In this document: positions 1 through 64,000 of the stretch, in pieces
How positions within the stretch are numbered: the first letter of the stretch is position 1
How the letters are laid out: every line of letters starts with the position of its first letter
From: an uncultured Candidatus Saccharibacteria bacterium
GTDB lineage: Bacteria > Patescibacteriota > Minisyncoccia > Phycocordibacterales > UBA9988
Assembly: GCA_964401135.1 (NCBI GenBank)
Contig: CAYNXC010000002.1
Location: 112,975 to 176,974 of the forward strand
Direction: 5' to 3'
DNA length: 64,000 nucleotides
Made by a program: the position numbers and the translations under genes
The notes under the pieces: model-generated
The model's input: the letters and a program-made list of their open reading frames with translations, nothing else
Databases searched by the model: none
What the model was told of the DNA's origin: nothing

Positions 1-1
1 C

Positions 2-2188
2 GCAGATAAGCTTGATCCGGTGATTGGTCGCGATGAGGAGATTAAGCGCATTATGCAGATCCTCTCTCGTCGTACAAAAAATAATCCTATCTTGATTGGA
101 GAGGCGGGGACGGGGAAGACCGCTATCGTTGAAGGACTTGCACTCCGTATTGCGCACAACGATGTTTCAGAGTCATTGAAGGATAAAGAGATTGTCTCTC
201 TTGATCTGGGTCTCCTTATGGCAGGCACTAAGTATCGTGGAGAGTTTGAGGAGCGGCTTAAAAATATTTTGAAAGAGATTGAGCGCGCGGGAAATAAAAT
301 TATTCTCTTCATTGATGAGATCCATACTATTGTGGGCGCCGGCGCAGCAGAAGGCGCTTTGGATGCCTCAAACATGCTCAAGCCTGCGCTTGCACGCGGA
401 GAACTGCGCGCAGTGGGAGCGACTACCTTAAAGGAGTATCAGAAGCATATAGAAAAAGATCAGGCACTCACGAGACGCTTTCAGCCGGTACATATTGAAG
501 AGCCATCCACAGATGATGCGATCACTATTCTGCGTGGACTCAAAGAGAAGTATGAGCTACATCACGGTATTCGCATTACCGACGAGGCGATTGTTGCGGC
601 GGTGACACTATCATCACGCTACATTTCAGATCGCTTTTTGCCCGACAAGGCGGTTGATCTTATTGATGAAGCCGCGTCGGCACTTCGTTTAGAATTAGAG
701 AATAAGCCAGAGGCCTTGGAAAAGGCACAGCGTGATATTATGCGCTTACAGGTTGAGCAAGAGGCACTCAAAGAAGAAGTTAATACTCGTCTTGACTCGG
801 CGAGGCAGGCACACACGGATACGAAAGGCAAAGTGCGCATAAAAGAGATTGAAAAAGAAATTGCAAACCTGCGCGAAAAGACAGGGGAATTAGAGCTACG
901 ATGGGAGAATGAGAAAGAGGCAATTGGTAGTATCCGCGATATCAAAGAAAAGCTGGAGACCGCGCGCGTAGAAGCTGAACGCGCAGAGATGAATGCCGAT
1001 CTCTCAAAGGCGGCGGAGATTCGCTACGGACGCATCCCAGAGCTTACCAAAGAGCTAAAGGCAAAAGAGTCACGGTTGAAAAAATTACAGAGTTTCCGAA
1101 AAATTACTAAAGAGGATGTGACGGGTGAGGATATTGCCTCGGTGGTGGCACGGTGGACGGGAATACCGGTGCGTCGAATGTTAGAGGAGGAGGCAGAGAA
1201 GCTGGGGCGTATGGAAGAAGATTTGGGTAAGCGGGTTCTCGGGCAGCGCGAAGCAATTAAGAAGATCTCAGATGCAGTAAAGCGTTCTCGCGCGGGTATG
1301 TCTGACCCCAAGCGGCCGATTGGGTCCTTCATCTTCTTGGGACCAACAGGAGTGGGGAAGACTGAACTTGCGAAGGCACTCGCTGAATTTATGTTCAATG
1401 ATGAGAAATCGCTTATCCGCGTGGATATGAGCGAGTATATGGAAAAACATGCCATCTCAAAGATGATCGGCTCGCCACCCGGCTATGTTGGCTATGATGA
1501 GGGTGGAGCGCTTACAGAGATGGTGCGGCATCGTCCGTATTCAGTGGTACTTTTTGACGAGATTGAGAAGGCGCACCCCGAAGTCTTTAACATTCTTCTT
1601 CAGGTTCTAGATGATGGACGCCTCACGGACTCTAAGGGTCGTGTGGTGAATTTCAAGAACACAGTGATCATTATGACCTCTAACATCGGAAGTGATGCCT
1701 TGAACCGTCAGGGGACACTCGGGTTTAGTGAGGGAGGAATAGTGCGTGATAATGCGATGGTGAAAGAACGAATTTTGGAAAGCTTGAAAGAACGCTTTAA
1801 GCCCGAATTCTTAAACCGTGTAGATGACATCATCTTCTTTAATATCTTGAGTAAAGAAGTGCTCAAGGAGATTGTGGGTAATCAAATTGCTATTGTCTCT
1901 GCACGACTCAAGACAAAAGATATTGAACTTGAGGTGAGCGAGGCGGCCTTAGACTATCTTGGTGAAAAAGGTTTTGATCCGCACTACGGCGCGCGGCCTT
2001 TAAAGCGTCTCATCCAAGATAAAGTACTCAATCCGGTAGCGGAGTTCATCATTACACAGAAAGTGCGTGGTGGTGGCGCCGTATCAGTTACAATAGTGAA
2101 CGGAGAGCCAAAGGTGGAACTTCTGCGCTCGGGGAAGATACGAAGCCGCAAGTCAACCGAAAAGCATACCGAGAGGGCAATGGCGTAA
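2..2188 (+). CDS. clpB: ATP-dependent chaperone ClpB, 5-prime truncated by window edge (reading frame continues upstream of nt 20)
   Basis: Walker A GEAGTGKT, coiled-coil M-domain, second AAA module [16 protein letters not shown]-terminal small domain; translation upstream of the first Met is in frame ([13 protein letters not shown]). Confidence 0.9.
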
Positions 2189-2229
2189 CTCTGTGCGGGT
2201 ATGATATACTTCCCGCGAGTGTCTCTTTT

Positions 2230-2316
2230 GCGTAGGTGGCGGAGCGGTCAATCGCAACAGACTGTAAATCTGTCGCCCTTTGGGCTACGGGGGTTCGAAT
2301 CCCTCCCTACGCACCA
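2230..2316 (+). tRNA. tRNA-Tyr(GTA): tRNA-Tyr (anticodon GTA), type II long variable arm, CCA encoded
   Basis: 7-bp acceptor gcgtagg/cctacgc, anticodon loop ctGTAaa, T-arm gggggttcgaatccctcc, 3-prime aCCA. Confidence 0.85.
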
Positions 2317-2341
2317 CGATAAGCACGGCGTGAACAGAGTA

Positions 2342-2413
2342 GTCCCCGTAGTTTAACGGATAGAACACGGGCCTCCGAAGCTCGTAATACAGGTTCAATT
2401 CCTGTCGGGGGCA
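2342..2413 (+). tRNA. tRNA-Arg(CCG): tRNA-Arg (anticodon CCG), CCA not encoded
   Basis: acceptor gtccccg/cgggggc with one G-U pair, anticodon stem cgggc/gctcg, loop ctCCGaa, T-arm acaggttcaattcctgt. Confidence 0.75.
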
Positions 2414-2453
2414 TCGAGATATTTATTTTTATAGAAAATTGTTTTAACATTAT

Positions 2454-3581
2454 ATGATGGAAAAACCTTCATTTGAGCAGCCAAAACAAGAGATAGAACA
2501 AAAAGGATTAGGCGTGGAGAGAATTAATGATCCGGAGAGAGCTCACCTGATGGCTTCTTTGGAAAATCTTGCTTATGAACAGGCCGAAGCATATAGACAT
2601 TATCTTGAAAAGCCGGAAGATAACCTTGTAGAAGAAACTGCTCAATTTAGTGCATGGAAAGTGTTTGGATGTAGTCCTGCCGATATTAAAACTTTTGGCG
2701 CGGAAAATGCAAGAATTGCTGGAGAAAAATATGATATAGAAAAGATTGTACAAGGATATGAAGAGAGAAAAAGCAGGTTTGGTCTGATAAAAGAGCAGGT
2801 AAAATCTGTACTCAATATAACTGCGAGCCAGATTGGCTTTGTTTTCTCAGACCTCATGGCATCAAGAGATTCAAATAAAATAATGAAACTCCATCGTTTC
2901 TTTAAGAATTTTGATCTTGAATCATATCGTTTCTTTGTGGCGAATGAGGCCAGACTGAATCTGAATAAGGGTGGAAGAAAGGAATATATTGCGGATGCTT
3001 TGGATGCATTGGCGAAGGAGTCGCTCTTAAAGGCCGAGGGTTATCTATCGCCGGAAGCGCCGGAGGAAAAAGAAAAAGAAGAAGAAAAAGAAATAGACAC
3101 CACGCCGAAACTGAGCGAAGTGACCGCTGAGCCACAGGAAGAACATTGGGGACTGGGAGGTGAAGAATCGCAGAATGAAAATGAAGTGAGAGAGAAAGAC
3201 GATGTTGTCACCGACACATTTGATTGGGCGTATAAAAAATATGAAGAGTACCTCTCTTTGTCTCAAGAAGAAAAACAGAAACAGTCTTATTTTTTCCGAA
3301 ATCTGGAAAAGCAAGGAGTGCGTCTTGAGGATTTAAAAGATCAAGAGAAAGCTGTGAGTGAATGGCTGGGCAGGCTTATGGTATATGGTAAGCGTTTGGA
3401 GAATCTTACGGAAGATGAATTAAAAAAAGAAATGAAGTTCAGTTTCCTCACTTCTGTAACAAAGCAGATTATTGAAGACGATAAACAGAAGTCAGGAACG
3501 GAAATCCTGTTAGATTTAGGGACATCATTGTTTAAGACATATAAAGCGGCGAGAGAATTGGAAAAGCGTAAGGGTTCATAG
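2454..3581 (+). CDS. hypothetical protein, Lys/Glu-rich with EKEKEEEKE low-complexity tract, AT-rich coding sequence
   Basis: 375-aa ORF directly downstream of tRNA-Tyr/Arg; no recognisable motif; composition visibly more AT-rich than flanking genes. Confidence 0.5.
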   Translation: MMEKPSFEQPKQEIEQKGLGVERINDPERAHLMASLENLAYEQAEAYRHYLEKPEDNLVEETAQFSAWKVFGCSPADIKTFGAENARIAGEKYDIEKIVQGYEERKSRFGLIKEQVKSVLNITASQIGFVFSDLMASRDSNKIMKLHRFFKNFDLESYRFFVANEARLNLNKGGRKEYIADALDALAKESLLKAEGYLSPEAPEEKEKEEEKEIDTTPKLSEVTAEPQEEHWGLGGEESQNENEVREKDDVVTDTFDWAYKKYEEYLSLSQEEKQKQSYFFRNLEKQGVRLEDLKDQEKAVSEWLGRLMVYGKRLENLTEDELKKEMKFSFLTSVTKQIIEDDKQKSGTEILLDLGTSLFKTYKAARELEKRKGS

Positions 3582-3625
3582 AACTTATTGCAAAAGTATA
3601 TCAGGACTGGTATAGTTCCCCCAGT

Positions 3626-3784
3626 ATGTCACAGGATAACCTCATCAAGCTCGCCTGCGGGAAGTGCAAGCGGATTAACTATTGGAGTAGCAAAAACCGC
3701 AAGAAGGTGGAGCGTAAAATAGAGCTCAAAAAGTACTGTAAGTGGTGCAAGGCTTCTACTATGCACAAAGAGGCAAAAAAATAG
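3626..3784 (+). CDS. rpmG: 50S ribosomal protein L33 (52 aa; below ORF-track size cutoff)
   Basis: translation MSQDNLIKLACGKCKRINYWSSKNRKKVERKIELKKYCKWCKASTMHKEAKK matches L33 pattern (CxxC ... ELKKYCxxC ... HKE). Confidence 0.85.
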   Translation: MSQDNLIKLACGKCKRINYWSSKNRKKVERKIELKKYCKWCKASTMHKEAKK

Positions 3785-3872
3785 TATACTCCACTCAAGC
3801 GAGTAGATTTTTACGGCTTTATCCGCAAGTAGGCTCAGGTGACGATAAAAGTTTACTCGCCCAAGTTCTCGT

Positions 3873-3944
3873 GGGCCTATAGTTTCAATGGTAAAACAAC
3901 GGTCTCCAAAACCGTAGTTCGAGGTTCGACTCCTCGTGGGCCTG
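3873..3944 (+). tRNA. tRNA-Trp(CCA): tRNA-Trp (anticodon CCA), CCA not encoded
   Basis: acceptor gggccta/tgggcct (two G-U pairs), D-stem gttt/aaac, anticodon stem acggt/accgt with loop ctCCAaa, T-arm cgaggttcgactcctcg, discriminator G. Confidence 0.75.
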
Positions 3945-3947
3945 TAG

Positions 3948-4787
3948 CTATCGCCACATAATCTTTTTATTTCGTCTAAACCAAGTGCGTTGGCGTTTGG
4001 CGTAGTGCCAAATATCCATTTCTAATTTAGTGAGCATCTCTTCCCTGCTGATTGTGTGTCGCAGGTAGCGCGCGAGCCATCGATACTCAAGACCAAGATC
4101 CTCCATACGCCTCCACGAGAGGCCGTGTGAGTGTAGACGCTCCACCTCCCTTAACATACCGCTGCGTATACGCGAGTGCAGCCGCAGGTGAATTCTTTTC
4201 TTTAGTTCCTCGTTAGGGAGATCAATACCAATCCACTCAAAATGGATGGTAGGTAGGGGAGCGCTTTTTTGCACGGGGACTCTCCCCAGTGCCTCAACAA
4301 TCTCAAGCGCGCGGATAAGTCGGCGCGGATTTTTTGCATCAATTGTCTGCGAGCGTGATGGATCGCGCTTGTTGAGGAGCGTAAAAAGTTTGTATGTGCT
4401 CATCGTCTTTAATTTCTTTCGCAGAGCACTGTTTGGTGGTACAGAAGGAAGCACAGTACCTTCTATGAGTGCGTCAATATAAAAACCGGTACCGCCGCAG
4501 ATGATAGGGGTTTTGCCACGGGCAAGAATATCAGATAATGCTTTGCGCGCCTCCTTTTGGTATCGTACTACCGAGTATCGTCTCTTTGGATTGGCTACAG
4601 AGAGGAGGTAGTGAGGAATACCATTCTTCTCTTTTTCTGTCACCTTGCCAGTGCCAATGTCCATACCACGGTAGACTTGCCGAGAGTCGGCAGAGATAAC
4701 CTCACCGTCTACTTTTTTTGCGAGTTGTATTGCAAACGCGCTCTTGCCACTTGCGGTAGGCCCTACAATAATAAAGGCTTTTTTCAT
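3948..4787 (-). CDS. miaA: tRNA dimethylallyltransferase (isopentenyl-tRNA transferase)
   Basis: N-terminal P-loop IIVGPTASGKSAFAIQLAK, SADSRQVYRGMDIGTGK motif typical of MiaA. Confidence 0.9.
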   Translation of the reverse strand: MKKAFIIVGPTASGKSAFAIQLAKKVDGEVISADSRQVYRGMDIGTGKVTEKEKNGIPHYLLSVANPKRRYSVVRYQKEARKALSDILARGKTPIICGGTGFYIDALIEGTVLPSVPPNSALRKKLKTMSTYKLFTLLNKRDPSRSQTIDAKNPRRLIRALEIVEALGRVPVQKSAPLPTIHFEWIGIDLPNEELKKRIHLRLHSRIRSGMLREVERLHSHGLSWRRMEDLGLEYRWLARYLRHTISREEMLTKLEMDIWHYAKRQRTWFRRNKKIMWR

Positions 4788-4872
4788 AACGGAAGTGAGA
4801 CTTCCTCTTGCTCGAAGTCACACCCTATCCACCCTAGCAGATTGGATGAAAATGTGGTACTTTTTTTTAATT

Positions 4873-4955
4873 GCCGCGGTGGCGGAATGGTAGACGCGAT
4901 AGACTCAAAATCTATTGATCGTAGGGTCGTGAGAGTTCAAGTCTCTCCCGCGGCA
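4873..4955 (+). tRNA. tRNA-Leu(CAA): tRNA-Leu (anticodon CAA), type II, CCA not encoded
   Basis: acceptor gccgcgg/ccgcggc, anticodon stem ataga/tctat loop ctCAAaa, long variable arm, T-arm gagagttcaagtctctc. Confidence 0.85.
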
Positions 4956-4972
4956 CATGATATAATCTTTGT

Positions 4973-5929
4973 ATGACCAATATCTACAACAACTCTATAT
5001 TCTGGATTGAGGTTGATAAGATTGACCCAAATCCCTACCAGCCACGCCACGAGTTTGACGAGGCAAAGCTCAAGGAACTGTCAGAATCTATTCGACAGTA
5101 CGGTGTACTCCAGCCACTAGTGGTGACTCGCTGTGAAGGAGTTCGCGACGATGGAGGTATCACAGTCACCTACGAGCTCATCTCGGGAGAACGGCGCTTG
5201 CGCGCCTCCAAGCTCGCTGGTGTCTCGCAAGTACCTGCTATCATCCGTATTGGCTCTGACACCGAGAAGGAGAAGTTGGAGCTCGCTATCATTGAGAACC
5301 TCCAACGAGAAGATTTAAATTCTATCGACCGTGCGCTCGCCTTTCACCGTCTCGCCAACGAGTTTGGCTTCAAACACACCGAGATCGCCAAGAAGGTCGG
5401 CAAGAGTCGCGAGTATGTCTCCAACACTATTCGCATACTCTCACTCCCGCAAGATGTGATTGATGCCCTGCGCGAAGGTAAGATTACCGAGGGGCACACT
5501 CGTCCCATCCTCATGCTCGCTGAGAAGCCTGAGGAGCAGCTTACCCTCTTCAAAGAGATTTTGTACAAACAGCTCACCGTCCGTGAGGCGGAGGCACTCT
5601 CACGACGCATGGCGCAGGAGCGCGTGCGCAACAAGGAGTACCTCGTTGATCCACGCATCCTCGAGATAGAAGGGGAGCTAATGGAAAAACTGGGTACTCG
5701 CGTGCATATTGAGAAGCGCGGCGAGAAAGGAGGCAAGATCACCATAGACTTTTTCTCTGATGACGATCTCAAGACACTTCTTGAACAATTTATGCTAGAG
5801 AGTAGCAGTGCGGCTATCGGAGCCGTGACTGAAGGTCCGGCTCTTATGGTAGAGGAGAACTCTGATGCGCAGACTATTGACGAGGACGAGAGCGACGATC
5901 TCTATGCGGTGAGTAACTTCTCTCTGTAG
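4973..5929 (+). CDS. parB: chromosome partitioning protein ParB/Spo0J (no parA adjacent in window)
   Basis: ParB box GERRLRAS, HTH IENLQREDLN, dimerisation C-terminus. Confidence 0.85.
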   Translation: MTNIYNNSIFWIEVDKIDPNPYQPRHEFDEAKLKELSESIRQYGVLQPLVVTRCEGVRDDGGITVTYELISGERRLRASKLAGVSQVPAIIRIGSDTEKEKLELAIIENLQREDLNSIDRALAFHRLANEFGFKHTEIAKKVGKSREYVSNTIRILSLPQDVIDALREGKITEGHTRPILMLAEKPEEQLTLFKEILYKQLTVREAEALSRRMAQERVRNKEYLVDPRILEIEGELMEKLGTRVHIEKRGEKGGKITIDFFSDDDLKTLLEQFMLESSSAAIGAVTEGPALMVEENSDAQTIDEDESDDLYAVSNFSL

Positions 5930-5932
5930 GTG

Positions 5933-7390
5933 TTACGAGCTACCCTCTTTTTCTTGGATCGTCTTCTGTGAGAGACTGATGCGGATATTTTTCCGTGCCA
6001 TGCTCGTCTTCACATAGTCCAGCCATTTGTGTGAAGGGTGACTCGTCTTTTTTGTCTCTATATGCACAATGTCACCGCTCTTTAGTGTGTGATCTAGGGA
6101 GACATACTTCCCCGAGACATTGGCAGCGCTCGCGTGATCGCCAATGTCTGAGTGTATGGTGTAGGCAAAGTCCAAGGCAGAGGCACCCTCGGGGAGCTCA
6201 ACCACATCACCTTTGGGGGTAAATACAAAGATGCGATCCTGAAAGAAGTCCATCTTCAGATTCTCCAGGAATTCCTCATTCTCGTGGTACTCTCGCTGGA
6301 GGCGTAGCAACTCCTGTATCCACTTGAGCTTCTGTGATAGCTTCCACGGGCGCTTATTCTTCCCCATCTCTTCGTAACCTACATGTGATGCAACGCCGTA
6401 CTCTGCCTCATGGTGCATTGCAAAGGTGCGGATCTGGATCTCTGCCACTGAACCGTCCCCAGAAAAAACACTGGTGTGAATACTCTGGTAGCCGTTTGGC
6501 TTTGGAGTGGCAATGTAATCCTTGATGCGCTCTGGGGCAGGCTTCCACTGTGCGTGTATGATGCCGAGTACTTGGTAACAATCAGCGATGGAGGGTACAA
6601 TCACACGGAGCGCAATAATGTCGTATATCTTTTCAATATCCATGTTGTAACGGCGCAATTTTTTGTAGAGACTGTAGAGCCCTTTCACCCGGTAGTCAAT
6701 TTTGTAATCCTTTACACCGGCATCTGCGAGATTGCGCGTGAGTGAGCGGTACATCTTCTGTAAACGCAGTTCTGTCTCATGCTTCTTCTGCTTGAGAAGA
6801 TTTTTGACGAGCGCATATTCTTCAGGGTAAGCAAAAGGGAATGCCCCATCCTCAAGCGCCTCCTTCAACTGCCCCATACCGAGGCGGTTGGCGAGCGGTG
6901 CGTAGATGTCAATTGTCTCAAGTGCAATGCGCTTGTGCTTCCCTTCAGGCACAAAGAGGAGTGTGCGTACATTGTGAAGTCGGTCGGCGAGGCGGATGAG
7001 CATCACACGGATATCTCTTGCCATTGCAATAAAGAGCTTGCGTAAACTCTCTGCGTGCCGTTCCAATCCCTTGTACTTCAAATGCCCTAACTTGGTCACG
7101 CCCTCAACTAGGAAGAATATTTCTGGGCCGAATTCTTCTTTTAGCTGCTCGCGTTTATCCGGGTAGTCTTCAAGGCAGTCGTGCAAGATACCCGCAGCAA
7201 TAGTCTTCGCGTCTGCATCTTGTTCGGCAAGGATCTCTGCGACTGCGAGCGGGTGGATGATGTATGGCTCACCAGAGAAGCGTAATTGCCCCTCGTGCGT
7301 CTTTTGTGCAAACTCGTAGGCGCGGGAGATAAGCTCGCGATCAGAAGGGGAGAGTGACCCGAGCGATTGTATAATGTCGTGTAATTCCAT
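5933..7390 (-). CDS. rel: bifunctional (p)ppGpp synthetase/hydrolase Rel/SpoT-family, short form (HD + synthetase + TGS, no ACT domain)
   Basis: HD hydrolase motif ILHDCLED, synthetase region YRVKGLYSLYKKL...IALRVIV, TGS GDIVHIETKK. Confidence 0.85.
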   Translation of the reverse strand: MELHDIIQSLGSLSPSDRELISRAYEFAQKTHEGQLRFSGEPYIIHPLAVAEILAEQDADAKTIAAGILHDCLEDYPDKREQLKEEFGPEIFFLVEGVTKLGHLKYKGLERHAESLRKLFIAMARDIRVMLIRLADRLHNVRTLLFVPEGKHKRIALETIDIYAPLANRLGMGQLKEALEDGAFPFAYPEEYALVKNLLKQKKHETELRLQKMYRSLTRNLADAGVKDYKIDYRVKGLYSLYKKLRRYNMDIEKIYDIIALRVIVPSIADCYQVLGIIHAQWKPAPERIKDYIATPKPNGYQSIHTSVFSGDGSVAEIQIRTFAMHHEAEYGVASHVGYEEMGKNKRPWKLSQKLKWIQELLRLQREYHENEEFLENLKMDFFQDRIFVFTPKGDVVELPEGASALDFAYTIHSDIGDHASAANVSGKYVSLDHTLKSGDIVHIETKKTSHPSHKWLDYVKTSMARKNIRISLSQKTIQEKEGSS

Positions 7391-7398
7391 AACTCTTG

Positions 7399-9633
7399 CT
7401 AGGTCTCGCTACCTACCTTCGCCATCTTGTGCGGGTTATGATTTGGACACAGTTTATTCGAACATCGCTCTGGTATGGTTTTGGTCCCTTCCATCATGAG
7501 TGATCCACACTCCCGGCAGATATTTCCTGTTGGTTTACTCTTCACAATATGGTTACATGTGGGGTAGTTGGAGCATCCGTAAAAGACTCCGTAGCGCCCA
7601 CGCTTTCCTACCATCGTCCCATTCTTGCAGAGGGTGCACCGCACGCCAGTGTCATTCGCCTTGGCCGATTCTTCATCCTGTCTTTTAAACTTACATTTTG
7701 GGTAGTTGGAGCAGGTAATAAACTTCCCGTACCGGCCGTCGCGCTCAATCAATCTTCCTTCCTCACATCCAGGGCACTTCTCTCCCGTCTCCTTAGGCCC
7801 CTCCATCTCTCTTCCTCCTAGGGTGAGTGCGCCACTGCACGCGGGGAACTTTTTACAGCTGTAGAACTTACCGCCCTTCCCTAACTTAATACTCATAGCT
7901 CCACCGCAAACAGGACAGTGGAACTCCTGTGGAGCATCACCAAGATCATTAATTTTGGGTATATCTTTTTTAGATAGCACATCACGATGGAAGGGCATGT
8001 AAAAATCTGTGAGCGTCTTCTCGTAACTGCGCTTACCCAGAGCAATGTCGTCTAATTCATCTTCCATCTCCGCGGTGAAGGTGTCGCTGATGTACTCCAT
8101 AAAGTGTTCTTCGAGAAATGAGCTCACTACTTCGCCCAGGTCAGTTGGCTTTAATGAGCGTCCCTCCTTACTCACATATCCGCGGTCATTTAAGGTCTTG
8201 ATAATGCTCGCATAAGTAGACGGTCTGCCGATGTCTCGCTTCTCTAACTCTTTCACGAGTCCTGCCTCGGAGTAGCGGTGTGGAGGTTCTGTCTCTTTAC
8301 CATCCTTTTCTATAGAGCGGAGTCCTAAAATGTCACCCTTGGTGAGGTGAGGGACTTCAACCTCTTCCCCTCGTGCACCTGGATCAGCTAGGAGCCATCC
8401 TGGAGAGACAATCACATTTCCGTTTGCGGTAAAGTCGGGAGTCTGCCTATCGGCGGATACTCCTTGTGGCAGTGCAGTAATCTTGGTGCGAAGGAGCTTT
8501 GCATCTGCCATTTGACTCGCAATCGTCCTCTGCCAGATGATCTGGTACAATCTTTTTTCATCCACACTGTGCCCCGTGCTTTTTATCCCCACATCAGTAG
8601 GACGGATGGCCTCATGCGCCTCCTGCGCGTTTTTACTTTTTGTCTTGAATTGTCGCGTTGAGACCTGCGCAGCACCAAACTCTTTTTCAATCACGCGTGC
8701 GATTGATGTAAGAGCCTGCGCCGAGAGCGCTGTAGAGTCGGTGCGCATATAGGTAATGAGTCCTGCCTCATAGAGTTTCTGCGCAATGCGCATAGTATTT
8801 GCAGGGGAGAGGTTGAGGCGCGAAGATGCTGCTTGCTGGAGCGTGGAAGTGGTGAAGGGCGCCTTCGGCGCGCGCGCCACCTCTGTCTGTGTGATGTCGG
8901 TGACGCTCCACGAAAGTTCTCGGCCGACTTCTACAATCTTTTCTGCATCTTTCTCATCGCGTGGCTCTTCTACACAGGTGAAGGTAATAATGTTAGACAC
9001 CGAGTGTTTAACATCTTTAACACTCGGTGTCTCGAGCATTGCAGTGATGACAAAGTATGCCTCTGGTACAAAGGAGCGTATCTCACGCTCACGCTCTACT
9101 AAAATGCGCAATGCTGGTGACTGTACACGACCAGCCGAGAGTCCGTAGCGGAGCTTCTTCCAGATGAGTCCAGAAAGGTCGTAGCCTACGAGTCGGTCTA
9201 AGACGCGCCTTGTCTCCTGCGCCTCCTTTAGATTCTCATCGATGGCACGCGGAAACTCCAAAGCCTTCTTCACCGCGTCCTCTGTAATCTCGTGGAAGAC
9301 GACGCGTTTTGGATTTTCCAACTTGCATGCCTCCTTTACATGCCACGCGATGGCTTCTCCTTCACGGTCAGGGTCGGTTGCGAGGAGCACCTGCTCTGCA
9401 CGCTGTGCACGACGAGTAATTTCGTCTACGATACTCTCCTTGCCCCGCACTATCTCGTAGTGTGGGATGAAGCCGCGATCAATGTCCAGGGCATTCTTAT
9501 TGTTCTTCGGCAGGTCACGTATATGACCGACACTTGCAATAACCTCGTAGCCGTCACCGAGGTACTTTGAGATTGTCTTTGCTTTTGCTGGCGATTCAAC
9601 AATAAGCAGATTCATTGCTTCCAGTAGTAGCAC
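7399..9633 (-). CDS. topA: DNA topoisomerase I with multiple C-terminal Cys4 zinc ribbons
   Basis: Toprim start MNLLIVESPAKAKTISKYLG, active-site Tyr region, four CxxC...CxxC repeats at C-terminus. Confidence 0.9.
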   Translation of the reverse strand: MLLLEAMNLLIVESPAKAKTISKYLGDGYEVIASVGHIRDLPKNNKNALDIDRGFIPHYEIVRGKESIVDEITRRAQRAEQVLLATDPDREGEAIAWHVKEACKLENPKRVVFHEITEDAVKKALEFPRAIDENLKEAQETRRVLDRLVGYDLSGLIWKKLRYGLSAGRVQSPALRILVEREREIRSFVPEAYFVITAMLETPSVKDVKHSVSNIITFTCVEEPRDEKDAEKIVEVGRELSWSVTDITQTEVARAPKAPFTTSTLQQAASSRLNLSPANTMRIAQKLYEAGLITYMRTDSTALSAQALTSIARVIEKEFGAAQVSTRQFKTKSKNAQEAHEAIRPTDVGIKSTGHSVDEKRLYQIIWQRTIASQMADAKLLRTKITALPQGVSADRQTPDFTANGNVIVSPGWLLADPGARGEEVEVPHLTKGDILGLRSIEKDGKETEPPHRYSEAGLVKELEKRDIGRPSTYASIIKTLNDRGYVSKEGRSLKPTDLGEVVSSFLEEHFMEYISDTFTAEMEDELDDIALGKRSYEKTLTDFYMPFHRDVLSKKDIPKINDLGDAPQEFHCPVCGGAMSIKLGKGGKFYSCKKFPACSGALTLGGREMEGPKETGEKCPGCEEGRLIERDGRYGKFITCSNYPKCKFKRQDEESAKANDTGVRCTLCKNGTMVGKRGRYGVFYGCSNYPTCNHIVKSKPTGNICRECGSLMMEGTKTIPERCSNKLCPNHNPHKMAKVGSET

Positions 9634-9667
9634 GCTTTACGGATGCGCGCAAACTGTGTGTAAGTGA

Positions 9668-10564
9668 TTATGCCAAATAAAATTCTCCCAGCCGCTCTAT
9701 GATAACACCGCGAAGTTCTAATGAAGCGATGATGGTATTTGCCTCACTGATGTGGAGTGGATGCACGCTTTCACTTGATTGTGACGAGGCAAGCGCACGG
9801 ATGAGAGAGTCGCGTGGGGCAGGCTCTTGTGCGAGTAGCTCAATAATATTCCGTTCCACTGCTGTGAAGAGATCTAAATTGAGTGTCTGTGCCTCATCTG
9901 CATCGTTATGCAAGCATAGAGCTGAGAGTATATCATTACTCTCAGTCACAGTAGTTGCTCCTTGGCGTAGGAGTGCATTGGTGCCCTTGGAGCTGGGAGT
10001 AAAAATAGAACCTGGCACGACGAGTACATCACGGTTGTAATCAAGTGCGAGGCGTGCAGTGATGAGTGTACCCGAGTGCTCACCTGCTTCAATAATTAGT
10101 ACTGCGTGCGCAAGCCCTGCCATAATGCGATTGCGACGCGGGAAGGTGTGGAGTCCAGCTGGTGTTTGCGGAGAGAGTTCGGAGATAAGTGCACCCCCTG
10201 CATCAACAATCTTGTCTGCGAGATGGATGTTTGACGGAGGGTGGAGTACGGATCGATCTAATCCAGAGCCAGGGATGGCGATAGTGGTGAGTCCAGTAGA
10301 GAGTGCGGACTGATGCGCGATGGTATCAATCCCGATGGCGAGACCTGAGACGATGGCTAGCGGATGTCCTGCGAGTCCATGCACTAAAAACTCACACACT
10401 TCCTTCCCGTAGCCACTTAATTTACGCGAGCCAACCACAGCAAGATATTTTAACTCAGAAGAGGGGAGTACTCCCTCTAACCACAATTCCTTTGGGGCGT
10501 CAGGTATCTCTTGTAACAGTTCCGGAAACTCTTCCTGTCTTAGATGTGTAAACTCCCGCGCCAT
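9668..10564 (-). CDS. dprA: DNA processing protein DprA/Smf
   Basis: Rossmann-like DprA core LAVVGSRKLSGYGKEVCEFL...GIDTIAHQSAL. Confidence 0.8.
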   Translation of the reverse strand: MAREFTHLRQEEFPELLQEIPDAPKELWLEGVLPSSELKYLAVVGSRKLSGYGKEVCEFLVHGLAGHPLAIVSGLAIGIDTIAHQSALSTGLTTIAIPGSGLDRSVLHPPSNIHLADKIVDAGGALISELSPQTPAGLHTFPRRNRIMAGLAHAVLIIEAGEHSGTLITARLALDYNRDVLVVPGSIFTPSSKGTNALLRQGATTVTESNDILSALCLHNDADEAQTLNLDLFTAVERNIIELLAQEPAPRDSLIRALASSQSSESVHPLHISEANTIIASLELRGVIIERLGEFYLA

Positions 10565-10600
10565 CTATACAGTGTAACAGACTCGCGCTACTATAGGGCT

Positions 10601-11863
10601 ATGTTGGATATTAAGTTTATTCGGGATAATAAGGAGCTGGTAGCCGAGGCGGCTAAGAAGAAGCACATCACCTTTGATGTAGAACATCTAATCTCCTTGG
10701 ATGATGAGCGGGTCAGACTTCTCGCCGAGGTTGAAGGAGCTCGTGCCACACAAAACGCGGCCAATGATGCTATTGCCCAGGCAAGCACGAGTGAGCGAGA
10801 AAAACTACTCACTGAAATGCGCGCAGTTAAAGATGCTCTCGCTGGCGGTGAAGAAAAACTTAAAGAAGTGATGAATGAGTGGCGCTTAGCAATGCTCCAA
10901 GTCCCAAACGTTCCTGATATGAGTGTGCCTGATGGCGACGACGACTCCGCGAATGTTGAGTACTCCACATGGGGTGTGTTGCCTCAATTTTCGTTCACAC
11001 CCAAGAGTCACATCGAGCTTATGGAAGACTTACACATTCTTGATCTTGAGCGTGGCGCAAAGGTTTCCGGTTTCCGTGGCTACTTTCTAAAAGGGGACGG
11101 CGCACTTCTTTCCATGTCTATTTGGCGTCTCGCTATTGACTCTTTAGTGAAGAAGGGATATGAGCCGATGCTCACTCCTTCACTCGTCCGCAAAGAGCCA
11201 CTCTTTGGCACCGGCTATCTCCCGCAAGGAGAGGAGGATCTCTATAGAACACAAGATGGCGAATATCTCTCGGGTACCGCTGAGGTCCCTACGATGGGGT
11301 ATCTGATGGATGAGACACTGGAAGCACGCGAGCTCCCAAAAAGATTCGTTTCTTTTTCTCCCTGCTACCGCCGTGAGGCGGGGAGCCACGGCAAGGACAC
11401 GCGCGGAATTATGCGATTGCATGAGTTCTATAAAGTGGAGATGGTAGTGCTCTGTGAAGGCACACACGACGAGAGTGTGCGGTACCATGAAGAGATCCGT
11501 GAGAATGCGGAGGAGCTGATGCGCGCGCTCGAGATCCCGCATCATGTAGTTATAAACTGTGGTGGAGACCTAGGGCTTGGTCAGGTAAAGAAATACGACA
11601 TTGAAGCGTGGATCCCTTCAGAGAACCGCTACCGCGAGACGCACTCCATCTCGTACTTCCACGACTTTCAAACACGCCGTTTCAATATTAAATACAAAGA
11701 TGTGGAGGGGAAGCGCCGTTTTGCTCACTCGTTGAATGGTACCGCCTTTGCCACTCCACGCCTACTCATCCCACTCTTAGAAAATCATCAACGTGAGGAT
11801 GGGAGCGTCACTGTACCCAAGGCTCTCATACCATATTTCGGAAAAGAGACTCTTGTCCCGTAG
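10601..11863 (+). CDS. serS: seryl-tRNA synthetase (start placed at MLDIKFIR; ORF-track start at 10544 overlaps dprA)
   Basis: N-terminal coiled-coil arm, class II motifs FRREAGSHGKDTRGIMRLHEF and GTAFATPRLLIPLLENHQ. Confidence 0.9.
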   Translation: MLDIKFIRDNKELVAEAAKKKHITFDVEHLISLDDERVRLLAEVEGARATQNAANDAIAQASTSEREKLLTEMRAVKDALAGGEEKLKEVMNEWRLAMLQVPNVPDMSVPDGDDDSANVEYSTWGVLPQFSFTPKSHIELMEDLHILDLERGAKVSGFRGYFLKGDGALLSMSIWRLAIDSLVKKGYEPMLTPSLVRKEPLFGTGYLPQGEEDLYRTQDGEYLSGTAEVPTMGYLMDETLEARELPKRFVSFSPCYRREAGSHGKDTRGIMRLHEFYKVEMVVLCEGTHDESVRYHEEIRENAEELMRALEIPHHVVINCGGDLGLGQVKKYDIEAWIPSENRYRETHSISYFHDFQTRRFNIKYKDVEGKRRFAHSLNGTAFATPRLLIPLLENHQREDGSVTVPKALIPYFGKETLVP

Positions 11864-12679
11864 ATGAACAGAAAAGAAGTACTTCTCAAACGATCAGCCG
11901 AATTCAAGCGTCGTTCCCGCGCGGTCAAGATTGTCTTATCGTTCGGATTTTCCGTGTTTTTGGTACTGGGAATCTTAGTGGTCTTAAATCTCTCATCATT
12001 CTCCCTCTCACGGGTGAGTGTCGATGGCGCGAGCACAGTCTCTGCAGAAAAAATCTCTCGTGCTGCGAGAGAGGTCTTGCGTGGATCTTACTTCTACCTC
12101 ATCCCTCATAGAAGTATGGTATTCTTCCCGCGCAGTCGTGTGCGCGAGGAAGTGCTGGCTGTCTCTCCGCGCATTGAGCGAGTGTCACTCAATACACACC
12201 GTGGTACTTTGGTGGTGCATGTGAGCGAGCGAACGCCGGTGGCACTTTGGTGCGGAGAGCTTGTTGTGTGGAGTAGTACTTCGCAGTGCCTCTCGTTAGA
12301 CAGAGGCGGATTCGCCTTTGGCCTTGCTCCCTATGCCCACAGTGGCGCGTATCTCATATTCAACACCTCCGATCGTGGTCCACGCGTGGGGTCCTTCATT
12401 ACCGAGAGTGGCACCTTTGGCATGCTGTACAACTTTGTAAAAACATTTCCACTCCCTATCTCGCGCGTACTCATCAACAAAAATTTGCGCTACACGCTCT
12501 ACACAAAGGATGGTATGGCAATCTTTATTAATCCGCGCATTCCGCTTGATCAGACGCGGAGCTCTGTCATCACTGCGCTCTCAAGTGATGCACTTGCCTC
12601 GAGTACTCGCTTAGGGGAAAGCATAGAGTACTTAGATGTCCGTGTCTCTGGAAAAGTCTTCTACAAATTGAGAGAGTGA
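11864..12679 (+). CDS. ftsQ: cell division protein FtsQ/DivIB-like (N-terminal TM helix + POTRA)
   Basis: basic N-terminus, single TM, VSVDGASTVSAEKISRAAREVL POTRA-like segment; weak family resemblance only. Confidence 0.5.
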   Translation: MNRKEVLLKRSAEFKRRSRAVKIVLSFGFSVFLVLGILVVLNLSSFSLSRVSVDGASTVSAEKISRAAREVLRGSYFYLIPHRSMVFFPRSRVREEVLAVSPRIERVSLNTHRGTLVVHVSERTPVALWCGELVVWSSTSQCLSLDRGGFAFGLAPYAHSGAYLIFNTSDRGPRVGSFITESGTFGMLYNFVKTFPLPISRVLINKNLRYTLYTKDGMAIFINPRIPLDQTRSSVITALSSDALASSTRLGESIEYLDVRVSGKVFYKLRE

Positions 12680-12698
12680 TGCGATATACTGTAAGGTA

Positions 12699-15149
12699 AT
12701 GAGGATTTTTCCACCAAAACATACGATCATGATCGTGCTCACTGTTCTCTGTGCGGTTGGTGCTGGGCTTTTTATTGCGGCAGGTTTTGTGTATGGAGGG
12801 CGTTTTGCTCTCTCTCATTCTCCGCTCAAGCTCTCCGCTCAAGTGAGCAAAACTTCTTCCAGTCCTTCCAGTCCTTCCAGCCCTTCAGTCTCTACTCCTA
12901 TATACTCCAAGATCACTCTTGGCTCTCTTTCGCAGGATCTAAGCTCTCTGCCACAGCAAGGGAAGGCACTCTATGTAGATTTAGATGCCATGACCCTTTC
13001 TCTCTACTCCGATGGCACTGTGACAGAGAAAGTCCCCGTGATGTCTAAGGGACGCATTGGTACTCCCTGGGAGACGCCTCCAGGAGTGTATAAGGTTGAG
13101 ACGAAGGAGGAGAATCACTTCTCATCCATTGGTACCGTATGGATGCCGTACTCGATGCAGTTTTTTGGTAACTTTTTTATCCACGGGTGGCCATACTATC
13201 CTGGGGGGACGCCAGTCCCCAAGGGCTATTCGGGGGGGTGCATCCGTCTGAGCACCGAGGACGCAAAAAAGGTGTTTCTCTTTGCTGATACAGGCACTCC
13301 GCTTATTGTGGTGGGGAAAAACTCATCGAGCGCTACTTCTCCTGACGAGAACTTTTATTACATTGCTAATCTTGGCGCTACACCGAGAGTGTCTGCTGGT
13401 GCATACTTGGTTGCCGATCTTGATTCGGGTGACATTCTCCTTGAGCACAATAGTGGTAGAGAGTATCCCATTGCATCTCTCACCAAACTGATCACCGCAC
13501 TTACCTCACTTGATGTAGTAAACCAGTATCAGACTGCACGAGTGTCCAGCCGAGCGTCTGCTACATACGGTAACTTTGGAGGACTAAAGGAGGGTGAGGC
13601 TGTAAGCGTGGGAACCCTTCTGTACCCACTCCTCTTAGAATCATCTAATGATGCGGCAGAGGTGATTGCCGAGCATTACGGGAGAGATCGTTTTCTCTCG
13701 CAGATGAATAAAAAAGCGCGCTCCATCGGATTGAATATGACTCACTTTGATGATCCTAGCGGACTCTCTCCAGGGAACACTTCAACCGCACAAGATCTCT
13801 TTACGCTCGCGCAGTATATATACCGGCACAAGTCTTATGTGTTGGGCATTACCAAGACAGCAGTGAAGAAAGTTGAGAAAGAGAGTCCAAGTGCAAAAAC
13901 ACATACCTGGTACAACAATAATTATTTTGTTGTTAAAGGTGACCCAAAGTACTTGGGAGGGAAGAATGGTTATACCGATGCTGCAGGGCGCACCCTCATT
14001 TCACTGTTCTCACTCCCGCTCTCTGAGTTTCAAAAAAGAGATATTGCAGTCATCGTGCTTGCGAGTGAAAATCGCGAAAAAGATGCAGAAAAATTAGTCC
14101 AGTATGTGAGTAAAAATATATATTTCGGCTTAAGTCCAGATGCCAAGCGGCTTGCCGTCCAGTCTGTAGCTACTCCGGAGCTCACAAGAGGGCAGACACG
14201 AGAATCTGTCTGGAGCGCAATGGGGAAGCGCATGGTCTCTTCACTCGGTATCCTCGCAACATCGACAGCCAGCTCTAGTAAACAAGTCCGCCTACTCTTT
14301 GTTGGCGATATTATGGCTGATCGTGGAGTGCGTTCTGTCGTGGAGAGGAGCTTCTCGGGGGATTATCAACAACTATTTGCTCGTGCGCGCACAATTGCTG
14401 ATTACGATATTAGTTTTGCAAACCTTGAGGGGCCGGTCTCTCTCCGTGGGACGGATCATGGTAGTATCTACTCCTTCCGTATGGACCCAAAGCTTGTGCC
14501 CGCACTTAAGAAGGTGGGCTTTGATGTGTTGAGTGTGGCAAATAATCACGCAGGTGATTGGGGGGGCGAGGCATTTTACGATACCATTTCTCAAGTATCT
14601 GAGTACGGTATTCTCCCTGTTGGAGGAGGTTATGATCGCACAGATGCAGTAGCAGTGAAAATCCTTGAACGCAATGGAGTGCGCGTCGGCTTCTTAGGGT
14701 TTACTGATGTGGGACCTGACTGGTTAGAAGTTGGTGCAAAAAATGCGGGAGTGCTCCGTGCCGCTGATGGAGACTTTGACACACTGATTGCTCACGCGGC
14801 GAGGCAGGTGGACGCGCTTGTTGTCTCCTTCCACTTTGGTGATGAGTACCAGCCGCTCTCTAACGCACGGCAGAAGGCGCTTGCGCGGCGCGCGGTAGAA
14901 AACGGCGCGCGGATTGTAGTAGGACACCATCCTCATGTGGTACAAGAGCTGGAACGCTACAATGGTGGAGTGATTGCCTACAGCTTGGGTAACTTTATCT
15001 TTGATCAGAACTTTTCTCCCGAGACTATGCAGGGCTTAGGGCTCATGGTGACACTGAATGCACAAGGGGGAGTGGAGGATGTACGACGGCTCCCATTCAG
15101 TATAAACAAGTCATACCAGCCAGAACTTGATGTACAGAAAAAGAAATAG
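12699..15149 (+). CDS. three-domain peptidoglycan-remodelling fusion protein: TM anchor + L,D-transpeptidase (YkuD) + D-Ala-D-Ala carboxypeptidase (S11) + CapA/PGA_cap metallophosphatase-like domain
   Basis: Ldt catalytic HGWP...SGGCIRL; S11 motifs SLTKLIT (SxxK), LESSNDAAE (SxN), GGKNGYTD (KTG-like); CapA-like VRLLFVGDIMADRG...SVANNHAGDWG...GHHPHVVQE. Confidence 0.7.
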   Translation: MRIFPPKHTIMIVLTVLCAVGAGLFIAAGFVYGGRFALSHSPLKLSAQVSKTSSSPSSPSSPSVSTPIYSKITLGSLSQDLSSLPQQGKALYVDLDAMTLSLYSDGTVTEKVPVMSKGRIGTPWETPPGVYKVETKEENHFSSIGTVWMPYSMQFFGNFFIHGWPYYPGGTPVPKGYSGGCIRLSTEDAKKVFLFADTGTPLIVVGKNSSSATSPDENFYYIANLGATPRVSAGAYLVADLDSGDILLEHNSGREYPIASLTKLITALTSLDVVNQYQTARVSSRASATYGNFGGLKEGEAVSVGTLLYPLLLESSNDAAEVIAEHYGRDRFLSQMNKKARSIGLNMTHFDDPSGLSPGNTSTAQDLFTLAQYIYRHKSYVLGITKTAVKKVEKESPSAKTHTWYNNNYFVVKGDPKYLGGKNGYTDAAGRTLISLFSLPLSEFQKRDIAVIVLASENREKDAEKLVQYVSKNIYFGLSPDAKRLAVQSVATPELTRGQTRESVWSAMGKRMVSSLGILATSTASSSKQVRLLFVGDIMADRGVRSVVERSFSGDYQQLFARARTIADYDISFANLEGPVSLRGTDHGSIYSFRMDPKLVPALKKVGFDVLSVANNHAGDWGGEAFYDTISQVSEYGILPVGGGYDRTDAVAVKILERNGVRVGFLGFTDVGPDWLEVGAKNAGVLRAADGDFDTLIAHAARQVDALVVSFHFGDEYQPLSNARQKALARRAVENGARIVVGHHPHVVQELERYNGGVIAYSLGNFIFDQNFSPETMQGLGLMVTLNAQGGVEDVRRLPFSINKSYQPELDVQKKK

Positions 15150-15150
15150 C

Positions 15151-16356
15151 ATGAGCGCATTTTTTGTCTTTTCTTTTTTCTTTCCATTTTCTTTTGGGTG
15201 GGTCACCGATATGGCCTCTCAACTTGCGACACTGTCTGCTGGCGTAGGGCGTGCATACCCAGAGACAGTAGACATCCAAGATCTTATGGATCGTTACACT
15301 GCGGGGAAACTCTCTGTGCTTATTGTGCCTGGGCACGATAATGCAGATCCTGGCTCTGCTTTTGGGAAGGTGAGTGAGTCTGAGGTAAGCCTAACGATGA
15401 CTAAGTATCTTTTGGAACGCTTTGCAAATGATCCGCATATGCGCGCTTCAAGTACGCGCGATACTGAAACAGGGTCATACAGTACAGAATTGCAGTCATT
15501 TATACAAAAAGAGTCGCAAGATATTGACTCGTGGATGAGAACCTTGAGAGCCTTCTCTGCGCATTACCACCAAGTCGGTCTCTTAGATAAAAAAATACTT
15601 GTACACCATAACTCCGCAAATACGCGTGTATCGCGCATACTCTATGGCATTAACCGTTTTGCAAATGAGCACGACATAGACATTGTGCTTCATGTTCACT
15701 TTAACGATTACCCACGGCGCTCTACCCGGAATATAGGATCCTATTCTGGCTTCTCTATCTATGCGCCGAGTGAACAATTACCCAATGGTCGTGCAAGCCA
15801 GGCTCTTGCCGAGTCAATATGGTCTCGCCTCTACTCACGCTTACCTGTCAGTAATCTGCCCGGAGAAAACTCGGGCATCGTCCCAGATCAAGAATTGATT
15901 GCGGTTGGATCAAATGGTTCGCGAGAAAAAATATCACTACTGATTGAGTACGGGTATATCTACGAATCGCAGTTCAAAACACCTGAGGTGCGGGAAAAAA
16001 TTTTACGAGAAATGGCGTATCAGACCTACCTCGGTGTGGTAGATTTCTTTGAAGCAAGCGGTGCCACACTCGCAGAAGAGACGACACTCTTCCCCTATAC
16101 ATTCACGCGTAATCTTACTAAGGGAGAGAAGCATTCTGCTGATGTACTACACTTACAAGGAGTACTCCACACGATTGGCTTTTATCCTCCAGACGGGAAA
16201 ACACTCTCAGACTGTCCGATCAATGGAATTTTTGGGAACTGTGTAGAGCGCGCGGTAAAAGATTTCCAATCCGCGCATGACTTGAGTACCACTGGATCTG
16301 TGGGGCCGCAGACGCGTGAGAAGCTAAATAGATTTACGGAATTGGAAGAACAATAA
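15151..16356 (+). CDS. N-acetylmuramoyl-L-alanine amidase (Amidase_3) with C-terminal peptidoglycan-binding domain
   Basis: signal-like N-terminus, LIVPGHDNADPGSAF...EVSLTMTKYL amidase_3 core, C-terminal PG_binding_1-like GSVGPQTREKL. Confidence 0.75.
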   Translation: MSAFFVFSFFFPFSFGWVTDMASQLATLSAGVGRAYPETVDIQDLMDRYTAGKLSVLIVPGHDNADPGSAFGKVSESEVSLTMTKYLLERFANDPHMRASSTRDTETGSYSTELQSFIQKESQDIDSWMRTLRAFSAHYHQVGLLDKKILVHHNSANTRVSRILYGINRFANEHDIDIVLHVHFNDYPRRSTRNIGSYSGFSIYAPSEQLPNGRASQALAESIWSRLYSRLPVSNLPGENSGIVPDQELIAVGSNGSREKISLLIEYGYIYESQFKTPEVREKILREMAYQTYLGVVDFFEASGATLAEETTLFPYTFTRNLTKGEKHSADVLHLQGVLHTIGFYPPDGKTLSDCPINGIFGNCVERAVKDFQSAHDLSTTGSVGPQTREKLNRFTELEEQ

Positions 16357-16361
16357 AAATT

Positions 16362-16398
16362 CCCCTCTCACAATCCGCGATGCAGATTGTGAGAGGGG
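16362..16398. terminator. bidirectional intrinsic terminator hairpin between convergent genes
   Basis: perfect 14-bp inverted repeat cccctctcacaatc/gattgtgagagggg with 9-nt loop; A-run on + strand side gives U-run for the minus-strand transcript. Confidence 0.7.
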
Positions 16399-16444
16399 GT
16401 CTGTCTGAGAGGTATCCTACAAGAAGTGTGGCGGGCAAAAGTCC

Positions 16445-16894
16445 TTAGAACTCTTCATCCTCTCCACGATACGCGGGAGAGGGTAGGTAATAGCAGTCTT
16501 GATAGAGCGGACCACCATTTCGCTCATTTGTCCCAAAGAAGGTGAGAGGGAAGGTCGCTATCTCAAACACGCCGACTGCCGCATCCCGCACAGTCCGTAA
16601 GGGGCCGAGCACCGTACCAGCAATGTTAGAGAGTACTGGTATCTCTACCGCAGGGTCTCCATTAAAAACAGACCGGGTGATGTGTTTTGGAGAGGTCACG
16701 GCCATATGGACTCCGTGGGCAAAGCGGTTGCCCATCCGTGCGCCCATAGTATCAACTCTCATCTCAAGATCGGTGGGGCAGGGTGCTGGTGGACAGACAC
16801 AGCACGGCTCCTCTTGGTTGTAATACTGCTGTGCCAAGCAGAGATTAGTAAGAGAGCATACAAGCACAGCCAGAACGACGAGTAGCTGCTTCAT
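16445..16894 (-). CDS. small secreted Cys-rich hypothetical protein (signal peptide; CCVCPPAPCP motif)
   Basis: start MKQLLVVLAVLVCS preceded by perfect AAGGAG RBS; hydrophobic signal then cysteine cluster EEPCCVCPPAPCPTD. Confidence 0.6.
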   Translation of the reverse strand: MKQLLVVLAVLVCSLTNLCLAQQYYNQEEPCCVCPPAPCPTDLEMRVDTMGARMGNRFAHGVHMAVTSPKHITRSVFNGDPAVEIPVLSNIAGTVLGPLRTVRDAAVGVFEIATFPLTFFGTNERNGGPLYQDCYYLPSPAYRGEDEEF

Positions 16895-17004
16895 AGCAAG
16901 ACTCCTTTTATTGTGAGGATCATACCGCATGAGCGGTCTCTATTTCAACAGTACTACTTGTGGTGGAGATTGTCAATCAGAGGGTGCTCTGCTACGCTTC
17001 CTCT

Positions 17005-17946
17005 ATGCAAAGGGGATTCTGGGATACACTCCCGCGACCATTCTTCTGTCTCGCGCCAATGGCGAATGTCACCGACGCGGCTTTTCGTCGAATTATCACA
17101 CTCTATGGGAAACCGGATGTGTTCTGGACCGAATTTGTATCTGCAGATGGTCTACAGTCATCGGGGAGGGAAAAATTACTAATTGATCTGTCGTTTGAGA
17201 GTAAAGAACGGCCAATCGTTGCACAACTTTTCGGATCTCGCCCGGAGATTATGGAACGAAGCGCAGCACTTATAGCAGAACTCGGATTTGATGGAGTAGA
17301 CATCAATATGGGTTGCCCTGATCGTGCAATAGAGAAACAGGGCGCGGGCGCGGCACTCATCAAAGATCCGACTCTTGCAAGAGAATTGATCGAAGCGGCG
17401 CGGCAAGGAGTGAGAGATGCGATTCCAGTCTCGGTTAAGACTCGCACTGGGTATAACAAAAATAGTGCGGAAGAGTGGATAGGTCATTTACTCTTAGCGC
17501 GCCCCGCTGTCATCACTCTCCACGCGCGCACCAGAAAAGAAATGTCTCGAGTGTCTGCTGATTGGGAGTCTGTGCGACTAGCAGTCACTGTGGCGACCGG
17601 TACGGGGACGCGTATTATTGGGAACGGCGATGTAGAGACTGTTATGGATGCTCGGGAGAAAGCGCGTGAGTACGGCTGTGATGGTGTAATGTTAGGGAGA
17701 GGCATCTTTGGTAACCCATGGCTATTTGCCGAACGAACACCGGATGTGTGCGAGCGACTTACGGTGATGGTGGAACATTCACGGATGTTTGAGGCGATTC
17801 TTGGGGAACATAAAAGTTTTTCTATTATGCGCAAGCACTTTGGTGCCTATGTTAAGGGCTTTGTCGGAGCGGCGGAATTGCGCGAGAAATTGATGAGAAC
17901 CGAGACCGCAGATGAGGTGGAGCAGATAGTGCAGTGCATGCTATAA
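17005..17946 (+). CDS. dus: tRNA-dihydrouridine synthase (start uncertain; ORF-track start 16960)
   Basis: FMN-binding TIM barrel signature CLAPMANVTDAAFRRI, ...DINMGCP... Confidence 0.8.
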   Translation: MQRGFWDTLPRPFFCLAPMANVTDAAFRRIITLYGKPDVFWTEFVSADGLQSSGREKLLIDLSFESKERPIVAQLFGSRPEIMERSAALIAELGFDGVDINMGCPDRAIEKQGAGAALIKDPTLARELIEAARQGVRDAIPVSVKTRTGYNKNSAEEWIGHLLLARPAVITLHARTRKEMSRVSADWESVRLAVTVATGTGTRIIGNGDVETVMDAREKAREYGCDGVMLGRGIFGNPWLFAERTPDVCERLTVMVEHSRMFEAILGEHKSFSIMRKHFGAYVKGFVGAAELREKLMRTETADEVEQIVQCML

Positions 17947-17955
17947 TCGCTCCTG

Positions 17956-19014
17956 ATGAACGAGCGTGTGCTGTATCGTAAATATCGTCCGGCGAAGTGG
18001 ACCGATGTACTGGGTCAGTCACACATCGTGGATGTGCTTAAGGGAGCGGTAGCAGGAAAGACGATTGCGCATGCCTACCTCTTCTCGGGCTCACGGGGGA
18101 CAGGAAAGACTTCTGTAGCGCGTATTTTTGCCGCCGCAATTGGGTGCACTCCTACTGACTTATACGAGATTGATGCGGCATCAAATCGCGGCATTGACGA
18201 TGTACGAGAACTGCGAGATGCGGTTGCGACTCTCCCTTTTGAGAGTCCTTACAAAGTGTACTTGATTGATGAAGTGCACATGCTCACTAAGGAGGCCTTC
18301 AATGCGCTCCTTAAAACATTAGAGGAGCCACCCGCACATGTAGTCTTCATTCTCGCGACAACAGAGTACTCTCGTGTACCGGAGACGATTGTCTCTCGCT
18401 GTCAGACTTTTGTCTTTAAAAAACCTTCACGCGAGGAGCTGGCAAAGCATCTTGTCACGGTGGCGAAAAAGGAGGGTTGTGCGCTAGGGAAGGAAGCCGC
18501 ACAACTTATCGCCTCCTTAGGGGATAGCTCCTTCCGCGATGCGCTCGGTGTACTTCAAAAAGTGATGACGGTGAGCCTACCCCGCCAAGGGCGGGATGAA
18601 GATGCGGAGTTGACTGCCGATGAAGTCGCGCGTGTGACTGGGGCACCAAAGATAGAACTGGTGCGTAGCATCGCTCGCGCACTTGCAGAGGCCAATGCAG
18701 ACGCTGCACTCACGGCGGTAAGTGCCGCGCAGGAAGAGAATGTAGATATGAAGGTGCTCATGCGTCTTGTGATGCATACGGTGCGTGAGGCAATGCTCAT
18801 CATCTTTGCGCACGATCTCGCTGTGCAGATTGAGGGGGAAGTCTCGAGTGATGAGTACGCTTTTCTGGAGGATCTTGGGAGAGGGGAGAGGGGTAAGCGG
18901 CTATCACTGATATTGCGAGAACTCCTTGCTGCGTATCCTCTCATAGACGCTTCTCCCTCTCCGTCACTACCCTTAGAGCTTGCGATTATGAGACTCTCGG
19001 GGCAAGATAGGTAG
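17956..19014 (+). CDS. dnaX: DNA polymerase III subunit gamma/tau, short form
   Basis: clamp-loader AAA+ motifs: GTGKTS Walker A, DEVHML, SRC motif (VSRCQTF). Confidence 0.8.
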   Translation: MNERVLYRKYRPAKWTDVLGQSHIVDVLKGAVAGKTIAHAYLFSGSRGTGKTSVARIFAAAIGCTPTDLYEIDAASNRGIDDVRELRDAVATLPFESPYKVYLIDEVHMLTKEAFNALLKTLEEPPAHVVFILATTEYSRVPETIVSRCQTFVFKKPSREELAKHLVTVAKKEGCALGKEAAQLIASLGDSSFRDALGVLQKVMTVSLPRQGRDEDAELTADEVARVTGAPKIELVRSIARALAEANADAALTAVSAAQEENVDMKVLMRLVMHTVREAMLIIFAHDLAVQIEGEVSSDEYAFLEDLGRGERGKRLSLILRELLAAYPLIDASPSPSLPLELAIMRLSGQDR

Positions 19015-19021
19015 TACCCAG

Positions 19022-19095
19022 TGCCGAGTCGTCTAATGGTAGGACATCGCCCTTTGGAGGCGAGTATCTTGGTTCGAATCCAAGCTCGGCAGCCA
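19022..19095 (+). tRNA. tRNA-Gln(TTG): tRNA-Gln (anticodon TTG), CCA encoded; overlapped on opposite strand by the 3-prime end of the recombinase ORF
   Basis: acceptor tgccgag/ctcggca (U1-A72), anticodon stem tcgcc/ggcga loop ctTTGga, T-arm cttggttcgaatccaag, discriminator G + CCA. Confidence 0.8.
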
Positions 19096-20694
19096 ATTTG
19101 CATCTTTTTGATGCGCAGACACTTTTTGTCCAGTAGTTGCTGGCTCTTTTGTGATTTCTGCCAGTTCGTAGCTCATATTCAAGCGAGGAATCCAATTATG
19201 CAGAAATTCGGCAGCTTTTGAGTAAACGGGCTTGATTTCATAACGGTTTTGCAGAAGGTTCGTAAAAAGCTGGGAGAGAAGCAGACGCTTTTCCTCGATG
19301 TTGGCTTTCTCATAGATTTCCTTCGACCTGAATGCAAGCTCGTGGACTGCTAGACCAAGATGCAGAAACTCATCATTCTTGTCTCCCAAGCGTTCTAGCG
19401 CAGCTTCCAAGGTTTCTTCTTCGGTAGTGCACTCGGCAATCTTACGCTCAACGTATTCAAGTGGAGCTTCGCGGTTGATTTTTGCTTCGTAGTATTTGTC
19501 CTTCTGTTGGCGCACGTTGGCGAGAAGTCCGTTGAGATGAGCTATTTCTTGCTCGCGTGTCTTGATTTTGTCCGCGTGTTCCTCGCGCAAGATATTTTCA
19601 ATCTCGCATAGCACCTCCTCACTCTTGGGTGCGATGAGGTCAAAGAAGTCTGTATACTGGGACTCAATACGGTCTTGGCGCACGCAGGTTTTACCAGAAC
19701 ACCTCTTATACTCGCCGTGATTATTACAGTGTCCATACCAATGTCCTTTCTTCTCGTACCAGGTCAACATTCCGCCGCAGTGTTCACACTGAATCTTGCT
19801 CTTGAAAAGAGGGTTGTGCTTCGCCAGGTGCGGATTTTTGGTCTTGCGGCGCAAGATAGTCTGTACTTTGTCGAAGGTATCTTTGGTAATGATAGGCTCG
19901 TGCTTCGCAGGTAATACGCCACCTTTCCATCGCATCTTGCCGTAGAAGAAAGGATTTTGCAGAAGCTGGTGGATTTTACTCATCCCAACTTTCTTCCCGC
20001 CTTTCTTGATTTTCTTTCCATCCACTTCTTTTTCAGTGATTCTAGTACGCAGCCCCTTCTCGTATAGTTCCTTTTCTAGCTTTGAAAGGGAGTAGTTGCC
20101 TGTAGCGTACAACTCAAACATTTTTTTGATGTGAGGTGCGATATTCTCATCTACCTGGTGAATCTTGCCACCAGTTTCTTCGAGAGGTTTGTATCCTAGC
20201 GGTGGCTTTGTTGGGTATAGTTCATTCTCGACCTTCACTTTTTGACTCTTACGCACTTCTTCGGAAAGGTTATTGGAATAGAAGCGAGCGATAGCTACTT
20301 TCATATCCCATACAAGATTCTCGTGCGCTCGTGTCTCGCCGTTTGCGATAAATGATTCCTTTACGAAGTGAACAGCCCTCTGCGGGTCAGATTTAAGCCA
20401 TTCATCCACTGTTCCAGCGTCTTTAAGATTTCTAGTCAGACGGTCAATCTTTTCACATAAAATAACAGGAATCTTATTCTTGGTAGCAAACTGAATCATC
20501 TCGTAAAAGGTCTTTCGAGCGTGCTTGCCACTCGCAGATTCAGAGATTCGATACACTTTCACAACATTAAGATTCCTCTTGGTTGCGTGCTCTCTCAAGA
20601 GATTTTCCTGCGCGTCGAGTGAATAGCCAGTTTCCTGGTCTTTGGTTGAAACTCGACAATATGCAACTGCTTTTACTTTTGTTTCTGTGCTCAT
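19033..20694 (-). CDS. large serine recombinase (integrase) of integrated element; last ~21 codons lie antisense to tRNA-Gln
   Basis: N-terminal resolvase catalytic segment AVAYCRVSTKDQ, recombinase domain, zinc beta-ribbon CEHCGG...HCNNH...C, C-terminal coiled-coil. Confidence 0.85.
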   Translation of the reverse strand: MSTETKVKAVAYCRVSTKDQETGYSLDAQENLLREHATKRNLNVVKVYRISESASGKHARKTFYEMIQFATKNKIPVILCEKIDRLTRNLKDAGTVDEWLKSDPQRAVHFVKESFIANGETRAHENLVWDMKVAIARFYSNNLSEEVRKSQKVKVENELYPTKPPLGYKPLEETGGKIHQVDENIAPHIKKMFELYATGNYSLSKLEKELYEKGLRTRITEKEVDGKKIKKGGKKVGMSKIHQLLQNPFFYGKMRWKGGVLPAKHEPIITKDTFDKVQTILRRKTKNPHLAKHNPLFKSKIQCEHCGGMLTWYEKKGHWYGHCNNHGEYKRCSGKTCVRQDRIESQYTDFFDLIAPKSEEVLCEIENILREEHADKIKTREQEIAHLNGLLANVRQQKDKYYEAKINREAPLEYVERKIAECTTEEETLEAALERLGDKNDEFLHLGLAVHELAFRSKEIYEKANIEEKRLLLSQLFTNLLQNRYEIKPVYSKAAEFLHNWIPRLNMSYELAEITKEPATTGQKVSAHQKDANWLPSLDSNQDTRLQRAMSYH

Positions 20695-20700
20695 AGTTGG

Positions 20701-21252
20701 TTATTGGTTATCTTTTTTGTTATTAAGATTTCCATCTCCATCAAGCATTCCCATTTCTTTATAAAACTTCATCCTGCCAGCCTCTGATAGACCCCAGGGA
20801 TTACCTGCTCGCGCTGCTAGTTCTTGCTTGCGCTTTGCTTCGTACTCCTCAAGAAACTTCATTGTCTCTTTCTCTTTTTCCCAACGCTCATTTAGTTTAG
20901 GGTGAGGAATATAAACAGATTTTCCTTGTCGTAATAGTTCAAGCTGTTCCTCAATTTTCCTTTCGTCCTCTCGTTGGTTGTAGAGATGTTGTCCTACGCT
21001 ACAGATTCCCCACACGAGAAGGAAAAGACGGTAGCTCGTATCAATCTTTGTGATTTCAATTCCAATAGTCCAATCAAGAGCTATGCTCAATAGGAAAAGT
21101 ATTCCGAAGGCATAAATGAATCCAAAGAATACGATTCCTAGAAGGTACGAGATGCTTTCCTTTATTTCTTTTAGTGTTGATTGTTCTTGCATACAAAAAG
21201 CGGCAGCCGAGGAGCCTGCTGCCCGTAGTAATGAATTGCACGAGGCAACCAT
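20701..21252 (-). CDS. hypothetical membrane protein of element (2-3 TM helices, charged C-terminal tail); start uncertain
   Basis: hydrophobic segments LLGIVFFGFIYAFGILFLLSIAL and RLFLLVWGICSV; no RBS evident at either candidate start. Confidence 0.45.
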   Translation of the reverse strand: MVASCNSLLRAAGSSAAAFCMQEQSTLKEIKESISYLLGIVFFGFIYAFGILFLLSIALDWTIGIEITKIDTSYRLFLLVWGICSVGQHLYNQREDERKIEEQLELLRQGKSVYIPHPKLNERWEKEKETMKFLEEYEAKRKQELAARAGNPWGLSEAGRMKFYKEMGMLDGDGNLNNKKDNQ

Positions 21253-21375
21253 TTACGGAGGTCTCGACTGCCGCTTTCAGTCCATAAATGGAGCCTGAAA
21301 AGGCAGAGACCTCGTACATATTTCATTACTACAGGCAGCGTACTAATTATAGCAAGGTGTACAATTGTGGCAAGT

Positions 21376-21600
21376 CTACCTTTTGTCCACAGCGTTAAGC
21401 GCATCAGCGATTGCAGCAATAATGTCGTGGATGATACTCTCACTCACTTTTTCGATTTCTTCTTTTGTTAAAGGTCTATCAAGATACGCTTCCGCCTGGT
21501 CTTGCAAGTCAGCTTCTGTAAGCTCGTAGATGGTACGTCCTTCGCCTATTGTGTTCATCTGATTTAGTTGGTTAAAGCTAATAATCTCCAGGGGGTGCAT
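21376..21600 (-). CDS. small acidic hypothetical protein of element
   Basis: 74-aa ORF co-oriented and abutting (3-nt gap) the primase-polymerase gene. Confidence 0.4.
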   Translation of the reverse strand: MHPLEIISFNQLNQMNTIGEGRTIYELTEADLQDQAEAYLDRPLTKEEIEKVSESIIHDIIAAIADALNAVDKR

Positions 21601-21602
21601 TT

Positions 21603-23324
21603 TTAACCATCATCCACCCTGGGTTGGTTGAGTGTGCAAAGTACGGTGTTTTTCTGTCCCTGTTCCGTGTGCACTTCGCCAGCCTCGATAAGTTCTTCGA
21701 GCGTAGTTTTAAGGGTAGAGCGTCCGACTTTCACACCAGCGTCTCCGACACGTTTCAAAACATCACTTTTTGACAGTGGCTCAAGTGATTTTTCCAGTAC
21801 GCTTTTAATAGCCGCCGCAGCCTCTGCCTTCTTGCTCGGTTTCTCTTTCACTTTACCCGCGTACTCGAATCTCAAAGAATGCGGTTCGCTAACGACATTC
21901 ACCTCAAAAGGTTTCTGTTCTTCCTCCTGTCGCAATTTAGTCTGGGTAAGTGTTAAAAACCTCTCATCTGCTTTTCTTGATACAGCAATATGACAGTCCA
22001 GGAACGCGAGAATATCGGATGAGCCACGCATCTCTTGGGATAAATTAGAGGATACGCCACCTTGTTTTCTATGGTGATGCGTGATGAGAACGCTGATGCC
22101 ATTCTTCGTGAACTCTTTGAGATGTTTGGAAACAGCCGCCATTTTTGAAGCATCATTTTCATCTGTATTGTGAATCCTAATGAACGAATCGAAGATGATA
22201 ACTTTCGCTTCCAGCTTTTCGGCTACACCCAGAATGCTTTGCACATTCTCATCATTCAAAGAGAATCCTTGAAGTGAAATAAAGTGAATAGGCAGACCCG
22301 ATGTCGCCGAAAGTTTCTTTAACCGACCTTGAATCAGAGACGGAGAGTTTTCTTCGTCTACGATGAGTACAGGACTTTTCATAACATCAAAGTTATCGAA
22401 AACTCTGTTACCCTCGGCAATTTTGAGTGCGATATGTAGCGTGAGCCACGTCTTGTAGACCGCAGGTGCGCCAGAAATGAAAGTGATAGCGTCTTTCGGA
22501 ATGAGATTCTCGACCACCCACTGAATATCGCCGAAGTCTTGCCGCATCAATTCATCTAGGGACGTTGAAGCGAATGTTTTTGCAGGTTCTTTCTCGCCGC
22601 GCTTCTTGTTTTCACGTTCTCGAATACTCTCAAACGTGCGGCGCAGCTCAACTTCTTCGAGTGGAGGATTGCACTTGCTTTGATTCCAAGCAGATACAAG
22701 CGACCACGCCATTTCCCAGTCATTTCTGTCACGAAAACTACCGAGTAATTTTCCAATGACTTTTGCTGCGGTGTCATTGCGCCTACCTTCCAAAACTTTT
22801 TCATCTGTATTCCGTGAATCATTCCGTGTGCTTACTGGAATCTGTGTATCGAGCACCCACTGTGGCAATTCCTCAAAGCCAGAATCATCAGGAGAAATAA
22901 TCCACTCGTAGGATTTACCACTTTCGTGAATTGAGGGCGGCATAACTACGTACCCACCATCACCACGAACATCCACGTGCGAAATGATTCCAGCACTGTT
23001 TTTAACCTCTCTGCCTGGGTGCTTGTAGAAATAATGTTTTCCTCTACCTGTACGAGAAACTGCTGTAGGAGAAAGTGGTTTGTCTATCTTTTCCATCGTG
23101 TCTACATCAACCACAACAATGCCAGAAATTGCACCTGTAATGACTCCAACATTAGCGTTGGGAAACCGCGCATACCACTCCTCAATTTGTTCCTTCGATG
23201 CTCGCTCTTTCTGATACTTTTGCCAAACTACAAGTGGTTTTTTATCTCGCCCAACAGGAAAAACAGAGAAGCCGAGTTCGGCGTAATGCAATGCTGATTT
23301 AAGAATCTCGTTTCTGTTTTCCAT
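21603..23324 (-). CDS. replication protein: bifunctional DNA primase-polymerase (PrimPol) N-terminal domain fused to RepA/AAA_25-type ATPase-helicase domain
   Basis: PrimPol-like LGFSVFPVGRDKKP...GVITG...VVVDVD; ATPase block LIVDEENSP...VLITHHHRKQGG typical of AAA_25/RepA. Confidence 0.7.
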   Translation of the reverse strand: MENRNEILKSALHYAELGFSVFPVGRDKKPLVVWQKYQKERASKEQIEEWYARFPNANVGVITGAISGIVVVDVDTMEKIDKPLSPTAVSRTGRGKHYFYKHPGREVKNSAGIISHVDVRGDGGYVVMPPSIHESGKSYEWIISPDDSGFEELPQWVLDTQIPVSTRNDSRNTDEKVLEGRRNDTAAKVIGKLLGSFRDRNDWEMAWSLVSAWNQSKCNPPLEEVELRRTFESIRERENKKRGEKEPAKTFASTSLDELMRQDFGDIQWVVENLIPKDAITFISGAPAVYKTWLTLHIALKIAEGNRVFDNFDVMKSPVLIVDEENSPSLIQGRLKKLSATSGLPIHFISLQGFSLNDENVQSILGVAEKLEAKVIIFDSFIRIHNTDENDASKMAAVSKHLKEFTKNGISVLITHHHRKQGGVSSNLSQEMRGSSDILAFLDCHIAVSRKADERFLTLTQTKLRQEEEQKPFEVNVVSEPHSLRFEYAGKVKEKPSKKAEAAAAIKSVLEKSLEPLSKSDVLKRVGDAGVKVGRSTLKTTLEELIEAGEVHTEQGQKNTVLCTLNQPRVDDG

Positions 23325-23326
23325 AA

Positions 23327-23596
23327 TTATTTAATCTTCTTGCTCTTTTCAGCCCAACCACATACGAAGCCTGCCAAGAAGGATGTATCAACCAGGCTTT
23401 TCACATTCAGAAAAGAAATGGGCATACCACCAATTGCATCTGATTTAGCCAGGTTTGTTTGACTGAAATTGGAGAACTCTCGCCACATCTGCTGTTTTAT
23501 TCCCAAGAGTTTTTCTGCTCTTTTTGCGTTGTGTTCGGCTGCGTTGATGACTTGATGCGGGAACTTATTTAAGAACTTTTTAGTAAACTTTTTCAT
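23327..23596 (-). CDS. hypothetical small protein of element
   Basis: ORF only, co-oriented in operon-like array. Confidence 0.35.
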   Translation of the reverse strand: MKKFTKKFLNKFPHQVINAAEHNAKRAEKLLGIKQQMWREFSNFSQTNLAKSDAIGGMPISFLNVKSLVDTSFLAGFVCGWAEKSKKIK

Positions 23597-23603
23597 ATCT
23601 CAA

Positions 23604-23783
23604 TTAGCTATTTTTATTTACCTCCTCGTTTTTAATGCGAAGCTCAATCCTTGCGAGCGTCAGGTAGTAGTCCATTGCTGCTTCCAGCAACTTCTTCACA
23701 TCCTCATCGGGTATACCCGTGAACGCTCCGAGCTTGTCGAAAGGTTTGCGTAGCCGTGCAATTTGTTCGGGTCTCAATTGCAT
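23604..23783 (-). CDS. hypothetical 59-aa protein (below ORF-track cutoff)
   Basis: in-frame ATG..TAA MQLRPEQIARLRKPFDKL..., fills gap between co-oriented genes; not otherwise supported. Confidence 0.25.
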   Translation of the reverse strand: MQLRPEQIARLRKPFDKLGAFTGIPDEDVKKLLEAAMDYYLTLARIELRIKNEEVNKNS

Positions 23784-23785
23784 AG

Positions 23786-24055
23786 CTACTTCTCCGCATA
23801 GAGGCGGTTCTTAAGTTGGCGGAAATTATGGAACAGACTTTGGATGGGGACTTCAATTGTTTTGTCTCCCCAGAAGTCGCTGATAGCTGTTTCAATTCCT
23901 TCCGTCGCGGCAAACACAAAGTCCATCCTCTTGTCGCTTGTACGCTCCAAACCGACCAATTTGAATTGGAGCGTGAGCAGCGTTGCTGCCAAGCCAATAT
24001 CACTGATGAATACTTTTTGCTCTGTGCTTGCCATACTCTGATTCTTGCAAGCCAA
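23786..24055 (-). CDS. hypothetical small protein of element (strand choice tentative; alternative + ORF 23816-24067)
   Basis: co-orientation with flanking minus-strand genes. Confidence 0.3.
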   Translation of the reverse strand: MACKNQSMASTEQKVFISDIGLAATLLTLQFKLVGLERTSDKRMDFVFAATEGIETAISDFWGDKTIEVPIQSLFHNFRQLKNRLYAEK

Positions 24056-24163
24056 GTCCGTACCTAGATATCTCCATAGATACTTTCCAAAAGAGAAAAC
24101 ACTCCCAGAAATGAGAGTGTCTTTTTTACTTGTCCACAGTAGCTATTGAGTACCTATGGGTAC

Positions 24164-24871
24164 CTATCCGATTTTGATGATTTCTATCCGAGGGTTGAGT
24201 CTGTAGCCGCTCCCTTGTTTCGCTTCAATGAGTTTGAGTGAACCTTTTAAGTCCAGCTCGTCAGCAGTTGCTTTATTGAGCTTTCCAAACTCATTGCGCA
24301 ATCGTGCCGATGTCATATCAAGTTCTGATGCCATATCCTGCGTACTTAACTCGTAGTCAGCATTAGGATTGTCAATAAGATATTTGAAAACTTTGAAAGG
24401 CGCTCCATTTCGTGCCATAGAGTATGATTTTTCTTTCGTGTCCTTGAAAACAATCCCTTCGTCTTTGTAGTACAGAACCAATTTGTCTATTGGTGTTTGA
24501 GTAGAGACAACAGACTTTTGCTTATTCACAAATGCCGCAATCTTCTTCGGGTCAATCGTTATACGCCACGCGGTTTCTATGGAGTCGAGCATTTCCTCGT
24601 CGTTTTTTCGCCAGTTTTCTATATCTGCCTCTGATATCTCGTTGAAGTGCCATTCATTTTCTCCGCTCGTTCGCTCCATTTGTCCTTTGCATTGTTCGTG
24701 ATTGCTTACGCCGTGTTTGGATAGAAGCGAAAATCCCAGCATTAAATCGTGCAAGGTAATACCTTTCGCATCAAACATTTTTGTCGGTACATACACGACA
24801 CTTTTTTCTTTATTAAAATCTACACGCGAGTAGTCGTGAATGACTTTTGCGATATCCATCTCCATTGCCAT
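24164..24871 (-). CDS. hypothetical protein of element, possible C-terminal DNA-binding domain
   Basis: 235-aa ORF divergent from xis-like gene; no firm motif. Confidence 0.4.
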   Translation of the reverse strand: MAMEMDIAKVIHDYSRVDFNKEKSVVYVPTKMFDAKGITLHDLMLGFSLLSKHGVSNHEQCKGQMERTSGENEWHFNEISEADIENWRKNDEEMLDSIETAWRITIDPKKIAAFVNKQKSVVSTQTPIDKLVLYYKDEGIVFKDTKEKSYSMARNGAPFKVFKYLIDNPNADYELSTQDMASELDMTSARLRNEFGKLNKATADELDLKGSLKLIEAKQGSGYRLNPRIEIIKIG

Positions 24872-24938
24872 TTATCCAGTTTACCACAACTGGACACATT
24901 TGCTCATAGGCTTACATCGTAGTATTATGAGTATACCT

Positions 24939-25151
24939 ATGAAGAAAAGTAAGGAGGAGCAATTTTTGACTCTTCAAGAGGTCGCCAAGCGCTTGCGGGT
25001 TAGCGAGCGTTCGGTGTTTCGATATATTCACGACGGAAAGATTGAAGCCACGAAAGTGGGCTACTGGCGCATCACTGAAAGTGCTTTGGCAAAGTTTTTG
25101 AAAGACCGCTCCAATCTGAACAAGTCGCCGCGTAAGAAGTCGAAAAAGTAA
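24939..25151 (+). CDS. xis: excisionase-family HTH DNA-binding protein (MerR/Xis-like HTH_17); start at MKKSKEEQ
   Basis: LTLQEVAKRLRVSERSVFRYIHDGKIEATKVGYWRI matches excisionase/HTH_17 pattern. Confidence 0.7.
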   Translation: MKKSKEEQFLTLQEVAKRLRVSERSVFRYIHDGKIEATKVGYWRITESALAKFLKDRSNLNKSPRKKSKK

Positions 25152-25176
25152 CCTCGTTTTTTGAAATGGAAATGTA

Positions 25177-27687
25177 ATGCAAAAAGAAGCCAAAGCCAGA
25201 ATCAAAATAAACAACCTACTACAGCAATCTGGCTGGAGGTTTTTCGATGATGAGAACGGCAAGGCAAACATCACCCTTGAGCTTAATACCAAACTTACGA
25301 ACAAAGATATCAATGATATCGGCGAAAACTTTGAGAACACAAAGAACGGTTTTGTAGACTTCCTTCTGCTCGACGATAAGGGCTTTCCGTACGTTGTTCT
25401 TGAGGCAAAGTCCGAGGACAAAGACCCTCTTGATGGTAAAGAGCAGGCACGTCGCTATGCGCAGTCTCTGAACGTCCGCTTTGTTATCCTTTCAAACGGG
25501 AACCTCCACTACTTCTGGGACTTGGAGCGCGGCAATCCATCCATCATTATCCAATTCCCAACACCTGAATCTCTACAACATTTTGAGCAGTTCAAACCGA
25601 ATCCTAAACAACTTGCCGAGGAAAAAGTTTCTAACGATTACATAGTTCTTACCCAGAAAGCGGAGTACCAAAATGACCCGCGCTGGATAGACGAAGCACA
25701 GCGAGATGATTTCGTGTACGCGGAGTCGCTCAAGTTCTTGCGCCCGTATCAGCTTCGTGCGGTTCAGTCTCTCCAAGAAGCTGCTACTGCTGGTAATGAC
25801 CGTTATCTTTTTGAGATGGCAACGGGTACGGGTAAAACACTCGTGTCTGCTGCTGTTATCAAACTCTTTCTCAAGTCTGGTAATGCAAAGCGCATCCTCT
25901 TTCTTGTAGACCGTTTGGAACTTGAAGACCAAGCCGCAAAGAGTTTTAAGAAACTACTCTCGAAGGATTACACAACTGTTATCTACAAGGAGAGCAAGGA
26001 CGATTGGCGTAAGGCAGAGATTGTTGTCTCAACAGTGCAAAGTCTATCTTTCAATAACAAATACCAGCGACTCTTTTCTCCAACTGACTTCGACCTCATT
26101 ATCTCTGACGAAGCCCATCGTTCAATAGGCGGAAACAGCCGTGCGGTTTTCGAGTATTTTGTTGGCTACAAGCTCGGACTTACAGCAACACCAAAAAATT
26201 ATCTCAAGGGCATTGACCCAGATAAACTCAACTCAAAAGACCCTCGTGCGTGGGAACGCCGACAACTTCTTGATACCTACAAGACTTTTGGTTGCGAGAG
26301 CGGAGAACCTACATTCCGATACACACTCCTCGATGGCGTGAAAGATGGATATCTCATCAACCCTGTTGTTGCTGATGCTCGTACAGAGATTACGACAGAG
26401 CTTCTTTCAGAGAAGGGATATTCTCTGATGGTTGAAAGTGAAGATGGTAAAGAGGAGGAACAGGTCTTCTTTCATACTGATTTCGAGCGTAAGTTTTTCT
26501 CCGACAAGACCAATCAGATTTTGTGCAAAACATTCTTGGAAAACGCACTCAAAGACCCGATTACGGGTGAAATAGGAAAAGGTATCGTTTTCTGTGTGAG
26601 CCAGAAGCACGCCTCAAAAATTACCCAGACGCTCAATCAGTTTGCAGACCAGCTTTATCCAGGAAAGTACAACTCCGATTTTGCGGTGCAGATTACTTCC
26701 AACATTCCGAACGCACAGGAATATACCATCAACTTTGCGAACAATAACCTTAATGGCTATACGAAGTTCCTGGATGGCTATCGTTCCAGCAAGACACGCG
26801 TCTGCGTAACGGTAGGAATGATGACAACAGGATATGACTGCGAAGATATCCTGAATGTGGCACTGATGCGCCCTATATTCTCTCCAACAGATTTCATTCA
26901 GATAAAGGGACGCGGTACACGTAAGTTTTCGTTTGTGCACCAGGAAAAAGAAGGTGGCGAGATACAAGAAGCAAAGATACCAAAAGACAAGTTCAAGCTG
27001 TTCGATTTCTTTGCGAACTGTGAATACTTCGAGGACAAATATAACTACGATGAGGTTTTGGTTCTTCCAACCATCGGCACGGGCACAGGTGGTGGTGATG
27101 GTGTGAATATAGACGAAGTATCAATCACACAGCACGACCCACTCAAGACGTTTACTGAAAAAGCGGTTGGTATGGATGGAATGAAGATTGACCGCAAGCT
27201 ATTTGAGAAGTTTGAGGCGGCAATCAAAGAAGACCCATTCATCAAACAGAAATACGAAGAAGGCGACCTTGCTTCCATCGAAAATTACGTAAAAGAAAAT
27301 ATCTTCGATAAGCCAGAGGAATGGTTTAGTCTCGATAAGCTCCGCAAGTCTGTCAAAGCTGACCGTCGCATCAGCATCCGTGAGTTCATTGCCAAAGCGT
27401 TTGGAGGCATCACCAGGTTCAAGTCAAAGGATGAATTGCTTGAAGATGAGTTTGAGCAATTTGTCGCTATCAACAAACCAGACAGCCAATACGTAATGCC
27501 AATCAAGAATTATTTGAAGGCATACATCACTGATAACGAAATTAGAGACATTATCGAGAAAGGAGAATATACGCGCTTGGCAACCAACCCCAAGCTCACG
27601 TTTGCTGACCTCCAAGAGCTAAATGGTTGGATTGAACGCGTGCCAGAATACGTGAAGGACTACGTATCTCTTAACGCTTATATGTAA
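25177..27687 (+). CDS. hsdR: Type I restriction enzyme R subunit
   Basis: HsdR_N nuclease motif VDFLLLDDKG...VVLEAKSE, SF2 helicase motifs ATGTGKT (I), DEAHR (II), C-terminal helical region. Confidence 0.9.
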   Translation: MQKEAKARIKINNLLQQSGWRFFDDENGKANITLELNTKLTNKDINDIGENFENTKNGFVDFLLLDDKGFPYVVLEAKSEDKDPLDGKEQARRYAQSLNVRFVILSNGNLHYFWDLERGNPSIIIQFPTPESLQHFEQFKPNPKQLAEEKVSNDYIVLTQKAEYQNDPRWIDEAQRDDFVYAESLKFLRPYQLRAVQSLQEAATAGNDRYLFEMATGTGKTLVSAAVIKLFLKSGNAKRILFLVDRLELEDQAAKSFKKLLSKDYTTVIYKESKDDWRKAEIVVSTVQSLSFNNKYQRLFSPTDFDLIISDEAHRSIGGNSRAVFEYFVGYKLGLTATPKNYLKGIDPDKLNSKDPRAWERRQLLDTYKTFGCESGEPTFRYTLLDGVKDGYLINPVVADARTEITTELLSEKGYSLMVESEDGKEEEQVFFHTDFERKFFSDKTNQILCKTFLENALKDPITGEIGKGIVFCVSQKHASKITQTLNQFADQLYPGKYNSDFAVQITSNIPNAQEYTINFANNNLNGYTKFLDGYRSSKTRVCVTVGMMTTGYDCEDILNVALMRPIFSPTDFIQIKGRGTRKFSFVHQEKEGGEIQEAKIPKDKFKLFDFFANCEYFEDKYNYDEVLVLPTIGTGTGGGDGVNIDEVSITQHDPLKTFTEKAVGMDGMKIDRKLFEKFEAAIKEDPFIKQKYEEGDLASIENYVKENIFDKPEEWFSLDKLRKSVKADRRISIREFIAKAFGGITRFKSKDELLEDEFEQFVAINKPDSQYVMPIKNYLKAYITDNEIRDIIEKGEYTRLATNPKLTFADLQELNGWIERVPEYVKDYVSLNAYM

Positions 27688-27689
27688 TT

Positions 27690-30113
27690 ATGCTTACCGC
27701 AGAAACAAAAAGAAAAATTGATAATGCGCGAGATATCCTCGTAGGAAAAGTGCCAGACCCGAAGGCGCAGGTGGAGCAGATTACTACGGCGCTCATCTAT
27801 AAGTTTATGGATGATATGGATATGCACTCTGCCTCTCTCCCGAAAGGTAAAGCGCAATTCTTCACTAACGGTTTTGGAAAATATGCCTGGAGCAAACTGA
27901 TGGATGCGAAACTTGGTGGGCAAGAGCGTCTGAATCTTTACGAGGAAGCGATTAGAAAGATGTCTACTAATCCACACTTACCTCAACTTTTTCGTGATGT
28001 ATTTAAGGATGCTTATCTACCTTATCGAGACCCACAAACACTTAATCTTTTCTTGAAGGAGATAAACGATTTTGAATACGACCATAGCGAGAATCTTGGT
28101 GATGCGTTTGAATACCTACTTTCTGTACTTGGCTCTCAAGGTGAGGCTGGACAATTTCGCACACCACGCCACATCATTGATTTCATTGTTGAAGTGCTTG
28201 ACCCTAAAAAAGATGAAACCATCCTCGACCCAGCGTGTGGTACGGCAGGTTTTCTAATTTCTGCATATAAACACATACTCAAGGCAAATGAAAAAAAGCG
28301 ACTTACACCAGACGAAAAAAAGCGGCTAATGAGCAATTTGGCTGGATACGATATTTCACCAGATATGGTGAAGCTCTCTCTTGTGAATATGTATCTCCAC
28401 GGTTTTCCAAGTCCGAATATTCACGAATACGATACACTCACAAGCGATGAACGTTGGGACGAGCACTTTGACGTAATGATGGCGAATCCTCCTTTTATGA
28501 CTCCGAGGGGCGGTATCCGTCCTCATAAGCGATTTATGGTGCAAGCGAATCGTGCAGAAGTCTTGTTTGTTGATTACATAATGGAACATCTCAACAGCAA
28601 GGGGCGCGCAGGTATTATTGTTCCTGAAGGTGTTATTTTTCAATCTGCTGGTGCATATAAAGAGTTGAGGCGAGCGCTTGTGGCAGATGGATTGTATGCG
28701 GTTGTATCTTTACCTGCTGGTGTCTTTAATCCTTATGCGGGAGTGAAAACCAGTATCCTATTTTTTGATAACCAACTCTCAAAGTTATCCAAGGAAGTGC
28801 TTTTTATCAAAGTACTCAATGATGGTTTTAGTTTAGGTGCACAACGTAGACCAATAGATAAAAATGATTTACCACACGCTCTCAAGGTTTTGCAGGCGCA
28901 CAAAGAGGCAATACTCAATAAGAAAAGAAGCCCTCTCAAAAAAGAAAACCTGTTTGCTTGGACAATAAGTAAAAAGAAAATTGCTGAACGTGTTGATACT
29001 AACCTTGAGGGAGAGAGATACAAACCAGTAAAGTTTGCTGAAAGATTGAAGCATCCATTAGAGGAGTTGGGTAACATTATCGAACTCGATTTTGGAACGA
29101 GGATTACTCAAAAGAATAATACTGGCAGTCTATATCCTGTTTATGGTGGAGGCGGTGAAAGTTTTAGAACCGATGACTTCAACAGGCAGGATGAGGTAGT
29201 GATTTCGAGGTTTGCTATGTCAGAAAATTGTGCGCGAGTTGTGAAGGAAAAGTTTTTCCTAATGGACTCTGGTTTTACTTACTCAATCAAGGAAGAGTTT
29301 GCTGCTAGGGCGGATAAACAGTTCATAGATTACCTAATACTCAATATGCAGGAGCGTATCTATGCCTGTGGCAGAGGGCACGCCCAAAAGAATCTTGATA
29401 CCAAGGCTTTCAAAAAGTTACTCATTCCACTTCCAACACTTGAGGAACAGAAACAAATTATTTCTGAATTAGATAGCTACCAAAAAGTGGTTGATGGTGC
29501 GAATCAAGTAATTGAACACCACAAACCATCAATTCAAATTAGCGAGTCTTGGGAACGAGCAGAACTAGGTGATATTGCCAAGATGGAGTATGGATACACA
29601 GAAACAGCAAAGATTAAGGGAGATGCTCGTTTTGTCCGTATAACAGATATCAGTAACGAAGGACACCTAAAGTCGGAAGGTGCGAAGTACGTAAACCTTA
29701 CCAAAGAGGCAAAGGCATACTTACTCAAGCGCGGGGATGTTCTTGTTGCCCGTACTGGTGCAACGTATGGCAAAACTATGATTTTCAATGAAGAATATCC
29801 AGCAGTATTTGCTTCGTTTCTTATTCGCCTCAATTTCGATACCAAAAAGATTCTCCCAGAATACTATTGGGCATTTGCTCAAACCACTGATTACTGGAAT
29901 CAAGCAAGGGCGTTAGTAACAGGCGGTGTGCAGCCGCAGTTCAATGGTAATGCAATGAAACATCTTTCTATTCCACTACCAAGTTTAGAAGTCCAAGAGC
30001 AAATTATTGCTCAAGTGAAAAATGAACAAGCACACGCTTCATCTGCGATGAAAATGGTTGAGATTTATGGAGATAAGATTAAAAATAAAATTGCCGAAAT
30101 ATGGGGCGAATAA
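27690..30113 (+). CDS. hsdMS: fused Type I R-M methyltransferase-specificity protein (HsdM ~470 aa + HsdS with two target-recognition domains)
   Basis: HsdM N-terminal domain, SAM motif DPACGTAGFL, catalytic NPPF; C-terminal two TRD blocks each ending in HsdS conserved spacer LPLPTLEEQKQI / LPLPSLEVQEQI; uninterrupted 807-aa frame. Confidence 0.85.
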   Translation: MLTAETKRKIDNARDILVGKVPDPKAQVEQITTALIYKFMDDMDMHSASLPKGKAQFFTNGFGKYAWSKLMDAKLGGQERLNLYEEAIRKMSTNPHLPQLFRDVFKDAYLPYRDPQTLNLFLKEINDFEYDHSENLGDAFEYLLSVLGSQGEAGQFRTPRHIIDFIVEVLDPKKDETILDPACGTAGFLISAYKHILKANEKKRLTPDEKKRLMSNLAGYDISPDMVKLSLVNMYLHGFPSPNIHEYDTLTSDERWDEHFDVMMANPPFMTPRGGIRPHKRFMVQANRAEVLFVDYIMEHLNSKGRAGIIVPEGVIFQSAGAYKELRRALVADGLYAVVSLPAGVFNPYAGVKTSILFFDNQLSKLSKEVLFIKVLNDGFSLGAQRRPIDKNDLPHALKVLQAHKEAILNKKRSPLKKENLFAWTISKKKIAERVDTNLEGERYKPVKFAERLKHPLEELGNIIELDFGTRITQKNNTGSLYPVYGGGGESFRTDDFNRQDEVVISRFAMSENCARVVKEKFFLMDSGFTYSIKEEFAARADKQFIDYLILNMQERIYACGRGHAQKNLDTKAFKKLLIPLPTLEEQKQIISELDSYQKVVDGANQVIEHHKPSIQISESWERAELGDIAKMEYGYTETAKIKGDARFVRITDISNEGHLKSEGAKYVNLTKEAKAYLLKRGDVLVARTGATYGKTMIFNEEYPAVFASFLIRLNFDTKKILPEYYWAFAQTTDYWNQARALVTGGVQPQFNGNAMKHLSIPLPSLEVQEQIIAQVKNEQAHASSAMKMVEIYGDKIKNKIAEIWGE

Positions 30114-31459
30114 CCAAGAACATTATGAACCTCACCACTGAACAAAAGAAGGAACTGGAATCTTACTTGACGACATATCGAGACGTGCCAATTGTCGAGA
30201 ATGACGGTATGCAAGAATCATACGCATCCTTTGATGATAAGCGTGTTGCTGCAACAGTTGAGATAAAGAAGCTGGTTGATGATTTTCTGCGCGGCGGTCT
30301 TTCTGTTGCCGAGTTCAAGGAACAAAGCGATGCAATGAGTCGCAAGTTTTCATATTGGGGGTTCAAAGGTTTTAGCGGACAGATGCAGCTCAACCAGTAC
30401 GCAAACAATATCGAAGACGCAGAACAAGAGCAGCGTCTTAAGGAAGCTATTGCATTGCCCGCAACTCTCGATGAGGCGGTAGCGAAAATAAACACTTTCG
30501 CGGAGTATATGCGGGAGCTGAAAACAAAAACCGATAATCCCAAGAGTATCCCGCGTATCAACCAGTCTTTTATGCTCTCGTACTTCTGGGAGATGCAAAG
30601 CCCTGAACTCTATCCTGTGTACTTCGGTTCAATGAAGAACGTGTTGGAAAACCTGGGCTTTGACTTCAAGAGCCAAGAGACACCAGGAGACGAGTACCGA
30701 TACTTTGCAGAGATTTGCTACGCAGTTCGTGAGTTCTTTGAACAGAGCGGAATGCAGGAAACACACCCGATATGGTACGTCGAACACGTTATCTGGCACT
30801 ACTTCAAAAAGCAGAATACGGAGATTGAGACAGAGGTAAAACAAGCAGTGCCAAGCAAAATCAGAATCGGAAAAACACCAGAAGAAAGTTGGACACCACC
30901 TATCATTGGCGACCTTGAACAATTGGCGCTCAATCAAGAAACCGAATGGTCAAAATTGCGTGGGCTAAAACCTGAAAAAGCGTTTGAGACCAAGCTACGT
31001 TATCTGTTTACCATTCTTGGATACAACACCACCGAGCTTGGACAAGGTAGAGGCAGAGAGCCAGACGGTATTACTATCTCCAATGACGGTAACGCTGGCT
31101 ATTACGCCATCATCTACGATGCAAAAGCACGAGAAAAGGATTACTCAATCGGTACACAAGACCGAGAGATTGTTGAATACATCAAAAACAAACAGCGTGA
31201 GTTGCAGCGCCAGCGCGTTGATAAGGTTTCTTTCTTGATTGTTTCTTCGGAGTTCACTAACAGTCCTTCACTTGAAAACTCACTCAAAGACATCTACCGA
31301 GCAACGCGAGTACCAGTGATTCTCGTACGGGCAAAAGACCTGTTGCGTATCGTCGAGCGCAAACTATCGAATGCAGATATAGACCACGTGCAGCTCGAAG
31401 ACCTGTTCCTTGAGACAGGCGTACTCACCGCAGATAAAATTGTGGACGTACTTGGATAA
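30101..31459 (+). CDS. hypothetical protein with C-terminal Mrr-like PD-(D/E)xK restriction-endonuclease fold and unrecognised ~280-aa N-terminal domain; overlaps hsdMS stop (alternative start 30125)
   Basis: C-terminal ILGYNTTELGQGRGREPDGITIS...YAIIYDAKAREK fits Mrr_cat PD...(D/E)xK pattern; N-terminal region has no recognisable motif. Confidence 0.6.
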   Translation: MGRITKNIMNLTTEQKKELESYLTTYRDVPIVENDGMQESYASFDDKRVAATVEIKKLVDDFLRGGLSVAEFKEQSDAMSRKFSYWGFKGFSGQMQLNQYANNIEDAEQEQRLKEAIALPATLDEAVAKINTFAEYMRELKTKTDNPKSIPRINQSFMLSYFWEMQSPELYPVYFGSMKNVLENLGFDFKSQETPGDEYRYFAEICYAVREFFEQSGMQETHPIWYVEHVIWHYFKKQNTEIETEVKQAVPSKIRIGKTPEESWTPPIIGDLEQLALNQETEWSKLRGLKPEKAFETKLRYLFTILGYNTTELGQGRGREPDGITISNDGNAGYYAIIYDAKAREKDYSIGTQDREIVEYIKNKQRELQRQRVDKVSFLIVSSEFTNSPSLENSLKDIYRATRVPVILVRAKDLLRIVERKLSNADIDHVQLEDLFLETGVLTADKIVDVLG

Positions 31460-31460
31460 T

Positions 31461-32273
31461 ATGAAAAAGAAAACCGCCATCATACTCATAGTTGTTGCCG
31501 CTATCATCGCCTTCATCGCGGGGGCGTGGGTTTTTATGGGCGACTATTACGAAGCTGATGAGACTGCGTACATTCCTGAAAGTTGCAACGTGCTTGCGTT
31601 CGCCGTCAACGGTTATCTTGCTACATACACCAGCGACACCACAGCAGAAGAACTCGAAATGGATGCTGTTTCGTCGTGGAATATCGCCGATGGCATCCGC
31701 CACGCAAAAGATTACCCGAACGTCAAAGCAATCCTACTTTCCGTTGATTCAAGTGGCGGAGACCCCACCACTGGTGAAGAGATAGCAAACGCTCTCAAAG
31801 CCCTAGAATTGCCTTCTGTAGCGGTTATCCGAAGCATCGGAGCATCTGCTGCATATTGGGCTGCTACAGGAGCGGATACAGTCTTTGCATCTCGTGTTTC
31901 TGATGTTGGCAGTATCGGCGTTACCGCTTCTTATCTTGATGAGACCGTTAAGAATGCAAAGGATGGCTACACACTTGTAGAACTATCATCAGCACCACAC
32001 AAAGATGCGGGTAGCCCGAACCGCGCTCTCACTGCGACAGAAAAAGCAGCTATCGTTTCCGACCTCAAGAAGATACACGAAGTATTTGTTGATGATGTTG
32101 CTGCGAATCGAAACCTTGAACGTGAGAAAGTGGCACAGCTTGCGAACGGACTCACCTATCTCGGCGTTGACGCGCTTGAGTACGGCTTGGTAGATAAACT
32201 CGGCGACTTCACTGCCGCCACTGACTACATCGCAGAACAGATTGGCGAGCCAGTGGAGTTGTGTTGGTACTAG
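31461..32273 (+). CDS. sppA: signal peptide peptidase SppA-like (S49 / ClpP-fold) with N-terminal TM anchor
   Basis: TM helix AIILIVVAAIIAFIAG, S49 core ILLSVDSSGGDP...VIRSIGASAAYWAA. Confidence 0.75.
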   Translation: MKKKTAIILIVVAAIIAFIAGAWVFMGDYYEADETAYIPESCNVLAFAVNGYLATYTSDTTAEELEMDAVSSWNIADGIRHAKDYPNVKAILLSVDSSGGDPTTGEEIANALKALELPSVAVIRSIGASAAYWAATGADTVFASRVSDVGSIGVTASYLDETVKNAKDGYTLVELSSAPHKDAGSPNRALTATEKAAIVSDLKKIHEVFVDDVAANRNLEREKVAQLANGLTYLGVDALEYGLVDKLGDFTAATDYIAEQIGEPVELCWY

Positions 32274-32280
32274 AAATAAA

Positions 32281-32790
32281 ATGAATTGGCGTGAGAAGGT
32301 ACTAAAGAAACATAAGAAAGAAATTATCCTGTCGGCAGCGTTCGCTCTTACGCTTGCACTGGCAACTGCACTTTGGCACTACTTCACAGGAAAGAGTTTT
32401 GAGTGGCAGTCCATCACTCCGATAGAGCAGCCAGGACTGTTGCCGCGTCTCTTTTACAGCGCACTCGTCTTTGCTGTGCCTGGTTGGTTTCTGTACCACA
32501 AGCTCAAGTTTTGGAAGTTTCTATACGAACCTTATCGTGGAACTGGGCGGCGTGGTTATCGTGAGTATAAGAAACTCAAAGCCGCCATCTGGGGTCTCCT
32601 CATTCTTCTGATGTATTTTGTTATTGTGCCGTTTGTTGTAGATATTCTAAACACCATCATCTCGTTCTTCTTTAATCTCTACGTTCTCGTGCTGTATCTT
32701 GTCCCTTCACTTGCTATCTCGCTGCTTGTCTGTGGGGTTGGATTATTCATTTACAAAAAACACAATGCTCTCAAAAGAAGCACTCAATGA
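32281..32790 (+). CDS. hypothetical 4-TM membrane protein downstream of sppA
   Basis: four hydrophobic helices; basic loops; position analogous to small membrane partner genes of sppA operons. Confidence 0.5.
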   Translation: MNWREKVLKKHKKEIILSAAFALTLALATALWHYFTGKSFEWQSITPIEQPGLLPRLFYSALVFAVPGWFLYHKLKFWKFLYEPYRGTGRRGYREYKKLKAAIWGLLILLMYFVIVPFVVDILNTIISFFFNLYVLVLYLVPSLAISLLVCGVGLFIYKKHNALKRSTQ

Positions 32791-32950
32791 GTTCAAGAAA
32801 ATATGGCGGGAGGAGAAGGGTGAAGATGTATCCGACGAGCTTGCCGTTGAAGAAGCCATAAACCTCCTTACGTTGTTCAGCGCCATCTATCGCCCTGTGA
32901 AGCAGGAATGGGTAGATGAATACGACCGCACCCACAAGGTTAAAGAGTAA
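32765..32950 (+). CDS. hypothetical small protein (61 aa), last gene of element cargo array
   Basis: ORF overlapping the previous gene end by 26 nt; no motif. Confidence 0.3.
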   Translation: MLSKEALNEFKKIWREEKGEDVSDELAVEEAINLLTLFSAIYRPVKQEWVDEYDRTHKVKE

Positions 32951-33299
32951 TGCTCCCTAGATATTAGACTTTTGACCAAGAGTTTTTGGGTGAAAAAAGT
33001 GCGGGTGGAGAGGGTGTCCCCCGCGAAAGGAAAGGAGCGGAATGGAAAACTCCCACCACCCATTTCTGGATTTCGTACAAAACAACCCAAGATGAACGGG
33101 GTATACCCCTTTTGAGTGCTGTTTAGTCATCAATGCTATAGAAATGAGCACTAATGAACACACGGTAGGTACTAAAGTAAGAACAGGCAGAGGTATGGTG
33201 GGCACACTGTCCTTGTGTGGCATATCTACTACAGTGCTCGGACATATCTACCCCCTGTGCTATCTCACCACAGCCAATAACTGCTGCATCTGCTGTAGG

Positions 33300-33590
33300 G
33301 AAACGGTAGGATATGGGAATAGTTCAAGCCAGTTGATAGTTCGTAGTTCCTCCCGCCAAGCCAGCCACATTGTATGAATCGGAAAGGTTGCCTAGCCCGC
33401 TCGCTACTGGAGACCGTCGGGCCGGCCAAGCACGACCTTGCAAAGGTTGGACTCTGGCCACACGACGAACAGAGAGACGGGAAGTGCATGGATGGTACAG
33501 AGCTCTACGACCACCTCATTGTTCCAGCATAGGGTTCGAGATTTGAAACTATGGTCATGGCTTACGGAGTGAGGGAGCCGAGTAGGAAAG
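33300..33590 (+). ncRNA. candidate structured ncRNA, possibly a reduced RNase P RNA; coordinates and strand approximate
   Basis: ORF-poor GC-rich segment with ordered short matches to bacterial RNase P conserved regions: GGAAAGgttgcc, ccacacgacgAACAGAGAGac, cagcAUAGGGuUCgag, AUGGCUUAC; not verifiable without a covariance-model search. Confidence 0.25.
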
Positions 33591-33984
33591 AGGCAAGAGC
33601 TTTCTTTGCTTTCTCTGACGATCCGTGTTGCTTTGTAAACGCTTCGGTACCGTCCTTACCGCAAAGTCCAAGGATTGCGTCTTCTCCACCAGGGTGTTTA
33701 CTGATCCAGTCGGTGAGGTCGTACACATTTCCTCCTACAGCTGTGTAGCAGCTCGAAGTATCTGCATGCGCGGCTACATCTGCCATCGTAAAGATGACCC
33801 CGATATTAAGCTCATCCGCTACTTGGTCTGAGCTCGTTGCTACTTGTGTGCCTGGGGCACTATTTTGTCTATAGCTAATAAACGCAATTCCTCCGACGAC
33901 CAGCACTCCGGCAATATATAGATATAGTCTGTCCATATTCATATTTTTTTTATGCCAATGACTACTCGTAGCGCAGAGTGCCAA
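33562..33984 (-). CDS. cytochrome b5-like heme-binding domain protein with N-terminal TM anchor
   Basis: TM LYLYIAGVLVVGGIAFI; Cyt-b5 motif DLTDWISKHPGGEDAILGLCGKDGTEAF. Confidence 0.7.
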   Translation of the reverse strand: MALCATSSHWHKKNMNMDRLYLYIAGVLVVGGIAFISYRQNSAPGTQVATSSDQVADELNIGVIFTMADVAAHADTSSCYTAVGGNVYDLTDWISKHPGGEDAILGLCGKDGTEAFTKQHGSSEKAKKALASFLLGSLTP

Positions 33985-34208
33985 TCGGGTTTAAGCGAGT
34001 GGCGTGTCGCGCAGGATAGTAGTAAAAGATTATACCAATTACTGCAGAAATTCCAAATGCCAAAGCAATAGGGCCTCATGAGGCGGTCGTATGAAAAGGG
34101 AGCATCTTCTGTTCGGACTACTGCCAGTCCTCATGCAACAAGCACCCAAGTGAGTACGCTACTACTAAAATTATTGAATGCCTTAAAAAATAGACTATAA
34201 TAGGATGT

Positions 34209-34613
34209 ATGGAACAATTGCCACACAGAGAAGAGGCTCTTGAAGTTCCTGAAAAAGAAGACTCTGTGCGGTACGAGCTCCTTGCTCGTGCCGATGAAGC
34301 AGTTGCACAAGCCGTGCACGAACTTTCTGTACGCACAGAAGCAGAACTGGAGACCCTCACTCATTTTGAACTGAATGGACGGGAGTGGAAGATAGAGGAT
34401 GCAGACGATAGAGTCTTTGCAATGGAGTTGAGACTCTTGGAAGGGGTACGCGATATTGCGGATCGGGAGACTGATTACTATAGAAAGAAAGGGCTACTCA
34501 AGGTTTTTGAACTGCAACAGTCGCACATAGAGATACTCCGCCGTACGATAGAATTGAAGCGGGATTGGCCATTGGTAGCAGCGCAGATGGAAGGCAGAGA
34601 ACAAAACAGATGA
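34209..34613 (+). CDS. hypothetical acidic protein
   Basis: 134-aa ORF, ATGA overlap with downstream GH15-like gene. Confidence 0.4.
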   Translation: MEQLPHREEALEVPEKEDSVRYELLARADEAVAQAVHELSVRTEAELETLTHFELNGREWKIEDADDRVFAMELRLLEGVRDIADRETDYYRKKGLLKVFELQQSHIEILRRTIELKRDWPLVAAQMEGREQNR

Positions 34614-35644
34614 GTAGTACTGTAGATTCACATCTTACTGTAATTAAATCACTCCAGTCGCCATCGGGACTCTTTCTCGCGTCAGCACAAGAGGTCTCTA
34701 CCGGATACAACAAGGCGTGGCTCCGTGACAACTTTTATACCGCGCTTGCCTTTGAGTCAGTAGGAGATTGGGATACGGTGCAGCATACCTACCGCGCACT
34801 GCTTGATGTATTGAAAAAGCATGAGACAAAGATCTCATGGGTAGCACACAATAAGCCCTACGCGACATGGCAATACATCCATGCGCGCTATAATCCAGAA
34901 ACCTTTGAAGAATTTTGGGAAGAGTGGGGAAATAAGCAGAATGACGCTGTTGGAGCACTCTTGTACAAGTTTGGAGATTTGGAGACAAGCGGCCATGGTG
35001 TAGTAGAGACAGATGATGATAAGCGAATGCTGCAAAAATTGGTGGAGTATGCTGGCGCTATTGAGTATTGGCACGACCCTGACTCGGGGATGTGGGAGGA
35101 GAGAGAAGAAGTGCACGCTTCTTCTGTAGGGGCGATGCTCGCAGGTCTAGAGTCAGTAGCGCGACTTCCGTACATCACAGTGCCTCGTGAGTACATTAAA
35201 AGAGGCGGAGCTACTCTGGAAAAATTGTTACCTCGAGAGAGTAAAGATAAGTTTTGCGATCTTTCTTTGCTCTCACTCATCTGGCCATATCGGATTGTGA
35301 GTAGAGAAAATGCAGACAGTATTCTCCGCAATCTTGAATACCACCTAGAGAAGCGACACGGCGTGCTCCGTTACAAGACAGACCGCTACTATAACGCAAA
35401 TGAGGATGGTTGGAGTGAGGAAGCAGAGTGGACATTCGGATTCCCTTGGCTTGCCATCATCTACGCCGAGCGCGGAGATGGTGAAAGAGCACGAGAATAT
35501 TTCAGAAAGGCAGAGTCGGTTGTCACGAAAGATGGGCTTCTCCCCGAACTCTACTATAGTAACAGCGAGCGTTATAATGAGAATGTTCCACTCGCGTGGA
35601 GTGAGAGTCTCTATGTGGTGGCAAAGACTCTTGTCGGCACATAA
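34610..35644 (+). CDS. glycoside hydrolase family 15-like (glucoamylase-related) protein, catalytic (alpha/alpha)6 portion only
   Basis: GYNKAWLRDNFYTALAF and W..WEEREEVHASSVGAMLAGL segments typical of GH15. Confidence 0.6.
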   Translation: MSSTVDSHLTVIKSLQSPSGLFLASAQEVSTGYNKAWLRDNFYTALAFESVGDWDTVQHTYRALLDVLKKHETKISWVAHNKPYATWQYIHARYNPETFEEFWEEWGNKQNDAVGALLYKFGDLETSGHGVVETDDDKRMLQKLVEYAGAIEYWHDPDSGMWEEREEVHASSVGAMLAGLESVARLPYITVPREYIKRGGATLEKLLPRESKDKFCDLSLLSLIWPYRIVSRENADSILRNLEYHLEKRHGVLRYKTDRYYNANEDGWSEEAEWTFGFPWLAIIYAERGDGERAREYFRKAESVVTKDGLLPELYYSNSERYNENVPLAWSESLYVVAKTLVGT

Positions 35645-35694
35645 CACCGTGTGATATAGTCTCTCTGGTAAAGAACTTTTGAAAGGAGAGTGTT

Positions 35695-36174
35695 ATGGGG
35701 AGTACCTCACTGGAAACACTTGTGGCAGAAGATTTTTCTGCTGTAGGAAAACGTAGAGAAGAGAGTGAGCAGGAGTGCTTACGTATTCTGACCAACATTG
35801 TTACAGAGTTTAAGATGGACCAAAGGGTGATCGAGACTCTTACACCGCTCACACGTTCGGCGGAGTCAATGTTTTCAATCTTGTGTGTCTTGATAAAAGA
35901 CTCATCTGATACCGAGACAATGTCTCACAATCTCTGTGAGTGGTTCAACAGGCAATCAACACAAGTAAAAACATTTCCTCTGCGGATCCAAAATTTTAAG
36001 GTTCCTGCATACTATTTTGAATTGTTGCAAGACGATCCGGACGTAGAAGTACGAAAAGCCTTGGCAGATCATCCCTGTGTTCCACTCCCTCTTCTTCGAA
36101 AATTAAAAATGGACAGAGATCTTGCGGTACAAACGATTGCCGCGAGGAATACTGCCATTCCTGTACAGCGATAA
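35695..36174 (+). CDS. hypothetical protein with HEAT/PBS-lyase-like repeats
   Basis: DPDVEVRKALADHPCVPLPLLRKL...DLAVQTIAARN repeat pattern. Confidence 0.4.
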   Translation: MGSTSLETLVAEDFSAVGKRREESEQECLRILTNIVTEFKMDQRVIETLTPLTRSAESMFSILCVLIKDSSDTETMSHNLCEWFNRQSTQVKTFPLRIQNFKVPAYYFELLQDDPDVEVRKALADHPCVPLPLLRKLKMDRDLAVQTIAARNTAIPVQR

Positions 36175-36187
36175 TATGTACACCTCT

Positions 36188-36222
36188 ATCCGTCCGCCTC
36201 TCCCGCGGGCGGATTTCTTTTT
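36188..36222 (+). terminator. intrinsic terminator
   Basis: 10-bp stem atccgtccgc/gcgggcggat (one G-U) followed by ttcttttt. Confidence 0.6.
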
Positions 36223-36245
36223 GTTTGATATACTACATTACGCGT

Positions 36246-36833
36246 ATGTTTGATATGGTTGCTCTAATTGAGTGGGGAGGTTATGTGGGTCTCACAGTTA
36301 TTATCTTTGCCGAGAGTGGGCTCTTTTTTGGTTTCTTTCTACCAGGAGATAGCCTCCTCTTTACGGCAGGGTTTCTCGCTTCGCAGGGGTATTTGAATAT
36401 CTGGATCCTCGCTCCGCTTCTCTTTATTGCCGCTGTCACGGGAGACTCCGTTGGTTACGCTTTTGGTTACCGTGTTGGCCCCGCACTTTTTTCGCGGGCA
36501 GATTCCCGTTTTTTTAAAAAGGAATATCTTGTCCGTACCGAGCACTTTTTTGAGAAGTACGGATCGCGCGCAATTATCATTGCGCGCTTTATCCCAATCG
36601 TACGCACCTTCACCCCCATCCTTGCGGGAGTGGGGAAGATGCGCTACGCGACCTTTCTCTCCTTTAATATTATTGGAGCGGGTCTCTGGGCACTTGGGAT
36701 GACTTACCTAGGGTACTTTCTTGGGTCAGTCATTCAGGGGATTGATCAATACTTACTTCCGATAATTTTTGCCATTATCATTATCTCAGTACTACCTCCA
36801 TGTTATGAATATTGGAAGAGTCGTCGCACATAG
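36246..36833 (+). CDS. dedA: DedA-family membrane protein
   Basis: FAESGLFFGFFLPGDSLLFTAGFLA, ...RFIPIVRTFTPILAGVGKM motifs of DedA/SNARE-associated family. Confidence 0.8.
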   Translation: MFDMVALIEWGGYVGLTVIIFAESGLFFGFFLPGDSLLFTAGFLASQGYLNIWILAPLLFIAAVTGDSVGYAFGYRVGPALFSRADSRFFKKEYLVRTEHFFEKYGSRAIIIARFIPIVRTFTPILAGVGKMRYATFLSFNIIGAGLWALGMTYLGYFLGSVIQGIDQYLLPIIFAIIIISVLPPCYEYWKSRRT

Positions 36834-37263
36834 GGATTTGCTATTTCTATGGGGTCGTGGTAGAGTATTTTTCAGAATGTTCTTACTCGGGAGGTAACGA
36901 TAATGATCAGGTTTGGTGATGAGGATAAAGCTATTGGTCCGACTCATACAAAGAAGGCAGCTAGTTCAATGTTTATCACTCGTTCTGGGACGATACAGGT
37001 CTCTACGACTCAAGACGGAGTGCTCACGATTTCTGGTCCTGGAGTAAAGAAAGTCTTTGTACATTCATCTCATCGTACTGTCCCCATCATTCGCCGTATT
37101 GGATGATGGGGATTTGTTTTTGGATTCAATAGGTTATCAACAGTTTTGTTCTTGTAGGCTACTTTTCTCATTGCGTGTGACACACAATTCTCTACAATGG
37201 ATGTAAACACTCTCTGTTTAAGAGAAGGTCGAATATTAACCAATCGATCATCACATACATACT

Positions 37264-37311
37264 ATGGCAGCAAAGAAGAAGGCAAAGAAGGCAAAGAAGG
37301 GAAAGAAATAA
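37264..37311 (+). other. 15-codon Lys-rich mini-ORF (MAAKKKAKKAKKGKK) built on a tandem 9-nt repeat, followed by a strong hairpin (37323-37357)
   Basis: atg gca gca aag aag aag gca aag aag gca aag aag gga aag aaa taa; hairpin aaaaccccctctt/aagagagggggtttt. Confidence 0.2.
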
Positions 37312-37425
37312 GTTCTACTTCTAAAACCCCCTCTTTTTCAATAAGAGAGGGGGTTTTGCGTGCTTGCGCTTCTTCTTTTTTGGTGTAGAGTGGATGTATC
37401 ATCGGAAGCTTATCAGCCAGCATAT

Positions 37426-38574
37426 ATGGCTATGAAAAAAATATTACTCATTGCGTGTGTTGCTCTCCTTTACCCATTAAGCTCTCACGCGGCTCTCATT
37501 AAGGGGGGAGATGAGTACTCACTCCGTCAGCTCGATGTGGTATCGGGTGATCTCTATGTGGGAGCTGGCACGGCCTCAATTGCAGGCGTTGTGCGTGGCG
37601 ATCTCTCGGTTGGAGGAGGTACAGTACTCTACACTGGGTATACGGCAGGAGATATATTAGTCGGCGGTGGCACTGTAACACTCACCGGCCGTGCGAACGA
37701 TGATGTCCGTGTGGCGGGAGGTACGGTGATCGTGAGTGGTCCCATTGCCGGTGATTTGATCGTTGCAGGTGGGCTGGTCCGTGTAGAGTCAACGGCGAGT
37801 ATTGCTGGAGATGTGTTGATTGGCGGTGGACGCGTTGTGTTAGATGGCCCTGTACAGGGTAATCTCCGCGTCTATGGAGGACAAGTTGATATAGAGAGTA
37901 TGGTGAATGGTTCTGTAGAGGCTGCTGCGGACAGGCTCGTTATAAGACCCCGTGCCTATATCCGTGGCGATCTCATCTACCGTGCCCCGCAACGAGCGGT
38001 CATAGCAAATTCTGCGGTGATTGATGGAAAAATAATTTATAAAGAAACCAAGGACTTTTTAGCGATAGGGAAGACCTCTGTCCGAGAGGCAGCCGCTGCG
38101 TTCTTAGGACTCTGGCTTATCCTTAAATTCGTTATGACGCTCTTGATTGCTCTCATTATTGTGCTTCTCTTTGGTAATTTGGCGCACGAGCTGGTCTACC
38201 GTGTTGTGCATGAACCATGGTGGACAGTACTTATGGGTTTTGTTCTTCTCGTCTCTCTTCCTGTGGCAACACTGCTAATCTGTATGACCATCGTTGGTAT
38301 ACCTATAGGAATTCTTGCACTGCTTATGTACGCCTTCTTCATTCTCCTATCTATTCCTCTAGCAAGTCTTATTTGCGGAATATGGGCGATAAAACTGATT
38401 AAGAAAGAGTCCACTATCACAGCCACATGGCAGGCGGCGGTACTTGGCTCGCTTATATATACTGCACTTGGATTTATCCCAATCCTTGGATGGGTAGTTA
38501 AGCTCCTTTTTGTGCTTGCCGCACTCGGAGCCTTTTCGCACTATTGGTATCGCTTCATCTGGATGAATCGTTGA
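37426..38574 (+). CDS. secreted bactofilin-like beta-helical repeat protein with C-terminal multi-TM domain
   Basis: signal peptide MKKILLIACVALLYPLSSHA; repeated GDL-V-GG-V-G motifs; five hydrophobic helices at C-terminus. Confidence 0.6.
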   Translation: MAMKKILLIACVALLYPLSSHAALIKGGDEYSLRQLDVVSGDLYVGAGTASIAGVVRGDLSVGGGTVLYTGYTAGDILVGGGTVTLTGRANDDVRVAGGTVIVSGPIAGDLIVAGGLVRVESTASIAGDVLIGGGRVVLDGPVQGNLRVYGGQVDIESMVNGSVEAAADRLVIRPRAYIRGDLIYRAPQRAVIANSAVIDGKIIYKETKDFLAIGKTSVREAAAAFLGLWLILKFVMTLLIALIIVLLFGNLAHELVYRVVHEPWWTVLMGFVLLVSLPVATLLICMTIVGIPIGILALLMYAFFILLSIPLASLICGIWAIKLIKKESTITATWQAAVLGSLIYTALGFIPILGWVVKLLFVLAALGAFSHYWYRFIWMNR

Positions 38575-38659
38575 GAGGGAAGTATGGCAATTACTATGAA
38601 CAGTATCGAATAGGTACTGTAGTAAATATATAGCCATCCGCCGACTATCCTAGTGGATA

Positions 38660-39025
38660 ATGCTTTTCAATGAGGGTGTCTCTTTGCTAGGATTGGGTAT
38701 GGTCAGTTATGATGATTTCAAAGAACTTGATCTGCGCGTTGTGCGTGTGCACGAGGCTTCTCGTGTGGAGGGGTCAGAAAAACTCCTTAAACTCCTCGTC
38801 GAGTCGGGCAGTGGCGAGATCAGACAGATCATTGCCGGCATTGGGAAGGCTTATGAGCCAGAGGCACTTATGGGCAGGAGTATTGTAATTGTGGCCAACC
38901 TTGATCCTCGCACTCTGATGGGTTTAGAGAGTCAGGGCATGGTGCTTGCCGCACATGGGGAAGATGGAGCGCCGGTGCTCTTGTCCCCCGAGCGTGAAGT
39001 CCCGTCTGGCTCAGAGATTAGTTAA
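38660..39025 (+). CDS. tRNA-binding (EMAP/CsaA/Trbp111-like) domain protein
   Basis: DLRVVRVHEA...LLKLLVESGSGEIRQIIAGI OB-fold tRNA-binding signature. Confidence 0.7.
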   Translation: MLFNEGVSLLGLGMVSYDDFKELDLRVVRVHEASRVEGSEKLLKLLVESGSGEIRQIIAGIGKAYEPEALMGRSIVIVANLDPRTLMGLESQGMVLAAHGEDGAPVLLSPEREVPSGSEIS

Positions 39026-39026
39026 T

Positions 39027-39097
39027 GGGCCTATAGTAAAGTGGTATTACGCGGCATTCGCATTGCCGAGTCCCGGGTCCGACTCCCGGTAGGTCCA
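39027..39097 (+). tRNA. tRNA-Ala(CGC): tRNA-Ala (anticodon CGC), G3-U70 identity pair, CCA not encoded
   Basis: acceptor gggccta/taggtcc with G3:U70, anticodon stem cggca/tgccg loop ttCGCat, T-arm ccgggtccgactcccgg. Confidence 0.8.
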
Positions 39098-39122
39098 CAA
39101 GTATGGTATACTCTTATGATAT

Positions 39123-39425
39123 ATGAAAGGCTTCATCGAATTTATCCGTGAACAAGGAGTTGTGGGGTTAGCTGTTGGCTTTATTCTAGGAGGCGCAGTT
39201 TCTAAGGTAGTCTCGGCACTGGTGACCGATGTTATCAACCCACTCCTTGGGCTCGTTCTTGGGGCGGCAGGAGGGTTAAAGGATGTTGCTATCTCCGTCG
39301 GCTCCGCACGCATTCTCTATGGGGATCTCGTGAGTGTGGTGATTGATTTTCTTGTTATTGCGCTCGTGGTCTACTATGGCGTCAGACTACTCCGATTGGA
39401 CAAGTTGGATAAGAAAAAGGTATGA
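39123..39425 (+). CDS. mscL: large-conductance mechanosensitive channel
   Basis: FIREQGVVGLAVGFILGGAVSKVVSALVTDVINPLLG. Confidence 0.85.
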   Translation: MKGFIEFIREQGVVGLAVGFILGGAVSKVVSALVTDVINPLLGLVLGAAGGLKDVAISVGSARILYGDLVSVVIDFLVIALVVYYGVRLLRLDKLDKKKV

Positions 39426-39448
39426 TCGCAATCTCTACTCGAGCAAGC

Positions 39449-39478
39449 CTCGCCATGCCTCTTGTATGGCGGGTTTTT
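39449..39478 (+). terminator. intrinsic terminator after mscL
   Basis: hairpin cgccat-gcctcttgt-atggcg followed by ggttttta. Confidence 0.5.
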
Positions 39479-39503
39479 ATAAAGTGCTATACTATACATA
39501 TCT

Positions 39504-40202
39504 ATGGGATCGGCTCAACTTACAGAGCAAATACGAGTAGCGCTTGCTACTGGTAAACGCAAGGAGGAGATTTACCAAGAGCTACTCGCTCAAGGGACTA
39601 CTCTCACGGCAATTGAGGCAGGCTTTGACTCCCTTATACAAGAGACTGCAAAGAGCGACTCTCACAAGTGGGCGGTACGAGTGATCGTGAGCATAGGTGC
39701 GCTCTTGGTTGCTGCTGGCATCTTCTCCTTCGTAGCGGCCAACTGGCAGGAGATTGGGCGCATGGCCAAGGTTGGCATCGTGCTTACAGCGATGGCTGTC
39801 TCATACGGGCTCGGGTTCTATTTAAAAGAGTATCGCAGTTATGCCCGCTCTGGTGAGGCACTCATACTCCTTGGAGCTATTAGCTATGGCGCGGGGATCT
39901 TTCTTGTTGCACAACTCTTTCATGTGCAGGTTGAGTGGCCGGATGGTTTCCTACTCTGGATGCTCGGTACTCTGGCGATGGCCATTGCCATTGACTCCTA
40001 CCTTCTCTACTACTTAAGTCTACCGCTCGGATTCGCTGGATTGGTGGGGCTTCCTTCTATTATGTTTGAACTCTTTTGGTCGCGTGGCATCTCCGCTACT
40101 TTTATCTCGATATCCCTCCTTATCATCTCTGCCCTTTGTACCTTTGCTACTGGATGGATTATAAGGCGGAGAATGCCCGATGAATTAAAGCAACTCTACT
40201 AG
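39504..40202 (+). CDS. DUF2157-family integral membrane protein
   Basis: multi-TM architecture, first gene of conserved DUF2157/DUF4401/GDYXXLXY triad. Confidence 0.6.
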   Translation: MGSAQLTEQIRVALATGKRKEEIYQELLAQGTTLTAIEAGFDSLIQETAKSDSHKWAVRVIVSIGALLVAAGIFSFVAANWQEIGRMAKVGIVLTAMAVSYGLGFYLKEYRSYARSGEALILLGAISYGAGIFLVAQLFHVQVEWPDGFLLWMLGTLAMAIAIDSYLLYYLSLPLGFAGLVGLPSIMFELFWSRGISATFISISLLIISALCTFATGWIIRRRMPDELKQLY

Positions 40203-40206
40203 TACT

Positions 40207-41334
40207 ATGTCCGCACTCGGCTTCATCCCATTCTTCATCGTCATCGGACTTGCAATCCCTCTACTCTTGCTTTTCTTTGTCATCCGTTTTGTGTTTGGGA
40301 TCTTTCGTCATCGAGGTGGCACTTCCGTGAAGAGCGAGTGGCATCTCATGGTTGCCAACTCTCGCGAGGACGCGGTGAGCCAAGCATTTTTCTTCCTCTC
40401 CTTCCTATCTCTCTGTATGATACTCCTCCATATCAATCAAGAGCTAGATTACCTGCTCTCATCGCAGACGATATTCCTCATCTCCTCCATTGTAGGGCTC
40501 GCCGGTGCTTACTGGCTCAAAAATGTATACCTTTTGGTGGGCTCCTTGGCAGGTGTGACGCTCTGGTGGGGAGCGCAAGCAGCGCTCTGGGCTAGTGAAA
40601 GAGTGGGAGACATTGCTCTCTCTTCCATTACCATCGTCAGCGGTATCGGTCTCATTACTTTGCTTTTTTATGCGCTTGGTAGATTGCATGAGTGGTTCCC
40701 CAAAGCAAAACGCTTTGCGCTCACCTACCTAGTTCTCGGCGTAGTTCCTGTCACTGCCCTTCTCTTCTTTTTATCCACGGGCATTGGATTAGAGGCTTTA
40801 GAAGATATGACAAGAGGAACATCGATGCTCAATACTTGGCAGGTACTTTTCTCCTTTGTAGTGATTGGGATCGCGCTTGTGGTGACACTCACGGTTATCA
40901 CCATTAAGCGTCTCATATACCCAGGAGAACTTGCGGCACTCATTGTGCTCGTGGCACTCTTAGGGAGCATCGCCTTCCTTCCCGCGCAGACTTTGGTGGC
41001 GAAGGGGGACTCATACTCATATTCGCGTACACTCACGAGTACGGGCATTATTTGGGCGAGCATCTTTAACATCGCACTTCTTGCCGAGTTGGTGGGGATC
41101 GTGTTTATGGGTTACGCACGCCGCGCAACAGGGCTCATCAATCTCGGTGCCTTGGCACTCTTCATCTTTATTTTCATAAAATACTTTGACTGGTTCTTTA
41201 GTTATATAAATAAGAGCGTATTTTTTATCGGCGCGGGCGTTCTCCTCTTTGCACTCGGCTGGCTGATGGAGCGGGGGAGGCGGCGTATGATCGCAACACT
41301 TAAGAGCACTGAAAATCAACCCTCAACACTATGA
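40207..41334 (+). CDS. DUF4401-family polytopic membrane protein
   Basis: ~10 TM helices, second gene of triad, 4-nt gap to previous gene. Confidence 0.6.
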   Translation: MSALGFIPFFIVIGLAIPLLLLFFVIRFVFGIFRHRGGTSVKSEWHLMVANSREDAVSQAFFFLSFLSLCMILLHINQELDYLLSSQTIFLISSIVGLAGAYWLKNVYLLVGSLAGVTLWWGAQAALWASERVGDIALSSITIVSGIGLITLLFYALGRLHEWFPKAKRFALTYLVLGVVPVTALLFFLSTGIGLEALEDMTRGTSMLNTWQVLFSFVVIGIALVVTLTVITIKRLIYPGELAALIVLVALLGSIAFLPAQTLVAKGDSYSYSRTLTSTGIIWASIFNIALLAELVGIVFMGYARRATGLINLGALALFIFIFIKYFDWFFSYINKSVFFIGAGVLLFALGWLMERGRRRMIATLKSTENQPSTL

Positions 41335-41921
41335 TACCTACGAGTACAAAATTCTTTCTCGCCTTTGCGTTGCAGGTTATTGTGATTCTTGTACTTGTAC
41401 TTGTGAAGCTCTCTGTCTTAGAAAGTGGCACTGAAGTTCTTTTGCGTATCGCCCCTGTAGACCCACGAGATCCTCTGCGTGGAGACTATGTAACCTTCCA
41501 GTATGAAATTTCACAGGTAGACTCATTTCTAGTAAGGGGTGATAATCTCCGTACTCTACACAATGGTGATGACCTCTATGTGGTGCTACAAGAAGGTAAT
41601 CCATATTGGCACATTAGTTACGCAAGTACCGAGAGGCCCAATACAAACGAGAGTCAGATTTTTTTGAAGGGAAAGATAGTGCGGGGGGCACGGAGTCCAC
41701 TAGAAGAATCTCAGACAGGAACCAGCACTCAAATAGCACAGTCAGTAAAAATTGTGGATGACTTAACACTCTCGTATGGGATGGAGCAATACTTTATTCC
41801 CGAGGGAAAAGGGAATAGTTTTAATTTTTGGGACAAAGAAGTGGGGATGCGCATTAAGGTAGATGCAAACGGCAAAGCTGTCCCTGATCAATTGTTTGTT
41901 GACGGAAAAAGGTGGCCGTAG
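41331..41921 (+). CDS. GDYXXLXY-domain protein (N-terminal TM anchor)
   Basis: motif GDYVTFQY after the N-terminal TM; 4-nt overlap with upstream gene. Confidence 0.65.
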   Translation: MIPTSTKFFLAFALQVIVILVLVLVKLSVLESGTEVLLRIAPVDPRDPLRGDYVTFQYEISQVDSFLVRGDNLRTLHNGDDLYVVLQEGNPYWHISYASTERPNTNESQIFLKGKIVRGARSPLEESQTGTSTQIAQSVKIVDDLTLSYGMEQYFIPEGKGNSFNFWDKEVGMRIKVDANGKAVPDQLFVDGKRWP

Positions 41922-41924
41922 ACT

Positions 41925-42143
41925 TTAATTGATTCCAAAAAACTTTTTGACTCGTACTGTGTGTGCTGGCCAGCGCTGTTCAATATAGCTCTGCAGTACT
42001 ACACGCCAGCCGAGTAGCTCCAGTCCGACAATGCCGAGCCATGCGCCGGGGGTGAGCGGAGTGAGAATAGAGAGGATACCGAGGATAACAAGGAGTACTC
42101 CTAGGATCTTTTTCAGTATTAACTTCGTGAGTGCCATAGACAT
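41925..42143 (-). CDS. small 2-TM membrane protein (DUF454/YbaN-like)
   Basis: 72-aa ORF, two hydrophobic helices. Confidence 0.35.
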   Translation of the reverse strand: MSMALTKLILKKILGVLLVILGILSILTPLTPGAWLGIVGLELLGWRVVLQSYIEQRWPAHTVRVKKFFGIN

Positions 42144-42162
42144 ATGATAGACTGATACAAGT

Positions 42163-42684
42163 ATGTCGTCAAAGCAGACCTTTGCACTCTATGTGAAGAC
42201 ATTTATCTTTGGTGTGGAAGATAGTCTCGTCTCCACGGTGGGGCTTCTCTCTGGTGTTGCGCTTGCGGGCGCTGATCGTGACTCCATTCTCCTTTCCGGA
42301 TTTATTCTCATTTTTGTTGAGGCTTTTTCTATGGGGGTAGGGAGTCTTCTTGCTGAACACCAAGCAGAAAATTATCTTGCACATAGGACTGTCCCCATCA
42401 GACATGCGGCTACTTCAGGGGTGCTTATGTTTACCTCATACCTTGTTGCGGGATTGATCCCTATTCTGCCTTACCTATATTACACAAACAGCGTGGCCGT
42501 CTCGCTCTCTATCGCACTTACCCTCTCGGCACTCTTTGTTCTTGGTCTTGTAAGTGCCTTCTTCTTTAAAATCAGCTTGTTGCGTAATGGCTTTGAGATG
42601 CTTATTATGGGAGGGCTCGCAATCCTCGTCGGCATCCTCGTGGGGCATTTCGTAGGAGGCGGGCTTCTCACGGCGGTCGGTTAG
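42163..42684 (+). CDS. VIT1/CCC1-family (iron/manganese transporter-like) membrane protein
   Basis: FIFGVEDSLVSTVGLLSGVA and downstream TM pattern. Confidence 0.7.
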   Translation: MSSKQTFALYVKTFIFGVEDSLVSTVGLLSGVALAGADRDSILLSGFILIFVEAFSMGVGSLLAEHQAENYLAHRTVPIRHAATSGVLMFTSYLVAGLIPILPYLYYTNSVAVSLSIALTLSALFVLGLVSAFFFKISLLRNGFEMLIMGGLAILVGILVGHFVGGGLLTAVG

Positions 42685-42810
42685 CCCGCCTGGATGGCTC
42701 CAGTTGAGCAGGCTCAGTGGTACCCGCCCGAACGCTGATGTCGTTCAGTTAGGTGTGGGGAGCGCGATCCATATGATGGACAGACTCGGGCAACAAAGGA
42801 GATGAAAGAT

Positions 42811-42882
42811 GCGCCTTTAGCTCAGTGGTAGAGCGTTCGCTTCACACGCGAAAGGCCGTAGGTTCAATCCCTACAAGGCGCA
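42811..42882 (+). tRNA. tRNA-Val(CAC): tRNA-Val (anticodon CAC), CCA not encoded
   Basis: acceptor gcgcctt/aaggcgc, D-arm agctcagtggtagagc, anticodon stem ttcgc/gcgaa loop ttCACac, T-arm gtaggttcaatccctac. Confidence 0.85.
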
Positions 42883-42992
42883 CAAGCTAAGACGCGAGAG
42901 GTCGTAGACTTGTCCCGATGTAGTCCGCCCTGTCTATCGATAGGCAGGCGTGGTGGACGGGGGAGGATTTATCTCCTACAGAGTGAGCTCGT

Positions 42993-43823
42993 TTATCTTT
43001 CTCCGCGTATTTTCACAGAGAAATTAGGATCATCTGCATACTTTAGCGCGCGGGTGTTGATAAGGTATCGTTCACGCGCTTGATTAAACGAGAGGTCCGT
43101 TTCAATAAGGCCGAGTGTGTAAGCAAGTCGATCAGAATTTTTTGGTAAAAAGACATGTAGACTAAAGAGAGGGACGCGCCCCGGTGCGATGCTGTTGATA
43201 TGGCGGACTATGTTTGTAGTGCAGGTGTTAAAAATAGCGTTGTAAAATTCCGGCCGTTCTTGCAGTGCATTTGTTCGCTTAAGCATACTCACAAAAAGTT
43301 CTCGTACTTTTTCTGGAGATGCCTTACCGGGGTACAAGTACACCATATCCTTGCGATAATTTGAACGAAGTTTGATCACATCGCGTTCATCAGCAACTAC
43401 ATACATGATCTCGTAACGACTCAGTAGTCCCTTGATTGCGCTAAAGCTTTCTCCTTTTTCTTTTCTAATCTCTACAGAGATTGCAATAAATTGACCCCCC
43501 TTAAATTCAAAGCTCAAAAAAGTATGAGCTGACCCGGGGAAGCCCGAGAATGGCTCTACCACATACCAGACCCTCTGTATGTCTCCCAAATTAAACTGCC
43601 CGTCGTAGTAGTGAGGGATGTAGCTAGTAGTTGAGGCATAGGTAAAGTTCCGTATGTTATGTACTGTTACTGTATCTCCCTTAAACTCTGCGTAGGGGAG
43701 TAGCGCCTGATCTGGGTTCCACTCACGCTCGTTTGAGGGAGTGGTGCTAATGCTCAAAAGGAGGTAGGCAATGATTATTGTCGCACATATTTTTAGCATT
43801 AAAATTGCAAATGTACGAAACAT
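42993..43823 (-). CDS. hypothetical membrane-anchored/secreted protein
   Basis: N-terminal TM MLKICATIIIAYLLLSI; 276 aa; no motif. Confidence 0.5.
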   Translation of the reverse strand: MFRTFAILMLKICATIIIAYLLLSISTTPSNEREWNPDQALLPYAEFKGDTVTVHNIRNFTYASTTSYIPHYYDGQFNLGDIQRVWYVVEPFSGFPGSAHTFLSFEFKGGQFIAISVEIRKEKGESFSAIKGLLSRYEIMYVVADERDVIKLRSNYRKDMVYLYPGKASPEKVRELFVSMLKRTNALQERPEFYNAIFNTCTTNIVRHINSIAPGRVPLFSLHVFLPKNSDRLAYTLGLIETDLSFNQARERYLINTRALKYADDPNFSVKIRGER

Positions 43824-43842
43824 ATTCTCATTATTGCATATA

Positions 43843-43871
43843 TTGACTTTCTTGTCATTTGACTTTATAAT
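43843..43871 (+). promoter_or_regulatory. consensus sigma-70-type promoter for the 1437-aa gene
   Basis: TTGACT - 17 nt - TATAAT, followed by AGGAG RBS 10 nt upstream of ATG 43948. Confidence 0.65.
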
Positions 43872-43947
43872 CCCGTCCAGAAATGCACCTTTACATCAAG
43901 GGTGATAATAAACAAAATAGAACTGAAAAGACTGAAAGGAGACAGGA

Positions 43948-46900
43948 ATGGAGATAGAATCGGTAGGTATTTGCTGCGGTTCTTCAACCGTAGCTGGAGT
44001 GAGCTTAGATGGAAGATTTGTTGAATCTAAGCTACGGCACAATGGAGATGTTGCTGATACAGCCCAAGAAATTCTCAATATTCTTTCACCCTCCCCAAAT
44101 GCAAAAATTGTTATCACGGGACGGGCGCGTCAAGCTTTTTCCAACTATCCCTATGTGACGGAGCCAGAAGCTCTTCAACGAGCTCTCAAAGAGTTCGTAT
44201 CAGAGGAGTATCCTGAAGCTGTCGTCAGCTTTGGTGGACAGACGATTCTTGCGTATGAAGTTGATACGCAAGGGTATATTGTTCGTTCACATTCGTTCAA
44301 CAAGTGTGGTAGTGGGACTGGAGAATTCATGATCCAGCAGATTGGCAGGCTCGGCTTTACTTCGCTTACCCATGCGATGGATGCCGCAAACGATCCTTTG
44401 TCGTACGCCAATCCGTATGTACCAGCGAGTCGTTGTAGTGTATTCTGCAAATCTGACTGTACTCATGCAGCAAACGAAGGTAAGGCAAGCACAAGCCAGA
44501 TCACAGCCGGTCTATGCCTTATGGTTGCTCAAAAAATCGCAGAACTTGCAGGTAAGATAGAAGCAAGATGTCTCTGGCTTATTGGAGGAGGCTCGGCACT
44601 TGGACCAGTACGGTCATATCTTGAGGATCTCGGATTTCGAGTCACTATACCTCCTCATGCAGAACATTTTGAAGCGTGGGGAGCCGCACTCCTTGGTGCT
44701 GACGATGACGAAAGAGCGTGCCAGAAACAATTTATGGCAAGTGAAAAAAGCGATTCTTTTCCTCGATTGCCGCCACTAGAAAATTTTTCACACCTCGTTA
44801 CCTACAAAGAGGCACTGCGTGGGGAAGCAGAAGCTAACGATCAGTGTATCCTCTCAATTGATGTTGGATCAACCACGACTAAGGCTGCATTACTGCGACT
44901 TGATGACTTAAGTCTCCTTGCTTCTCACTATGGTTATACACATGGGATGCCTCACAAGGCAATGCTTGAGTGCTTTGCCGAACTTGACAAATTGATTACT
45001 GTTCCGATTCAGATTGTCGGTATCAATGTAACTGGTTCGGGGCGTTATCTTGCCGAAGCATTTTTGACCGATTATGCTCTACAAGATAAAAATGCCGCGC
45101 AGATCTCTGTTGTGAATGAGATCACTTGTCATGCAACTGCTGCCGAACGTTTGAATCCAGGAGTATCATGTGTATTAGAGATTGGCGGACAGGACGCGAA
45201 ATACACATACCTAGAATCTGGAGTGCCACTTGATTTCTGCATGAATGAAGCATGTTCTGCCGGGACGGGAAGCTTTCTTGCTGAGGTTGCAAAAGAATTG
45301 TTTCAGATCCAGGATCCTAATAAGATCGCGCCAACTGCTCTTGAGGGTAAGAGGCCGATCAAGTTTGGAGAACAATGCTCCGCATTCATTGAGAGCGACA
45401 TCAATTCAGCGCTTCGCGAAGGTGCTTTACAGGAAGATGTTATGGCTGGATTGTGTTATTCTGTCTGCTACAACTATGTCAATCGTGTTGTTGGCAATCG
45501 TCCGATCAGAGGAACCATTTCTCTCCAAGGTGGCACTGCCTATAATCCTGCATTCTGTCTTGCAATGGCGGGAGTCCTGTCTCAGAGCGCGATATTAGGG
45601 AAGGACGATCGTATTATTGTATCGCGCGAAGCGGGGCTCATGGGAGTGATAGGCGGAGCAGCTTTCCTTGTTGAAAAAATTCGACAAGGAGGCTATAAGC
45701 TTATACATACGACACTTGCCACCCTTCTCACCAAAGAACTCAAAGAAGCTTCGAGTTTCGAATGCAGAGGATGCACATACAAATGTTCCATAAAGCGATT
45801 CGAGATTACGAGTGAGGGAAAATCTACAAAAGTTCCTTTTGGTGGATTCTGTCGCAAGTACGATACAATTCGCCGCGGAAGTAAGCCATTTTCGTCGGAT
45901 GATTATGACTTTACTGCACTACGAGACCAGATGTTGTTTGGAGTCTATTCTAACCTCGGCCAATCGCTTTCTAGTACAGCTCCGTCCATTGGAGTTCTTG
46001 GAAATTTCTTTGAGCTCAAGTATCTGCCTCTCTTCTCAACGATCTTCGCTAGCCTTGGTATGAGGACTGTGTTGGCGGATGCTGTGGATCAAAATGGTCT
46101 ACAACGCCAAAGCGGTTCCTATTGTTGGCCAGTTGGACGATCCCACGGACTTATGGAGAATCTTATACAAAAAAATCCAGATTTCTTCTGGATGCCACAT
46201 GTCCATACTGTGGAGTCCTCTGATATTACGCGAGATCAATGCTGCCCACTTGCGCAAGGCACTCCGTTCTTGCTCAAGACGGCTTTCCCAGAAATTCCTC
46301 CACATAAGATTATGGATCCGTATCTGTGTATCACCGATGATATCTCCGATCTCCTCACAGCATTTACTCCCCTCGCAAAACAAATAGGAGTGGGGCGAAG
46401 AAAGCTGAAGAAGGCGATAGAGGCGGGTATTGAAGCTCAGCGATGTTTTACACTAGCGTGCAAACAGAAGGGCCGCGAACTTCTTGAAGAACTTGCGCAA
46501 TGTCCTGGAGAAATAGCTTTTGTTATGGTCGGAAGACCATATAATGCTCTCTCAAACCACTTAGGAAGTAATAAGGGTCTTTCTCGTAAAATTGCTTCGA
46601 TGGGTATCCGCGTCATTCCACTCGATTTTCTTCCTCTGGATGAGGTTGAAGATGAGCCGGATATGTACTGGTCAGCGGGGCAAGACATATTACGCGCGGC
46701 GCGATTCATTGCTCAACGGAAAGAATTGTATGGAGTATTCCTTACCAACTTCAGTTGTGGACCAGATTCTTTCCTTGTCACTAAGTATCGTCGCTATCTC
46801 GATGGTAAGCCATCTCTTATTCTTGAGTTCGATGCACATACGGCGAATGCCGGATTTGACACGAGAATTGAAGCATTTCATGAAATCGTGCAAAGCTTCA

Positions 46901-48261
46901 TCCGCGTAAGTGCTTCGGGACACAGGCCAGAGAAGATCCTTGCTTTTGATGGCTCTCCTTTGGAGACAGATCCAGAGGATATCAGAGGCCAGAAGATGAG
47001 AGTCGTTATTCCTGACATGGGAAGCTTCTATTCACAGGCGCTTTCCGCTACCTTAGAAAGTTTCGGAGTTAGGACAACACTGTTGCCTCAACCGGATCAT
47101 GCCACTCTCGCTTTGGGGCGTCGACATGCAAGTTGTAAAGAATGTCTGCCCTACAATCTGACGATTGGGAGTTTCCTTCATTATCTGGAGCATGAGCGTG
47201 AGTCTGGAGAATCCACCGCACTCTTTATGCCAGCTGGATCAGGGCCATGTCGTTTTGGGCAGTATAGTATTCACACACGGCTTCTACTCCATGAGTTGGG
47301 ATATTCCGATGTCACAGTACTCTCGCCTTCGGATAGTACCGCGTATGCAGGACTTGGCCCAAGCTTTCGGGAGAGAGCATGGATCGCTCTCGTCGCTGGC
47401 TCTCTCGTTGAGAACATTAGTTGTGCTCTTCAAACTCTTGCAGTGGATGTTGAGGAAGCCAAGACGATACTCCATACTTCTTGGGGTAGAATTGTAGAGA
47501 AAATACGCGGGGGAGTACAGATGAAGAACATATCAAGTTTCCTCTCTCTCCTCCAAAAAGAGGCTCAGATCCTTAAGACAATCCCACTCCATAACTCTCT
47601 GGACAAGGTGCCGAAGGTACTTATCACAGGTGAGATCTATGTACGCCTCTCTGACTTTACCACCTTGCCGATTGTCCGTTATCTTGGACAGCATGGCATC
47701 GTAGCAGTCAAGGAACCTGCTACAAACTGGTTGAAGTATGTTGATTATATTTATCAGCATGCGTATGTCTTACAAAAACAAAGTATGAAGGCGCGCTTCC
47801 TCCATTTTGTTAAGAGGAAGGTACAAGTACTCTACGAAAGGCTTATCACAGACGCTCTCTCTATGTCCGGACTATGTGCAGATACAAGCGGGAATATAGA
47901 AGAGATTATAAAATGGGCTCAGCCTTATCTCTCCGATCGTCTATGGGGAGAGGCTATCCTTACTATAGGCAGTGCACGATTTGAATCTCTCGGACGATAC
48001 GCGGGAGTTGTTGTGGTCGGCCCGTTTGGCTGTATGCCAACACGGCTTGCAAGCGGCATCCTAACCTACACAATGTCGGTAGAGGATAAAGTCGCATCTG
48101 ATCCTCATTGTATCCCTGAAGCTTTGAGAAAATCATGTTCTCACTGTCCCTTCATCACCCTTGAGACTGACGGAGTTGCACTCTCCCCAATCACCTGTTC
48201 GTCACTTGACGCATTTTGTGTCGTAGCGAAAAGGGTACACGGAGTAATGCAGAAATCGTGA
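43948..48261 (+). CDS. 1437-aa CoA-substrate-specific enzyme activase-family fusion: two ASKHA (BadF/BadG/BcrA/BcrD) ATPase domains + DUF2229 / 2-hydroxyacyl-CoA dehydratase (HgdB/FldB)-like C-terminal region
   Basis: two acetate/sugar-kinase-like modules (ILSIDVGSTTTKAALL; LEIGGQDAKYTYLE; CSAGTGSFLAEVAKEL), then Cys-rich dehydratase-like region. Confidence 0.75.
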   Translation: MEIESVGICCGSSTVAGVSLDGRFVESKLRHNGDVADTAQEILNILSPSPNAKIVITGRARQAFSNYPYVTEPEALQRALKEFVSEEYPEAVVSFGGQTILAYEVDTQGYIVRSHSFNKCGSGTGEFMIQQIGRLGFTSLTHAMDAANDPLSYANPYVPASRCSVFCKSDCTHAANEGKASTSQITAGLCLMVAQKIAELAGKIEARCLWLIGGGSALGPVRSYLEDLGFRVTIPPHAEHFEAWGAALLGADDDERACQKQFMASEKSDSFPRLPPLENFSHLVTYKEALRGEAEANDQCILSIDVGSTTTKAALLRLDDLSLLASHYGYTHGMPHKAMLECFAELDKLITVPIQIVGINVTGSGRYLAEAFLTDYALQDKNAAQISVVNEITCHATAAERLNPGVSCVLEIGGQDAKYTYLESGVPLDFCMNEACSAGTGSFLAEVAKELFQIQDPNKIAPTALEGKRPIKFGEQCSAFIESDINSALREGALQEDVMAGLCYSVCYNYVNRVVGNRPIRGTISLQGGTAYNPAFCLAMAGVLSQSAILGKDDRIIVSREAGLMGVIGGAAFLVEKIRQGGYKLIHTTLATLLTKELKEASSFECRGCTYKCSIKRFEITSEGKSTKVPFGGFCRKYDTIRRGSKPFSSDDYDFTALRDQMLFGVYSNLGQSLSSTAPSIGVLGNFFELKYLPLFSTIFASLGMRTVLADAVDQNGLQRQSGSYCWPVGRSHGLMENLIQKNPDFFWMPHVHTVESSDITRDQCCPLAQGTPFLLKTAFPEIPPHKIMDPYLCITDDISDLLTAFTPLAKQIGVGRRKLKKAIEAGIEAQRCFTLACKQKGRELLEELAQCPGEIAFVMVGRPYNALSNHLGSNKGLSRKIASMGIRVIPLDFLPLDEVEDEPDMYWSAGQDILRAARFIAQRKELYGVFLTNFSCGPDSFLVTKYRRYLDGKPSLILEFDAHTANAGFDTRIEAFHEIVQSFIRVSASGHRPEKILAFDGSPLETDPEDIRGQKMRVVIPDMGSFYSQALSATLESFGVRTTLLPQPDHATLALGRRHASCKECLPYNLTIGSFLHYLEHERESGESTALFMPAGSGPCRFGQYSIHTRLLLHELGYSDVTVLSPSDSTAYAGLGPSFRERAWIALVAGSLVENISCALQTLAVDVEEAKTILHTSWGRIVEKIRGGVQMKNISSFLSLLQKEAQILKTIPLHNSLDKVPKVLITGEIYVRLSDFTTLPIVRYLGQHGIVAVKEPATNWLKYVDYIYQHAYVLQKQSMKARFLHFVKRKVQVLYERLITDALSMSGLCADTSGNIEEIIKWAQPYLSDRLWGEAILTIGSARFESLGRYAGVVVVGPFGCMPTRLASGILTYTMSVEDKVASDPHCIPEALRKSCSHCPFITLETDGVALSPITCSSLDAFCVVAKRVHGVMQKS

Positions 48262-48267
48262 TATATT

Positions 48268-48309
48268 CCCGTTCCATTCTCATAATTTGAGAGTGGGACG
48301 GGTTTTTTT
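48268..48309 (+). terminator. intrinsic terminator after the 1437-aa gene
   Basis: 14-bp stem cccgttccattctc/gagagtgggacggg (two G-U), loop ataattt, then ttttttt. Confidence 0.75.
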
Positions 48310-48343
48310 ATTTTTCATTATTTTGTGCTACAATCCGCACACA

Positions 48344-48724
48344 ATGAAGTCATGGATTGCCATCTTTGTGCTCTCTCTAATGCTTGCAGTGAGTGTAGTG
48401 GGAGTACTGCACAGTAGCGAGTCTGGGCACATGGGGCACGGCTCCGGGTGCGTTTTTAATTTCGGCGGGCAGGAGTTATGTATTACTGATATTGCGGCTA
48501 CTCTCTCTGAAATACGAGATATCCTACCTACTGCTCTAGTATTTTTTGCAGCATCTCTTTCTATCGCATTTATCTATACATCTTTCCTCCGGGCACCACA
48601 GTCTCATCCAATTCGTGGATATACTCGTACATGGCTCACGCGGCTCCGAGGTCTTTGTCCGCCGCACCATCTCTCTCTCGCATTTTCATCAGGAGTAGTT
48701 CATCCGAAACTCTTTCTTTCCTAG
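48344..48724 (+). CDS. small membrane protein with His/Met-rich motif (SGHMGHGSG), possible metal-binding
   Basis: extended -10 TGcTACAAT upstream; signal/TM then HMGHGSGC; ORF-track start 48287 lies inside the terminator so it is rejected. Confidence 0.5.
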   Translation: MKSWIAIFVLSLMLAVSVVGVLHSSESGHMGHGSGCVFNFGGQELCITDIAATLSEIRDILPTALVFFAASLSIAFIYTSFLRAPQSHPIRGYTRTWLTRLRGLCPPHHLSLAFSSGVVHPKLFLS

Positions 48725-48755
48725 CCACGATTCTTTATCAGCTAGGTAAAAAAGT

Positions 48756-50102
48756 ATGTCTTCACACACACAAGAGCACACACTCCACGTGCAGGGTATG
48801 CACTGTCGTGGATGCGAGGTGCTCATAGAAAGGAAGTTTGGAGAAATTGATGGTATAAGTTCTGTGCGGGCACATCAGCATCGGGGTACCGTCTCTTTTC
48901 GCAGTTCTCGCGATATCCCCTTAGATGTTCTCAATGCAGCGATTACTGCCGATGGTTACCATGTCACTCACGAACCACTTACTGTCGTACGACAAAAGAA
49001 TACGGCGCTTGATTACATGGAGATCGGAGCGGTCGCGATGATTCTCTTCTCTTCGTACCTGCTCTTCTCAAAACTTGGTCTCATTCCTGAAGTGTCTCTA
49101 TCGGAGAATATGAGCTACGGGGTCATCTTTATTATTGGCCTCGTTGCCGCCTTCTCTACTTGTATGGCAGTCTCAGGAGGATTACTCCTTGCCATCAGTG
49201 CCCGTGCAGCAGAAAAAAATCCGCACGCAACGCGCCGTGAACGATTGGTCCCACACCTCTACTTCAACATCGGCCGCATCATCTCCTACACTTTTTTAGG
49301 AGGAGCTATTGGAGCACTCGGTTCTGTCATTGCACTCTCGCCTGCAATCAATGGGATTGTTACGGTGCTTGCCTCCCTTGTTATGATCGTGCTTGGATTC
49401 CAAATTCTGAATCTCTTCCCTCGCCTCTCGTATCTGATTCCCAAAATGCCCAAGTTACTTGGGCACCGCATCCACGCCTTGGCAGGTCGCGATGGGGGTC
49501 GGGGATCATTCTTATTGGGAGCCGGAACCTTTTTCCTCCCCTGCGGGTTTACCCAGGCACTCCAGCTCTATGTGCTTGCACAAGGGTCGGCACTCACCGG
49601 AGCACTCACGATGCTTACCTTTGCACTCGGTACTCTACCCGCCTTTCTTGCTGTTGGAGCAGTATCACAAGCTGAAAGTGGCACATTCCGTCGTTACTTA
49701 CTCAAAACGGCGGGAGTGCTCGCGCTTACTCTTGGTATCGTCAACACGAGTGCAGGATTTACTCTCTTAGGAGTTGGCGGCATTACAAAGGGTACTGGTA
49801 ATGCTGTTACGATAACAGAGGAAGGTGGTACGCAAGTTGTTGAGATGAAGGTGCGTGGTCTCTCGTACTCTCCCTCACAATTTGTTGTCAAAAAAGGCGT
49901 TCCTGTTGAATGGCGCATTGATGGCACTGGTGCCGCAGGGTGCGCACGAGTCATTGTTGCCCCTAAGCTTGGTCTCTCCACCTACTTGAAGGCGGACGGC
50001 CCGACTATTGTTACCTTCACTCCAGAACAAGAGGGGACTATAGAGTTCAGTTGTAGTATGGGGATGACAACTCGTGGTGCAAAGTTTATCGTTAAATCAT
50101 AA
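48756..50102 (+). CDS. HMA (CxxC) domain + DsbD/CcdA-like transmembrane domain + C-terminal cupredoxin-like domain protein
   Basis: GMHCRGC metal-binding motif, 6 TM region with paired Cys, C-terminal beta-sandwich with Cys/His/Met candidates. Confidence 0.65.
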
Positions 50103-50107
50103 TCTGT

Positions 50108-52282
50108 ATGAAAACTATTCAATTCCGCATCCCCGATATGCACTGTGCTTCGTGCGTGACTAATAATGAGTCTGCACTCAAAGCACTTTCCGGGGTGCAG
50201 TCAGCATCAGTCAACTTTGCAACACGAGCGGCAACGGTTGAATATAATGAGGCGCAGGTATCAGAAGAAAAGCTCCATGAAGCAGTCATACAGAATGGGT
50301 ACCATGTAGCGCCTCTCCACAATGATGGAGCGAGTTCACATGAGCATCACAATGAGGTGAAGAGTGCACGGTTCCGCGCATTTTCTGCTATCCTTCTTGC
50401 TCTCCCGCCACTTATCCTCTCAATGGGAGCTATCCGTTTTGGCACGCTCTTTGTCGGTTTAGATCTGAGCATCTGGATCCAAACACTACTCTCTTCATTC
50501 GTTATCCTGATTATTGGAAGCGAGTTCCATATCCGTATGTTACGACAAGCACGGAGATTCCGCGCCGATATGGATACACTCATCTCTGTTGGTACTCTCT
50601 CTGCACTCTTGCTCTCGCTCTGGTCACTCACACAGGGGGATAGCGAGTCGCTCTACTTTGAGACGGGGGCAGTAATCACAGCTCTTATTCTCCTCGGGCG
50701 CTACTTTGAAGCGCTCTCGCGTGGGAGGGCGAGTGCGGCAATAGAAAAGTTGATGGCACTTGGCGCAAAAACTGCTCGTGTGCTTCGCGACGGTGAGGAG
50801 CGTGACATCCCGATAGAAGAGATACACATTGGAGATCAGATCCGCGTGCGACCAGGAGAAAAAATTCCAGTAGATGGGATTATTGTTGATGGAGTCTCCA
50901 GCGTTGATGAGTCTGCCTTGACGGGCGAGAGCATGCCTGTTGAGAAAAAAAATGGTGACACAGTGCTCGGTGCAAGCGTCAACCAATATGGTTCCTTCGT
51001 AGTACGAGCAGAAAAGATTGGTGCAGATTCAGTACTCGGTCAGATGGTAACAATGGTGGCAGAAGCGCAGAGTGCCAAGGCGCCGATACAAAAACTTGCC
51101 GATCGTGTCTCGGGCATCTTTGTTCCGATAGTCATGCTCATTGCACTGATTACCGCGGTACTCTGGTTTATAGTTACCAGAGATGTAGGAGCATCACTCA
51201 TCCCCGCAGTTGCCGTATTGGTTATTGCATGCCCGTGCGCGCTTGGGTTAGCCACTCCTACCGCAATTATGGTGGGGACAGGCACCGGTGCACGACGGGG
51301 GATACTGATTAAAAATGGAGAGTCATTGGAGAAGGGGAAAAATATAGACACAGTAGTCTTTGACAAAACAGGTACCTTAACTGAAGGTCATCCTGGAGTC
51401 ACCAATGTAGATTGTGCTACAGGAGTACAAGAAGCAGAGATGCTTGCACTTGCGGCAAGTCTAGAGATACTTTCGGAACATCCGCTTGCTCGCGCTGTTG
51501 TAGAGTATGCAAAGACGCACCACATTACCTTACATACAGCGACAGAGTTTGCGAGTATTCCTGGTCGTGGTGTACGGGGGAACATAGGGCCTCATACGAT
51601 CTCTGTTACGAGTGTCAGAGATGCGGAGACGCGGGGAGTCAATTTTTCTGCGTATCGTGAGCAGATACGACTCCGTGAGACAGAGGCAAAGACTGTTCTC
51701 GTTGTCGTTCGTGGAGAAGAGTACCTCGGGTCAATCTCTGTTGCAGACACAGTGAAGCCAGAATCTCACCGTGCTATTGCCGCGCTACAGAAGCGAGGCA
51801 TCCGTACCGTGATGATAACGGGCGATAATCAATTGACGGCCGAAGCGATTGCGCGAGCGGTTGGTATTACTGAAGTGTTTGCAGAAGTACTCCCACAAGA
51901 TAAGCGCAATAAGGTACAGGAACTCCAACAGAAAGGTCGGCATGTTGCTTTTGTCGGTGACGGTATTAATGACGCGCCCGCGCTCGCTCAATCTGATCTG
52001 GGGATTGCTTTAGGTACAGGGACTGACATTGCCATTGAGACCGGTGATATTGTCTTGGTAAAAGGGAGCCCTCTGAAGGCGCTTGAGGGGCTCATGCTCT
52101 CACAAAAGACCTTCCGCATTATCAAGCAAAATCTCTTTTGGGCTTTTGCTTACAATGTAGCAGCGATACCTCTTGCGGCACTCGGTTTTCTCAATCCTAT
52201 GATCGCTGCCGCAGCAATGGCCTTCTCATCTATCTCTGTCATTCTCAATTCACTTCGTCTCCGTATCCCTGTGTTATACTAG
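50108..52282 (+). CDS. copA: copper-translocating P1B-type ATPase
   Basis: N-terminal HMA MHCASC, TM CPC motif ([12 protein letters not shown]), DKTGTLT phosphorylation site, GDGINDAP. Confidence 0.9.
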
Positions 52283-52321
52283 TTCTTAGGCCGTATTACT
52301 CACATTAACACAGACATTACT

Positions 52322-52441
52322 ATGATGGGATTCGGATATGGGGGTGGATTTGGACCTCTTCTCTCACTCCTCTCGAGCATCGTGTGGCTCGTGGCTGGCA
52401 TTCTCCTTATTATCTGGCTGTGGAAGCAAATCAGCAAGTAG
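52322..52441 (+). CDS. 39-aa Gly-zipper hydrophobic peptide (MMGFGYGGGFGPLLSLLSSIVWLVAGILLIIWLWKQISK), below ORF-track cutoff
   Basis: in-frame ATG..TAG immediately after copA and before a terminator hairpin. Confidence 0.35.
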   Translation: MMGFGYGGGFGPLLSLLSSIVWLVAGILLIIWLWKQISK

Positions 52442-52456
52442 CCCTTGCCAGAAAAG

Positions 52457-52488
52457 AAAATCCCTCCGCTTAAAGCGGAGGGATTTTA
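52457..52488 (+). terminator. intrinsic terminator closing copper module
   Basis: stem aaaatccctccgc/gcggagggatttt with ttaa loop and T-run. Confidence 0.7.
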
Positions 52489-52544
52489 GTGAATTATAAG
52501 GTTGTCCACCGTCTTTTTTGAACTCTACCCTGTATAATAGAGGC

Positions 52545-53765
52545 ATGGCACTACGAGTGCTAATGTTCGGCTGGGAGTTTCCTCCCCGGTCAAGTGGCGG
52601 CTTGGGCGTGGCGTGTTTTGGATTGACTCGAGCACTTACGCAAGATGGAGTGAAGGTTCATTTTGTACTTCCTAAGCATATGGATCCGGAAGTGACTTTT
52701 ATGGATTTTTCTTTTGCTGACATTCCCAACGTTGTTGCTACAGGAGTAAACTCATTGCTCTATCCCTATGTGACCGAAGGAAGCTACCTCTCCTCGTACT
52801 ACACAGTAGGTGGTGGGGGTGGTATGTACGGTCCCTCACTTTTTGAAGAGGTACTGCTCTACGCGTCCAAGGCGGAAGAGATAGCCAGTAATTCATCATT
52901 TGATGTTATTCATGCACATGATTGGCTCTCCTTTCTCGCGGGGCTTGAGGCAAAACGGGTGAGCGGGAAGCCTCTAGTGGTTCATGTTCACGCAACTGAG
53001 TTTGATCGGAGTGGTGGGAACAGCGCCAATCCTCGCGTGTATGAGATCGAGAAGAAAGGGATGCAGGGAGCAGACAAGGTTGTGGCAGTCTCCTTATGGA
53101 CCAAACAAGTAATCATAGAGAAGTACGGTATTACTCCAGAAAAAATAGAAGTAGTACACAATGGGGTTGAGGCGAAAGACTTCAGAGCACTCCCATCAGA
53201 CTTAACCGCACTCAAGCACGCAGGTAAAAAAATCGTGCTCTTCCATGGGCGTATTACTCTACAGAAGGGCCCAGACTATTTTATCCGTACTGCGAAGCGC
53301 GTGCTTGAATATTATCCTGATGCACTTTTCATCGTGTCTGGTATTGGTGATATGCTCCCACAGATGATACGCGAGACAGTGCGACTTGGTATCTCCGACA
53401 AAGTATTCTTTGTTGGTGCCTTATGGGATGACGAACGTGATCGCGTGTATCAGGCGGCAGATGTAGTGCTGATGCCATCGGTCTCAGAGCCATTTGGTAT
53501 CGTGCCACTAGAGGCGCTTACAAATGGAGCCCCGGTACTTATTTCAAAACAATCTGGTGTCGCAGAGGTCCTCTCTCATGCCTTAAAGAGTGACTTTTGG
53601 GACATTGATGAAATGGCAAATAAGATTGTGGTGATGCTCCGGAATGATTCATTACAAGCGACCTTGCGTAAAAATGGTGGTAAAGAAGTTGAGACCATCA
53701 CTTGGTCTAAGGCGGCGCAGAAGCTCCTTGGGGTGTATCAGTCGCTCGCACCTAAATTTACATAA
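52545..53765 (+). CDS. glgA: glycogen/alpha-glucan synthase-like glycosyltransferase (GT4/GT5-like, K-x-GGL-type motif)
   Basis: MALRVLMFGWEFPPRSSGGLGVAC N-terminus, C-terminal GT-B E..E region; GAGG RBS. Confidence 0.7.
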   Translation: MALRVLMFGWEFPPRSSGGLGVACFGLTRALTQDGVKVHFVLPKHMDPEVTFMDFSFADIPNVVATGVNSLLYPYVTEGSYLSSYYTVGGGGGMYGPSLFEEVLLYASKAEEIASNSSFDVIHAHDWLSFLAGLEAKRVSGKPLVVHVHATEFDRSGGNSANPRVYEIEKKGMQGADKVVAVSLWTKQVIIEKYGITPEKIEVVHNGVEAKDFRALPSDLTALKHAGKKIVLFHGRITLQKGPDYFIRTAKRVLEYYPDALFIVSGIGDMLPQMIRETVRLGISDKVFFVGALWDDERDRVYQAADVVLMPSVSEPFGIVPLEALTNGAPVLISKQSGVAEVLSHALKSDFWDIDEMANKIVVMLRNDSLQATLRKNGGKEVETITWSKAAQKLLGVYQSLAPKFT

Positions 53766-54964
53766 TGGCATCCGTCTGTTTTTACTTTCAAGTCCACCAG
53801 CCCTGGCGCGTAAAGCGCTTCAGAATCTTTGATGTGGGGAACGGAGGGAGATATTTTGACGATCAGTCTGTGACAAATCTCAATAACGAGAAGATATTTA
53901 GAAAAGTCGCCGAGAAATCCTATCTACCGGCGAATGCGGTTATGCTCGCACTTTTGAAGCGCCATCCTGAATTCCGCGTGAGCTACTCACTTTCGGGAGT
54001 ATTTATGGAACAGATGGAGAGCTTTGGCACTGATGTGTTGGACTCCTTCCGTCGCCTTGTTGATACTGGTCGCGCTGAACTCCTCTCTGAGACTTACTAT
54101 CACTCACTCTCCTTCCTCTACTCGCGTGACGAGTTTGCTGAGCAAGTGAAGCTCCATCGCGACAAGGAGCACTCGCTCTTTGGGGTAACACCGAGAGTCT
54201 TTCGTAATACAGAGTTGATCTTTAGTAATGAAGTAGCACAAGCTGCAGCCGAACTCGGTTACACGGGGATCCTCGCTGAAGGGGCAGACCATGTGCTGGA
54301 CTGGCGCAGTCCAAACTTTTTGTACACAGCAAAGGGGGCAAACAATATCAAGCTGATGCTCAAGAATTACAAACTCTCAGACGATATTGCTTTCCGTTTT
54401 GGTAGTCGCTCATGGGCAGAGTATCCGCTCACGGCGCCGAAATTTTCACAGTGGGTGAATGCGATTAATGGGAACGGCGATGTGGTAAATCTCTTTATGG
54501 ACTACGAGACTTTTGGAGAACATCAGTGGGAGGATACTGGTATTTTTAAATTTTTAGAGTCACTACCGCGAGAAATTTTAAGACATCCTGACAATGACTT
54601 TGTCACCGTGTCTGAAGCAGTGGAGCGTTATGAGCCAGTCTCAGAATTGGATGTCCCTCACTATGTCTCATGGGCAGATACCGAGCGAGACCTCTCTGCG
54701 TGGCTTTCCAACGAGATCCAGTACGATGCAATTGGTAAACTTTATGCGCTGGAAGGGGAGGTAAAAAAGAGCGGTGACCGACGCATTATGGAAGACTGGC
54801 GACGACTCACCACCTCGGATCACTTCTACTACATGTGTACCAAGTGGTGGAACGATGGCGATGTACACAAGTACTTTAATCCTTACGAGTCTCCCTACGA
54901 CGCCTTTATCTCATACATGAATGTACTGGAAGATCTCAAAATGCGTCTCGCTATACCCGTGTAA
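53765..54964 (+). CDS. glycoside hydrolase family 57 protein (alpha-glucan branching/amylase-type)
   Basis: N-terminal FQVHQPWR GH57 signature, catalytic-domain-length 399 aa. Confidence 0.65.
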   Translation: MASVCFYFQVHQPWRVKRFRIFDVGNGGRYFDDQSVTNLNNEKIFRKVAEKSYLPANAVMLALLKRHPEFRVSYSLSGVFMEQMESFGTDVLDSFRRLVDTGRAELLSETYYHSLSFLYSRDEFAEQVKLHRDKEHSLFGVTPRVFRNTELIFSNEVAQAAAELGYTGILAEGADHVLDWRSPNFLYTAKGANNIKLMLKNYKLSDDIAFRFGSRSWAEYPLTAPKFSQWVNAINGNGDVVNLFMDYETFGEHQWEDTGIFKFLESLPREILRHPDNDFVTVSEAVERYEPVSELDVPHYVSWADTERDLSAWLSNEIQYDAIGKLYALEGEVKKSGDRRIMEDWRRLTTSDHFYYMCTKWWNDGDVHKYFNPYESPYDAFISYMNVLEDLKMRLAIPV

Positions 54965-54975
54965 GTTTTAATAAA

Positions 54976-55017
54976 AGATCACACTTCTTCACGACAGTGA
55001 GAAAGTGTGATCTTTTT
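54976..55017 (+). terminator. intrinsic terminator
   Basis: stem agatcacacttcttc/gagaaagtgtgatct then ttttt. Confidence 0.7.
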
Positions 55018-55135
55018 CTACTAAGCGCTGAGCATATGTCTTCTTAAGTATAATAAAAGTATCACGGCCGTGAGAGAATTATTACATCTCATTTATCCAC
55101 CACGCGTGAATGTATAAGCGTGGTATTATCTTGTT

Positions 55136-57133
55136 ATGGCAAGAGCCCTCACACTTGGGAATGGGAGTATTCTCGTTGGTGTTGATCACTGTGGAGAAGT
55201 GCGTGATTTTTACTATCCCTATGTTGGTCTTGAGAATCAGGTGGGAGGAAATTCAGTACACCGCATTGGTGTCTTTGCTGATAATAGGCTTGCATGGCTC
55301 TCCGATCCATCGTGGAAGGTTAGCGTGGGAAGCAAAGAAGAATCTCTCTCAAGTGCAATTAGTGCCGAGAATCGAGAACTTGGTGTCTCTCTAACTTCAA
55401 ATGATCTCGTCTACAACGAGCGTAATGTTTTTATTCGCAAAGTGACAGTTAAAAATCTTCAAGGAATCAGCCGTCCGATAAAAATATTCTTCGCCCACCA
55501 ATTTGAGATAGCCGAGTCGCATCGCGCACACACTGCATACTTTGATCCAAGTACACACACAATCATCCACTACCGCGGACGGAGGGTGTTTCTTATCAAC
55601 GCAAAGATTGAGGGGCGAGTCTTTGATGATTACTCAACTGGCGTTTTTGACTCAGAGGGGAAGGAGGGGACACATAAGGATGCCGAGGATGGTCAACTAG
55701 CAAAGAATCCAATTGAGCACGGATCCGCCGATTCCGTAATTGGGCTCTCTGCTGACTTTGGTCCAGGTGAGGAAAAGACGGTTTATTATTGGGTCTGTGT
55801 GGCCAAAACACATCGCGCCGTTAAGTATTTAAATGTAATGGTACAAGAGAAGAGTCCTGCGCATATGATTAAGACAACGGAAGACTACTGGCGCGCGTGG
55901 ATTAATCGACAGAATTTCACCTTCCATGGTCTCTCTCCAGAGGTTGTCGCGCTCTTTAAAAAATCACTTCTTGTCATACGAGCACATACCGATAAAAAGG
56001 GTGCAATCATTGCCTCCAGTGACTCCAGTATGATGCAACAAGGTGGAAAGGATAATTATTGTTACATCTGGCACCGTGATGCTGCCTTCTCTTCTATGGC
56101 GCTTGATCGTGTTGGCGACTTTACTGTATGTCAACGTTTTTTTGAGTTTTCAAATGAAGTGATCAGTGACCAGGGCTACTTTATGCATAAGTACTGTCCA
56201 GATAAGTCACTTGGGAGCTCGTGGCATGGATGGATAGATAAGGACACGCATAATGCGCGACTTCCCATCCAAGAGGATGAGACTGCACTCACTCTCATTG
56301 CACTTGCTCGGCATTACGAATTTACTAAAGATTTGGAGTTTATAGAACTTATCTATAATTCACTCATCCGTCGCGCGGCAAATTTTCTTGTGTCGTATCG
56401 CGATGAGACGACGGGGCTCCCACTTCCCAGCAACGACTTGTGGGAAGAAAAGTTTGGAATACATACATTTACTGCCGCAAGCGTGTACGCTGCATTGCTG
56501 GCCGCATCTCACTTCGCAGAAATCCTTGGCAAAGCAAAGAGCCAAATACGCTTTGCGGAGACAGCAAAAGAGATTAAGGAGGCAATCCTGAAGCATCTCT
56601 ACAACGAAGAGGGAGGATACTTTGCAAAGTCACTCACTATCCGTGAGGGCGCACTCTTACGTGATGATACTGTGGATGCATCGAGCGCGTATGGGATTTT
56701 TGCTTTCGGAGTACTTCCTACTGATGACCTCCGCCTTATCCGTGCGATGAAAAAAACCGAGGAGGAACTTTCTGTGCGTACTCCCATTGGTGGTGTAGCA
56801 CGCTACCAAGGTGATCGTTACTACCGCCCCGGTGGCGCTGCCCCAGGTAATCCATGGGTTGTCACCACGCTCTGGCTTGCTGAATACTTTATCTCTATAG
56901 CACGCAACGATCATGATCTTGATCGTGTCCGCACTATTTTCTCTTGGGTTGTATCTCGTGCAGATAAGAGTGGAGTGCTCCCAGAACAAATCCACCCCTT
57001 CAGCGGCGCGGCTCTCTCTGCTGCTCCGCTCGTGTGGAGCCACGCATCTTTCATCCACGCGGTAGTAAGCTACTTAGACAAACTAGAAGAGTTAGGGATT
57101 TGCAAGGCGTGCGATCCACTGAATGGATCTTAG
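55136..57133 (+). CDS. bacterial glucoamylase/glucodextranase-type GH15 enzyme with N-terminal beta-sandwich domain
   Basis: GH15 catalytic signatures YIWHRDAAF, GYFMHKYCPD...SWHGWID, LWEEKFG. Confidence 0.75.
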   Translation: MARALTLGNGSILVGVDHCGEVRDFYYPYVGLENQVGGNSVHRIGVFADNRLAWLSDPSWKVSVGSKEESLSSAISAENRELGVSLTSNDLVYNERNVFIRKVTVKNLQGISRPIKIFFAHQFEIAESHRAHTAYFDPSTHTIIHYRGRRVFLINAKIEGRVFDDYSTGVFDSEGKEGTHKDAEDGQLAKNPIEHGSADSVIGLSADFGPGEEKTVYYWVCVAKTHRAVKYLNVMVQEKSPAHMIKTTEDYWRAWINRQNFTFHGLSPEVVALFKKSLLVIRAHTDKKGAIIASSDSSMMQQGGKDNYCYIWHRDAAFSSMALDRVGDFTVCQRFFEFSNEVISDQGYFMHKYCPDKSLGSSWHGWIDKDTHNARLPIQEDETALTLIALARHYEFTKDLEFIELIYNSLIRRAANFLVSYRDETTGLPLPSNDLWEEKFGIHTFTAASVYAALLAASHFAEILGKAKSQIRFAETAKEIKEAILKHLYNEEGGYFAKSLTIREGALLRDDTVDASSAYGIFAFGVLPTDDLRLIRAMKKTEEELSVRTPIGGVARYQGDRYYRPGGAAPGNPWVVTTLWLAEYFISIARNDHDLDRVRTIFSWVVSRADKSGVLPEQIHPFSGAALSAAPLVWSHASFIHAVVSYLDKLEELGICKACDPLNGS

Positions 57134-57153
57134 GCCGTGCTACACTAGAGCCG

Positions 57154-58536
57154 ATGCAGGCAAAAGGAGCAGTACTCGTCATCTTTGGCGCGACAGGAGA
57201 CCTCGCAGGGCGTAAGCTTTTTCCTGCGCTTCTTAATCTGAGCGGAAGAAATCAGTTGCCAGAGGAATTTAATATTATTGCACTGGGGCGAAAGCCTCAT
57301 TCCGAGCACTCGTTTCGTGTGGTAGTACGGGAAAAGTTAGACGAGCATGGTCATGGGTTTGGAAACGCTACCGTGGAACAATTTCTCTCTCGTATCCGTT
57401 ATGTGGAATGTGACATCACTCACGCTACGGCCTACACAACGCTATCTACCCAACTTTCTTTCTTTGGCGAATGTGACCGCTTGTTTTATCTAGCAGTCCC
57501 TCCACTCTTGTATGAGAATATAGTGGAACAACTTTCTTTATCAAAGCTTGTATCACGCGGGCATGGGAAAAAACTATCACGCATCCTGATTGAGAAACCT
57601 TTTGGTAGAGATGCCACGACAGCAGAGGCCTTGGATGTAGCTCTAGGAGCACTCTTTCTTGAGGAGCATATCTTCCGCATAGATCACTACCTTGCTAAGG
57701 AGACGCTCCAAAATATTCTCGCATTCCGTTTTTCTAACACACTCTTTGAGCCTGTGTGGAATGCCGAGTTCATAGAGTCTGTACACATCCTGCTCTCTGA
57801 GCGGGGCGCAGTAGAGACTCGTGCCGCTTTCTACTCCGATACAGGAGCACTCAAAGATGTAGGACAAAATCATCTACTCCAGATGCTCGCGCTCATTGCG
57901 ATGGAACGACCGCAGGACTTAGATCCGGAACATATTCGGGCGGCACGCGCTACCGTGCTCAAGTCGCTTATCCCGGTCACTCGTCAAGATGTTCTGACTA
58001 GAGTATCACGAGGACGCTGTAGCTCCTGTGTGCTTGGAGCGAGTGGCGCAGAGACCTACTTTAAGGTACAAACTTCTCTCTCCATCCCGCGTTGGGAGGG
58101 AGTTCCTTTTATCTTAGAGAGCGGCAAGTACCTACAGGAAGACCGCGTACAAATTTGTGTTTCCTTCAAGCCGGGGACTTCTTGTTTCCCCATTTTGGGA
58201 ACTTGCCCAGTGGGGAATCGTCTAACTTTTACGATACAGCCAGAAGAAGGAATCACGCTCACCTTTTTAGCAAAGAAGCCTGGCTTCACGATTGAGCTGG
58301 AAGAGCGAACCCTCGTCCTCTCTTACGCCAATAAAGAGGCACAAGGTGTATCACCAAGTGCGTATGAGAGAATCCTCTATGATGGCATTCGCGGTGACAC
58401 AACGCTCTTCACCTCAACCGAAGAAGTACTTGCCTCATGGCGCTTTATTAGCTCGGTGCTCTCAGTGTGGGAGGCCGTGCCACTCGTGCTCTATACACAG
58501 GGAGCTAGAGAGCTTGGGTACACTATTGTACAATGA
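57154..58536 (+). CDS. zwf: glucose-6-phosphate 1-dehydrogenase
   Basis: VIFGATGDLAGRKLFPAL NADP site, EKPFGRD, RIDHYLAKE active-site motif. Confidence 0.9.
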   Translation: MQAKGAVLVIFGATGDLAGRKLFPALLNLSGRNQLPEEFNIIALGRKPHSEHSFRVVVREKLDEHGHGFGNATVEQFLSRIRYVECDITHATAYTTLSTQLSFFGECDRLFYLAVPPLLYENIVEQLSLSKLVSRGHGKKLSRILIEKPFGRDATTAEALDVALGALFLEEHIFRIDHYLAKETLQNILAFRFSNTLFEPVWNAEFIESVHILLSERGAVETRAAFYSDTGALKDVGQNHLLQMLALIAMERPQDLDPEHIRAARATVLKSLIPVTRQDVLTRVSRGRCSSCVLGASGAETYFKVQTSLSIPRWEGVPFILESGKYLQEDRVQICVSFKPGTSCFPILGTCPVGNRLTFTIQPEEGITLTFLAKKPGFTIELEERTLVLSYANKEAQGVSPSAYERILYDGIRGDTTLFTSTEEVLASWRFISSVLSVWEAVPLVLYTQGARELGYTIVQ

Positions 58537-58540
58537 GCAT

Positions 58541-59443
58541 ATGACGCTCGGATACATTGGCCTTGGTAAGATGGGTTACCCTATGGTGCTCAACCTTCTA
58601 GAGCATGGACATATGGTGGTTGCTTACAATCGTTCTCGTGAGCCGATTGATCAAGTAAAAGCAGCTGGAGCTCTCCCTACCTACTCCTACGATGAATTTA
58701 TCAAAGAGCTTCCTAGCCCTCGCACGATTTGGATCATGGTCCCACACGAGGCAGTAGAAGCAGTGCTTGCAGAGCTTGCGCCGAGACTCAACTCGGGAGA
58801 CACTCTTGTAGATGGCGGTAACTCGCCCTATCAGATATCGCAAAAACGGCACACGGACTTTGCCGCACGGGGAATCTCTTTTCTTGATGTGGGCATTAGT
58901 GGAGGTGTCTACGGAGCACGGCACGGCACCTGTATCATGGTGGGAGGAGATCGAGCAGCCTATGATCGCTACGAATCTCTCTTTGAATCACTTTCTGCGA
59001 ACGGTGGTTACGGGTATATGGGAGAGTCTGGTGCGGGACATTTTGTAAAAATGGTACATAATGCGATAGAGTACGGGATGATGCAAGCGATTGCGGAAGG
59101 TTTTGATGTTCTTAACGCAGCTCCCTTTACACTTGATCTGCCTCACATTGCAGAACTCTACAACCACAATAGTGTGATTACATCACGGCTCATGGGCTGG
59201 CTTTCAGATGCGTATAAAAAACATGGCGCAGACTTAAGAGAGATTTCGGGCGTCGTCGCCGCAACTGGAGGAGGCGAGTGGACTATCAATTACGCCAAAG
59301 AGAAAGGAATCCCCGTCCCCAGTATGGAGAGCGCGCTTGCTGTACGCAGAGAGTCAGATCAGGATCCTCGTTATGCCGGGAAGATTCTTTCAGCACTTCG
59401 AAACGAGTTTGGTGGTCACGAAGTATTACATAAAAAAGTATGA
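58541..59443 (+). CDS. gnd: 6-phosphogluconate dehydrogenase (decarboxylating), short (gnd-like/YqeC) form
   Basis: MTLGYIGLGKMGYPMVLNLLEHGH Rossmann start, ...GGEWTINYA... Confidence 0.8.
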   Translation: MTLGYIGLGKMGYPMVLNLLEHGHMVVAYNRSREPIDQVKAAGALPTYSYDEFIKELPSPRTIWIMVPHEAVEAVLAELAPRLNSGDTLVDGGNSPYQISQKRHTDFAARGISFLDVGISGGVYGARHGTCIMVGGDRAAYDRYESLFESLSANGGYGYMGESGAGHFVKMVHNAIEYGMMQAIAEGFDVLNAAPFTLDLPHIAELYNHNSVITSRLMGWLSDAYKKHGADLREISGVVAATGGGEWTINYAKEKGIPVPSMESALAVRRESDQDPRYAGKILSALRNEFGGHEVLHKKV

Positions 59444-60738
59444 AGCATCTGATCCTTGCTCACAGGGAAAAAGCGCGTATCCCAGAAGATAGTGTGCAGC
59501 GTTGCGCGGATGAGTTGAATGGCTACCGTACTCACCTCATTGCCGTAACAGAGTCGGAAGAGTACGATTTTCCAGAATCATCCCTATGTCTACCATTTGA
59601 CTCTGTTATGGAAGAGACCTTGAAATCTCTTACTCCTCGCCTCAAGACAAACAAGCTTTCTTGCATCATCCTCATTGGTTCTGGAGGATCTGCACTTGGA
59701 GCGTACAGTATCTATGCGGCGCGGTACCCTTGGACGGATGCTTTCTCGTCACGGACACCAAAACTCCTAGTTCTCGATGGCCTAAATGCGAGTATTTTGA
59801 AAAGTTTACTCGCGATGCTCGATCGTGGTGTTCGTACTCCAGAAGAAGTGCTAGTGTTTGTCTCTACTAAATCAGGGACCACGACAGAGACGATTGCGCA
59901 GTACGAAGTAATAGCCGAGTACTTACATAATCGCTTCGGATCCGTGCAGGATCGTTTTATTTTTTTCACCGATATGACCTCACCGTTAATGGAGCAGGCG
60001 CGACTACATGGTATGCAAGTACGAGAGACTCCACGCTTAGTGGGGGGGCGTTTCTCTGTCTTCTCATTAGCTCACCTCTTACCCCTCGCTGTCTCTGGAA
60101 TCGAAGTCTTTCCACTCCTTGAGGGAGCACGAGCGATGCGCACGCGTTGCCTTGATGCTGATCTAGATGAGAATCCGGCGCTCTTTTCTGCCGCAGCACT
60201 CTACTACCACTACGAAAAAGGGAAGCGTTCACATTCACTCTTCCTCTTTGATTCTGCCCTCTCTGGGGTTGGGGCTTGGTATCGACAGCTACTCTCAGAG
60301 AGTCTGGGGAAAAATGGGAAGGGGATACTACCCATCATTGCCGTCGGCCCACAGGATCTGCACTCACTCGCGCAGCTCTTCCTTGGTGGTCCGAAAGATT
60401 TTTTCACTACCTTCGTCTCCACTTATGAGGGAGAGAGCCTGCGTCTCCATCGTACCGAACTTGCTCAACATCTCGCTCCCGGCATAGTAGGGAAGAGTGT
60501 TGATGAAATAAATCGTGCAATTAGGAGGGGAGTGGAGGATGCCTACGAGCGACACGGGCTACCTTATCTAAGCGCAGTGCTTCCCGATACGAGCGAGCGT
60601 TCTCTTGGGCAGTTTCTGATGTGGCAGATGATGACAGTTATGTACTTGGGTAAGCTTATGGGAGTAAACTCATTTGATCAACCGGATGTAGAAGATTACA
60701 AACGAGAGACGAAGGGGTATCTATCCCGTCCTTCTTAA
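59440..60738 (+). CDS. pgi: glucose-6-phosphate isomerase (SIS-domain type)
   Basis: IGSGGSALGAYSIY, GGRFSVFSLAHLLPLAVSG motifs. Confidence 0.8.
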   Translation: MKHLILAHREKARIPEDSVQRCADELNGYRTHLIAVTESEEYDFPESSLCLPFDSVMEETLKSLTPRLKTNKLSCIILIGSGGSALGAYSIYAARYPWTDAFSSRTPKLLVLDGLNASILKSLLAMLDRGVRTPEEVLVFVSTKSGTTTETIAQYEVIAEYLHNRFGSVQDRFIFFTDMTSPLMEQARLHGMQVRETPRLVGGRFSVFSLAHLLPLAVSGIEVFPLLEGARAMRTRCLDADLDENPALFSAAALYYHYEKGKRSHSLFLFDSALSGVGAWYRQLLSESLGKNGKGILPIIAVGPQDLHSLAQLFLGGPKDFFTTFVSTYEGESLRLHRTELAQHLAPGIVGKSVDEINRAIRRGVEDAYERHGLPYLSAVLPDTSERSLGQFLMWQMMTVMYLGKLMGVNSFDQPDVEDYKRETKGYLSRPS

Positions 60739-60747
60739 CTCGCCTGT

Positions 60748-61548
60748 ATGAATATTCTCCTTGATATTGGTGGTACAAAGATGCGTATTACTGCGGCGAG
60801 TGGTGGGGATGCCTTTGTCACGCCTCATATTGTAGATACTCCCGCAACGGGAGACGAAGCACTTCGTGTGATTGCCTCAAACGCTCGTGAGCTTGCTAAT
60901 GATAATACAATTAGTGGTGTCTATGCTGGTGTGCGAGCCTATGATCGTATCACTGGCACACTGCGTGACCATCCTCGTCTCCCTATGTGGGAGGGTTTTG
61001 CTATCCGTGATGCACTACAAAAAAATTTCAATACAACCGTAGTAATAGAGAATGATGCTGCTGTGGTAGGGCTTGGAGAAGCAGTCTGCGGAGCAGGGAA
61101 GGGAAGACAGATTGTTGCGTATCTCACTATCTCGACCGGTGTTGGTGGTGCAAAAATAGTAGATGGGCGCATTGATGAGAATGCAATTGGTTTTGAGCCG
61201 GGTGCGGAAATCGTTGATGGTACGCATACCCTTGAAGAGCTCATCTCAGGATCGGCGATAGAGTCTAAGTATGGAATGTCACCAAAGGATATCACTAATC
61301 CTAAAATATGGGAGGAGCTAGCACATTTTTTAGCAATTGGTGTAAACAATGCGATTGTGCACTGGTCTCCGGATTGTGTCGTGCTGGGTGGTAGTATGAT
61401 GAATGAGGTTGGTATCCCGCTTCCCTTAGTAGAAGAGTCTCTCTCCAAGATGCTTACGGTGTATGGTGCTTGTCCACCGATCGTACATGCTTCACTCGGA
61501 GACCTCGGCGGGCTCTACGGCGCGCTTGCACTCTCTCGGCAATCATAA
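60748..61548 (+). CDS. glk: ROK-family glucokinase
   Basis: MNILLDIGGTKMRI ATPase N-terminus, ROK core ENDAAVVGLGEAVCGAG. Confidence 0.75.
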   Translation: MNILLDIGGTKMRITAASGGDAFVTPHIVDTPATGDEALRVIASNARELANDNTISGVYAGVRAYDRITGTLRDHPRLPMWEGFAIRDALQKNFNTTVVIENDAAVVGLGEAVCGAGKGRQIVAYLTISTGVGGAKIVDGRIDENAIGFEPGAEIVDGTHTLEELISGSAIESKYGMSPKDITNPKIWEELAHFLAIGVNNAIVHWSPDCVVLGGSMMNEVGIPLPLVEESLSKMLTVYGACPPIVHASLGDLGGLYGALALSRQS

Positions 61549-61561
61549 GTAATATAAAAAA

Positions 61562-61596
61562 GGGGGCAAGGTATGCGATACCGTACCCCCTTTTTC
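61562..61596 (+). terminator. intrinsic terminator after glk
   Basis: ggggg...ccccc hairpin with inner ggta/tacc stem followed by tttttct. Confidence 0.65.
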
Positions 61597-61798
61597 TGTG
61601 TTCACGCAAGAGTATGTCTATATCTCTGTTAGTCTCTTCTCGAATATACACAAGGGAAGATGAGAGCGCCTGTTGGCTCTTCCTTGGTTATTACGAATCG
61701 TGCCTGGTAAACAACTCCTGCGTGTGTCATTACATAGGCCACCTCCTCTAGGAAGTACTTACGCGATCTTTTTGCATTATACTACGGATCAATCTTCT

Positions 61799-63004
61799 AT
61801 GCAATCTCAAGCTCTGTGCTATAGTGGCAAAGTGTCACACTTTGCTATAGAAAGACGAATTGAGGGGAGCCTTGCGCGAGCGGCTACACTCACCACTCCT
61901 CATGGTGTTATCACAACACCCGCGTTTGTTGCTGTTGGCACTAAGGCGACGATCAAATCACTGACTCCAGAACAGGCAAAGAAAAGTGGTGTACAGGTAG
62001 TATTGGGGAATACTTATCATCTCTATCTGGAGCCCGGAGCGGAGACGGTAGAGAAAGCAAAAGGGCTCGGTACTTTTATGCACTGGGATAGGCCGACAGT
62101 GACGGACTCTGGTGGCTTTCAAGCCTTCTCACTCGGAGCGGCGTACAAAAAAGGGATTAGTAAGATCGCAAAAGGGGAAGCTCCTGTGTGTGAAGATGCC
62201 GAACCATCACTCGCGACTGTGACAGAAGATGGGGTAGCCTTCAAATCCCACTTGGATGGGAGTGAACATTTTTTTACTCCAGAACGATCCATACAGATTC
62301 AGCACCAACTTGGAGCGGATATTATCTTTGCCTTTGACGAGTGTACCTCTCCGCACGCGAATGACACATACCAAGAGGAGGCGATGTGGAGGACGCATCG
62401 CTGGGCGGCACGCTGTCTTACAGAGCACAGAAAGCTTGGTGGTGAGCAGTTACTTTTCGGGATTGTACAAGGGGGGAGGGTGAAAGAGTTACGAGAAGAG
62501 AGTGCAAATACCATCGGCGCTCTGGACTTTGATGGTTTTGGCATTGGTGGCTCCTTCAATAAAGACGACTTAGACACTGCTGTCGCTTGGGTGAACAGGA
62601 TACTTACCGAAGATAGACCACGGCACTTGCTTGGCATCGGTGAGCCGGAGGATATTGTACGTGGGGTTGTGGCAGGGTGCGATCTTTTTGACTGTGTGAC
62701 GCCAACGCGCAACGCACGGAATGGCTCCTTATACACAAAAGTTGGGAGAATGAATATAAGTAACACCAAGTATCGTGAAGATTTTTCTCCCATCGAAGAA
62801 GGATGTGATTGTTACACTTGTACATATATAACCCGTTCCTACCTCGCGCACCTCTTTCGCGCAAAAGAGATGCTCGCGGGTACGCTCGCGACCATACATA
62901 ATCTCCGCTTTCTTACTCGTCTCACCGAGGAGCTTCGTGCTGCAATTCTAAACAGTACTCTAACCGAGTACTCGCAAACATTTTTATCAACATATCAAAA
63001 ATAA
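61799..63004 (+). CDS. tgt: queuine tRNA-ribosyltransferase (start placed at MQSQ; ORF-track start 61673)
   Basis: TPHGVITTPAFVAVGT, VVLGNTYHL, zinc site CDCYTC...H. Confidence 0.85.
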   Translation: MQSQALCYSGKVSHFAIERRIEGSLARAATLTTPHGVITTPAFVAVGTKATIKSLTPEQAKKSGVQVVLGNTYHLYLEPGAETVEKAKGLGTFMHWDRPTVTDSGGFQAFSLGAAYKKGISKIAKGEAPVCEDAEPSLATVTEDGVAFKSHLDGSEHFFTPERSIQIQHQLGADIIFAFDECTSPHANDTYQEEAMWRTHRWAARCLTEHRKLGGEQLLFGIVQGGRVKELREESANTIGALDFDGFGIGGSFNKDDLDTAVAWVNRILTEDRPRHLLGIGEPEDIVRGVVAGCDLFDCVTPTRNARNGSLYTKVGRMNISNTKYREDFSPIEEGCDCYTCTYITRSYLAHLFRAKEMLAGTLATIHNLRFLTRLTEELRAAILNSTLTEYSQTFLSTYQK

Positions 63005-63173
63005 AAAGCGGTCCCACTCGTTGTAATGGGACCGCCGAAGGTAATCGGGCTTGGGGTGCATACTCGCTACTATCAGAGGATGGGAATCCCAGTTTCCGAA
63101 AAGAGCTTCTATTCACACACTAGCATCATTACTGTACCTGTCAATTAGTTGACGAATATGGTAATTTAGTGTG

Positions 63174-64000
63174 ATGTCCACAGGTATATTTAAGCTCAAG
63201 TCACCCTTTGCTCCCGCAGGAGATCAGCCAGAGGCGATAGCGCAGTTGTTGGAGGGGCTCAAAAAAGGCAATCGTTGTCAAACGCTTTTAGGAGTGACCG
63301 GATCGGGTAAGACATTCACTATGGCAAATGTAATTGCCGCAGTACAAAAGCCGACACTCGTCATCGCACACAATAAAACTCTCGCCGCACAACTTGCACA
63401 GGAGTATCGCGAATTTTTTCCTGAGAACGCGGTACACTATTTTGTCTCTTACTATGACTACTATCAGCCGGAGGCCTACCTTCCCGTCACCGATACTTAT
63501 ATAGAGAAGGATGCCTCTATCAACGAGGAGATTGACCGTCTCCGCCACGCCAGTACCCAGGCGCTCCTCACACGTAAGGATGTAATTATTGTCGCATCAG
63601 TTTCATGTATCTATGGATTGGGGAGTCCCAAGGAGTATGAGCGCGAGAATCTTAAATTACTCGTTGGAGAAATTTCTTCTCGTAGTAAGCTCCTCCAACA
63701 TTTGGTAGATATTCACTTTGAGCGCATCCCGCCGGCAGGTGGGTCTGATCTCACACCAGGGAGATTTCGCACCACTGGTAACACGGTTGAGATCATGCCG
63801 ACGGGTGAGACGCTGGTGTATAATGTGCGCTTGGAGGGCTCTACCATTACAGAGATCACAGTTATTGATCCCGTCTCCCGCCGCATTCTTCGTGAGGAGA
63901 AGTGTATTTTTATTTTTCCAGCAAAACACTTTATTACTACAAAAAAAGCGCGTGAGGCGGCGATCAAGTCTATACAGATTGAATTAGATGAGCGGCTGAA
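63174..64000 (+). CDS. uvrB: excinuclease ABC subunit B, 5-prime part (continues beyond window; absent from ORF track because no stop)
   Basis: MSTGIFKLKSPFAPAGDQPEAI...LLGVTGSGKTFTMANVIA...LVIAHNKTLAAQL...YFVSYYDYYQPEAY. Confidence 0.9.
   Translation, partial: MSTGIFKLKSPFAPAGDQPEAIAQLLEGLKKGNRCQTLLGVTGSGKTFTMANVIAAVQKPTLVIAHNKTLAAQLAQEYREFFPENAVHYFVSYYDYYQPEAYLPVTDTYIEKDASINEEIDRLRHASTQALLTRKDVIIVASVSCIYGLGSPKEYERENLKLLVGEISSRSKLLQHLVDIHFERIPPAGGSDLTPGRFRTTGNTVEIMPTGETLVYNVRLEGSTITEITVIDPVSRRILREEKCIFIFPAKHFITTKKAREAAIKSIQIELDERL

Follow-up and report, generated by a model that had tools for sequence, protein, structure and literature searches.

A gap between convergent genes contains the right junction of an integrative element at a tRNA-Gln gene and, in all likelihood, the detached 3' end of its serine recombinase gene

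What occupies a 611-bp interval in which no credible gene had been recognized? In the DNA stretch of 64,000 nucleotides analyzed here (the window), the interval 32951-33561 separates the stop codon of a plus-strand ORF at 32950 from that of a minus-strand cytochrome b5-like (cyt-b5) gene at 33562-33564, and the gene ends on both sides converge on it, as an earlier note on this DNA had described. That note read the interval mainly as a reduced RNase P-like RNA and offered the attR junction of a mobile element as the alternative. The position at an element boundary was confirmed and the alternative proved correct, with attR now placed to the base. We consider it very likely that the region is a composite of a mobile-element junction and gene debris rather than an RNA gene. 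Of this interval, the left 411 bp would belong to the right end of an integrative element of 14,272 bp, and the right 194 bp probably represent old chromosomal sequence that once lay directly downstream of tRNA-Gln. The gap is also less exceptional than had been claimed: at a threshold of 110 aa it is not the only long ORF-free stretch, with further gaps of at least 400 bp, for example, at 23324-24164 (which contains small genes), 36833-37360, and 39098-39504. Nor is it free of ORFs in the biological sense, as three gene fragments are present, namely, a recombinase 3' end and the stumps of gene X and doxX.

The insertion site comprises the following features:

19022-19095, plus strand: tRNA-Gln(UUG), target of the integration and left intact by it (ARAGORN; Rfam tRNA, 63 bits)
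19090-19095: attL crossover core CAGCCA, formed by the final 6 nt of the tRNA with its CCA (junction comparison)
19096-33361: integrative element inserted here, 14,272 bp (14.3 kb) if one copy of the core is counted, absent from empty-site contigs
33362-33367: attR crossover core CAGCCA (start of contig homology; alignment)

In the public empty-site contigs L048, L053, L064, and L066, which come from near-identical strains, tRNA-Gln is followed at its 3' end, with nothing in between, by the sequence from window position 33362 onward; in L064, window 18900-19103 is fused straight to 33362-36223. Homology to the window begins exactly at 33362 in seven independent contigs, and the independent assembly L044 spans attR, with 100% identity over 28209-36798. 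At the junction, attL, attR, and the empty site have only CAGCCA in common, and it is present once in each of the four empty-site contigs. The insertion thus has the same short core at both of its ends, a core that the uninterrupted site carries once, and these comparisons fix its boundaries by direct observation. The attB sequence reads ...GCTCGG-CAGCCA-CATTGTATG..., and the reconstructed attP junction reads ...CCGCCAAGC-CAGCCA-ATTTGCATC.... The best dyad symmetry scores in the reconstructed attB and attP did not exceed those of shuffled sequences. The window element and the related element L151 share conserved P and P' arms, of which the P' arm is also conserved in L148. In near-identical strains, the same attB is occupied by at least two other element ends (L059, WLCLLEKVRT...; L060, WLCLLNKIRT...), indicating that attB is an integration hot spot. 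Sequencing runs containing this strain include SRR10580904 with an occupied site and SRR12404947, SRR11577119, and DRR774218 with an empty one. The GTTCG... arm at attR had been considered as a displaced copy of the tRNA T-arm and was rejected, being the antisense of conserved Arg-Thr codons in the recombinase tail. No read or contig with the excised circle or its attP junction came to light, and an exact search of IMG/VR for the junction returned 0 matches.

The G+C content of the element is below that of its flanks (0.41-0.45 over 20-30 kb). Its called genes include the following:

19033-20694, minus strand: large serine recombinase (LSR) gene in its integrated form, 553 aa (Pfam domains)
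20701-21252: gene for a protein of 183 aa
21603-23324, minus strand: Prim-Pol/PriCT_1/AAA_25 primase-helicase, the replication module of the element (Pfam)
24927-25151, plus strand: excisionase-like small DNA-binding protein (Pfam HTH_17, E = 2.9e-13)
25177-31459, plus strand: restriction-modification cargo, comprising an HsdR-like helicase, an N6_Mtase and Methylase_S fusion, and a protein with a FokI cleavage domain (Pfam)
32732-32950, plus strand: last called cargo ORF, 72 aa, of no family and without a Pfam match (called in the public contig L044)

A backbone consisting of the HTH_17 gene, a gene for a protein of ∼230 aa, DUF5659, and the LSR gene is found at the same positions in the window element and in the related elements L148, L149, and L151; the HTH_17 protein, whose gene position is conserved throughout, is a candidate directionality factor. 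A primase-helicase lies between the backbone genes in the window, L148, and L149/L150. It is the same Prim-Pol module in L149/L150 and a Toprim primase instead in L148, while no domain-bearing primase was found at this position in L151/L152.

The recombinase matches Resolvase (E = 1.9e-22), Recombinase (5e-15), and Zn_ribbon_recom (6.6e-4) in Pfam; the zinc ribbon, at 20.4 bits, falls under the Pfam cut-off of 25.3 and was counted as the third domain of the enzyme. No tyrosine recombinase catalytic domain was found in this serine recombinase. In the integrated form, the antisense strand of tRNA-Gln supplies the final 20 codons (19036-19095) and the stop (19033-19035), and the ORF ends in ...NWL followed by PSLDSNQDTRLQRAMSYH and the stop. 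Rejoining the element ends as a circle yields a different, 568-aa ORF, which ends in ...NWL followed by AWREELRTINWLELFPYPTVSLQQMQQLLAVVR and a stop. These 33 codons lie at the far end of the element and are in frame with the LSR gene only in the circular form. A profile hidden Markov model (HMM) built from the C-terminal tails of 10 independent LSR homologues was searched against 2381 six-frame fragments of the window, and its sole match was on the minus strand at 33361-33266 (E = 4.5e-19; next best, 0.34). With the same HMM, detached tails were found at the far element ends, on the strand of the LSR gene, in L149 (E = 1.3e-18) and L151/L152 (E = 5.6e-16). The circular join of L151 reads ...NWL followed by AWRDYVRTVRWEDMFPYPSVDLQQMQDLLTLAR and a stop at the same position as in the window element.

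Among the 120 best of roughly 1000 LSR homologues, 21 carry a contiguous tail, and most of the other endings that were inspected either terminate immediately behind [W/L]L or enter antisense-tRNA peptides such as DSNQD. Some of the homologues with a contiguous tail sit within large chromosomal contigs, suggesting that the tail is ancestral to the clade and that not every member is split. The 3' ends of the LSR genes in L148 and L151 overlap tRNA-Gln(UUG), while the target of the L149 element is a tRNA with an intron. In the window, L149, and L151, attP lies inside the integrase coding sequence, with parts of the gene at both attL and attR. Comparison of these sequences establishes the continuity of the ORF across the rebuilt attP, the conservation of the tail, and the recurrence of the same architecture in two further elements, and we hold with good confidence that the splitting of the recombinase by integration is real.

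According to the model that we propose, the LSR would have inserted the element into the 3' end of tRNA-Gln(UUG), the assignment of catalysis to this enzyme being our own reading of the locus. The crossover probably took place within the 6-bp CAGCCA, where the last six bases of the tRNA correspond to antisense Trp-Leu codons of the recombinase. The core thus doubles as tRNA end and as recombinase codons, which places attP inside the coding sequence of the enzyme with 33 codons still to follow before the stop. Integration would cut the gene, leaving its body at attL with a foreign tail of 20 residues from the antisense strand of the tRNA and moving the true last 33 codons 14 kb away, to a position beside attR (33260-33361, minus strand). 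Excision to a presumed circle would restore the full 568-aa gene. It is possible, although we regard it as more doubtful than probable, that this tail exchange is a built-in functional switch common to a large clade of LSR elements in CPR (Candidate Phyla Radiation; Patescibacteria) bacteria. Only the excised circle would then encode the full-length enzyme with the conserved tail AWRxxLRTxxWxxxFPYPxVSLQQxxxLL, and the integrated enzyme with its junk tail might be altered in activity or directionality, stabilizing the integrated state in a manner comparable to IntP/IntX of Mx8. That the tail swap changes enzyme activity at all is what we infer from this arrangement.

The region between the last cargo gene and the cyt-b5 gene can be broken down as follows:

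32951-33259: non-coding right end of the element, from the cargo stop to the stop of the circular-form recombinase (no gene called in L044)
33003-33061: imperfect GC-rich hairpin, a possible terminator
33098-33113: GGGGTATACCCC-TTTT, a possible terminator
33260-33361, minus strand: putative detached recombinase 3' end, 33 codons plus stop (circular ORF, tail HMM)
33374-33532, plus strand: 52-codon ORF with an ATG start (called by gene callers in public assemblies)
33374-33517, plus strand: 5' stump of gene X, codons 1-48 of the 52-codon ORF (phmmer, tblastn)
33518-33522: putative deletion junction, with the gene X and doxX stumps tail to tail (homology limits, 33517 and 33523)
33523-33558, minus strand: doxX codons 1-12 (MTIVSNLEPYAG), the gene being deleted beyond them (relatives L054 and L057)
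33562-33936, minus strand: gene for a cytochrome b5-like protein, with the length of 124 aa given in public assemblies (Pfam Cyt-b5, E = 3.9e-20)

The 309 bp at 32951-33259 may be best described as a spacer between two converging transcription units, probably with terminators. An 88-aa ORF on its minus strand (32957-33223) had no PHROG match, and Pfam, PHROGs, and NCBIfam assigned no family to the small ORFs of the region or to members of the gene X family. To the right of attR, the 52-codon ORF opens with the 5' part of gene X, which belongs to an uncharacterized CPR family of ∼150-250 aa. A phmmer search of the stump against 1.84 billion proteins gave 10 non-self matches (E = 1e-5 to 1e-3) with 47-62% identity over ∼37-41 aa, and tblastn homology stops at 33517. 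A profile search returned 376 members at E ≤ 1e-5, and a Pfam domain was present in none of the 120 listed. The possibility that gene X came in as cargo of the element, or is left over from an earlier one, was rejected after its members were found in ordinary chromosomal contexts and none of them in related elements. On the opposite strand, the relatives L054 and L057 carry an intact DoxX gene 3 nt after cyt-b5, and the DNA alignment with these relatives crosses the cyt-b5 stop into the doxX codons and then ends. A single deletion may have removed the 3' portions of the two convergent genes, leaving 48 codons of gene X and 12 of doxX; this common origin of both stumps is our reconstruction from the homology limits.

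The exact cyt-b5 protein (P0001) occurs on 25 contigs, and from 33362 to ∼34300, all strains are 100% identical, which leaves no variation for testing constraint on the stumps or for excluding a small RNA. Among 43 genome loci with cyt-b5 homologues, the spacer was not conserved, the homologues being too distant and not syntenic, and a metagenome scan with DnaX for the tRNA-Gln flank of a relative found only relatives at ≤53% identity.

Two other readings of these gene fragments were weighed. The sequence at 33260-33361 might be the remnant of a second, decayed recombinase gene or of a tandem element, an idea that gains some plausibility from the occupation of the attB hot spot by other element ends in near-identical strains. 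The fragment, however, abuts the core exactly and on the same strand as the LSR gene, the circular join is in frame and gives an uninterrupted ORF with the normal stop of the family in the window, L151, and L149, and no further recombinase remnant was found beside the fragment, making a second recombinase extremely unlikely. The 52-codon ORF could alternatively encode a functional small protein, that is, a shortened gene X rather than debris: it keeps the ATG and the most conserved motif of the family (VGPAxxDLxKVxLWxHDxQxxG), is called in public assemblies, and is identical in all strains. The last point is uninformative, since all flanking DNA is equally identical. The ORF is missing about 100 aa, the entire C-terminal half that is conserved in the family, its homology stops 5 nt short of the opposite-strand doxX stump, as a deletion predicts, and no similarly short homologue was found in the phmmer and profile searches. 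We therefore regard a functional product as unlikely and retain the interpretation of both fragments as products of integration and deletion.

As for RNA genes, the RNase P reading called for a strongly reduced molecule of ∼250 nt on the plus strand at ∼33380-33590 and rested on four short strings resembling conserved regions of RNase P RNA in the right order. The strings are present (GGAAAG at 33381, CCACACGACGAACAGAGAGAC at 33458, ATAGGGTTC at 33529, and ATGGCTTAC at 33557), as are the two quoted for a hairpin (GGGTGGAGAGGGTGTCCCCCGCG at 33003 and CTCCCACCACCC at 33050), but their match to RNase P is no better than chance, GGAAAG alone being found 16 times on the plus strand of the window. 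All four motifs are located in, or directly beside, the gene X and doxX stumps. The 52-codon ORF contains GGAAAG and AACAGAGAG, which correspond to codons 3-5 (R-K-G) and 29-36 (P-H-D-E-Q-R-D-G, including family-invariant residues) of gene X; the remaining strings are the antisense of doxX codons and of the cyt-b5 stop, with AUAGGGUUC and part of AUGGCUUAC held in the doxX stump. When the whole window was compared by cmscan with all 4227 Rfam families at gathering thresholds, nothing was found except seven tRNAs, and over 32700-33900 on both strands, with permissive filters and E ≤ 10, the sole match was a chance lncRNA (E = 6.8). The Infernal check that had been proposed, with RNase P, tmRNA, 6S, and SRP models on both strands, gave no match at E ≤ 10. 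The RNase P models (bacterial A and B, archaeal, nuclear, and type T; RF00010, RF00011, RF00373, RF00009, and RF02357) matched neither the window at gathering thresholds nor either strand of 32700-33900 at E ≤ 10.

The description of the region as structured was not borne out, the fold of the whole region giving z scores of -0.15 (plus strand) and +0.40 (minus strand) against dinucleotide shuffles. The hairpin quoted in the earlier note reached -1.1 (plus) and -1.8 (minus), and the remaining local folds ranged from -0.1 to -1.8 (five sub-windows, both strands). The conserved core fold of RNase P was not recognized, as judged by z scores of -0.14 (33440-33585) and -1.83 (33368-33500) and by the coding location of the strings, and the locus is not conserved as an RNA gene in relatives, the closest of which (cyt-b5, 76% identical) carry an intact doxX here without any such spacer. 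Within the reach of sequence analysis, the evidence from Rfam, folding, and coding remnants thus rules out this reading, to which we assign almost no probability. Transcripts that would exemplify an undescribed small RNA are one around the 33003-33061 hairpin and one from the long imperfect hairpin in 33368-33500. A small RNA or regulatory structure in the element end (32951-33259) or in the old chromosomal spacer is suggested by the predicted energy of the GC-rich hairpin (-25.8 kcal/mol on the plus strand and -27.1 on the minus strand), by that of the 133-nt imperfect hairpin (-45.5 kcal/mol, equalled by 9 of 200 shuffles), and by one terminator-like site on the minus strand (33057-33036). 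Against these stand z scores that all fall between -0.1 and -1.8, promoter and terminator counts at the shuffle expectation (2 terminators versus 1.4 expected), the lack of similarity to the corresponding L151 end outside the recombinase tail, the absence of repeats or iterons in 32700-33900 other than short chance pairs, and the position of the spacer hairpin within a coding stump. Such an RNA is very unlikely in our view, and a junction with gene debris remains the preferred interpretation.

The junction region itself is largely ordinary, and its anatomy is the part worth keeping. For a serine recombinase from the little-studied CPR bacteria, it places attL, attR, attB, and the reconstructed attP to the base, and natural populations document occupied, empty, and alternatively occupied versions of one site. 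In this recombinase clade, attP appears to be embedded in the coding sequence of the enzyme, and therefore integration at the last bases of the tRNA would swap the C-terminal tail. Serine integrases are important tools for genome engineering, and how their directionality is controlled is under active study. A tail swap of natural design would offer a new handle on this question, and the tail switch, if true, would have no earlier counterpart among serine integrases. A lesson for annotation also follows: many database entries of this clade seem to be proteins cut short at a junction, with C-termini translated from the antisense strand of a tRNA.

Compared with known systems, the element shares with the LSR elements of phiC31, Bxb1, A118, and SPbeta the same Resolvase, Recombinase, and zinc-ribbon enzyme, the simple insertion with few identical bases at the crossover, and a small helix-turn-helix protein as a possible directionality factor. 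It differs from them in targeting the very last bases of a tRNA gene at its 3' end and in having attP in the LSR coding sequence, where integration removes the last 33 codons; its att sites showed no dyad symmetry above shuffles. The similarity to bacterial RNase P RNA (RF00010/RF00011) amounts to just four short strings in the correct order, without a covariance score or fold signal, each string being explained by a coding remnant. The literature searches turned up neither a serine recombinase whose gene contains attP nor such elements in CPR bacteria. For tyrosine integrases, splitting of the gene by integration is known (Mx8, SSV1). The integrase of the myxophage Mx8 (IntP/IntX) has attP inside the int coding sequence, and integration yields a recombinant gene whose 3' end is new, the integrase being altered and not destroyed (PMC6070905). 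The likeness lies only in the logic of attP within the gene and re-tailing, as the tyrosine and serine superfamilies use different chemistry and the window LSR is not a member of the former. In fuselloviruses of the SSV type, int is likewise interrupted upon integration, as the att site is located in the gene (PMC5861418). The SSV enzyme is an archaeal tyrosine recombinase. SSV targets are tRNA genes as well, and the SSV gene is split into two large parts, whereas the window LSR exchanges just a tail of 33 codons. The LSR described here thus works like the split integrases of the Mx8 and SSV types without being a member of either group.

The arrangement across the region is independently confirmed by L044, a public contig 100% identical to window 28209-36798, in which no gene was called between 32951 and 33259. 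The neighboring 134-aa protein (34209-34613) is encoded with identical sequence on 21 public contigs, and in seven contigs other than L044, homology to the window starts exactly at 33362. To the left of this position, four near-identical strains (contigs L048, L053, L064, and L066) carry the 3' end of tRNA-Gln; in the clearest empty site, L064, 204 bp equal to window 18900-19103 are followed directly by 33362-36223. Since tRNA-Gln is joined straight to 33362 in these contigs, the segment between the two positions, 14,272 bp with a G+C content below that of its flanks, is an insertion. Thus, the attR junction, which the earlier note had offered as a fallback reading, is correct, and its position is fixed to the base, at 33362. 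The features on which the following account depends are listed below.

Features of the insertion and its right flank
19022-19095: tRNA-Gln(UUG), the integration target, whose last six bases are CAGCCA
19090-19095 and 33362-33367: two copies of the crossover core CAGCCA, bounding the element
33260-33361, minus strand: detached last 33 codons plus stop of the large serine recombinase (LSR) gene (circular ORF, tail HMM)
33374-33532, plus strand: 52-codon ORF with the stump of gene X, called by gene callers in public assemblies
33558-33523, minus strand: doxX stump, first 12 codons MTIVSNLEPYAG (alignment with relatives)

In contigs L059 and L060/L061, a different sequence lies left of the same core while the flank is 99 to 100% identical to the window; therefore, other elements occupy the same site. 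Their arms translate to WLCLLEKVRT (L059) and WLCLLNKIRT (L060), which are tails of other recombinases of the LSR clade. Overall, the tRNA-Gln attB was empty in some strains and occupied in others by at least three different elements with the tails AWREELRT, CLLEKVRT, and CLLNKIRT (relevant contigs, L059, L060, L061, L045, L046, and L050), and because of this varying occupancy, public assemblies break exactly at the core.

The LSR gene adjoins attL and is read toward the tRNA, encoding 553 aa with Resolvase, Recombinase, and zinc-ribbon domains. Its ORF has no stop within the element; it crosses attL and ends antisense to the tRNA (...NWL followed by PSLDSNQDTRLQRAMSYH and a stop). When the element ends are joined into a circle, the ORF becomes 568 aa long, with ...NWL followed by AWREELRTINWLELFPYPTVSLQQMQQLLAVVR and a stop at 33260-33262. 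Circular joining of the 10,605-bp element in L151, whose LSR is 58% identical, likewise gives ...NWL, AWRDYVRTVRWEDMFPYPSVDLQQMQDLLTLAR, and a stop at the same end position. An HMM of the tail, built from ten intact homologues with the window and L151 excluded, was run on all 2381 fragments of the window's six-frame translation and returned a single match, on the minus strand at 33361-33266 (E=4.5e-19; next best, E=0.34). At the far ends of related elements, it recovered detached tails in L151/L152 (E=5.6e-16) and L149 (E=1.3e-18), abutting the core and on the same strand as the LSR gene. The circular ORF and these matches place attP within the recombinase gene, whose Trp-Leu codons are the reverse complement of the core CAGCCA. 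The conserved motif GTTCG in the attR arms was considered as a tRNA remnant and rejected; it is the antisense of the conserved Arg-Thr codons of the tail. The att sites had no dyad symmetry above shuffles, and an exact search of IMG/VR for the circular (attP) junction gave no match.

A similar tail is contiguous with the LSR in 21 of the 120 best database homologues; the other endings inspected mostly stop just past [W/L]L codons or run into peptides such as DSNQD, the antisense translation of a tRNA T-arm. Many C-termini among database proteins P0121-P0240 and at window 19036-19095 (minus strand) are likewise antisense tRNA translations or stop just past the junction, so that the annotated lengths of 512 to 583 aa depend on where the element inserted and not on the native protein. 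Contiguous tails also occur in homologues (P0178 and P0184, on contigs L153-L157) that sit within larger mobile regions of other bacteria, which makes the tail an ancestral feature and the split a trait of the subgroup that targets tRNAs. Those mobile regions carry ArdC, N6 methylase, and TrwB-like proteins, with a tyrosine integrase in L156/L157. By analogy, the swap of tails may affect enzyme function.

Between the last plus-strand ORF stop and the stop of the minus-strand cytochrome b5-like (cyt-b5) gene lie 611 bp (32951-33561). The earlier note had taken this for the only long stretch without a credible ORF; the gap is real, but further gaps exist at a 110-aa ORF threshold (23324-24164, which contains small genes, 36833-37360, and 39098-39504). 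It had also described the region as structured and as possibly holding a reduced RNase P-like RNA, citing strings that all exist in the window, at 33003, 33050, 33381, 33458, 33529, and 33557. A cmscan of the entire window with all 4227 Rfam families at gathering thresholds detected seven tRNAs and no other family. In a permissive scan of both strands of 32700-33900, the RNase P, tmRNA, 6S, and SRP models had no match up to E=10, the sole match being to a mammalian lncRNA model (E=6.8), taken as chance. Folding gave no more support: the whole region reached -187 kcal/mol versus a shuffle mean of -185.9 (z=-0.15; reverse strand, z=+0.40), the supposed RNase P span (33440-33585) scored z=-0.14, and the quoted GC-rich hairpin scored z=-1.1 on the plus and z=-1.8 on the minus strand against shuffles, with the strongest local signal being z=-1.83 (33368-33500, plus strand). 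On these scans and z-scores, the description as structured is not supported, nor is the RNase P reading, which is refuted as far as sequence analysis goes.

What the strings represent is evident from the old chromosomal sequence at 33368-33561. Among the relatives found, the closest (contigs L054-L057; cyt-b5 76% identical) have an intact doxX 3 nt after cyt-b5, and their DNA aligns with the window through the stop of cyt-b5 and as far as doxX codon 12, where the alignment ends. The 52-codon ORF, compared with 1.84 billion proteins, had ten matches of 144 to 296 aa (E 1e-5 to 1e-3), with 47 to 62% identity across ∼37 to 41 residues. These belong to gene X, an uncharacterized CPR (Candidate Phyla Radiation) family of about 150 to 250 aa, whose members match no Pfam, PHROG, or NCBIfam model. 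A profile search at E<=1e-5 brought the family to 376 members; those few with a source name come from CPR bacteria, and both of the contexts examined were ordinary chromosomal/housekeeping ones, beside MurD and TyrRS. The family (L158 4623-5237; L160 598-1368; proteins P0242-P0368) has a strongly conserved block, VGPAEYDLxKVELWLHDxQKxGK. The window keeps the N-terminal conserved block, including the invariant H30, Q33, and G36, and lacks the entire C-terminal half; homology stops at 33517, and the doxX stump begins five bases away. The simplest reading is that one deletion would have removed the 3' parts of these two convergent genes. All four strings proposed as RNase P conserved regions map onto gene remnants and were rejected as such: GGAAAG is codons 3 to 5 of the gene X stump, CCACACGACGAACAGAGAGAC its codons 29 to 36 (P-H-D-E-Q-R-D-G), ATAGGGTTC the stop codon of the relic ORF plus the antisense of doxX E-P-Y, and ATGGCTTAC, in antisense, the stop of cyt-b5, the start codon of doxX, and the 3 nt between them.

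What remains, 32951-33259, separates the stop codon of the cargo from the LSR stop of the circular form. It contains no repeats and has no similarity to the L151 element end, and neither of its hairpins (33003-33061 and GGGGTATACCCC-TTTT at 33098-33113) exceeds chance expectation. It is probably a spacer between convergent genes, likely with terminators. The whole region is thus fully accounted for by the element end with its detached recombinase tail, the 6-bp core, and two gene stumps.

Beyond the junction, contigs L064, L065, and L066 are 100% identical to the window across the relics and across cyt-b5 with the spacer upstream of it (33362-34300) and differ by 6 to 7% in the GH15 gene and beyond (34614-36300). 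This sharp mosaic boundary near 34300-34600 suggests that the cyt-b5 segment was recently recombined or transferred; cyt-b5 homologues are scattered among Actinomycetota and CPR bacteria. In addition, a 34-nt stretch in L046, L047, and L049 matches window 37356-37323 in reverse orientation, which points to either an inverted repeat or a small inversion within the 36833-37360 gap.

Within the element, next after the LSR come genes for a 183-aa protein and a Prim-Pol/PriCT/AAA_25 primase-helicase, then small genes, one of them for a DUF5659 protein, and then genes for a protein of 235 aa and an excisionase-like HTH_17 protein. The cargo on the opposite strand comprises an HsdR-like helicase, a methylase-specificity fusion, and a FokI-cleavage-domain protein, continuing on the same strand as the helicase with an S49 peptidase, a membrane protein, and a 72-aa ORF. 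The HsdR-like helicase, HsdM-HsdS fusion, and separate 452-aa FokI-type protein (25177-31459) form an unusual restriction-modification combination; the L151 element shares the first two genes and differs in the third. More than 1000 LSR homologues were found, the few source-named matches being mostly from Patescibacteria (CPR). The HTH_17, ∼230-aa, and DUF5659 proteins and the LSR have the same placement in L148, L149/L150, and L151/L152, where the cargo is different; a primase is also present in L148 and L149/L150. The LSR gene overlaps the 3' end of tRNA-Gln(UUG) in L148 and L151 too. The target of the L149 element is a tRNA missed by ARAGORN because a group I intron interrupts it (11612-11910, minus strand; RF00028, 89.9 bits, E=1.8e-23).

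The interest of the region, which we consider moderate, rests on the split serine-recombinase gene and not on the RNase P claim. In a limited literature search, which does not prove novelty, we found neither a serine-recombinase example of a gene-embedded attP nor a description of these CPR elements. Among serine-recombinase integrative elements, to which it belongs, the element is unusual on two counts: it targets the final bases of a tRNA gene, and its attP is embedded in the recombinase gene. Among tyrosine integrases, Mx8 has attP inside int, where integration provides a new 3' end and so alters the enzyme (PMC6070905), while the gene of SSV-type integrases is interrupted upon integration (PMC5861418). 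Because its enzyme is a serine recombinase, the element described here belongs to neither family, but it shares their logic of an att site within the integrase gene.

Follow-up and report, generated by a model that had tools for sequence, protein, structure and literature searches.

Layout and boundaries of the locus

Three adjacent genes for membrane proteins, here called A, B, and C, lie between mscL and a small-membrane-protein/VIT1 pair in the Candidatus Saccharibacteria DNA that we analyzed (a stretch of 64,000 nucleotides, hereafter the window), which raises the question of whether they form a conserved three-gene operon, whether their neighbors say anything about their role, and what that role may be. 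An initial annotation had described three genes in this segment, and we found three same-strand ORFs at exactly its coordinates, with a gap of 4 nt between A and B (TAG tact ATG) and an overlap of 4 nt between B and C (ATGA). The features used in this analysis are the following:

39449..39473, + strand: hairpin resembling a terminator, with UUUUUAUAAA after it, located between the stop of mscL (39425) and the start of A
39504..40202, + strand: gene A, 232 aa, short DUF2157 protein
39504..39680, + strand: predicted cytoplasmic head at the N-terminus of A (residues 1-59), whose two short helices run into TM1
39936..39947, + strand: WPDG loop of A, predicted to face outward, with W145, P146, and D147 invariant
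40207..41334, + strand: gene B, 375 aa, polytopic, about 11 predicted TM helices
41047..41280, + strand: C-terminal TM9-TM11 region of B (residues 281-358), its only part resembling DUF4401
41331..41921, + strand: gene C, 196 aa, GDYXXLXY protein
41454..41504, + strand: motif PVDPRDPLRGDYVTFQY (C residues 42-58), with P42, D44, P45, G51, and D52 invariant
41775..41807, + strand: motif YGMEQYFIPEG (C residues 149-159), with E152 and E158 invariant

The hairpin upstream of A has a stem of 10 pairs, six of them GC, with a T-run after the stem. The segment 39426-39503 folds with a minimum free energy of -19.2 kcal/mol (z = -2.35), a value equaled by 3 of 200 shuffles. This hairpin marks the upstream boundary of the A-B-C unit. 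A search of the window with Rfam returned tRNAs only and no regulatory RNA near the operon. The neighbors are those named in the initial annotation, with MscL on the 5' side (PF01741, E = 2.2e-20) and, on the 3' side, a 72-aa small membrane ORF on the minus strand, convergent with C, followed by VIT1 (PF01988, E = 7.6e-25 in the Pfam search). The convergent gene stands between C and VIT1, which has its own upstream region. The arrangement with MscL directly upstream and VIT1 200 nt downstream was found in the window, and identical metagenome contigs have it too; the identical locus was assembled independently in at least four sequencing runs. The G+C content of the region (0.47-0.485) is the same as that of its flanks. 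A, B, and C are real genes, far beyond chance, with homologs in the hundreds; 179 were counted for A and 97 for B. The labels of the nearest homologs point to a CPR (Parcubacteria-like) origin.

Family assignment of the three proteins

A had been proposed to be a DUF2157-like polytopic membrane protein, and the Pfam search recovered this family (PF09925, 117.6 bits, E = 4.8e-34, cut-off 32.4), residues 51-167 aligning with model positions 31-144 of 146. Topologies of all three proteins were predicted from hydropathy and the positive-inside rule only. For A, they give a cytoplasmic N-terminus with a helical head of 59 aa, six TM helices, and a basic C-terminal tail on the inside. Y24 of the head is invariant in the alignment and G17, E21, L27, and L28 are nearly so, and the equivalent region of the fusion protein P0092 contains helices at 11-23 and 28-37 (pLDDT 92-95). 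The head matched no Pfam family at E ≤ 10. By predicted topology, 15 of the 20 invariant residues of A are located in outer loops or in the outer halves of TM helices. The predicted conserved outer face would comprise the WPDG loop, K89, Q137, and ANW (residues 79-81, of which N80 and W81 are invariant and A79 is not).

The description of C as a TM-anchored protein carrying GDYVTFQY (residues 51-58) was also borne out, with PF14345 recovered at 116.2 bits (E = 1.4e-33, cut-off 27) and residues 15-188 aligning with the full model, positions 1-153 of 153. At its N-terminus, C has a single TM helix, placed by hydropathy at 9-27, and beyond it an ectodomain of 169 aa. In the AF2 model (pLDDT 86.8, pTM 0.78), residues 4-32 form a helix and a beta-rich domain comes after it; the orientation of this domain would be extracytoplasmic. 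Conservation was read from an alignment of 73 diverse sequences. Within GDYVTFQY, two positions are invariant (G51 and D52), and the two tyrosines, Y53 and Y58, reach at least 90% conservation; at the sixth position C has F rather than L, as in most of the 73 relatives. The motif at residues 42-58 starts approximately 10 residues past the modeled TM helix. A search of all PDB sequences with the A, B, and C alignment profiles gave nothing below E 0.1. The fold of the GDYXXLXY ectodomain seems to have no experimental structure so far. Four long GDYXXLXY proteins (L026, L023, P0207, and P0208) contained no second Pfam domain.

The middle gene had been described as a DUF4401-like protein with about 10 TM helices. 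The helix number agrees with our prediction (about 11, N-out, C-in), but the DUF4401 assignment was not supported at the Pfam threshold. Full-length B matched nothing in Pfam (E ≤ 0.01 or E ≤ 10) or NCBIfam. Its last 104 residues alone, which include the C-terminal hairpin, scored 22.7 bits against PF14351, below the cut-off of 30.4, and covered only model positions 237-306 of 307. Weak, sub-threshold matches were found in 21 of 58 B relatives, the best of them at 25.5-26 bits and confined to model positions ~229-306; the cut-off was reached by no family-B or related protein tested, for which 26 bits was the highest score. A search with the B profile retrieved 1,397 representative clusters out of 1.84 billion at E ≤ 1e-3, and the best 150 of these matches were all close family members, with no true DUF4401 protein. 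The B family is, judged from sequence, a separate and mainly CPR family without a Pfam model, whose C-terminal hairpin is apparently common to DUF4401 and to long DUF2157 proteins. Conserved positions in TM9-TM11 of B include N288, G302, N312, KYFDW (325-329), FxxxG, G351, and E355-R-G-R358, and an LE[KR]xRR-type ending is common to upstream partners in several phyla. In single-gene DUF2157 proteins, the DUF4401 model aligned over nearly its full length, although below threshold (24.4 bits in L032, 17.9 bits in L044), which suggests that all of them could belong to one superfamily.

The conserved unit is a gene pair

A DUF2157-family gene was found directly upstream of the GDYXXLXY gene, on the same strand, at 80 of 80 loci spanning CPR, Alphaproteobacteria, Verrucomicrobiota, Planctomycetota, Chloroflexota, and a Methanoperedenaceae MAG. 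Searching a plasmid collection revealed the same linkage in Deinococcus and Jeotgalibacillus replicons. In most phyla, the module consists of two genes, one for a DUF2157 protein of 330-500 aa and one for GDYXXLXY; the split A|B form accounts for 27 of the 80 loci, mostly CPR-labeled, and natural A+B fusion proteins exist in other lineages. Of the earlier view that three families co-occur as an operon, the linkage of DUF2157 with GDYXXLXY was therefore upheld, but the core is a pair and the triad is its split form. The stop codon of the upstream gene and the start of C overlap by 4 nt at 34 of 81 loci, and the stop-to-start distance lies between -11 and +22 nt at 74 of 81.

How A and B relate to the single-gene partner can be read from the long proteins. 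The A and B profiles hit consecutive parts of L035 (A at 36-186, B at 202-481, E = 3.6e-29), and L032 and L044 likewise contain an A match followed by a B match in one protein. PF09925 was present at the N-terminus in all eight long proteins checked (P0092 and seven others). The B match started at profile position 36-52 in these eight and in P0426, a ninth long protein that had no Pfam check and is not part of the PF09925 count. From this starting position, the long proteins lack the TM1 of B, which agrees with a C-terminus of A on the inside and an N-terminus of B on the outside. These alignments show that the single-gene partner contains the counterpart of A as its N-terminal DUF2157 core and that of B as its C-terminal TM body. 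They likewise show that stand-alone B would have an extra N-terminal TM helix absent from A+B fusions, as the predicted topology requires. We conclude that A-B-C is very probably a gene-split version of the two-gene DUF2157/GDYXXLXY module. The TM body ranges from 328 aa in Deinococcus up to the combination of A with a duplicated B of 574 aa in L023, a range that is unusual for a fixed transporter fold.

Proposed architecture and role

As stated in the initial annotation, no function has been established for any member: the literature searched mentions the family names and accessions, never functionally. Considering the A+B fusions and the coupling of the genes, A, B, and C probably form a physical complex, in which the three proteins would assemble at approximately 1:1. 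The reading that we prefer, to which we give about an even chance, is a membrane complex that is autonomous and translationally coupled and has a polar site facing outward. From their position in the sequence and the predicted topology, the invariant residues would lie near the outer membrane surface and possibly form one polar site. This putative site could include the ANW and WPDG loops, K89, and Q137 of A, KYFDW of B, and D44, D52, E152, and E158 of C. Since no ATPase, kinase, or other output partner was ever linked to the module, our most likely guess is that the complex, at the outer face, handles a small polar or cationic solute, or else a membrane or envelope component, either passively or driven by the PMF, with C as a binding or gating subunit. 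A transport or conduit role as such is plausible, but we hold it only tentatively. The invariant acidic and basic residues of C could also be purely structural or part of an interface, rather than ligand-binding.

Alternative explanations

The conserved carboxylates could instead belong to an extracytoplasmic enzyme, in which the GDYXXLXY domain would be a surface hydrolase or transferase acting through D44, D52, E152, and E158, and the polytopic partner would present a lipid-linked or envelope substrate. Several carboxylates are invariant in two motifs across the 73 diverse C sequences, the first motif is close to the membrane anchor, and the invariant D147, K89, N80, and Q137 are predicted on the outer face of A, all of which would suit such an activity. 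We nevertheless consider an enzyme unlikely.

Another explanation is that the module acts as a sensor of envelope stress, or as a scaffold, in the manner of LiaI/LiaF/PspC, with the DUF2157 TM core as the putative detector of membrane perturbation and the head as the putative docking site for an effector. The strong conservation of the small cytoplasmic head of A is consistent with a sensor or scaffold, and a TM helix number that varies, as it does here, is more characteristic of such membrane domains than of transporters. However, the module has no recognizable output domain, and the conserved residues of A are mostly on the predicted outer face and not in the head. Full-length A gave only DUF2157 and two chance-level matches against Pfam at E ≤ 10, none of them to a LiaI/LiaF TM family. 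Moreover, PspA/LiaH, Toastrack, and two-component genes were not among the 25 top neighbor families listed. The probability of a sensor of this type therefore seems small.

The initial annotation had deduced a role in the envelope or in ion homeostasis from the position of the genes between mscL and VIT1, and the triad could act with MscL and VIT1, for example as an accessory for osmotic or metal-ion release. The two genes do flank the triad in the window and in the identical contigs, and the ectodomain of C, which is net acidic (24 D+E vs 18 K+R), would suit cation binding. However, MscL or VIT1 homologs were found within 6 kb of the module at 0 of 80 other loci. A Pfam census of 149 neighbors from 42 diverse loci contained no family recurring more than four times, no transporter or ion-related family was recurrent among these flanking genes, and clustering together with the census revealed no conserved neighbors. 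In the window itself, mscL is cut off from A by the terminator-like hairpin, and VIT1 from C by the convergent gene. With MscL and VIT1 absent from the 80 loci and the hairpin between mscL and A, the ion-homeostasis inference is unsupported and a joint role with these neighbors is very improbable. Annotation of the module should not draw on the mscL/VIT1 context.

Finally, an artefact or pseudogene (A|B as a single frameshifted gene) or a defense or mobile-element cargo, which the A+B single proteins of other lineages and one plasmid-borne copy near a transposase might suggest, is effectively refuted by the conservation of the split in 27 independent loci, the own start and additional N-terminal TM helix of B, the independent assemblies, the flank-like G+C content, the absence of matches to A, B, or C in PADLOC-DB (E ≤ 0.01), and the absence of relatives of the module in 2.9 million viral contigs.

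Implications

The module, one of the uncharacterized membrane gene sets that CPR bacteria with reduced genomes have kept, is common as well in rhizobia, Deinococcus, Bacillota, Chloroflexota, and others. Because it is so widespread, a function determined in a tractable host would transfer to many genomes. Our analysis redefines the conserved unit as a pair, a long DUF2157 protein with GDYXXLXY, and not a triad; the CPR middle gene would encode the C-terminal body of that protein, separated from the rest and without a Pfam model of its own. The invariant polar residues predicted to face outward are the likely candidate functional site. A bolder proposal, which we regard as rather unlikely, is that the autonomous complex represents an unrecognized class of self-sufficient membrane machine, made of a polytopic scaffold that varies in length and a subunit that crosses the membrane once, whose ectodomain fold lacks a solved relative. 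It would use an invariant carboxylate cluster near the outer surface for a basic task such as the uptake or release of cations or small metabolites or the handling of membrane lipid. If true, this function would matter enough to persist in CPR genomes of ~1 Mb and to extend across bacterial phyla and to an archaeon.

Comparison with known systems

A-B-C is an ordinary member of an already known, uncharacterized module. It resembles the two-gene examples, such as M1R55_RS17405/RS17400 of Deinococcus sp. QL22 and the Bradyrhizobium/Rhizobium loci L034-L084, in Pfam families, gene order, strand, the 4-nt stop/start overlap, and the lack of conserved neighbors. It differs from them in that its polytopic partner is encoded by two genes, with an added N-terminal TM helix in B and a combined length of 607 aa for A+B as compared to 330-500 aa. 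Like DUF4401 proteins (PF14351), B is a polytopic protein of ~350 aa encoded before a GDYXXLXY gene and has a similar last TM hairpin, but it scores below 30.4 bits in a comparison made through the Pfam model alone.

DUF2157 has been unified with the 4-TM LiaI/LiaF sensory domain (10.1101/2020.09.24.301986). The module is similar to the LiaI-LiaF-TM/Psp systems in being a small polytopic membrane module with a short cytoplasmic part. Unlike those systems, it has no Lia Pfam match (E ≤ 10) and no Toastrack, PspA/LiaH, or LiaRS among its recurrent neighbors, and it includes an obligate GDYXXLXY partner, which Lia/Psp systems do not have. CcmE, which crosses the membrane once and has a small beta-barrel ectodomain, works with the polytopic CcmC/CcmF, whose outward loops are rich in Trp. 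The likeness of A-B-C to CcmE-CcmC/CcmF is an architectural analogy only, in which the equivalents of these loops would be WPDG...W in A and KYFDW in B.

Gene layout and neighbours

In the window, the three genes A, B and C lie on one strand at the exact coordinates of the triad (DUF2157, DUF4401 and GDYXXLXY) named in the initial annotation, with 4 nt between A and B (TAG-tact-ATG) and a 4-nt overlap between B and C (ATGA). The neighbours it named, mscL upstream and a small membrane ORF and VIT1 downstream, are also present.

Features of the A-B-C locus and its surroundings (window positions)
37360-38574, plus: 404-aa protein; N-terminal half with bactofilin-like beta-helix repeats (PF04519, E 3.5e-7), multi-TM C-terminal half, weak DUF8173 match
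38660-39025, plus: stand-alone tRNA-binding domain protein, 121 aa
39027-39098: tRNA-Ala(CGC) gene, upstream of A and after the tRNA-binding protein gene
39123-39425, plus: MscL gene, 100 aa, upstream of A (PF01741, E 2.2e-20)
39449-39473: terminator-like hairpin between mscL and A, 10 pairs, then UUUUUAUAAA
39504-40202, same strand as B and C: gene A (ORF), 232 aa
40207-41334, same strand as A and C: gene B (ORF), 375 aa
41331-41921, same strand as A and B: gene C (ORF), 196 aa
41925-42143, minus: membrane ORF, 72 aa, next gene downstream of C, convergent
42163-42684: VIT1, beyond the 72-aa ORF (PF01988, E 7.6e-25)
42811-42883: tRNA-Val(CAC)
42993-43823, minus: Lnb_N-domain protein (PF13387, E 8.1e-36)
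43948-48261, plus: 1,437-aa protein with BcrAD_BadFG ATPase domains and DUF2229 (activase-like)

The mscL-A intergenic stretch has a fold energy of -19.2 kcal/mol (z = -2.35). The upstream hairpin and the convergent downstream gene suggest a transcription unit containing A-B-C alone, and no regulatory RNA was found for the module. At least four sequencing runs independently yielded an identical assembly of this locus and its neighbours, and the GC content of the A-B-C region is that of its flanks.

Several nearby genes have features of their own. The MscL homolog matches positions 2-97 of the 123 in the Pfam model and scores 68 bits, under all NCBIfam equivalog cut-offs (71-225); the C-terminal cytoplasmic helix that is usual in MscL appears to be absent. 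The 121-aa tRNA-binding protein, also similar to CsaA, is above the cut-off of the MetRS C-terminal domain model TIGR00399 of NCBIfam (122.7 vs 116.65 bits). The membrane-embedded bactofilin-like architecture of the 404-aa protein is unusual, and the 1,437-aa protein is very large relative to the small genome. Elsewhere in the window, four tRNA genes occupy about 2.7 kb (2230-2313, 2342-2413, 3873-3944 and 4873-4955). Positions 20001-30000 have a GC content of 0.41-0.44, lower than the stretches before (about 0.50) and after them (0.46-0.49), and the GC skew becomes negative at 20-26 kb; this segment may be foreign or differently oriented.

Family assignment

As first proposed, A clearly belongs to DUF2157 (PF09925, 117.6 bits vs a Pfam cut-off of 32.4) and C, just as clearly, to GDYXXLXY, with a full-length match (PF14345, 116.2 bits vs a cut-off of 27) and the GDYVTFQY motif at residues 51-58. 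The middle gene fared differently. Full-length B matched nothing in Pfam at E≤0.01, nothing in NCBIfam, and not PF14351 (DUF4401) even at E≤10; it is without any Pfam model. B is a member of a genuine family, with 97 homologs in a set of 5.8 billion proteins, mostly from Patescibacteria/CPR sources, and an exhaustive profile search returned 1,397 representative clusters at E≤1e-3, 213 of them at E≤1e-30. Weak PF14351 matches occur in 21 of 58 aligned family members (best E 7.7e-6), the top scores of 25.5-26 bits covering only model positions ~229-306 of 307, and the last 104 residues of the window's B alone give 22.7 bits at positions 237-306. Since only these C-terminal positions match, and below threshold, the DUF4401-like label holds only for the last TM hairpin of B; as a full member, B is rejected by Pfam's own 30.4-bit cut-off. 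In one related single-gene protein (L032), the DUF4401 model aligned nearly full-length (positions 6-306; 24.4 bits, sub-threshold) and overlapped the DUF2157 match, suggesting that DUF4401, the B family and long DUF2157 proteins could form one superfamily.

A conserved pair and its split form

A scan with the GDYXXLXY alignment, using one genome per species, gave at least 448 relatives, and the 80 best loci were taken further; HMMs built from our own A, B and C alignments were run against all their ORFs. All of these best 80 loci carried a DUF2157-family gene directly upstream of the GDYXXLXY gene on the same strand. The three-gene form (A of ~230 aa, B of ~365 aa, and C) was found in 27, mostly labelled Parcubacteria, Patescibacteria or other CPR groups. 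The remaining loci had one DUF2157 protein of 370-510 aa followed by C, and their carriers include Bradyrhizobium, Rhizobium and other Alphaproteobacteria, Verrucomicrobiota, Planctomycetota, Chloroflexia, Dehalococcoidia and a Methanoperedenaceae MAG. Annotated records show this pair in Jeotgalibacillus and in Deinococcus sp. QL22, the latter with a 328-aa DUF2157 domain-containing protein overlapping the GDYXXLXY gene by 4 nt.

Natural A+B fusions of 520-590 aa recur among B-family representatives. In the single protein of L035, the A profile matched residues 36-186 and the B profile 202-481 (E 3.6e-29), and consecutive A and B matches were likewise found in L032, L044 and L029. PF09925 was N-terminal in 8/8 long forms checked (P0092, P0378, P0383, P0389, P0410, P0419, P0428, P0385). 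In these eight and in P0426 the B match begins at profile position 36-52, so that they lack the first TM helix of B. This absence fits the predicted topology, in which A (N-in, six TM helices) ends inside and stand-alone B begins on the outside and has an additional TM1 before taking the same path. On the simplest reading, the CPR A and B genes would be two halves of the long DUF2157 partner, and the breadth of phyla with the single-gene form suggests that it is ancestral. By these comparisons, the conserved unit appears to be the pair, of which the window carries the split form.

The length of the TM body varies. B is duplicated internally in L023 and P0069 (560-574 aa), which indicates that the polytopic body tolerates extra TM repeats; in L023 (4175-5899) the profile matches at positions 3-321 and again at 138-360. 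Some GDYXXLXY proteins are extended to 336-510 aa (L026 3697-5229, L023 5830-7161, P0207, P0208), and their C-terminal extensions (~160-330 aa) matched no Pfam family.

Protein anatomy

C gives a good AF2 model (pLDDT 86.8, pTM 0.78), in which residues 4-32 form a TM helix that leads into a beta-rich domain. In an alignment of 73 sequences reaching down to ~30% identity, P42, D44, P45, G51, D52, E152, E158 and G181 are invariant and R46, D47, R50, Y53 and Y58 at least 90% conserved. These residues form two motifs, PVDPRDPLRGDY, beginning about ten residues past the membrane anchor, and YGxExYFIPEG. Foldseek found nothing at E≤1e-3 (TM-scores ≤0.19) and the sequence profile matched no PDB chain; the modelled fold thus appears to be without a solved relative.

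The 59-aa cytoplasmic head of A is strongly conserved, with Y24 invariant, and matched no Pfam family; in a fusion, this type of head is modelled confidently (pLDDT 92-95). A has 20 invariant residues, and the predicted topology places 15 of them on outward loops or in the outer half of a TM helix; among these are N80-W81, K89, Q137, W145-P146-D147 and W152. The invariant residues of B cluster in its last three helices (N288, N312, K325-Y326-x-x-W329, G344, G351, E355, R358). The upstream partner ends in a TM helix then LE[KR]xRR in CPR, Verrucomicrobiota, Chloroflexota, Planctomycetota and an archaeal locus, in LE[RK]RF in Rhizobium, and divergently in Bradyrhizobium. In the alignments of A, B and C no His or Cys is invariant, which argues against redox, metalloprotease or covalent-cofactor chemistry.

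Coupling and genomic autonomy

Using a start-codon heuristic on 81 loci, a 4-nt overlap between the C start and the upstream stop was seen in 34, and the distance was within -11 to +22 nt in 74, a spacing typical of translational coupling and of equal subunit amounts. Among flanking proteins of the 27 three-gene loci, no cluster occurred in more than three. BLAST of MscL, VIT1, the tRNA-binding protein, the bactofilin-like protein and the 72-aa ORF found none of them in the 80 other loci. The envelope or ion-homeostasis role once read from the mscL and VIT1 context loses its footing here: with no recurrent neighbours, that context is, on this survey, probably incidental. Only the Lnb_N gene recurred, once, in L020 (6704-7555, 33% identity, E 3.5e-45), probably by coincidence. 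When 149 flanking genes from 42 diverse loci were assigned to Pfam families, housekeeping families were the commonest, at 3-4 occurrences (trigger factor, NAD synthase, Ddl). A, B and C matched no defence systems, viral contigs held no relatives of the module, and in the loci examined it was not linked to any ATPase, kinase, sigma/anti-sigma factor or biosynthetic gene.

Putative role

The fusions and the coupling indicate that the parts belong together. They make up an autonomous gene set for a polytopic DUF2157 protein in split form and a single-pass GDYXXLXY protein. The three proteins would assemble into one membrane complex, in which the conserved polar and aromatic residues would lie close to the outer membrane surface. 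Given such a complex, the lack of linked enzyme or regulator genes and its occurrence in monoderm, diderm, CPR and archaeal genomes alike, the most probable single role, proposed tentatively, is that it handles a small polar or cationic solute, or a membrane component, either passively or driven by the PMF, with C as a putative binding or gating subunit. The variable TM-body length counts somewhat against a fixed transporter fold. That the module is a self-sufficient membrane machine of a new class is conceivable, if doubtful.

An extracytoplasmic enzyme using the carboxylates is less likely, and a LiaI/LiaF-type stress sensor or scaffold less likely again. A comparative Psp study grouped DUF2157 with LiaI-LiaF-TM (10.1101/2020.09.24.301986), but at E≤10 A has no match to any Lia family, and the recurrent families of the 149 flanking genes include no Psp or Lia partners.

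Comparison with known systems

Open-access papers and preprints naming these families or accessions in full text report no established function. A Fusobacterium nucleatum GDYXXLXY protein was among 16 proteins co-purified with both FtsX and EnvC (PMC5915739), a GDYXXLXY gene was induced 1.93-fold in co-culture (PMC9848294), and PF09925 is mentioned in a membrane-protein data-mining paper (PMC3879021). That such a cluster exists would not surprise a specialist. New here are the clarification of pair versus triad, the fission/fusion logic with its extra TM helix, and the findings of no conserved partner gene and no solved structural relative for the GDYXXLXY ectodomain. The module is appealing as a compact and widespread unknown that is genetically tractable, being also present in rhizobia and Deinococcus. 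A-B-C is a member of the known, uncharacterised DUF2157 and GDYXXLXY module; its split form is the one typical of CPR-type genomes, and its middle gene falls below the Pfam cut-off for DUF4401.

Follow-up and report, generated by a model that had tools for sequence, protein, structure and literature searches.

Plasmalogen synthase (PlsA) is described as a single gene in E. faecalis (EF1327/Q835P9), and also in L. cremoris and B. longum subsp. suis, and as a split pair, PlsA plus PlsR, in C. perfringens (CPE1194/1195). Glycerol ester reductase (Ger), a ‘modified PlsA’, is represented by proteins of T. maritima (Tmari_0479/AGL49404.1) and D. alkenivorans (SHJ90043.1). Expressed in E. coli, PlsA and Ger convert diacyl lipids to ether lipids, in the case of Ger only under anaerobic conditions (PMC12838417, PMC13159169), and the type of product, alkyl or alkenyl, is not predictable from sequence (PMC13274423, PMC11868695). 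Further reference systems are the 2-hydroxyacyl-CoA dehydratases and their activators (HadI/HadBC, HgdC/HgdAB) and the class I benzoyl-CoA reductases BzdNOPQ and MbdONPQ (together, HAD/BCR), and the double-cubane cluster protein DCCP and its reductase, DCCP-R (6eno, 7yyl/7yzm).

The gene and its signals

The gene lies in a 64-kb window (the whole stretch of DNA analysed) from a Paceibacteria-type CPR bacterium, as judged from TopA, the relatives of which are from Paceibacterota/Patescibacteria. One stop-free ORF encodes a protein of 1437 aa (Table 1) and, as homologues of 1415–1455 aa span 99–100% of it, it has no frameshift and gives no indication of comprising several genes. The first-pass annotation of a single intact, monocistronic gene with a TTGACT-N17-TATAAT promoter, an AGGAG ribosome-binding site and a strong intrinsic terminator is thus upheld. 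Two promoter sites with at least 11/12 matches were identified on both strands of the window, compared with 1.15 ± 1.0 in shuffles, so their number by itself is not above chance; the one assigned to this gene is correctly oriented and within the 124-bp intergenic gap 5′ of it.

Table 1 Features of the PlsA/Ger-superfamily locus (positions counted from the first nucleotide of the window).
Feature	Coordinates	Strand	Description	Basis
Promoter (predicted)	43843..43871	+	sigma-70-type: TTGACT (-35), 17-nt spacer, TATAAT (-10)	consensus match 11/12
Ribosome-binding site	43937..43941	+	AGGAG, 6 nt before ATG	read from sequence
CDS	43948..48261	+	1437 aa; predicted PlsA/Ger-superfamily, subfamily-X, ATP-dependent Fe-S reductase, Act1-Act2-Cys4-Red1-Red2	ORF, Pfam/NCBIfam, full-length homologues, E. 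faecalis PlsA alignment
Act1	43948..44742	+	aa 1-265; ASKHA activase module, degenerate nucleotide site	PDB activase matches, E 1.7e-14 to 1e-4
Act2	44833..45702	+	aa 296-585; canonical activase module (SIDVGSTTTK, EIGGQDAK), bridging-cluster C436 and C477	Pfam best stretch 304-571; PDB matches
Cys4 motif	45763..45852	+	C606-x2-C609-x3-C613 ... C635, between activase and reductase halves	invariant in 120 subfamily-X sequences; in Clostridium PlsA
Red1	45985..46902	+	aa ~680-985; DUF2229 plus weak HGD-D-like tail; conserved C726, C766, C937	DUF2229 E 4.3e-37; HGD-D E 0.009
Red2	46990..48258	+	aa ~1015-1437; PlsR-equivalent second reductase domain; conserved C1066, C1101, C1362	Clostridium PlsR alignment; cysteine conservation
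Terminator (predicted)	48268..48309	+	15-bp stem (48268-48302), 5-nt loop, T7 tract	dG -26.6 kcal/mol

Domain anatomy and conserved cysteines

HMM searches bear out the earlier reading of a fusion between two ASKHA activase modules and a dehydratase/reductase-like region that carries cysteines: BcrAD_BadFG (PF01869) matches in two stretches (E 3.5e-36), DUF2229 (PF09989) at aa 687–894 (E 4.3e-37; 128 bits vs 275 bits in PlsA) and TIGR00241 (acyl-CoA dehydratase activase) with 161 bits (cut-off 125). Mapping of cysteines identified 14 that are invariant in 120 relatives and common to PlsA/PlsR: two in each activase module (C120, C163; C436, C477), four in the linker (C606, C609, C613, C635), where they may bind metal as Fe-S or Zn, and three each in Red1 (C726, C766, C937) and Red2 (C1066, C1101, C1362).

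The features of HgdC/HadI-type activases (ASKHA fold, two cysteines per module for a [4Fe-4S] cluster shared between modules, ATP motifs) are complete in Act2, which matches MbdQ, HadI and HgdC in the PDB (E 2e-21 to 8e-19) and keeps both Asp residues in 120/120 subfamily-X sequences (see below). In Act1, the best PDB sequence match of which is DCCP-R (E 1.7e-14), C120 and C163, the bridging-cluster cysteines, are still present but the ATP-site Asp residues are gone, with GICCGSST in place of GIDxGST and FGGQT in place of GG(E/Q)D. Three extra cysteines, C9, C167 and C171, are found in RCSVFCKSDCTHA, at positions where all PDB activases matching Act1 have D, A or V. Across subfamily X these are present in 112/120, 120/120 and 115/120 sequences, respectively, and Asp in 0/120; as read from this alignment, the subfamily has lost the phosphate-1 Asp and gained three near-invariant cysteines.

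Red2 and Red1 are distant paralogues in which the three Cys motifs line up (hhalign E 0.0036 over 277 columns, probability only 9%). Red1 gives fold matches to HAD/BCR/DCCP subunits, and the C-terminal half shares its fold with HAD/BCR catalytic subunits, HadBC and BzdNO being the best structural neighbours, at only 10–15% identity. By sequence, the best HGD-D (PF06050) match in this half is below the Pfam gathering threshold (E 0.0086; 16.1 bits, cut-off 28.4), and no HAD or BCR catalytic PDB chain was found with the family profile. Two traits are shared with HAD/BCR systems: sequence similarity of the activase modules to HadI, HgdC and MbdQ/P (E 1e-21 to 1e-9), and three-Cys cluster sites in two paralogous catalytic domains. 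Unlike in those systems, a single chain carries every component, a heteromeric pseudo-dimer takes the place of the homodimeric activator, and the likely substrate is a lipid oxygen ester rather than a CoA thioester. DCCP differs in sequence (13% identity) and in being separate from DCCP-R, and no claim is made here on the [Fe8S9] ligand set.

Relation to PlsA, PlsR and Ger

The substrate had initially been called unknown, overlooking published work on this family: the protein is collinear with verified PlsA across its full length. E. faecalis PlsA aligns over aa 7–1367 against 6–1361 (26% identity, E 3.6e-90), and PlsA of a C. perfringens-like Clostridium is 28% identical (E 1e-76), followed, in the same order along the 1437-aa protein, by PlsR, which matches Red2 (21% identity over aa 1019–1281, E 6e-8). 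The E. faecalis reference, recovered via the published cloning primer, has the published size (1415 aa, 4248 bp), and its 50% and 41% identity to the C. perfringens-like references agrees with published values of 48–55% and 41–42% (PMC12838417), validating these references. The module order Act1-Act2-Cys4-Red1-Red2, the overall size, all 14 core cysteines and the absence of transmembrane segments are common to PlsA and the protein described here, which matches the PlsA/Ger superfamily architecture (two BcrAD_BadFG, DUF2229 and a second reductase domain, fused or split into PlsA plus PlsR) and agrees in domain order with published BBD... architectures.

The working cut-off for homologues in the field is at least 30% identity and E of at most 1e-30 to 1e-50 to a verified enzyme; matches to verified PlsA lie within the latter, but identity, at 24–28%, is below the former. 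PlsA orthologues share 41–55% identity and a neighbour-joining (NJ) tree separates the PlsA type from two other clades, X and Y, so orthology with PlsA was rejected. Both activase modules of PlsA have canonical ATP motifs, whereas here the phosphate-1/phosphate-2 Asp residues are canonical in Act2 only, with C9 for Asp and GGQT for GGED in Act1; expecting Asp in both modules of a PlsA is our own reading of the alignment rather than a published rule.

The protein falls into X, a highly conserved clade with members ~60% identical across distant phyla but 23–29% identical to the PlsA type. Its signature comprises the Act1 D-to-C change and CSVFCKSDCTHA, along with C190, C507 and C1063 as additional conserved cysteines. 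One member, WP_007781896.1, is catalogued as a Ger homologue (PMC13274423) and passes the published Ger screen. The likeness to Ger is drawn from architecture and this homologue list: one ~150-kDa polypeptide with the BBD... Pfam architecture, found in anaerobes, and at lenient thresholds small H and D matches after the main D domain are also seen in the 1437-aa protein. When a Desulfovibrionales protein of subfamily X served as the query, D. alkenivorans was not among the 120 matches listed. The fusion into one polypeptide, first regarded as unusual, proves to be a widespread design in anaerobes, as judged from database matches: 4545 proteins match at E≤1e-10, those listed being full-length homologues of ~1430 aa, and a search with only the C-terminal half hit 2926 clusters at 50% identity.

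Candidate activity and its alternatives

Taken with the published activities, the protein is probably an ATP-driven Fe-S reductase of the PlsA/Ger superfamily that converts the sn-1 acyl ester of assembled glycerophospholipids to an ether bond; alkyl and alkenyl products are not distinguishable from sequence. A less likely but still credible alternative is that X is a paralogue in which this ATP-driven Fe-S apparatus serves some other demanding reduction or dehydration, on a non-lipid or still unknown substrate, and that it appears in lists of ‘Ger homologues’ through permissive BLAST cut-offs. The low identity to the PlsA type, separate clade and distinct signature are consistent with this, as is the conservation across distant phyla, which suggests tight constraint and possibly a different role; D. 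youngiae has three ‘Ger homologues’, paralogues that must differ somehow, no lipid gene recurs next to the homologues across the 13 other neighbourhoods examined (CPR and other phyla), and function is considered not assignable from sequence (PMC13274423, PMC11868695). Arguing for a lipid substrate instead are the full-length PlsA/PlsR collinearity, the identical placement of all catalytic-half cysteines and the fact that glycerolipid esters are the substrates of both branches of this architecture with proven function (PMC13159169, PMC12838417); membrane lipids are also always present in a CPR cell, whereas few CoA-ester or aromatic substrates can be envisaged there. It is improbable that the enzyme is a self-activating 2-hydroxyacyl-CoA dehydratase, or is of the benzoyl-CoA-reductase type, with CoA thioesters as substrates, a reading implied by the first-pass annotation. 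Source annotations (‘acyl-CoA dehydratase activase’, ‘CoA-substrate-specific enzyme activase’) and the TIGR00241 and BcrAD_BadFG matches point that way, as do HadBC and BzdNO as the nearest structures, but such names stem from the activase domain only, identity to those structures is low, the catalytic half falls below the HGD-D threshold and the family profile finds no HAD or BCR catalytic chain. The full architecture is characterised only in lipid ester reductases, and within the window no partner genes for fermenting amino acids or degrading aromatics were found.

A functional tie to the neighbouring copper genes, e.g. as a redox partner in metal homeostasis, is the least plausible of these readings. 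The copper module does adjoin the gene, as first annotated, lying directly downstream in an order kept in near-identical strains, and in another CPR genome (L003) CopA, DUF305 and a CsoR-type repressor are encoded two genes from a 57%-identical homologue. However, the gene and the copper module are separated by the terminator and by an extended -10 element that belongs to the copper genes, the L003 copper genes are on the opposite strand, and a check of co-occurrence found copper genes near only this one of five other CPR-clade homologues and none from other phyla, i.e. they are absent from the other twelve neighbourhoods. Separate signals and rarity elsewhere indicate adjacency rather than a functional link, and local synteny of two related CPR genomes would explain both cases.

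If the protein is an ether-lipid-forming reductase, it would be a self-contained, oxygen-sensitive, ATP-driven enzyme of the BCR/HAD-type superfamily. A low-potential donor (ferredoxin or flavodoxin, for example) would reduce a [4Fe-4S] cluster held by C120/C163 of Act1 and C436/C477 of Act2, and ATP binding and hydrolysis, probably in Act2 only, would push the electron uphill, near or through the Cys4 site, to putative three-Cys [4Fe-4S] clusters of Red1 and Red2. Reduction of the ester carbonyl would proceed through a ketyl-type radical, and dehydration would then yield a vinyl ether (plasmalogen, as for PlsA); if two further electrons were delivered, the product would be a saturated alkyl ether (as for Ger). 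As Act1 lacks catalytic Asp residues that PlsA has, the energetics may differ. According to the literature, CPR bacteria cannot make their own membrane lipids (PMC7242380), and in a Paceibacteria cell the enzyme might tailor phospholipids scavenged from the host or environment. The first-pass annotation had flagged an unexpected enzyme in an organism of minimal metabolism; the host type stands, but the surprise is lessened, since preformed membrane lipids would be a less surprising substrate in a lipid-scavenging CPR cell than those of a CoA-ester fermentation enzyme.

A bolder version, put forward tentatively as it is rather unlikely, makes X a mechanistically distinct PlsA/Ger branch, with Act1 a pseudo-ATPase in which Mg-ATP has given way to a novel Cys3(His) metal site (C9, C167, C171, H173). 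Such a site would imply an altered ATP-per-electron stoichiometry or an added redox centre, and the X signature could be the long-sought mark separating alkyl-ether-forming (Ger-type) from vinyl-ether-forming (PlsA-type) enzymes. The PlsA/Ger-family protein described here comes from a tiny-genome Patescibacteria bacterium, of a group reported to lack membrane-lipid synthesis, and, if this version is true, such bacteria could turn stolen host ester lipids into ether lipids of their own.

Gene integrity and membership of the PlsA/Ger superfamily

The gene for the window protein is real and looks well expressed. The first-pass annotation had described a single gene for a 1437-aa fusion of two ASKHA activase modules with a dehydratase-like region, provided with its own promoter, ribosome-binding site and terminator, and this description of the gene was borne out (see table). 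Sites matching the promoter consensus at 11/12 positions or better occur twice in the whole window, both strands included (1.15 ± 1.0 in shuffled sequences), a count that is near chance level and by itself carries no weight; one of the two lies in the right orientation within the 124-bp gap between a divergent upstream gene and the ATG. Homologues of 1415–1455 aa span 99–100% of the window protein, indicating one gene without a frameshift, and a frameshifted or multi-gene reading is ruled out by these full-length relatives together with the uninterrupted orf.

The fusion had also been presented as unexpected and of unknown substrate, a framing that is outdated. Searches identified 4545 proteins at E ≤ 1e-10, the best 120 of which are nearly all full-length relatives of ~1430 aa, and the C-terminal half alone matched 2926 clusters (50% identity clusters), 591 of them at E ≤ 1e-30. 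In the literature this design is that of plasmalogen synthase, with two activase (Act1, Act2) and two reductase (Red1, Red2) domains, divided between PlsA and PlsR in the case of C. perfringens, whereas E. faecalis, L. cremoris and B. longum subsp. suis have a single plsA gene (4248–4920 bp) for all of them (PMC12838417; PMC9702350). The architecture itself is thus not new, and the window protein is a further member of the PlsA/Ger kind (Ger, glycerol ester reductase), from a CPR (Patescibacteria-type) bacterium.

Reference sequences for comparison were recovered via published cloning primers. The C. perfringens forward primer matched Clostridium sp. LIBA-8841 (contig L002), where plsA (975 aa) and plsR (420 aa) together occupy 4199 bp, a length identical to that of the published fragment, and the E. 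faecalis primer led to an orf of 1415 aa. The two references are 50% identical in the PlsA part and 41% in the PlsR part, in agreement with the published ranges (48–55% and 41–42%, respectively; PMC12838417), and are therefore valid. E. faecalis PlsA aligns with residues 7–1367 of the window protein (26% identity, E 3.6e-90), and Clostridium PlsA (28%, E 1e-76) and PlsR (21%, E 6e-8) match it in the same order. Fourteen cysteines invariant in the best 120 of the 4545 relatives are common to PlsA/PlsR, and map as two in each activase module, four between the halves (Cys4) and three in each reductase domain. Given this collinear homology and the common cysteines, membership of the PlsA/Ger superfamily is secure at the sequence level.

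Main features of the enzyme gene, its product and other segments of the window
Feature	Position	Strand	Location or remark
Promoter, TTGACT-N17-TATAAT	43843–43871	+	11/12 consensus match
Ribosome-binding site, AGGAG	6 nt 5′ of start codon		
Enzyme orf, 1437 aa, uninterrupted	43948–48261	+	
Terminator, 15-bp hairpin + T7 tail	3′ of stop codon		dG −26.6 kcal/mol
Activase-module cysteines	C120/C163; C436/C477		One pair in each module; among the 14
Cys4	C606/C609/C613/C635		Between halves; among the 14
Red1 cysteines	C726/C766/C937		Among the 14
Red2 cysteines	C1066/C1101/C1362		Among the 14
Copper module	48324–52282		3′ of the enzyme gene's terminator; own extended −10 (TGcTACAAT)
Small membrane orf	48344–48724		Copper module; His/Met-containing, no Pfam match
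HMA-DsbD_2-cupredoxin fusion	48756–50102		Copper module; unusual
CopA P-type ATPase	50108–52282		Copper module
Serine recombinase	19036–20694	−	Low-GC block
RadA/KaiC-like ATPase	21606–23324	−	Low-GC block
HsdR (type I restriction-modification)	25177–27687		Low-GC block
HsdM+S fusion (type I restriction-modification)	27690–30113		Low-GC block
FokI-cleavage-domain protein	30101–31459		Low-GC block
S49 peptidase	within 19022–32273		Low-GC block

Catalytic half and proposed chemistry

Pfam recognized BcrAD_BadFG in two stretches and DUF2229, and the NCBIfam acyl-CoA dehydratase activase domain scored over its cut-off; NCBIfam holds no model specific for PlsA or Ger, which precludes a curated membership call. 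The 'architecture strings' of Pfam domains used in the literature also fail as a discriminator, because E. faecalis PlsA itself is described as BBDH. The likeness of the C-terminal region to dehydratases, proposed in the first pass, is barely visible in sequence (16 bits for HGD-D, where the cut-off is 28.4), and PDB sequence and profile searches with the family returned activases and no catalytic subunits, but the predicted fold upholds it. Single-sequence AlphaFold gave a pLDDT of 38; when repeated with a 57-sequence alignment (A1), residues 590–1437 were modelled with pLDDT 87.5 and pTM 0.87, and the six Foldseek matches at probability 1.00 to this model are DCCP, BzdN/O and HadB. Alignment of Red1 (aa ~680–985) with Red2 (aa ~1015–1437) by hhalign (E 0.0036, probability 9%, 277 columns) placed their three Cys motifs in register. 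The two domains look like remote paralogues, with weak profile support, and as a pair resemble the alpha/beta pair of dehydratases. No transmembrane segment was predicted in the window protein or in E. faecalis PlsA.

Beyond the anatomy, homology, conserved cysteines and fold shown above, we infer cofactors, electron path, substrate and product of the window protein from established HAD/BCR activase chemistry and the published PlsA scheme (PMC8788747). A [4Fe-4S] cluster bridging Act1 and Act2 would be loaded by a reduced ferredoxin-type donor, and ATP turnover in Act2 would drive the electron, possibly by way of the Cys4 site, to the three-Cys clusters of Red1 and Red2. Acting at the membrane surface, the enzyme would reduce and dehydrate the sn-1 ester carbonyl to a vinyl ether, and two further electrons, if delivered, would give an alkyl ether.

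Group X and its Act1 signature

The window protein, judged by its sequence, is not a PlsA orthologue. The best 120 of the 4545 relatives are 36–57% identical to it and only 24–29% identical to PlsA. When 89 diverse full-length sequences were aligned and an NJ tree was built from them, three groups were resolved (PlsA type, Y and X), with the window protein in X (median identity 37%, versus 28% to Y and 24% to PlsA type), in a small subclade with its closest relatives, one of which is labelled Patescibacteria by NCBI. X is unusually conserved, at ~59–62% identity across Desulfovibrionales, Desulfurivibrio, Desulfomonile, Nitrospiraceae and Hydrogenedentes.

In X, the phosphate-1 Asp of the Act1 ASKHA fold is replaced by Cys (GIC.G(A/S)ST; C in 112, S in three and Asp in none of the 120 relatives), the phosphate-2 Asp is lost (GGET/GGQT), and the sequence of the helix that follows the cluster-binding Cys is RCSVFCKSDCTHA, with C167 in 120/120 and C171 in 115/120. 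The C167 and C171 positions hold Ala or Ile/Val/Met/Leu in PlsA, group Y and the solved activases HadI, MbdP and DCCP-R. In Act2 both Asp residues are kept (120/120). These changes suggest that Act1 of X has lost its ATPase function and may hold an additional metal centre. The helix follows a near-invariant C-x3-C-x3-C-T-H pattern (region of residues 9, 167, 171 and 173 of the window protein; nt 43972–44469), which, like the phosphate-1 Cys, is missing from PlsA-type proteins, group Y and the solved activases, and the triad is partly relaxed inside the CPR subclade, with Ser at position 9 in two homologues (P0002, P0012) and Ile at 171 in another (P0010). A literature search with the motif string SVFCKSDCTHA found no match, and the Cys-triad signature of X (GIC.G.ST plus CSVFCKSDCTHA) is undescribed.

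Ger and PlsA are at present not distinguishable from sequence (PMC13274423, PMC11868695). One X protein, P0082, is WP_007781896.1, which the supplement of PMC13274423 lists, with two other D. youngiae proteins, as a Ger homologue. Verified Ger enzymes are those of T. maritima (AGL49404.1) and D. alkenivorans (SHJ90043.1); SHK01260.1 is Ger2, and homologues from T. geofontis and Kuenenia are inactive. No D. alkenivorans was among the matches listed in a homologue search from a Desulfovibrionales X protein, and the cluster names of ten Y and X-like representatives included neither Thermotoga nor Desulfatibacillum. Two proteins from the representative search (P0342, P0535) point to possible bacterial-to-eukaryote transfer of this PlsA/Ger enzyme type, or else to contamination.

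Genomic surroundings, host and lipid context

No conserved partner gene was found in 13 other homologue neighbourhoods, where the enzyme gene stands alone. Suggestive, non-recurrent neighbours include a CDP-alcohol phosphatidyltransferase-like gene (L003), NifU with cysteine desulfurase (L006/L007) and DedA/VTT proteins. The copper genes do follow directly, as first annotated, and near-identical strains have the same order (small orf, HMA-DsbD_2-cupredoxin, truncated gene) as far as their contigs reach. However, a functional link to the enzyme was rejected, given the intervening terminator and separate extended −10, and copper genes near only one of the 13 other homologues (a 57% relative in L003, on the opposite strand). 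We read the adjacency as residual synteny, not function.

In Desulfosporosinus youngiae (L009, 4,372–5,976 and 10,297–11,532) the X gene is flanked by a radical SAM gene (WP_007781894.1) and one for a GAF+Rce1-like protein, and in Defluviitalea (L008, 5,409–5,897) a GAF protein is encoded directly upstream. These neighbours, absent at CPR loci, may have a regulatory or partner role in Firmicutes. The D. youngiae radical SAM gene was rejected as a lipid link because its product (B12-binding) differs from the listed Mss homologue, WP_007779067.1. In groundwater Patescibacteria (L004, 12,546–15,199; L005, 8,182–10,835), two convergent radical SAM genes, one with a BATS domain and one with a HypC-like N-terminus, lie just 3′ of the homologue; both are absent from the window.

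Elsewhere in the window, a low-GC block (19,022–32,273; 41–44% versus 47–50%) begins at a tRNA (19,022–19,092) and looks like an integrated island with defence genes. A carbohydrate block (52,518–61,548; GT4/GT5 glycogen-synthase-like, GH57, GH15 glucoamylase, Zwf, 6-phosphogluconate dehydrogenase, PGI and ROK kinase) suggests that this CPR genome provides for a storage glucan and for the oxidative branch of the pentose phosphate pathway; orfs at 55,136–57,133 and 57,034–58,536 share 100 nt, and Zwf therefore probably has a later start. Three co-directional, conserved-looking genes (39,504–41,921) encode a membrane protein with DUF2157, a protein of 375 aa that matched no family and a GDYXXLXY protein, the last also found upstream in a strain contig (L024).

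TopA of the window is 63–66% identical to Candidatus Paceibacterota, Taylorbacteria, Lloydbacteria, Minisyncoccota and Patescibacteria group proteins, and the closest relatives of the enzyme are on CPR-type contigs (e.g. from 0.1-µm groundwater fractions of Hainich-type samples). Near-identical copies of the protein (≥90% identity) are encoded on a 672-kb JGI contig and a 190-kb NCBI contig. Only 12 clusters among the matches listed from a 5.8-billion-protein collection reach at least 45% identity, making the gene rare in CPR, a lineage-specific trait and not a CPR hallmark. The literature search found nothing tying CPR specifically to plasmalogen or Ger enzymes; homologues in 'candidate phyla' are mentioned (PMC13159169). 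CPR bacteria are reported to be unable to make membrane lipids (PMC7242380), and in such a cell an enzyme acting on finished phospholipids is more plausible than one of CoA-ester fermentation.

The remaining interest lies in lipid tailoring by CPR and in the Act1 signature. The split into PlsA type, Y and X, with X marked by its Cys triad, provides a testable candidate for the Ger/PlsA sequence discriminator that the field says is lacking (PMC13274423). Should the assignment hold, this Paceibacteria-type CPR bacterium carries a large, costly Fe-S- and ATP-dependent enzyme for finished phospholipids, and scavenged lipids would be chemically personalised, e.g. with ether bonds resisting host phospholipases; alternatively, ether lipids would be better suited to anoxic, energy-poor life. 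Ether lipids would then be predicted as a marker of some ultra-small groundwater bacteria.
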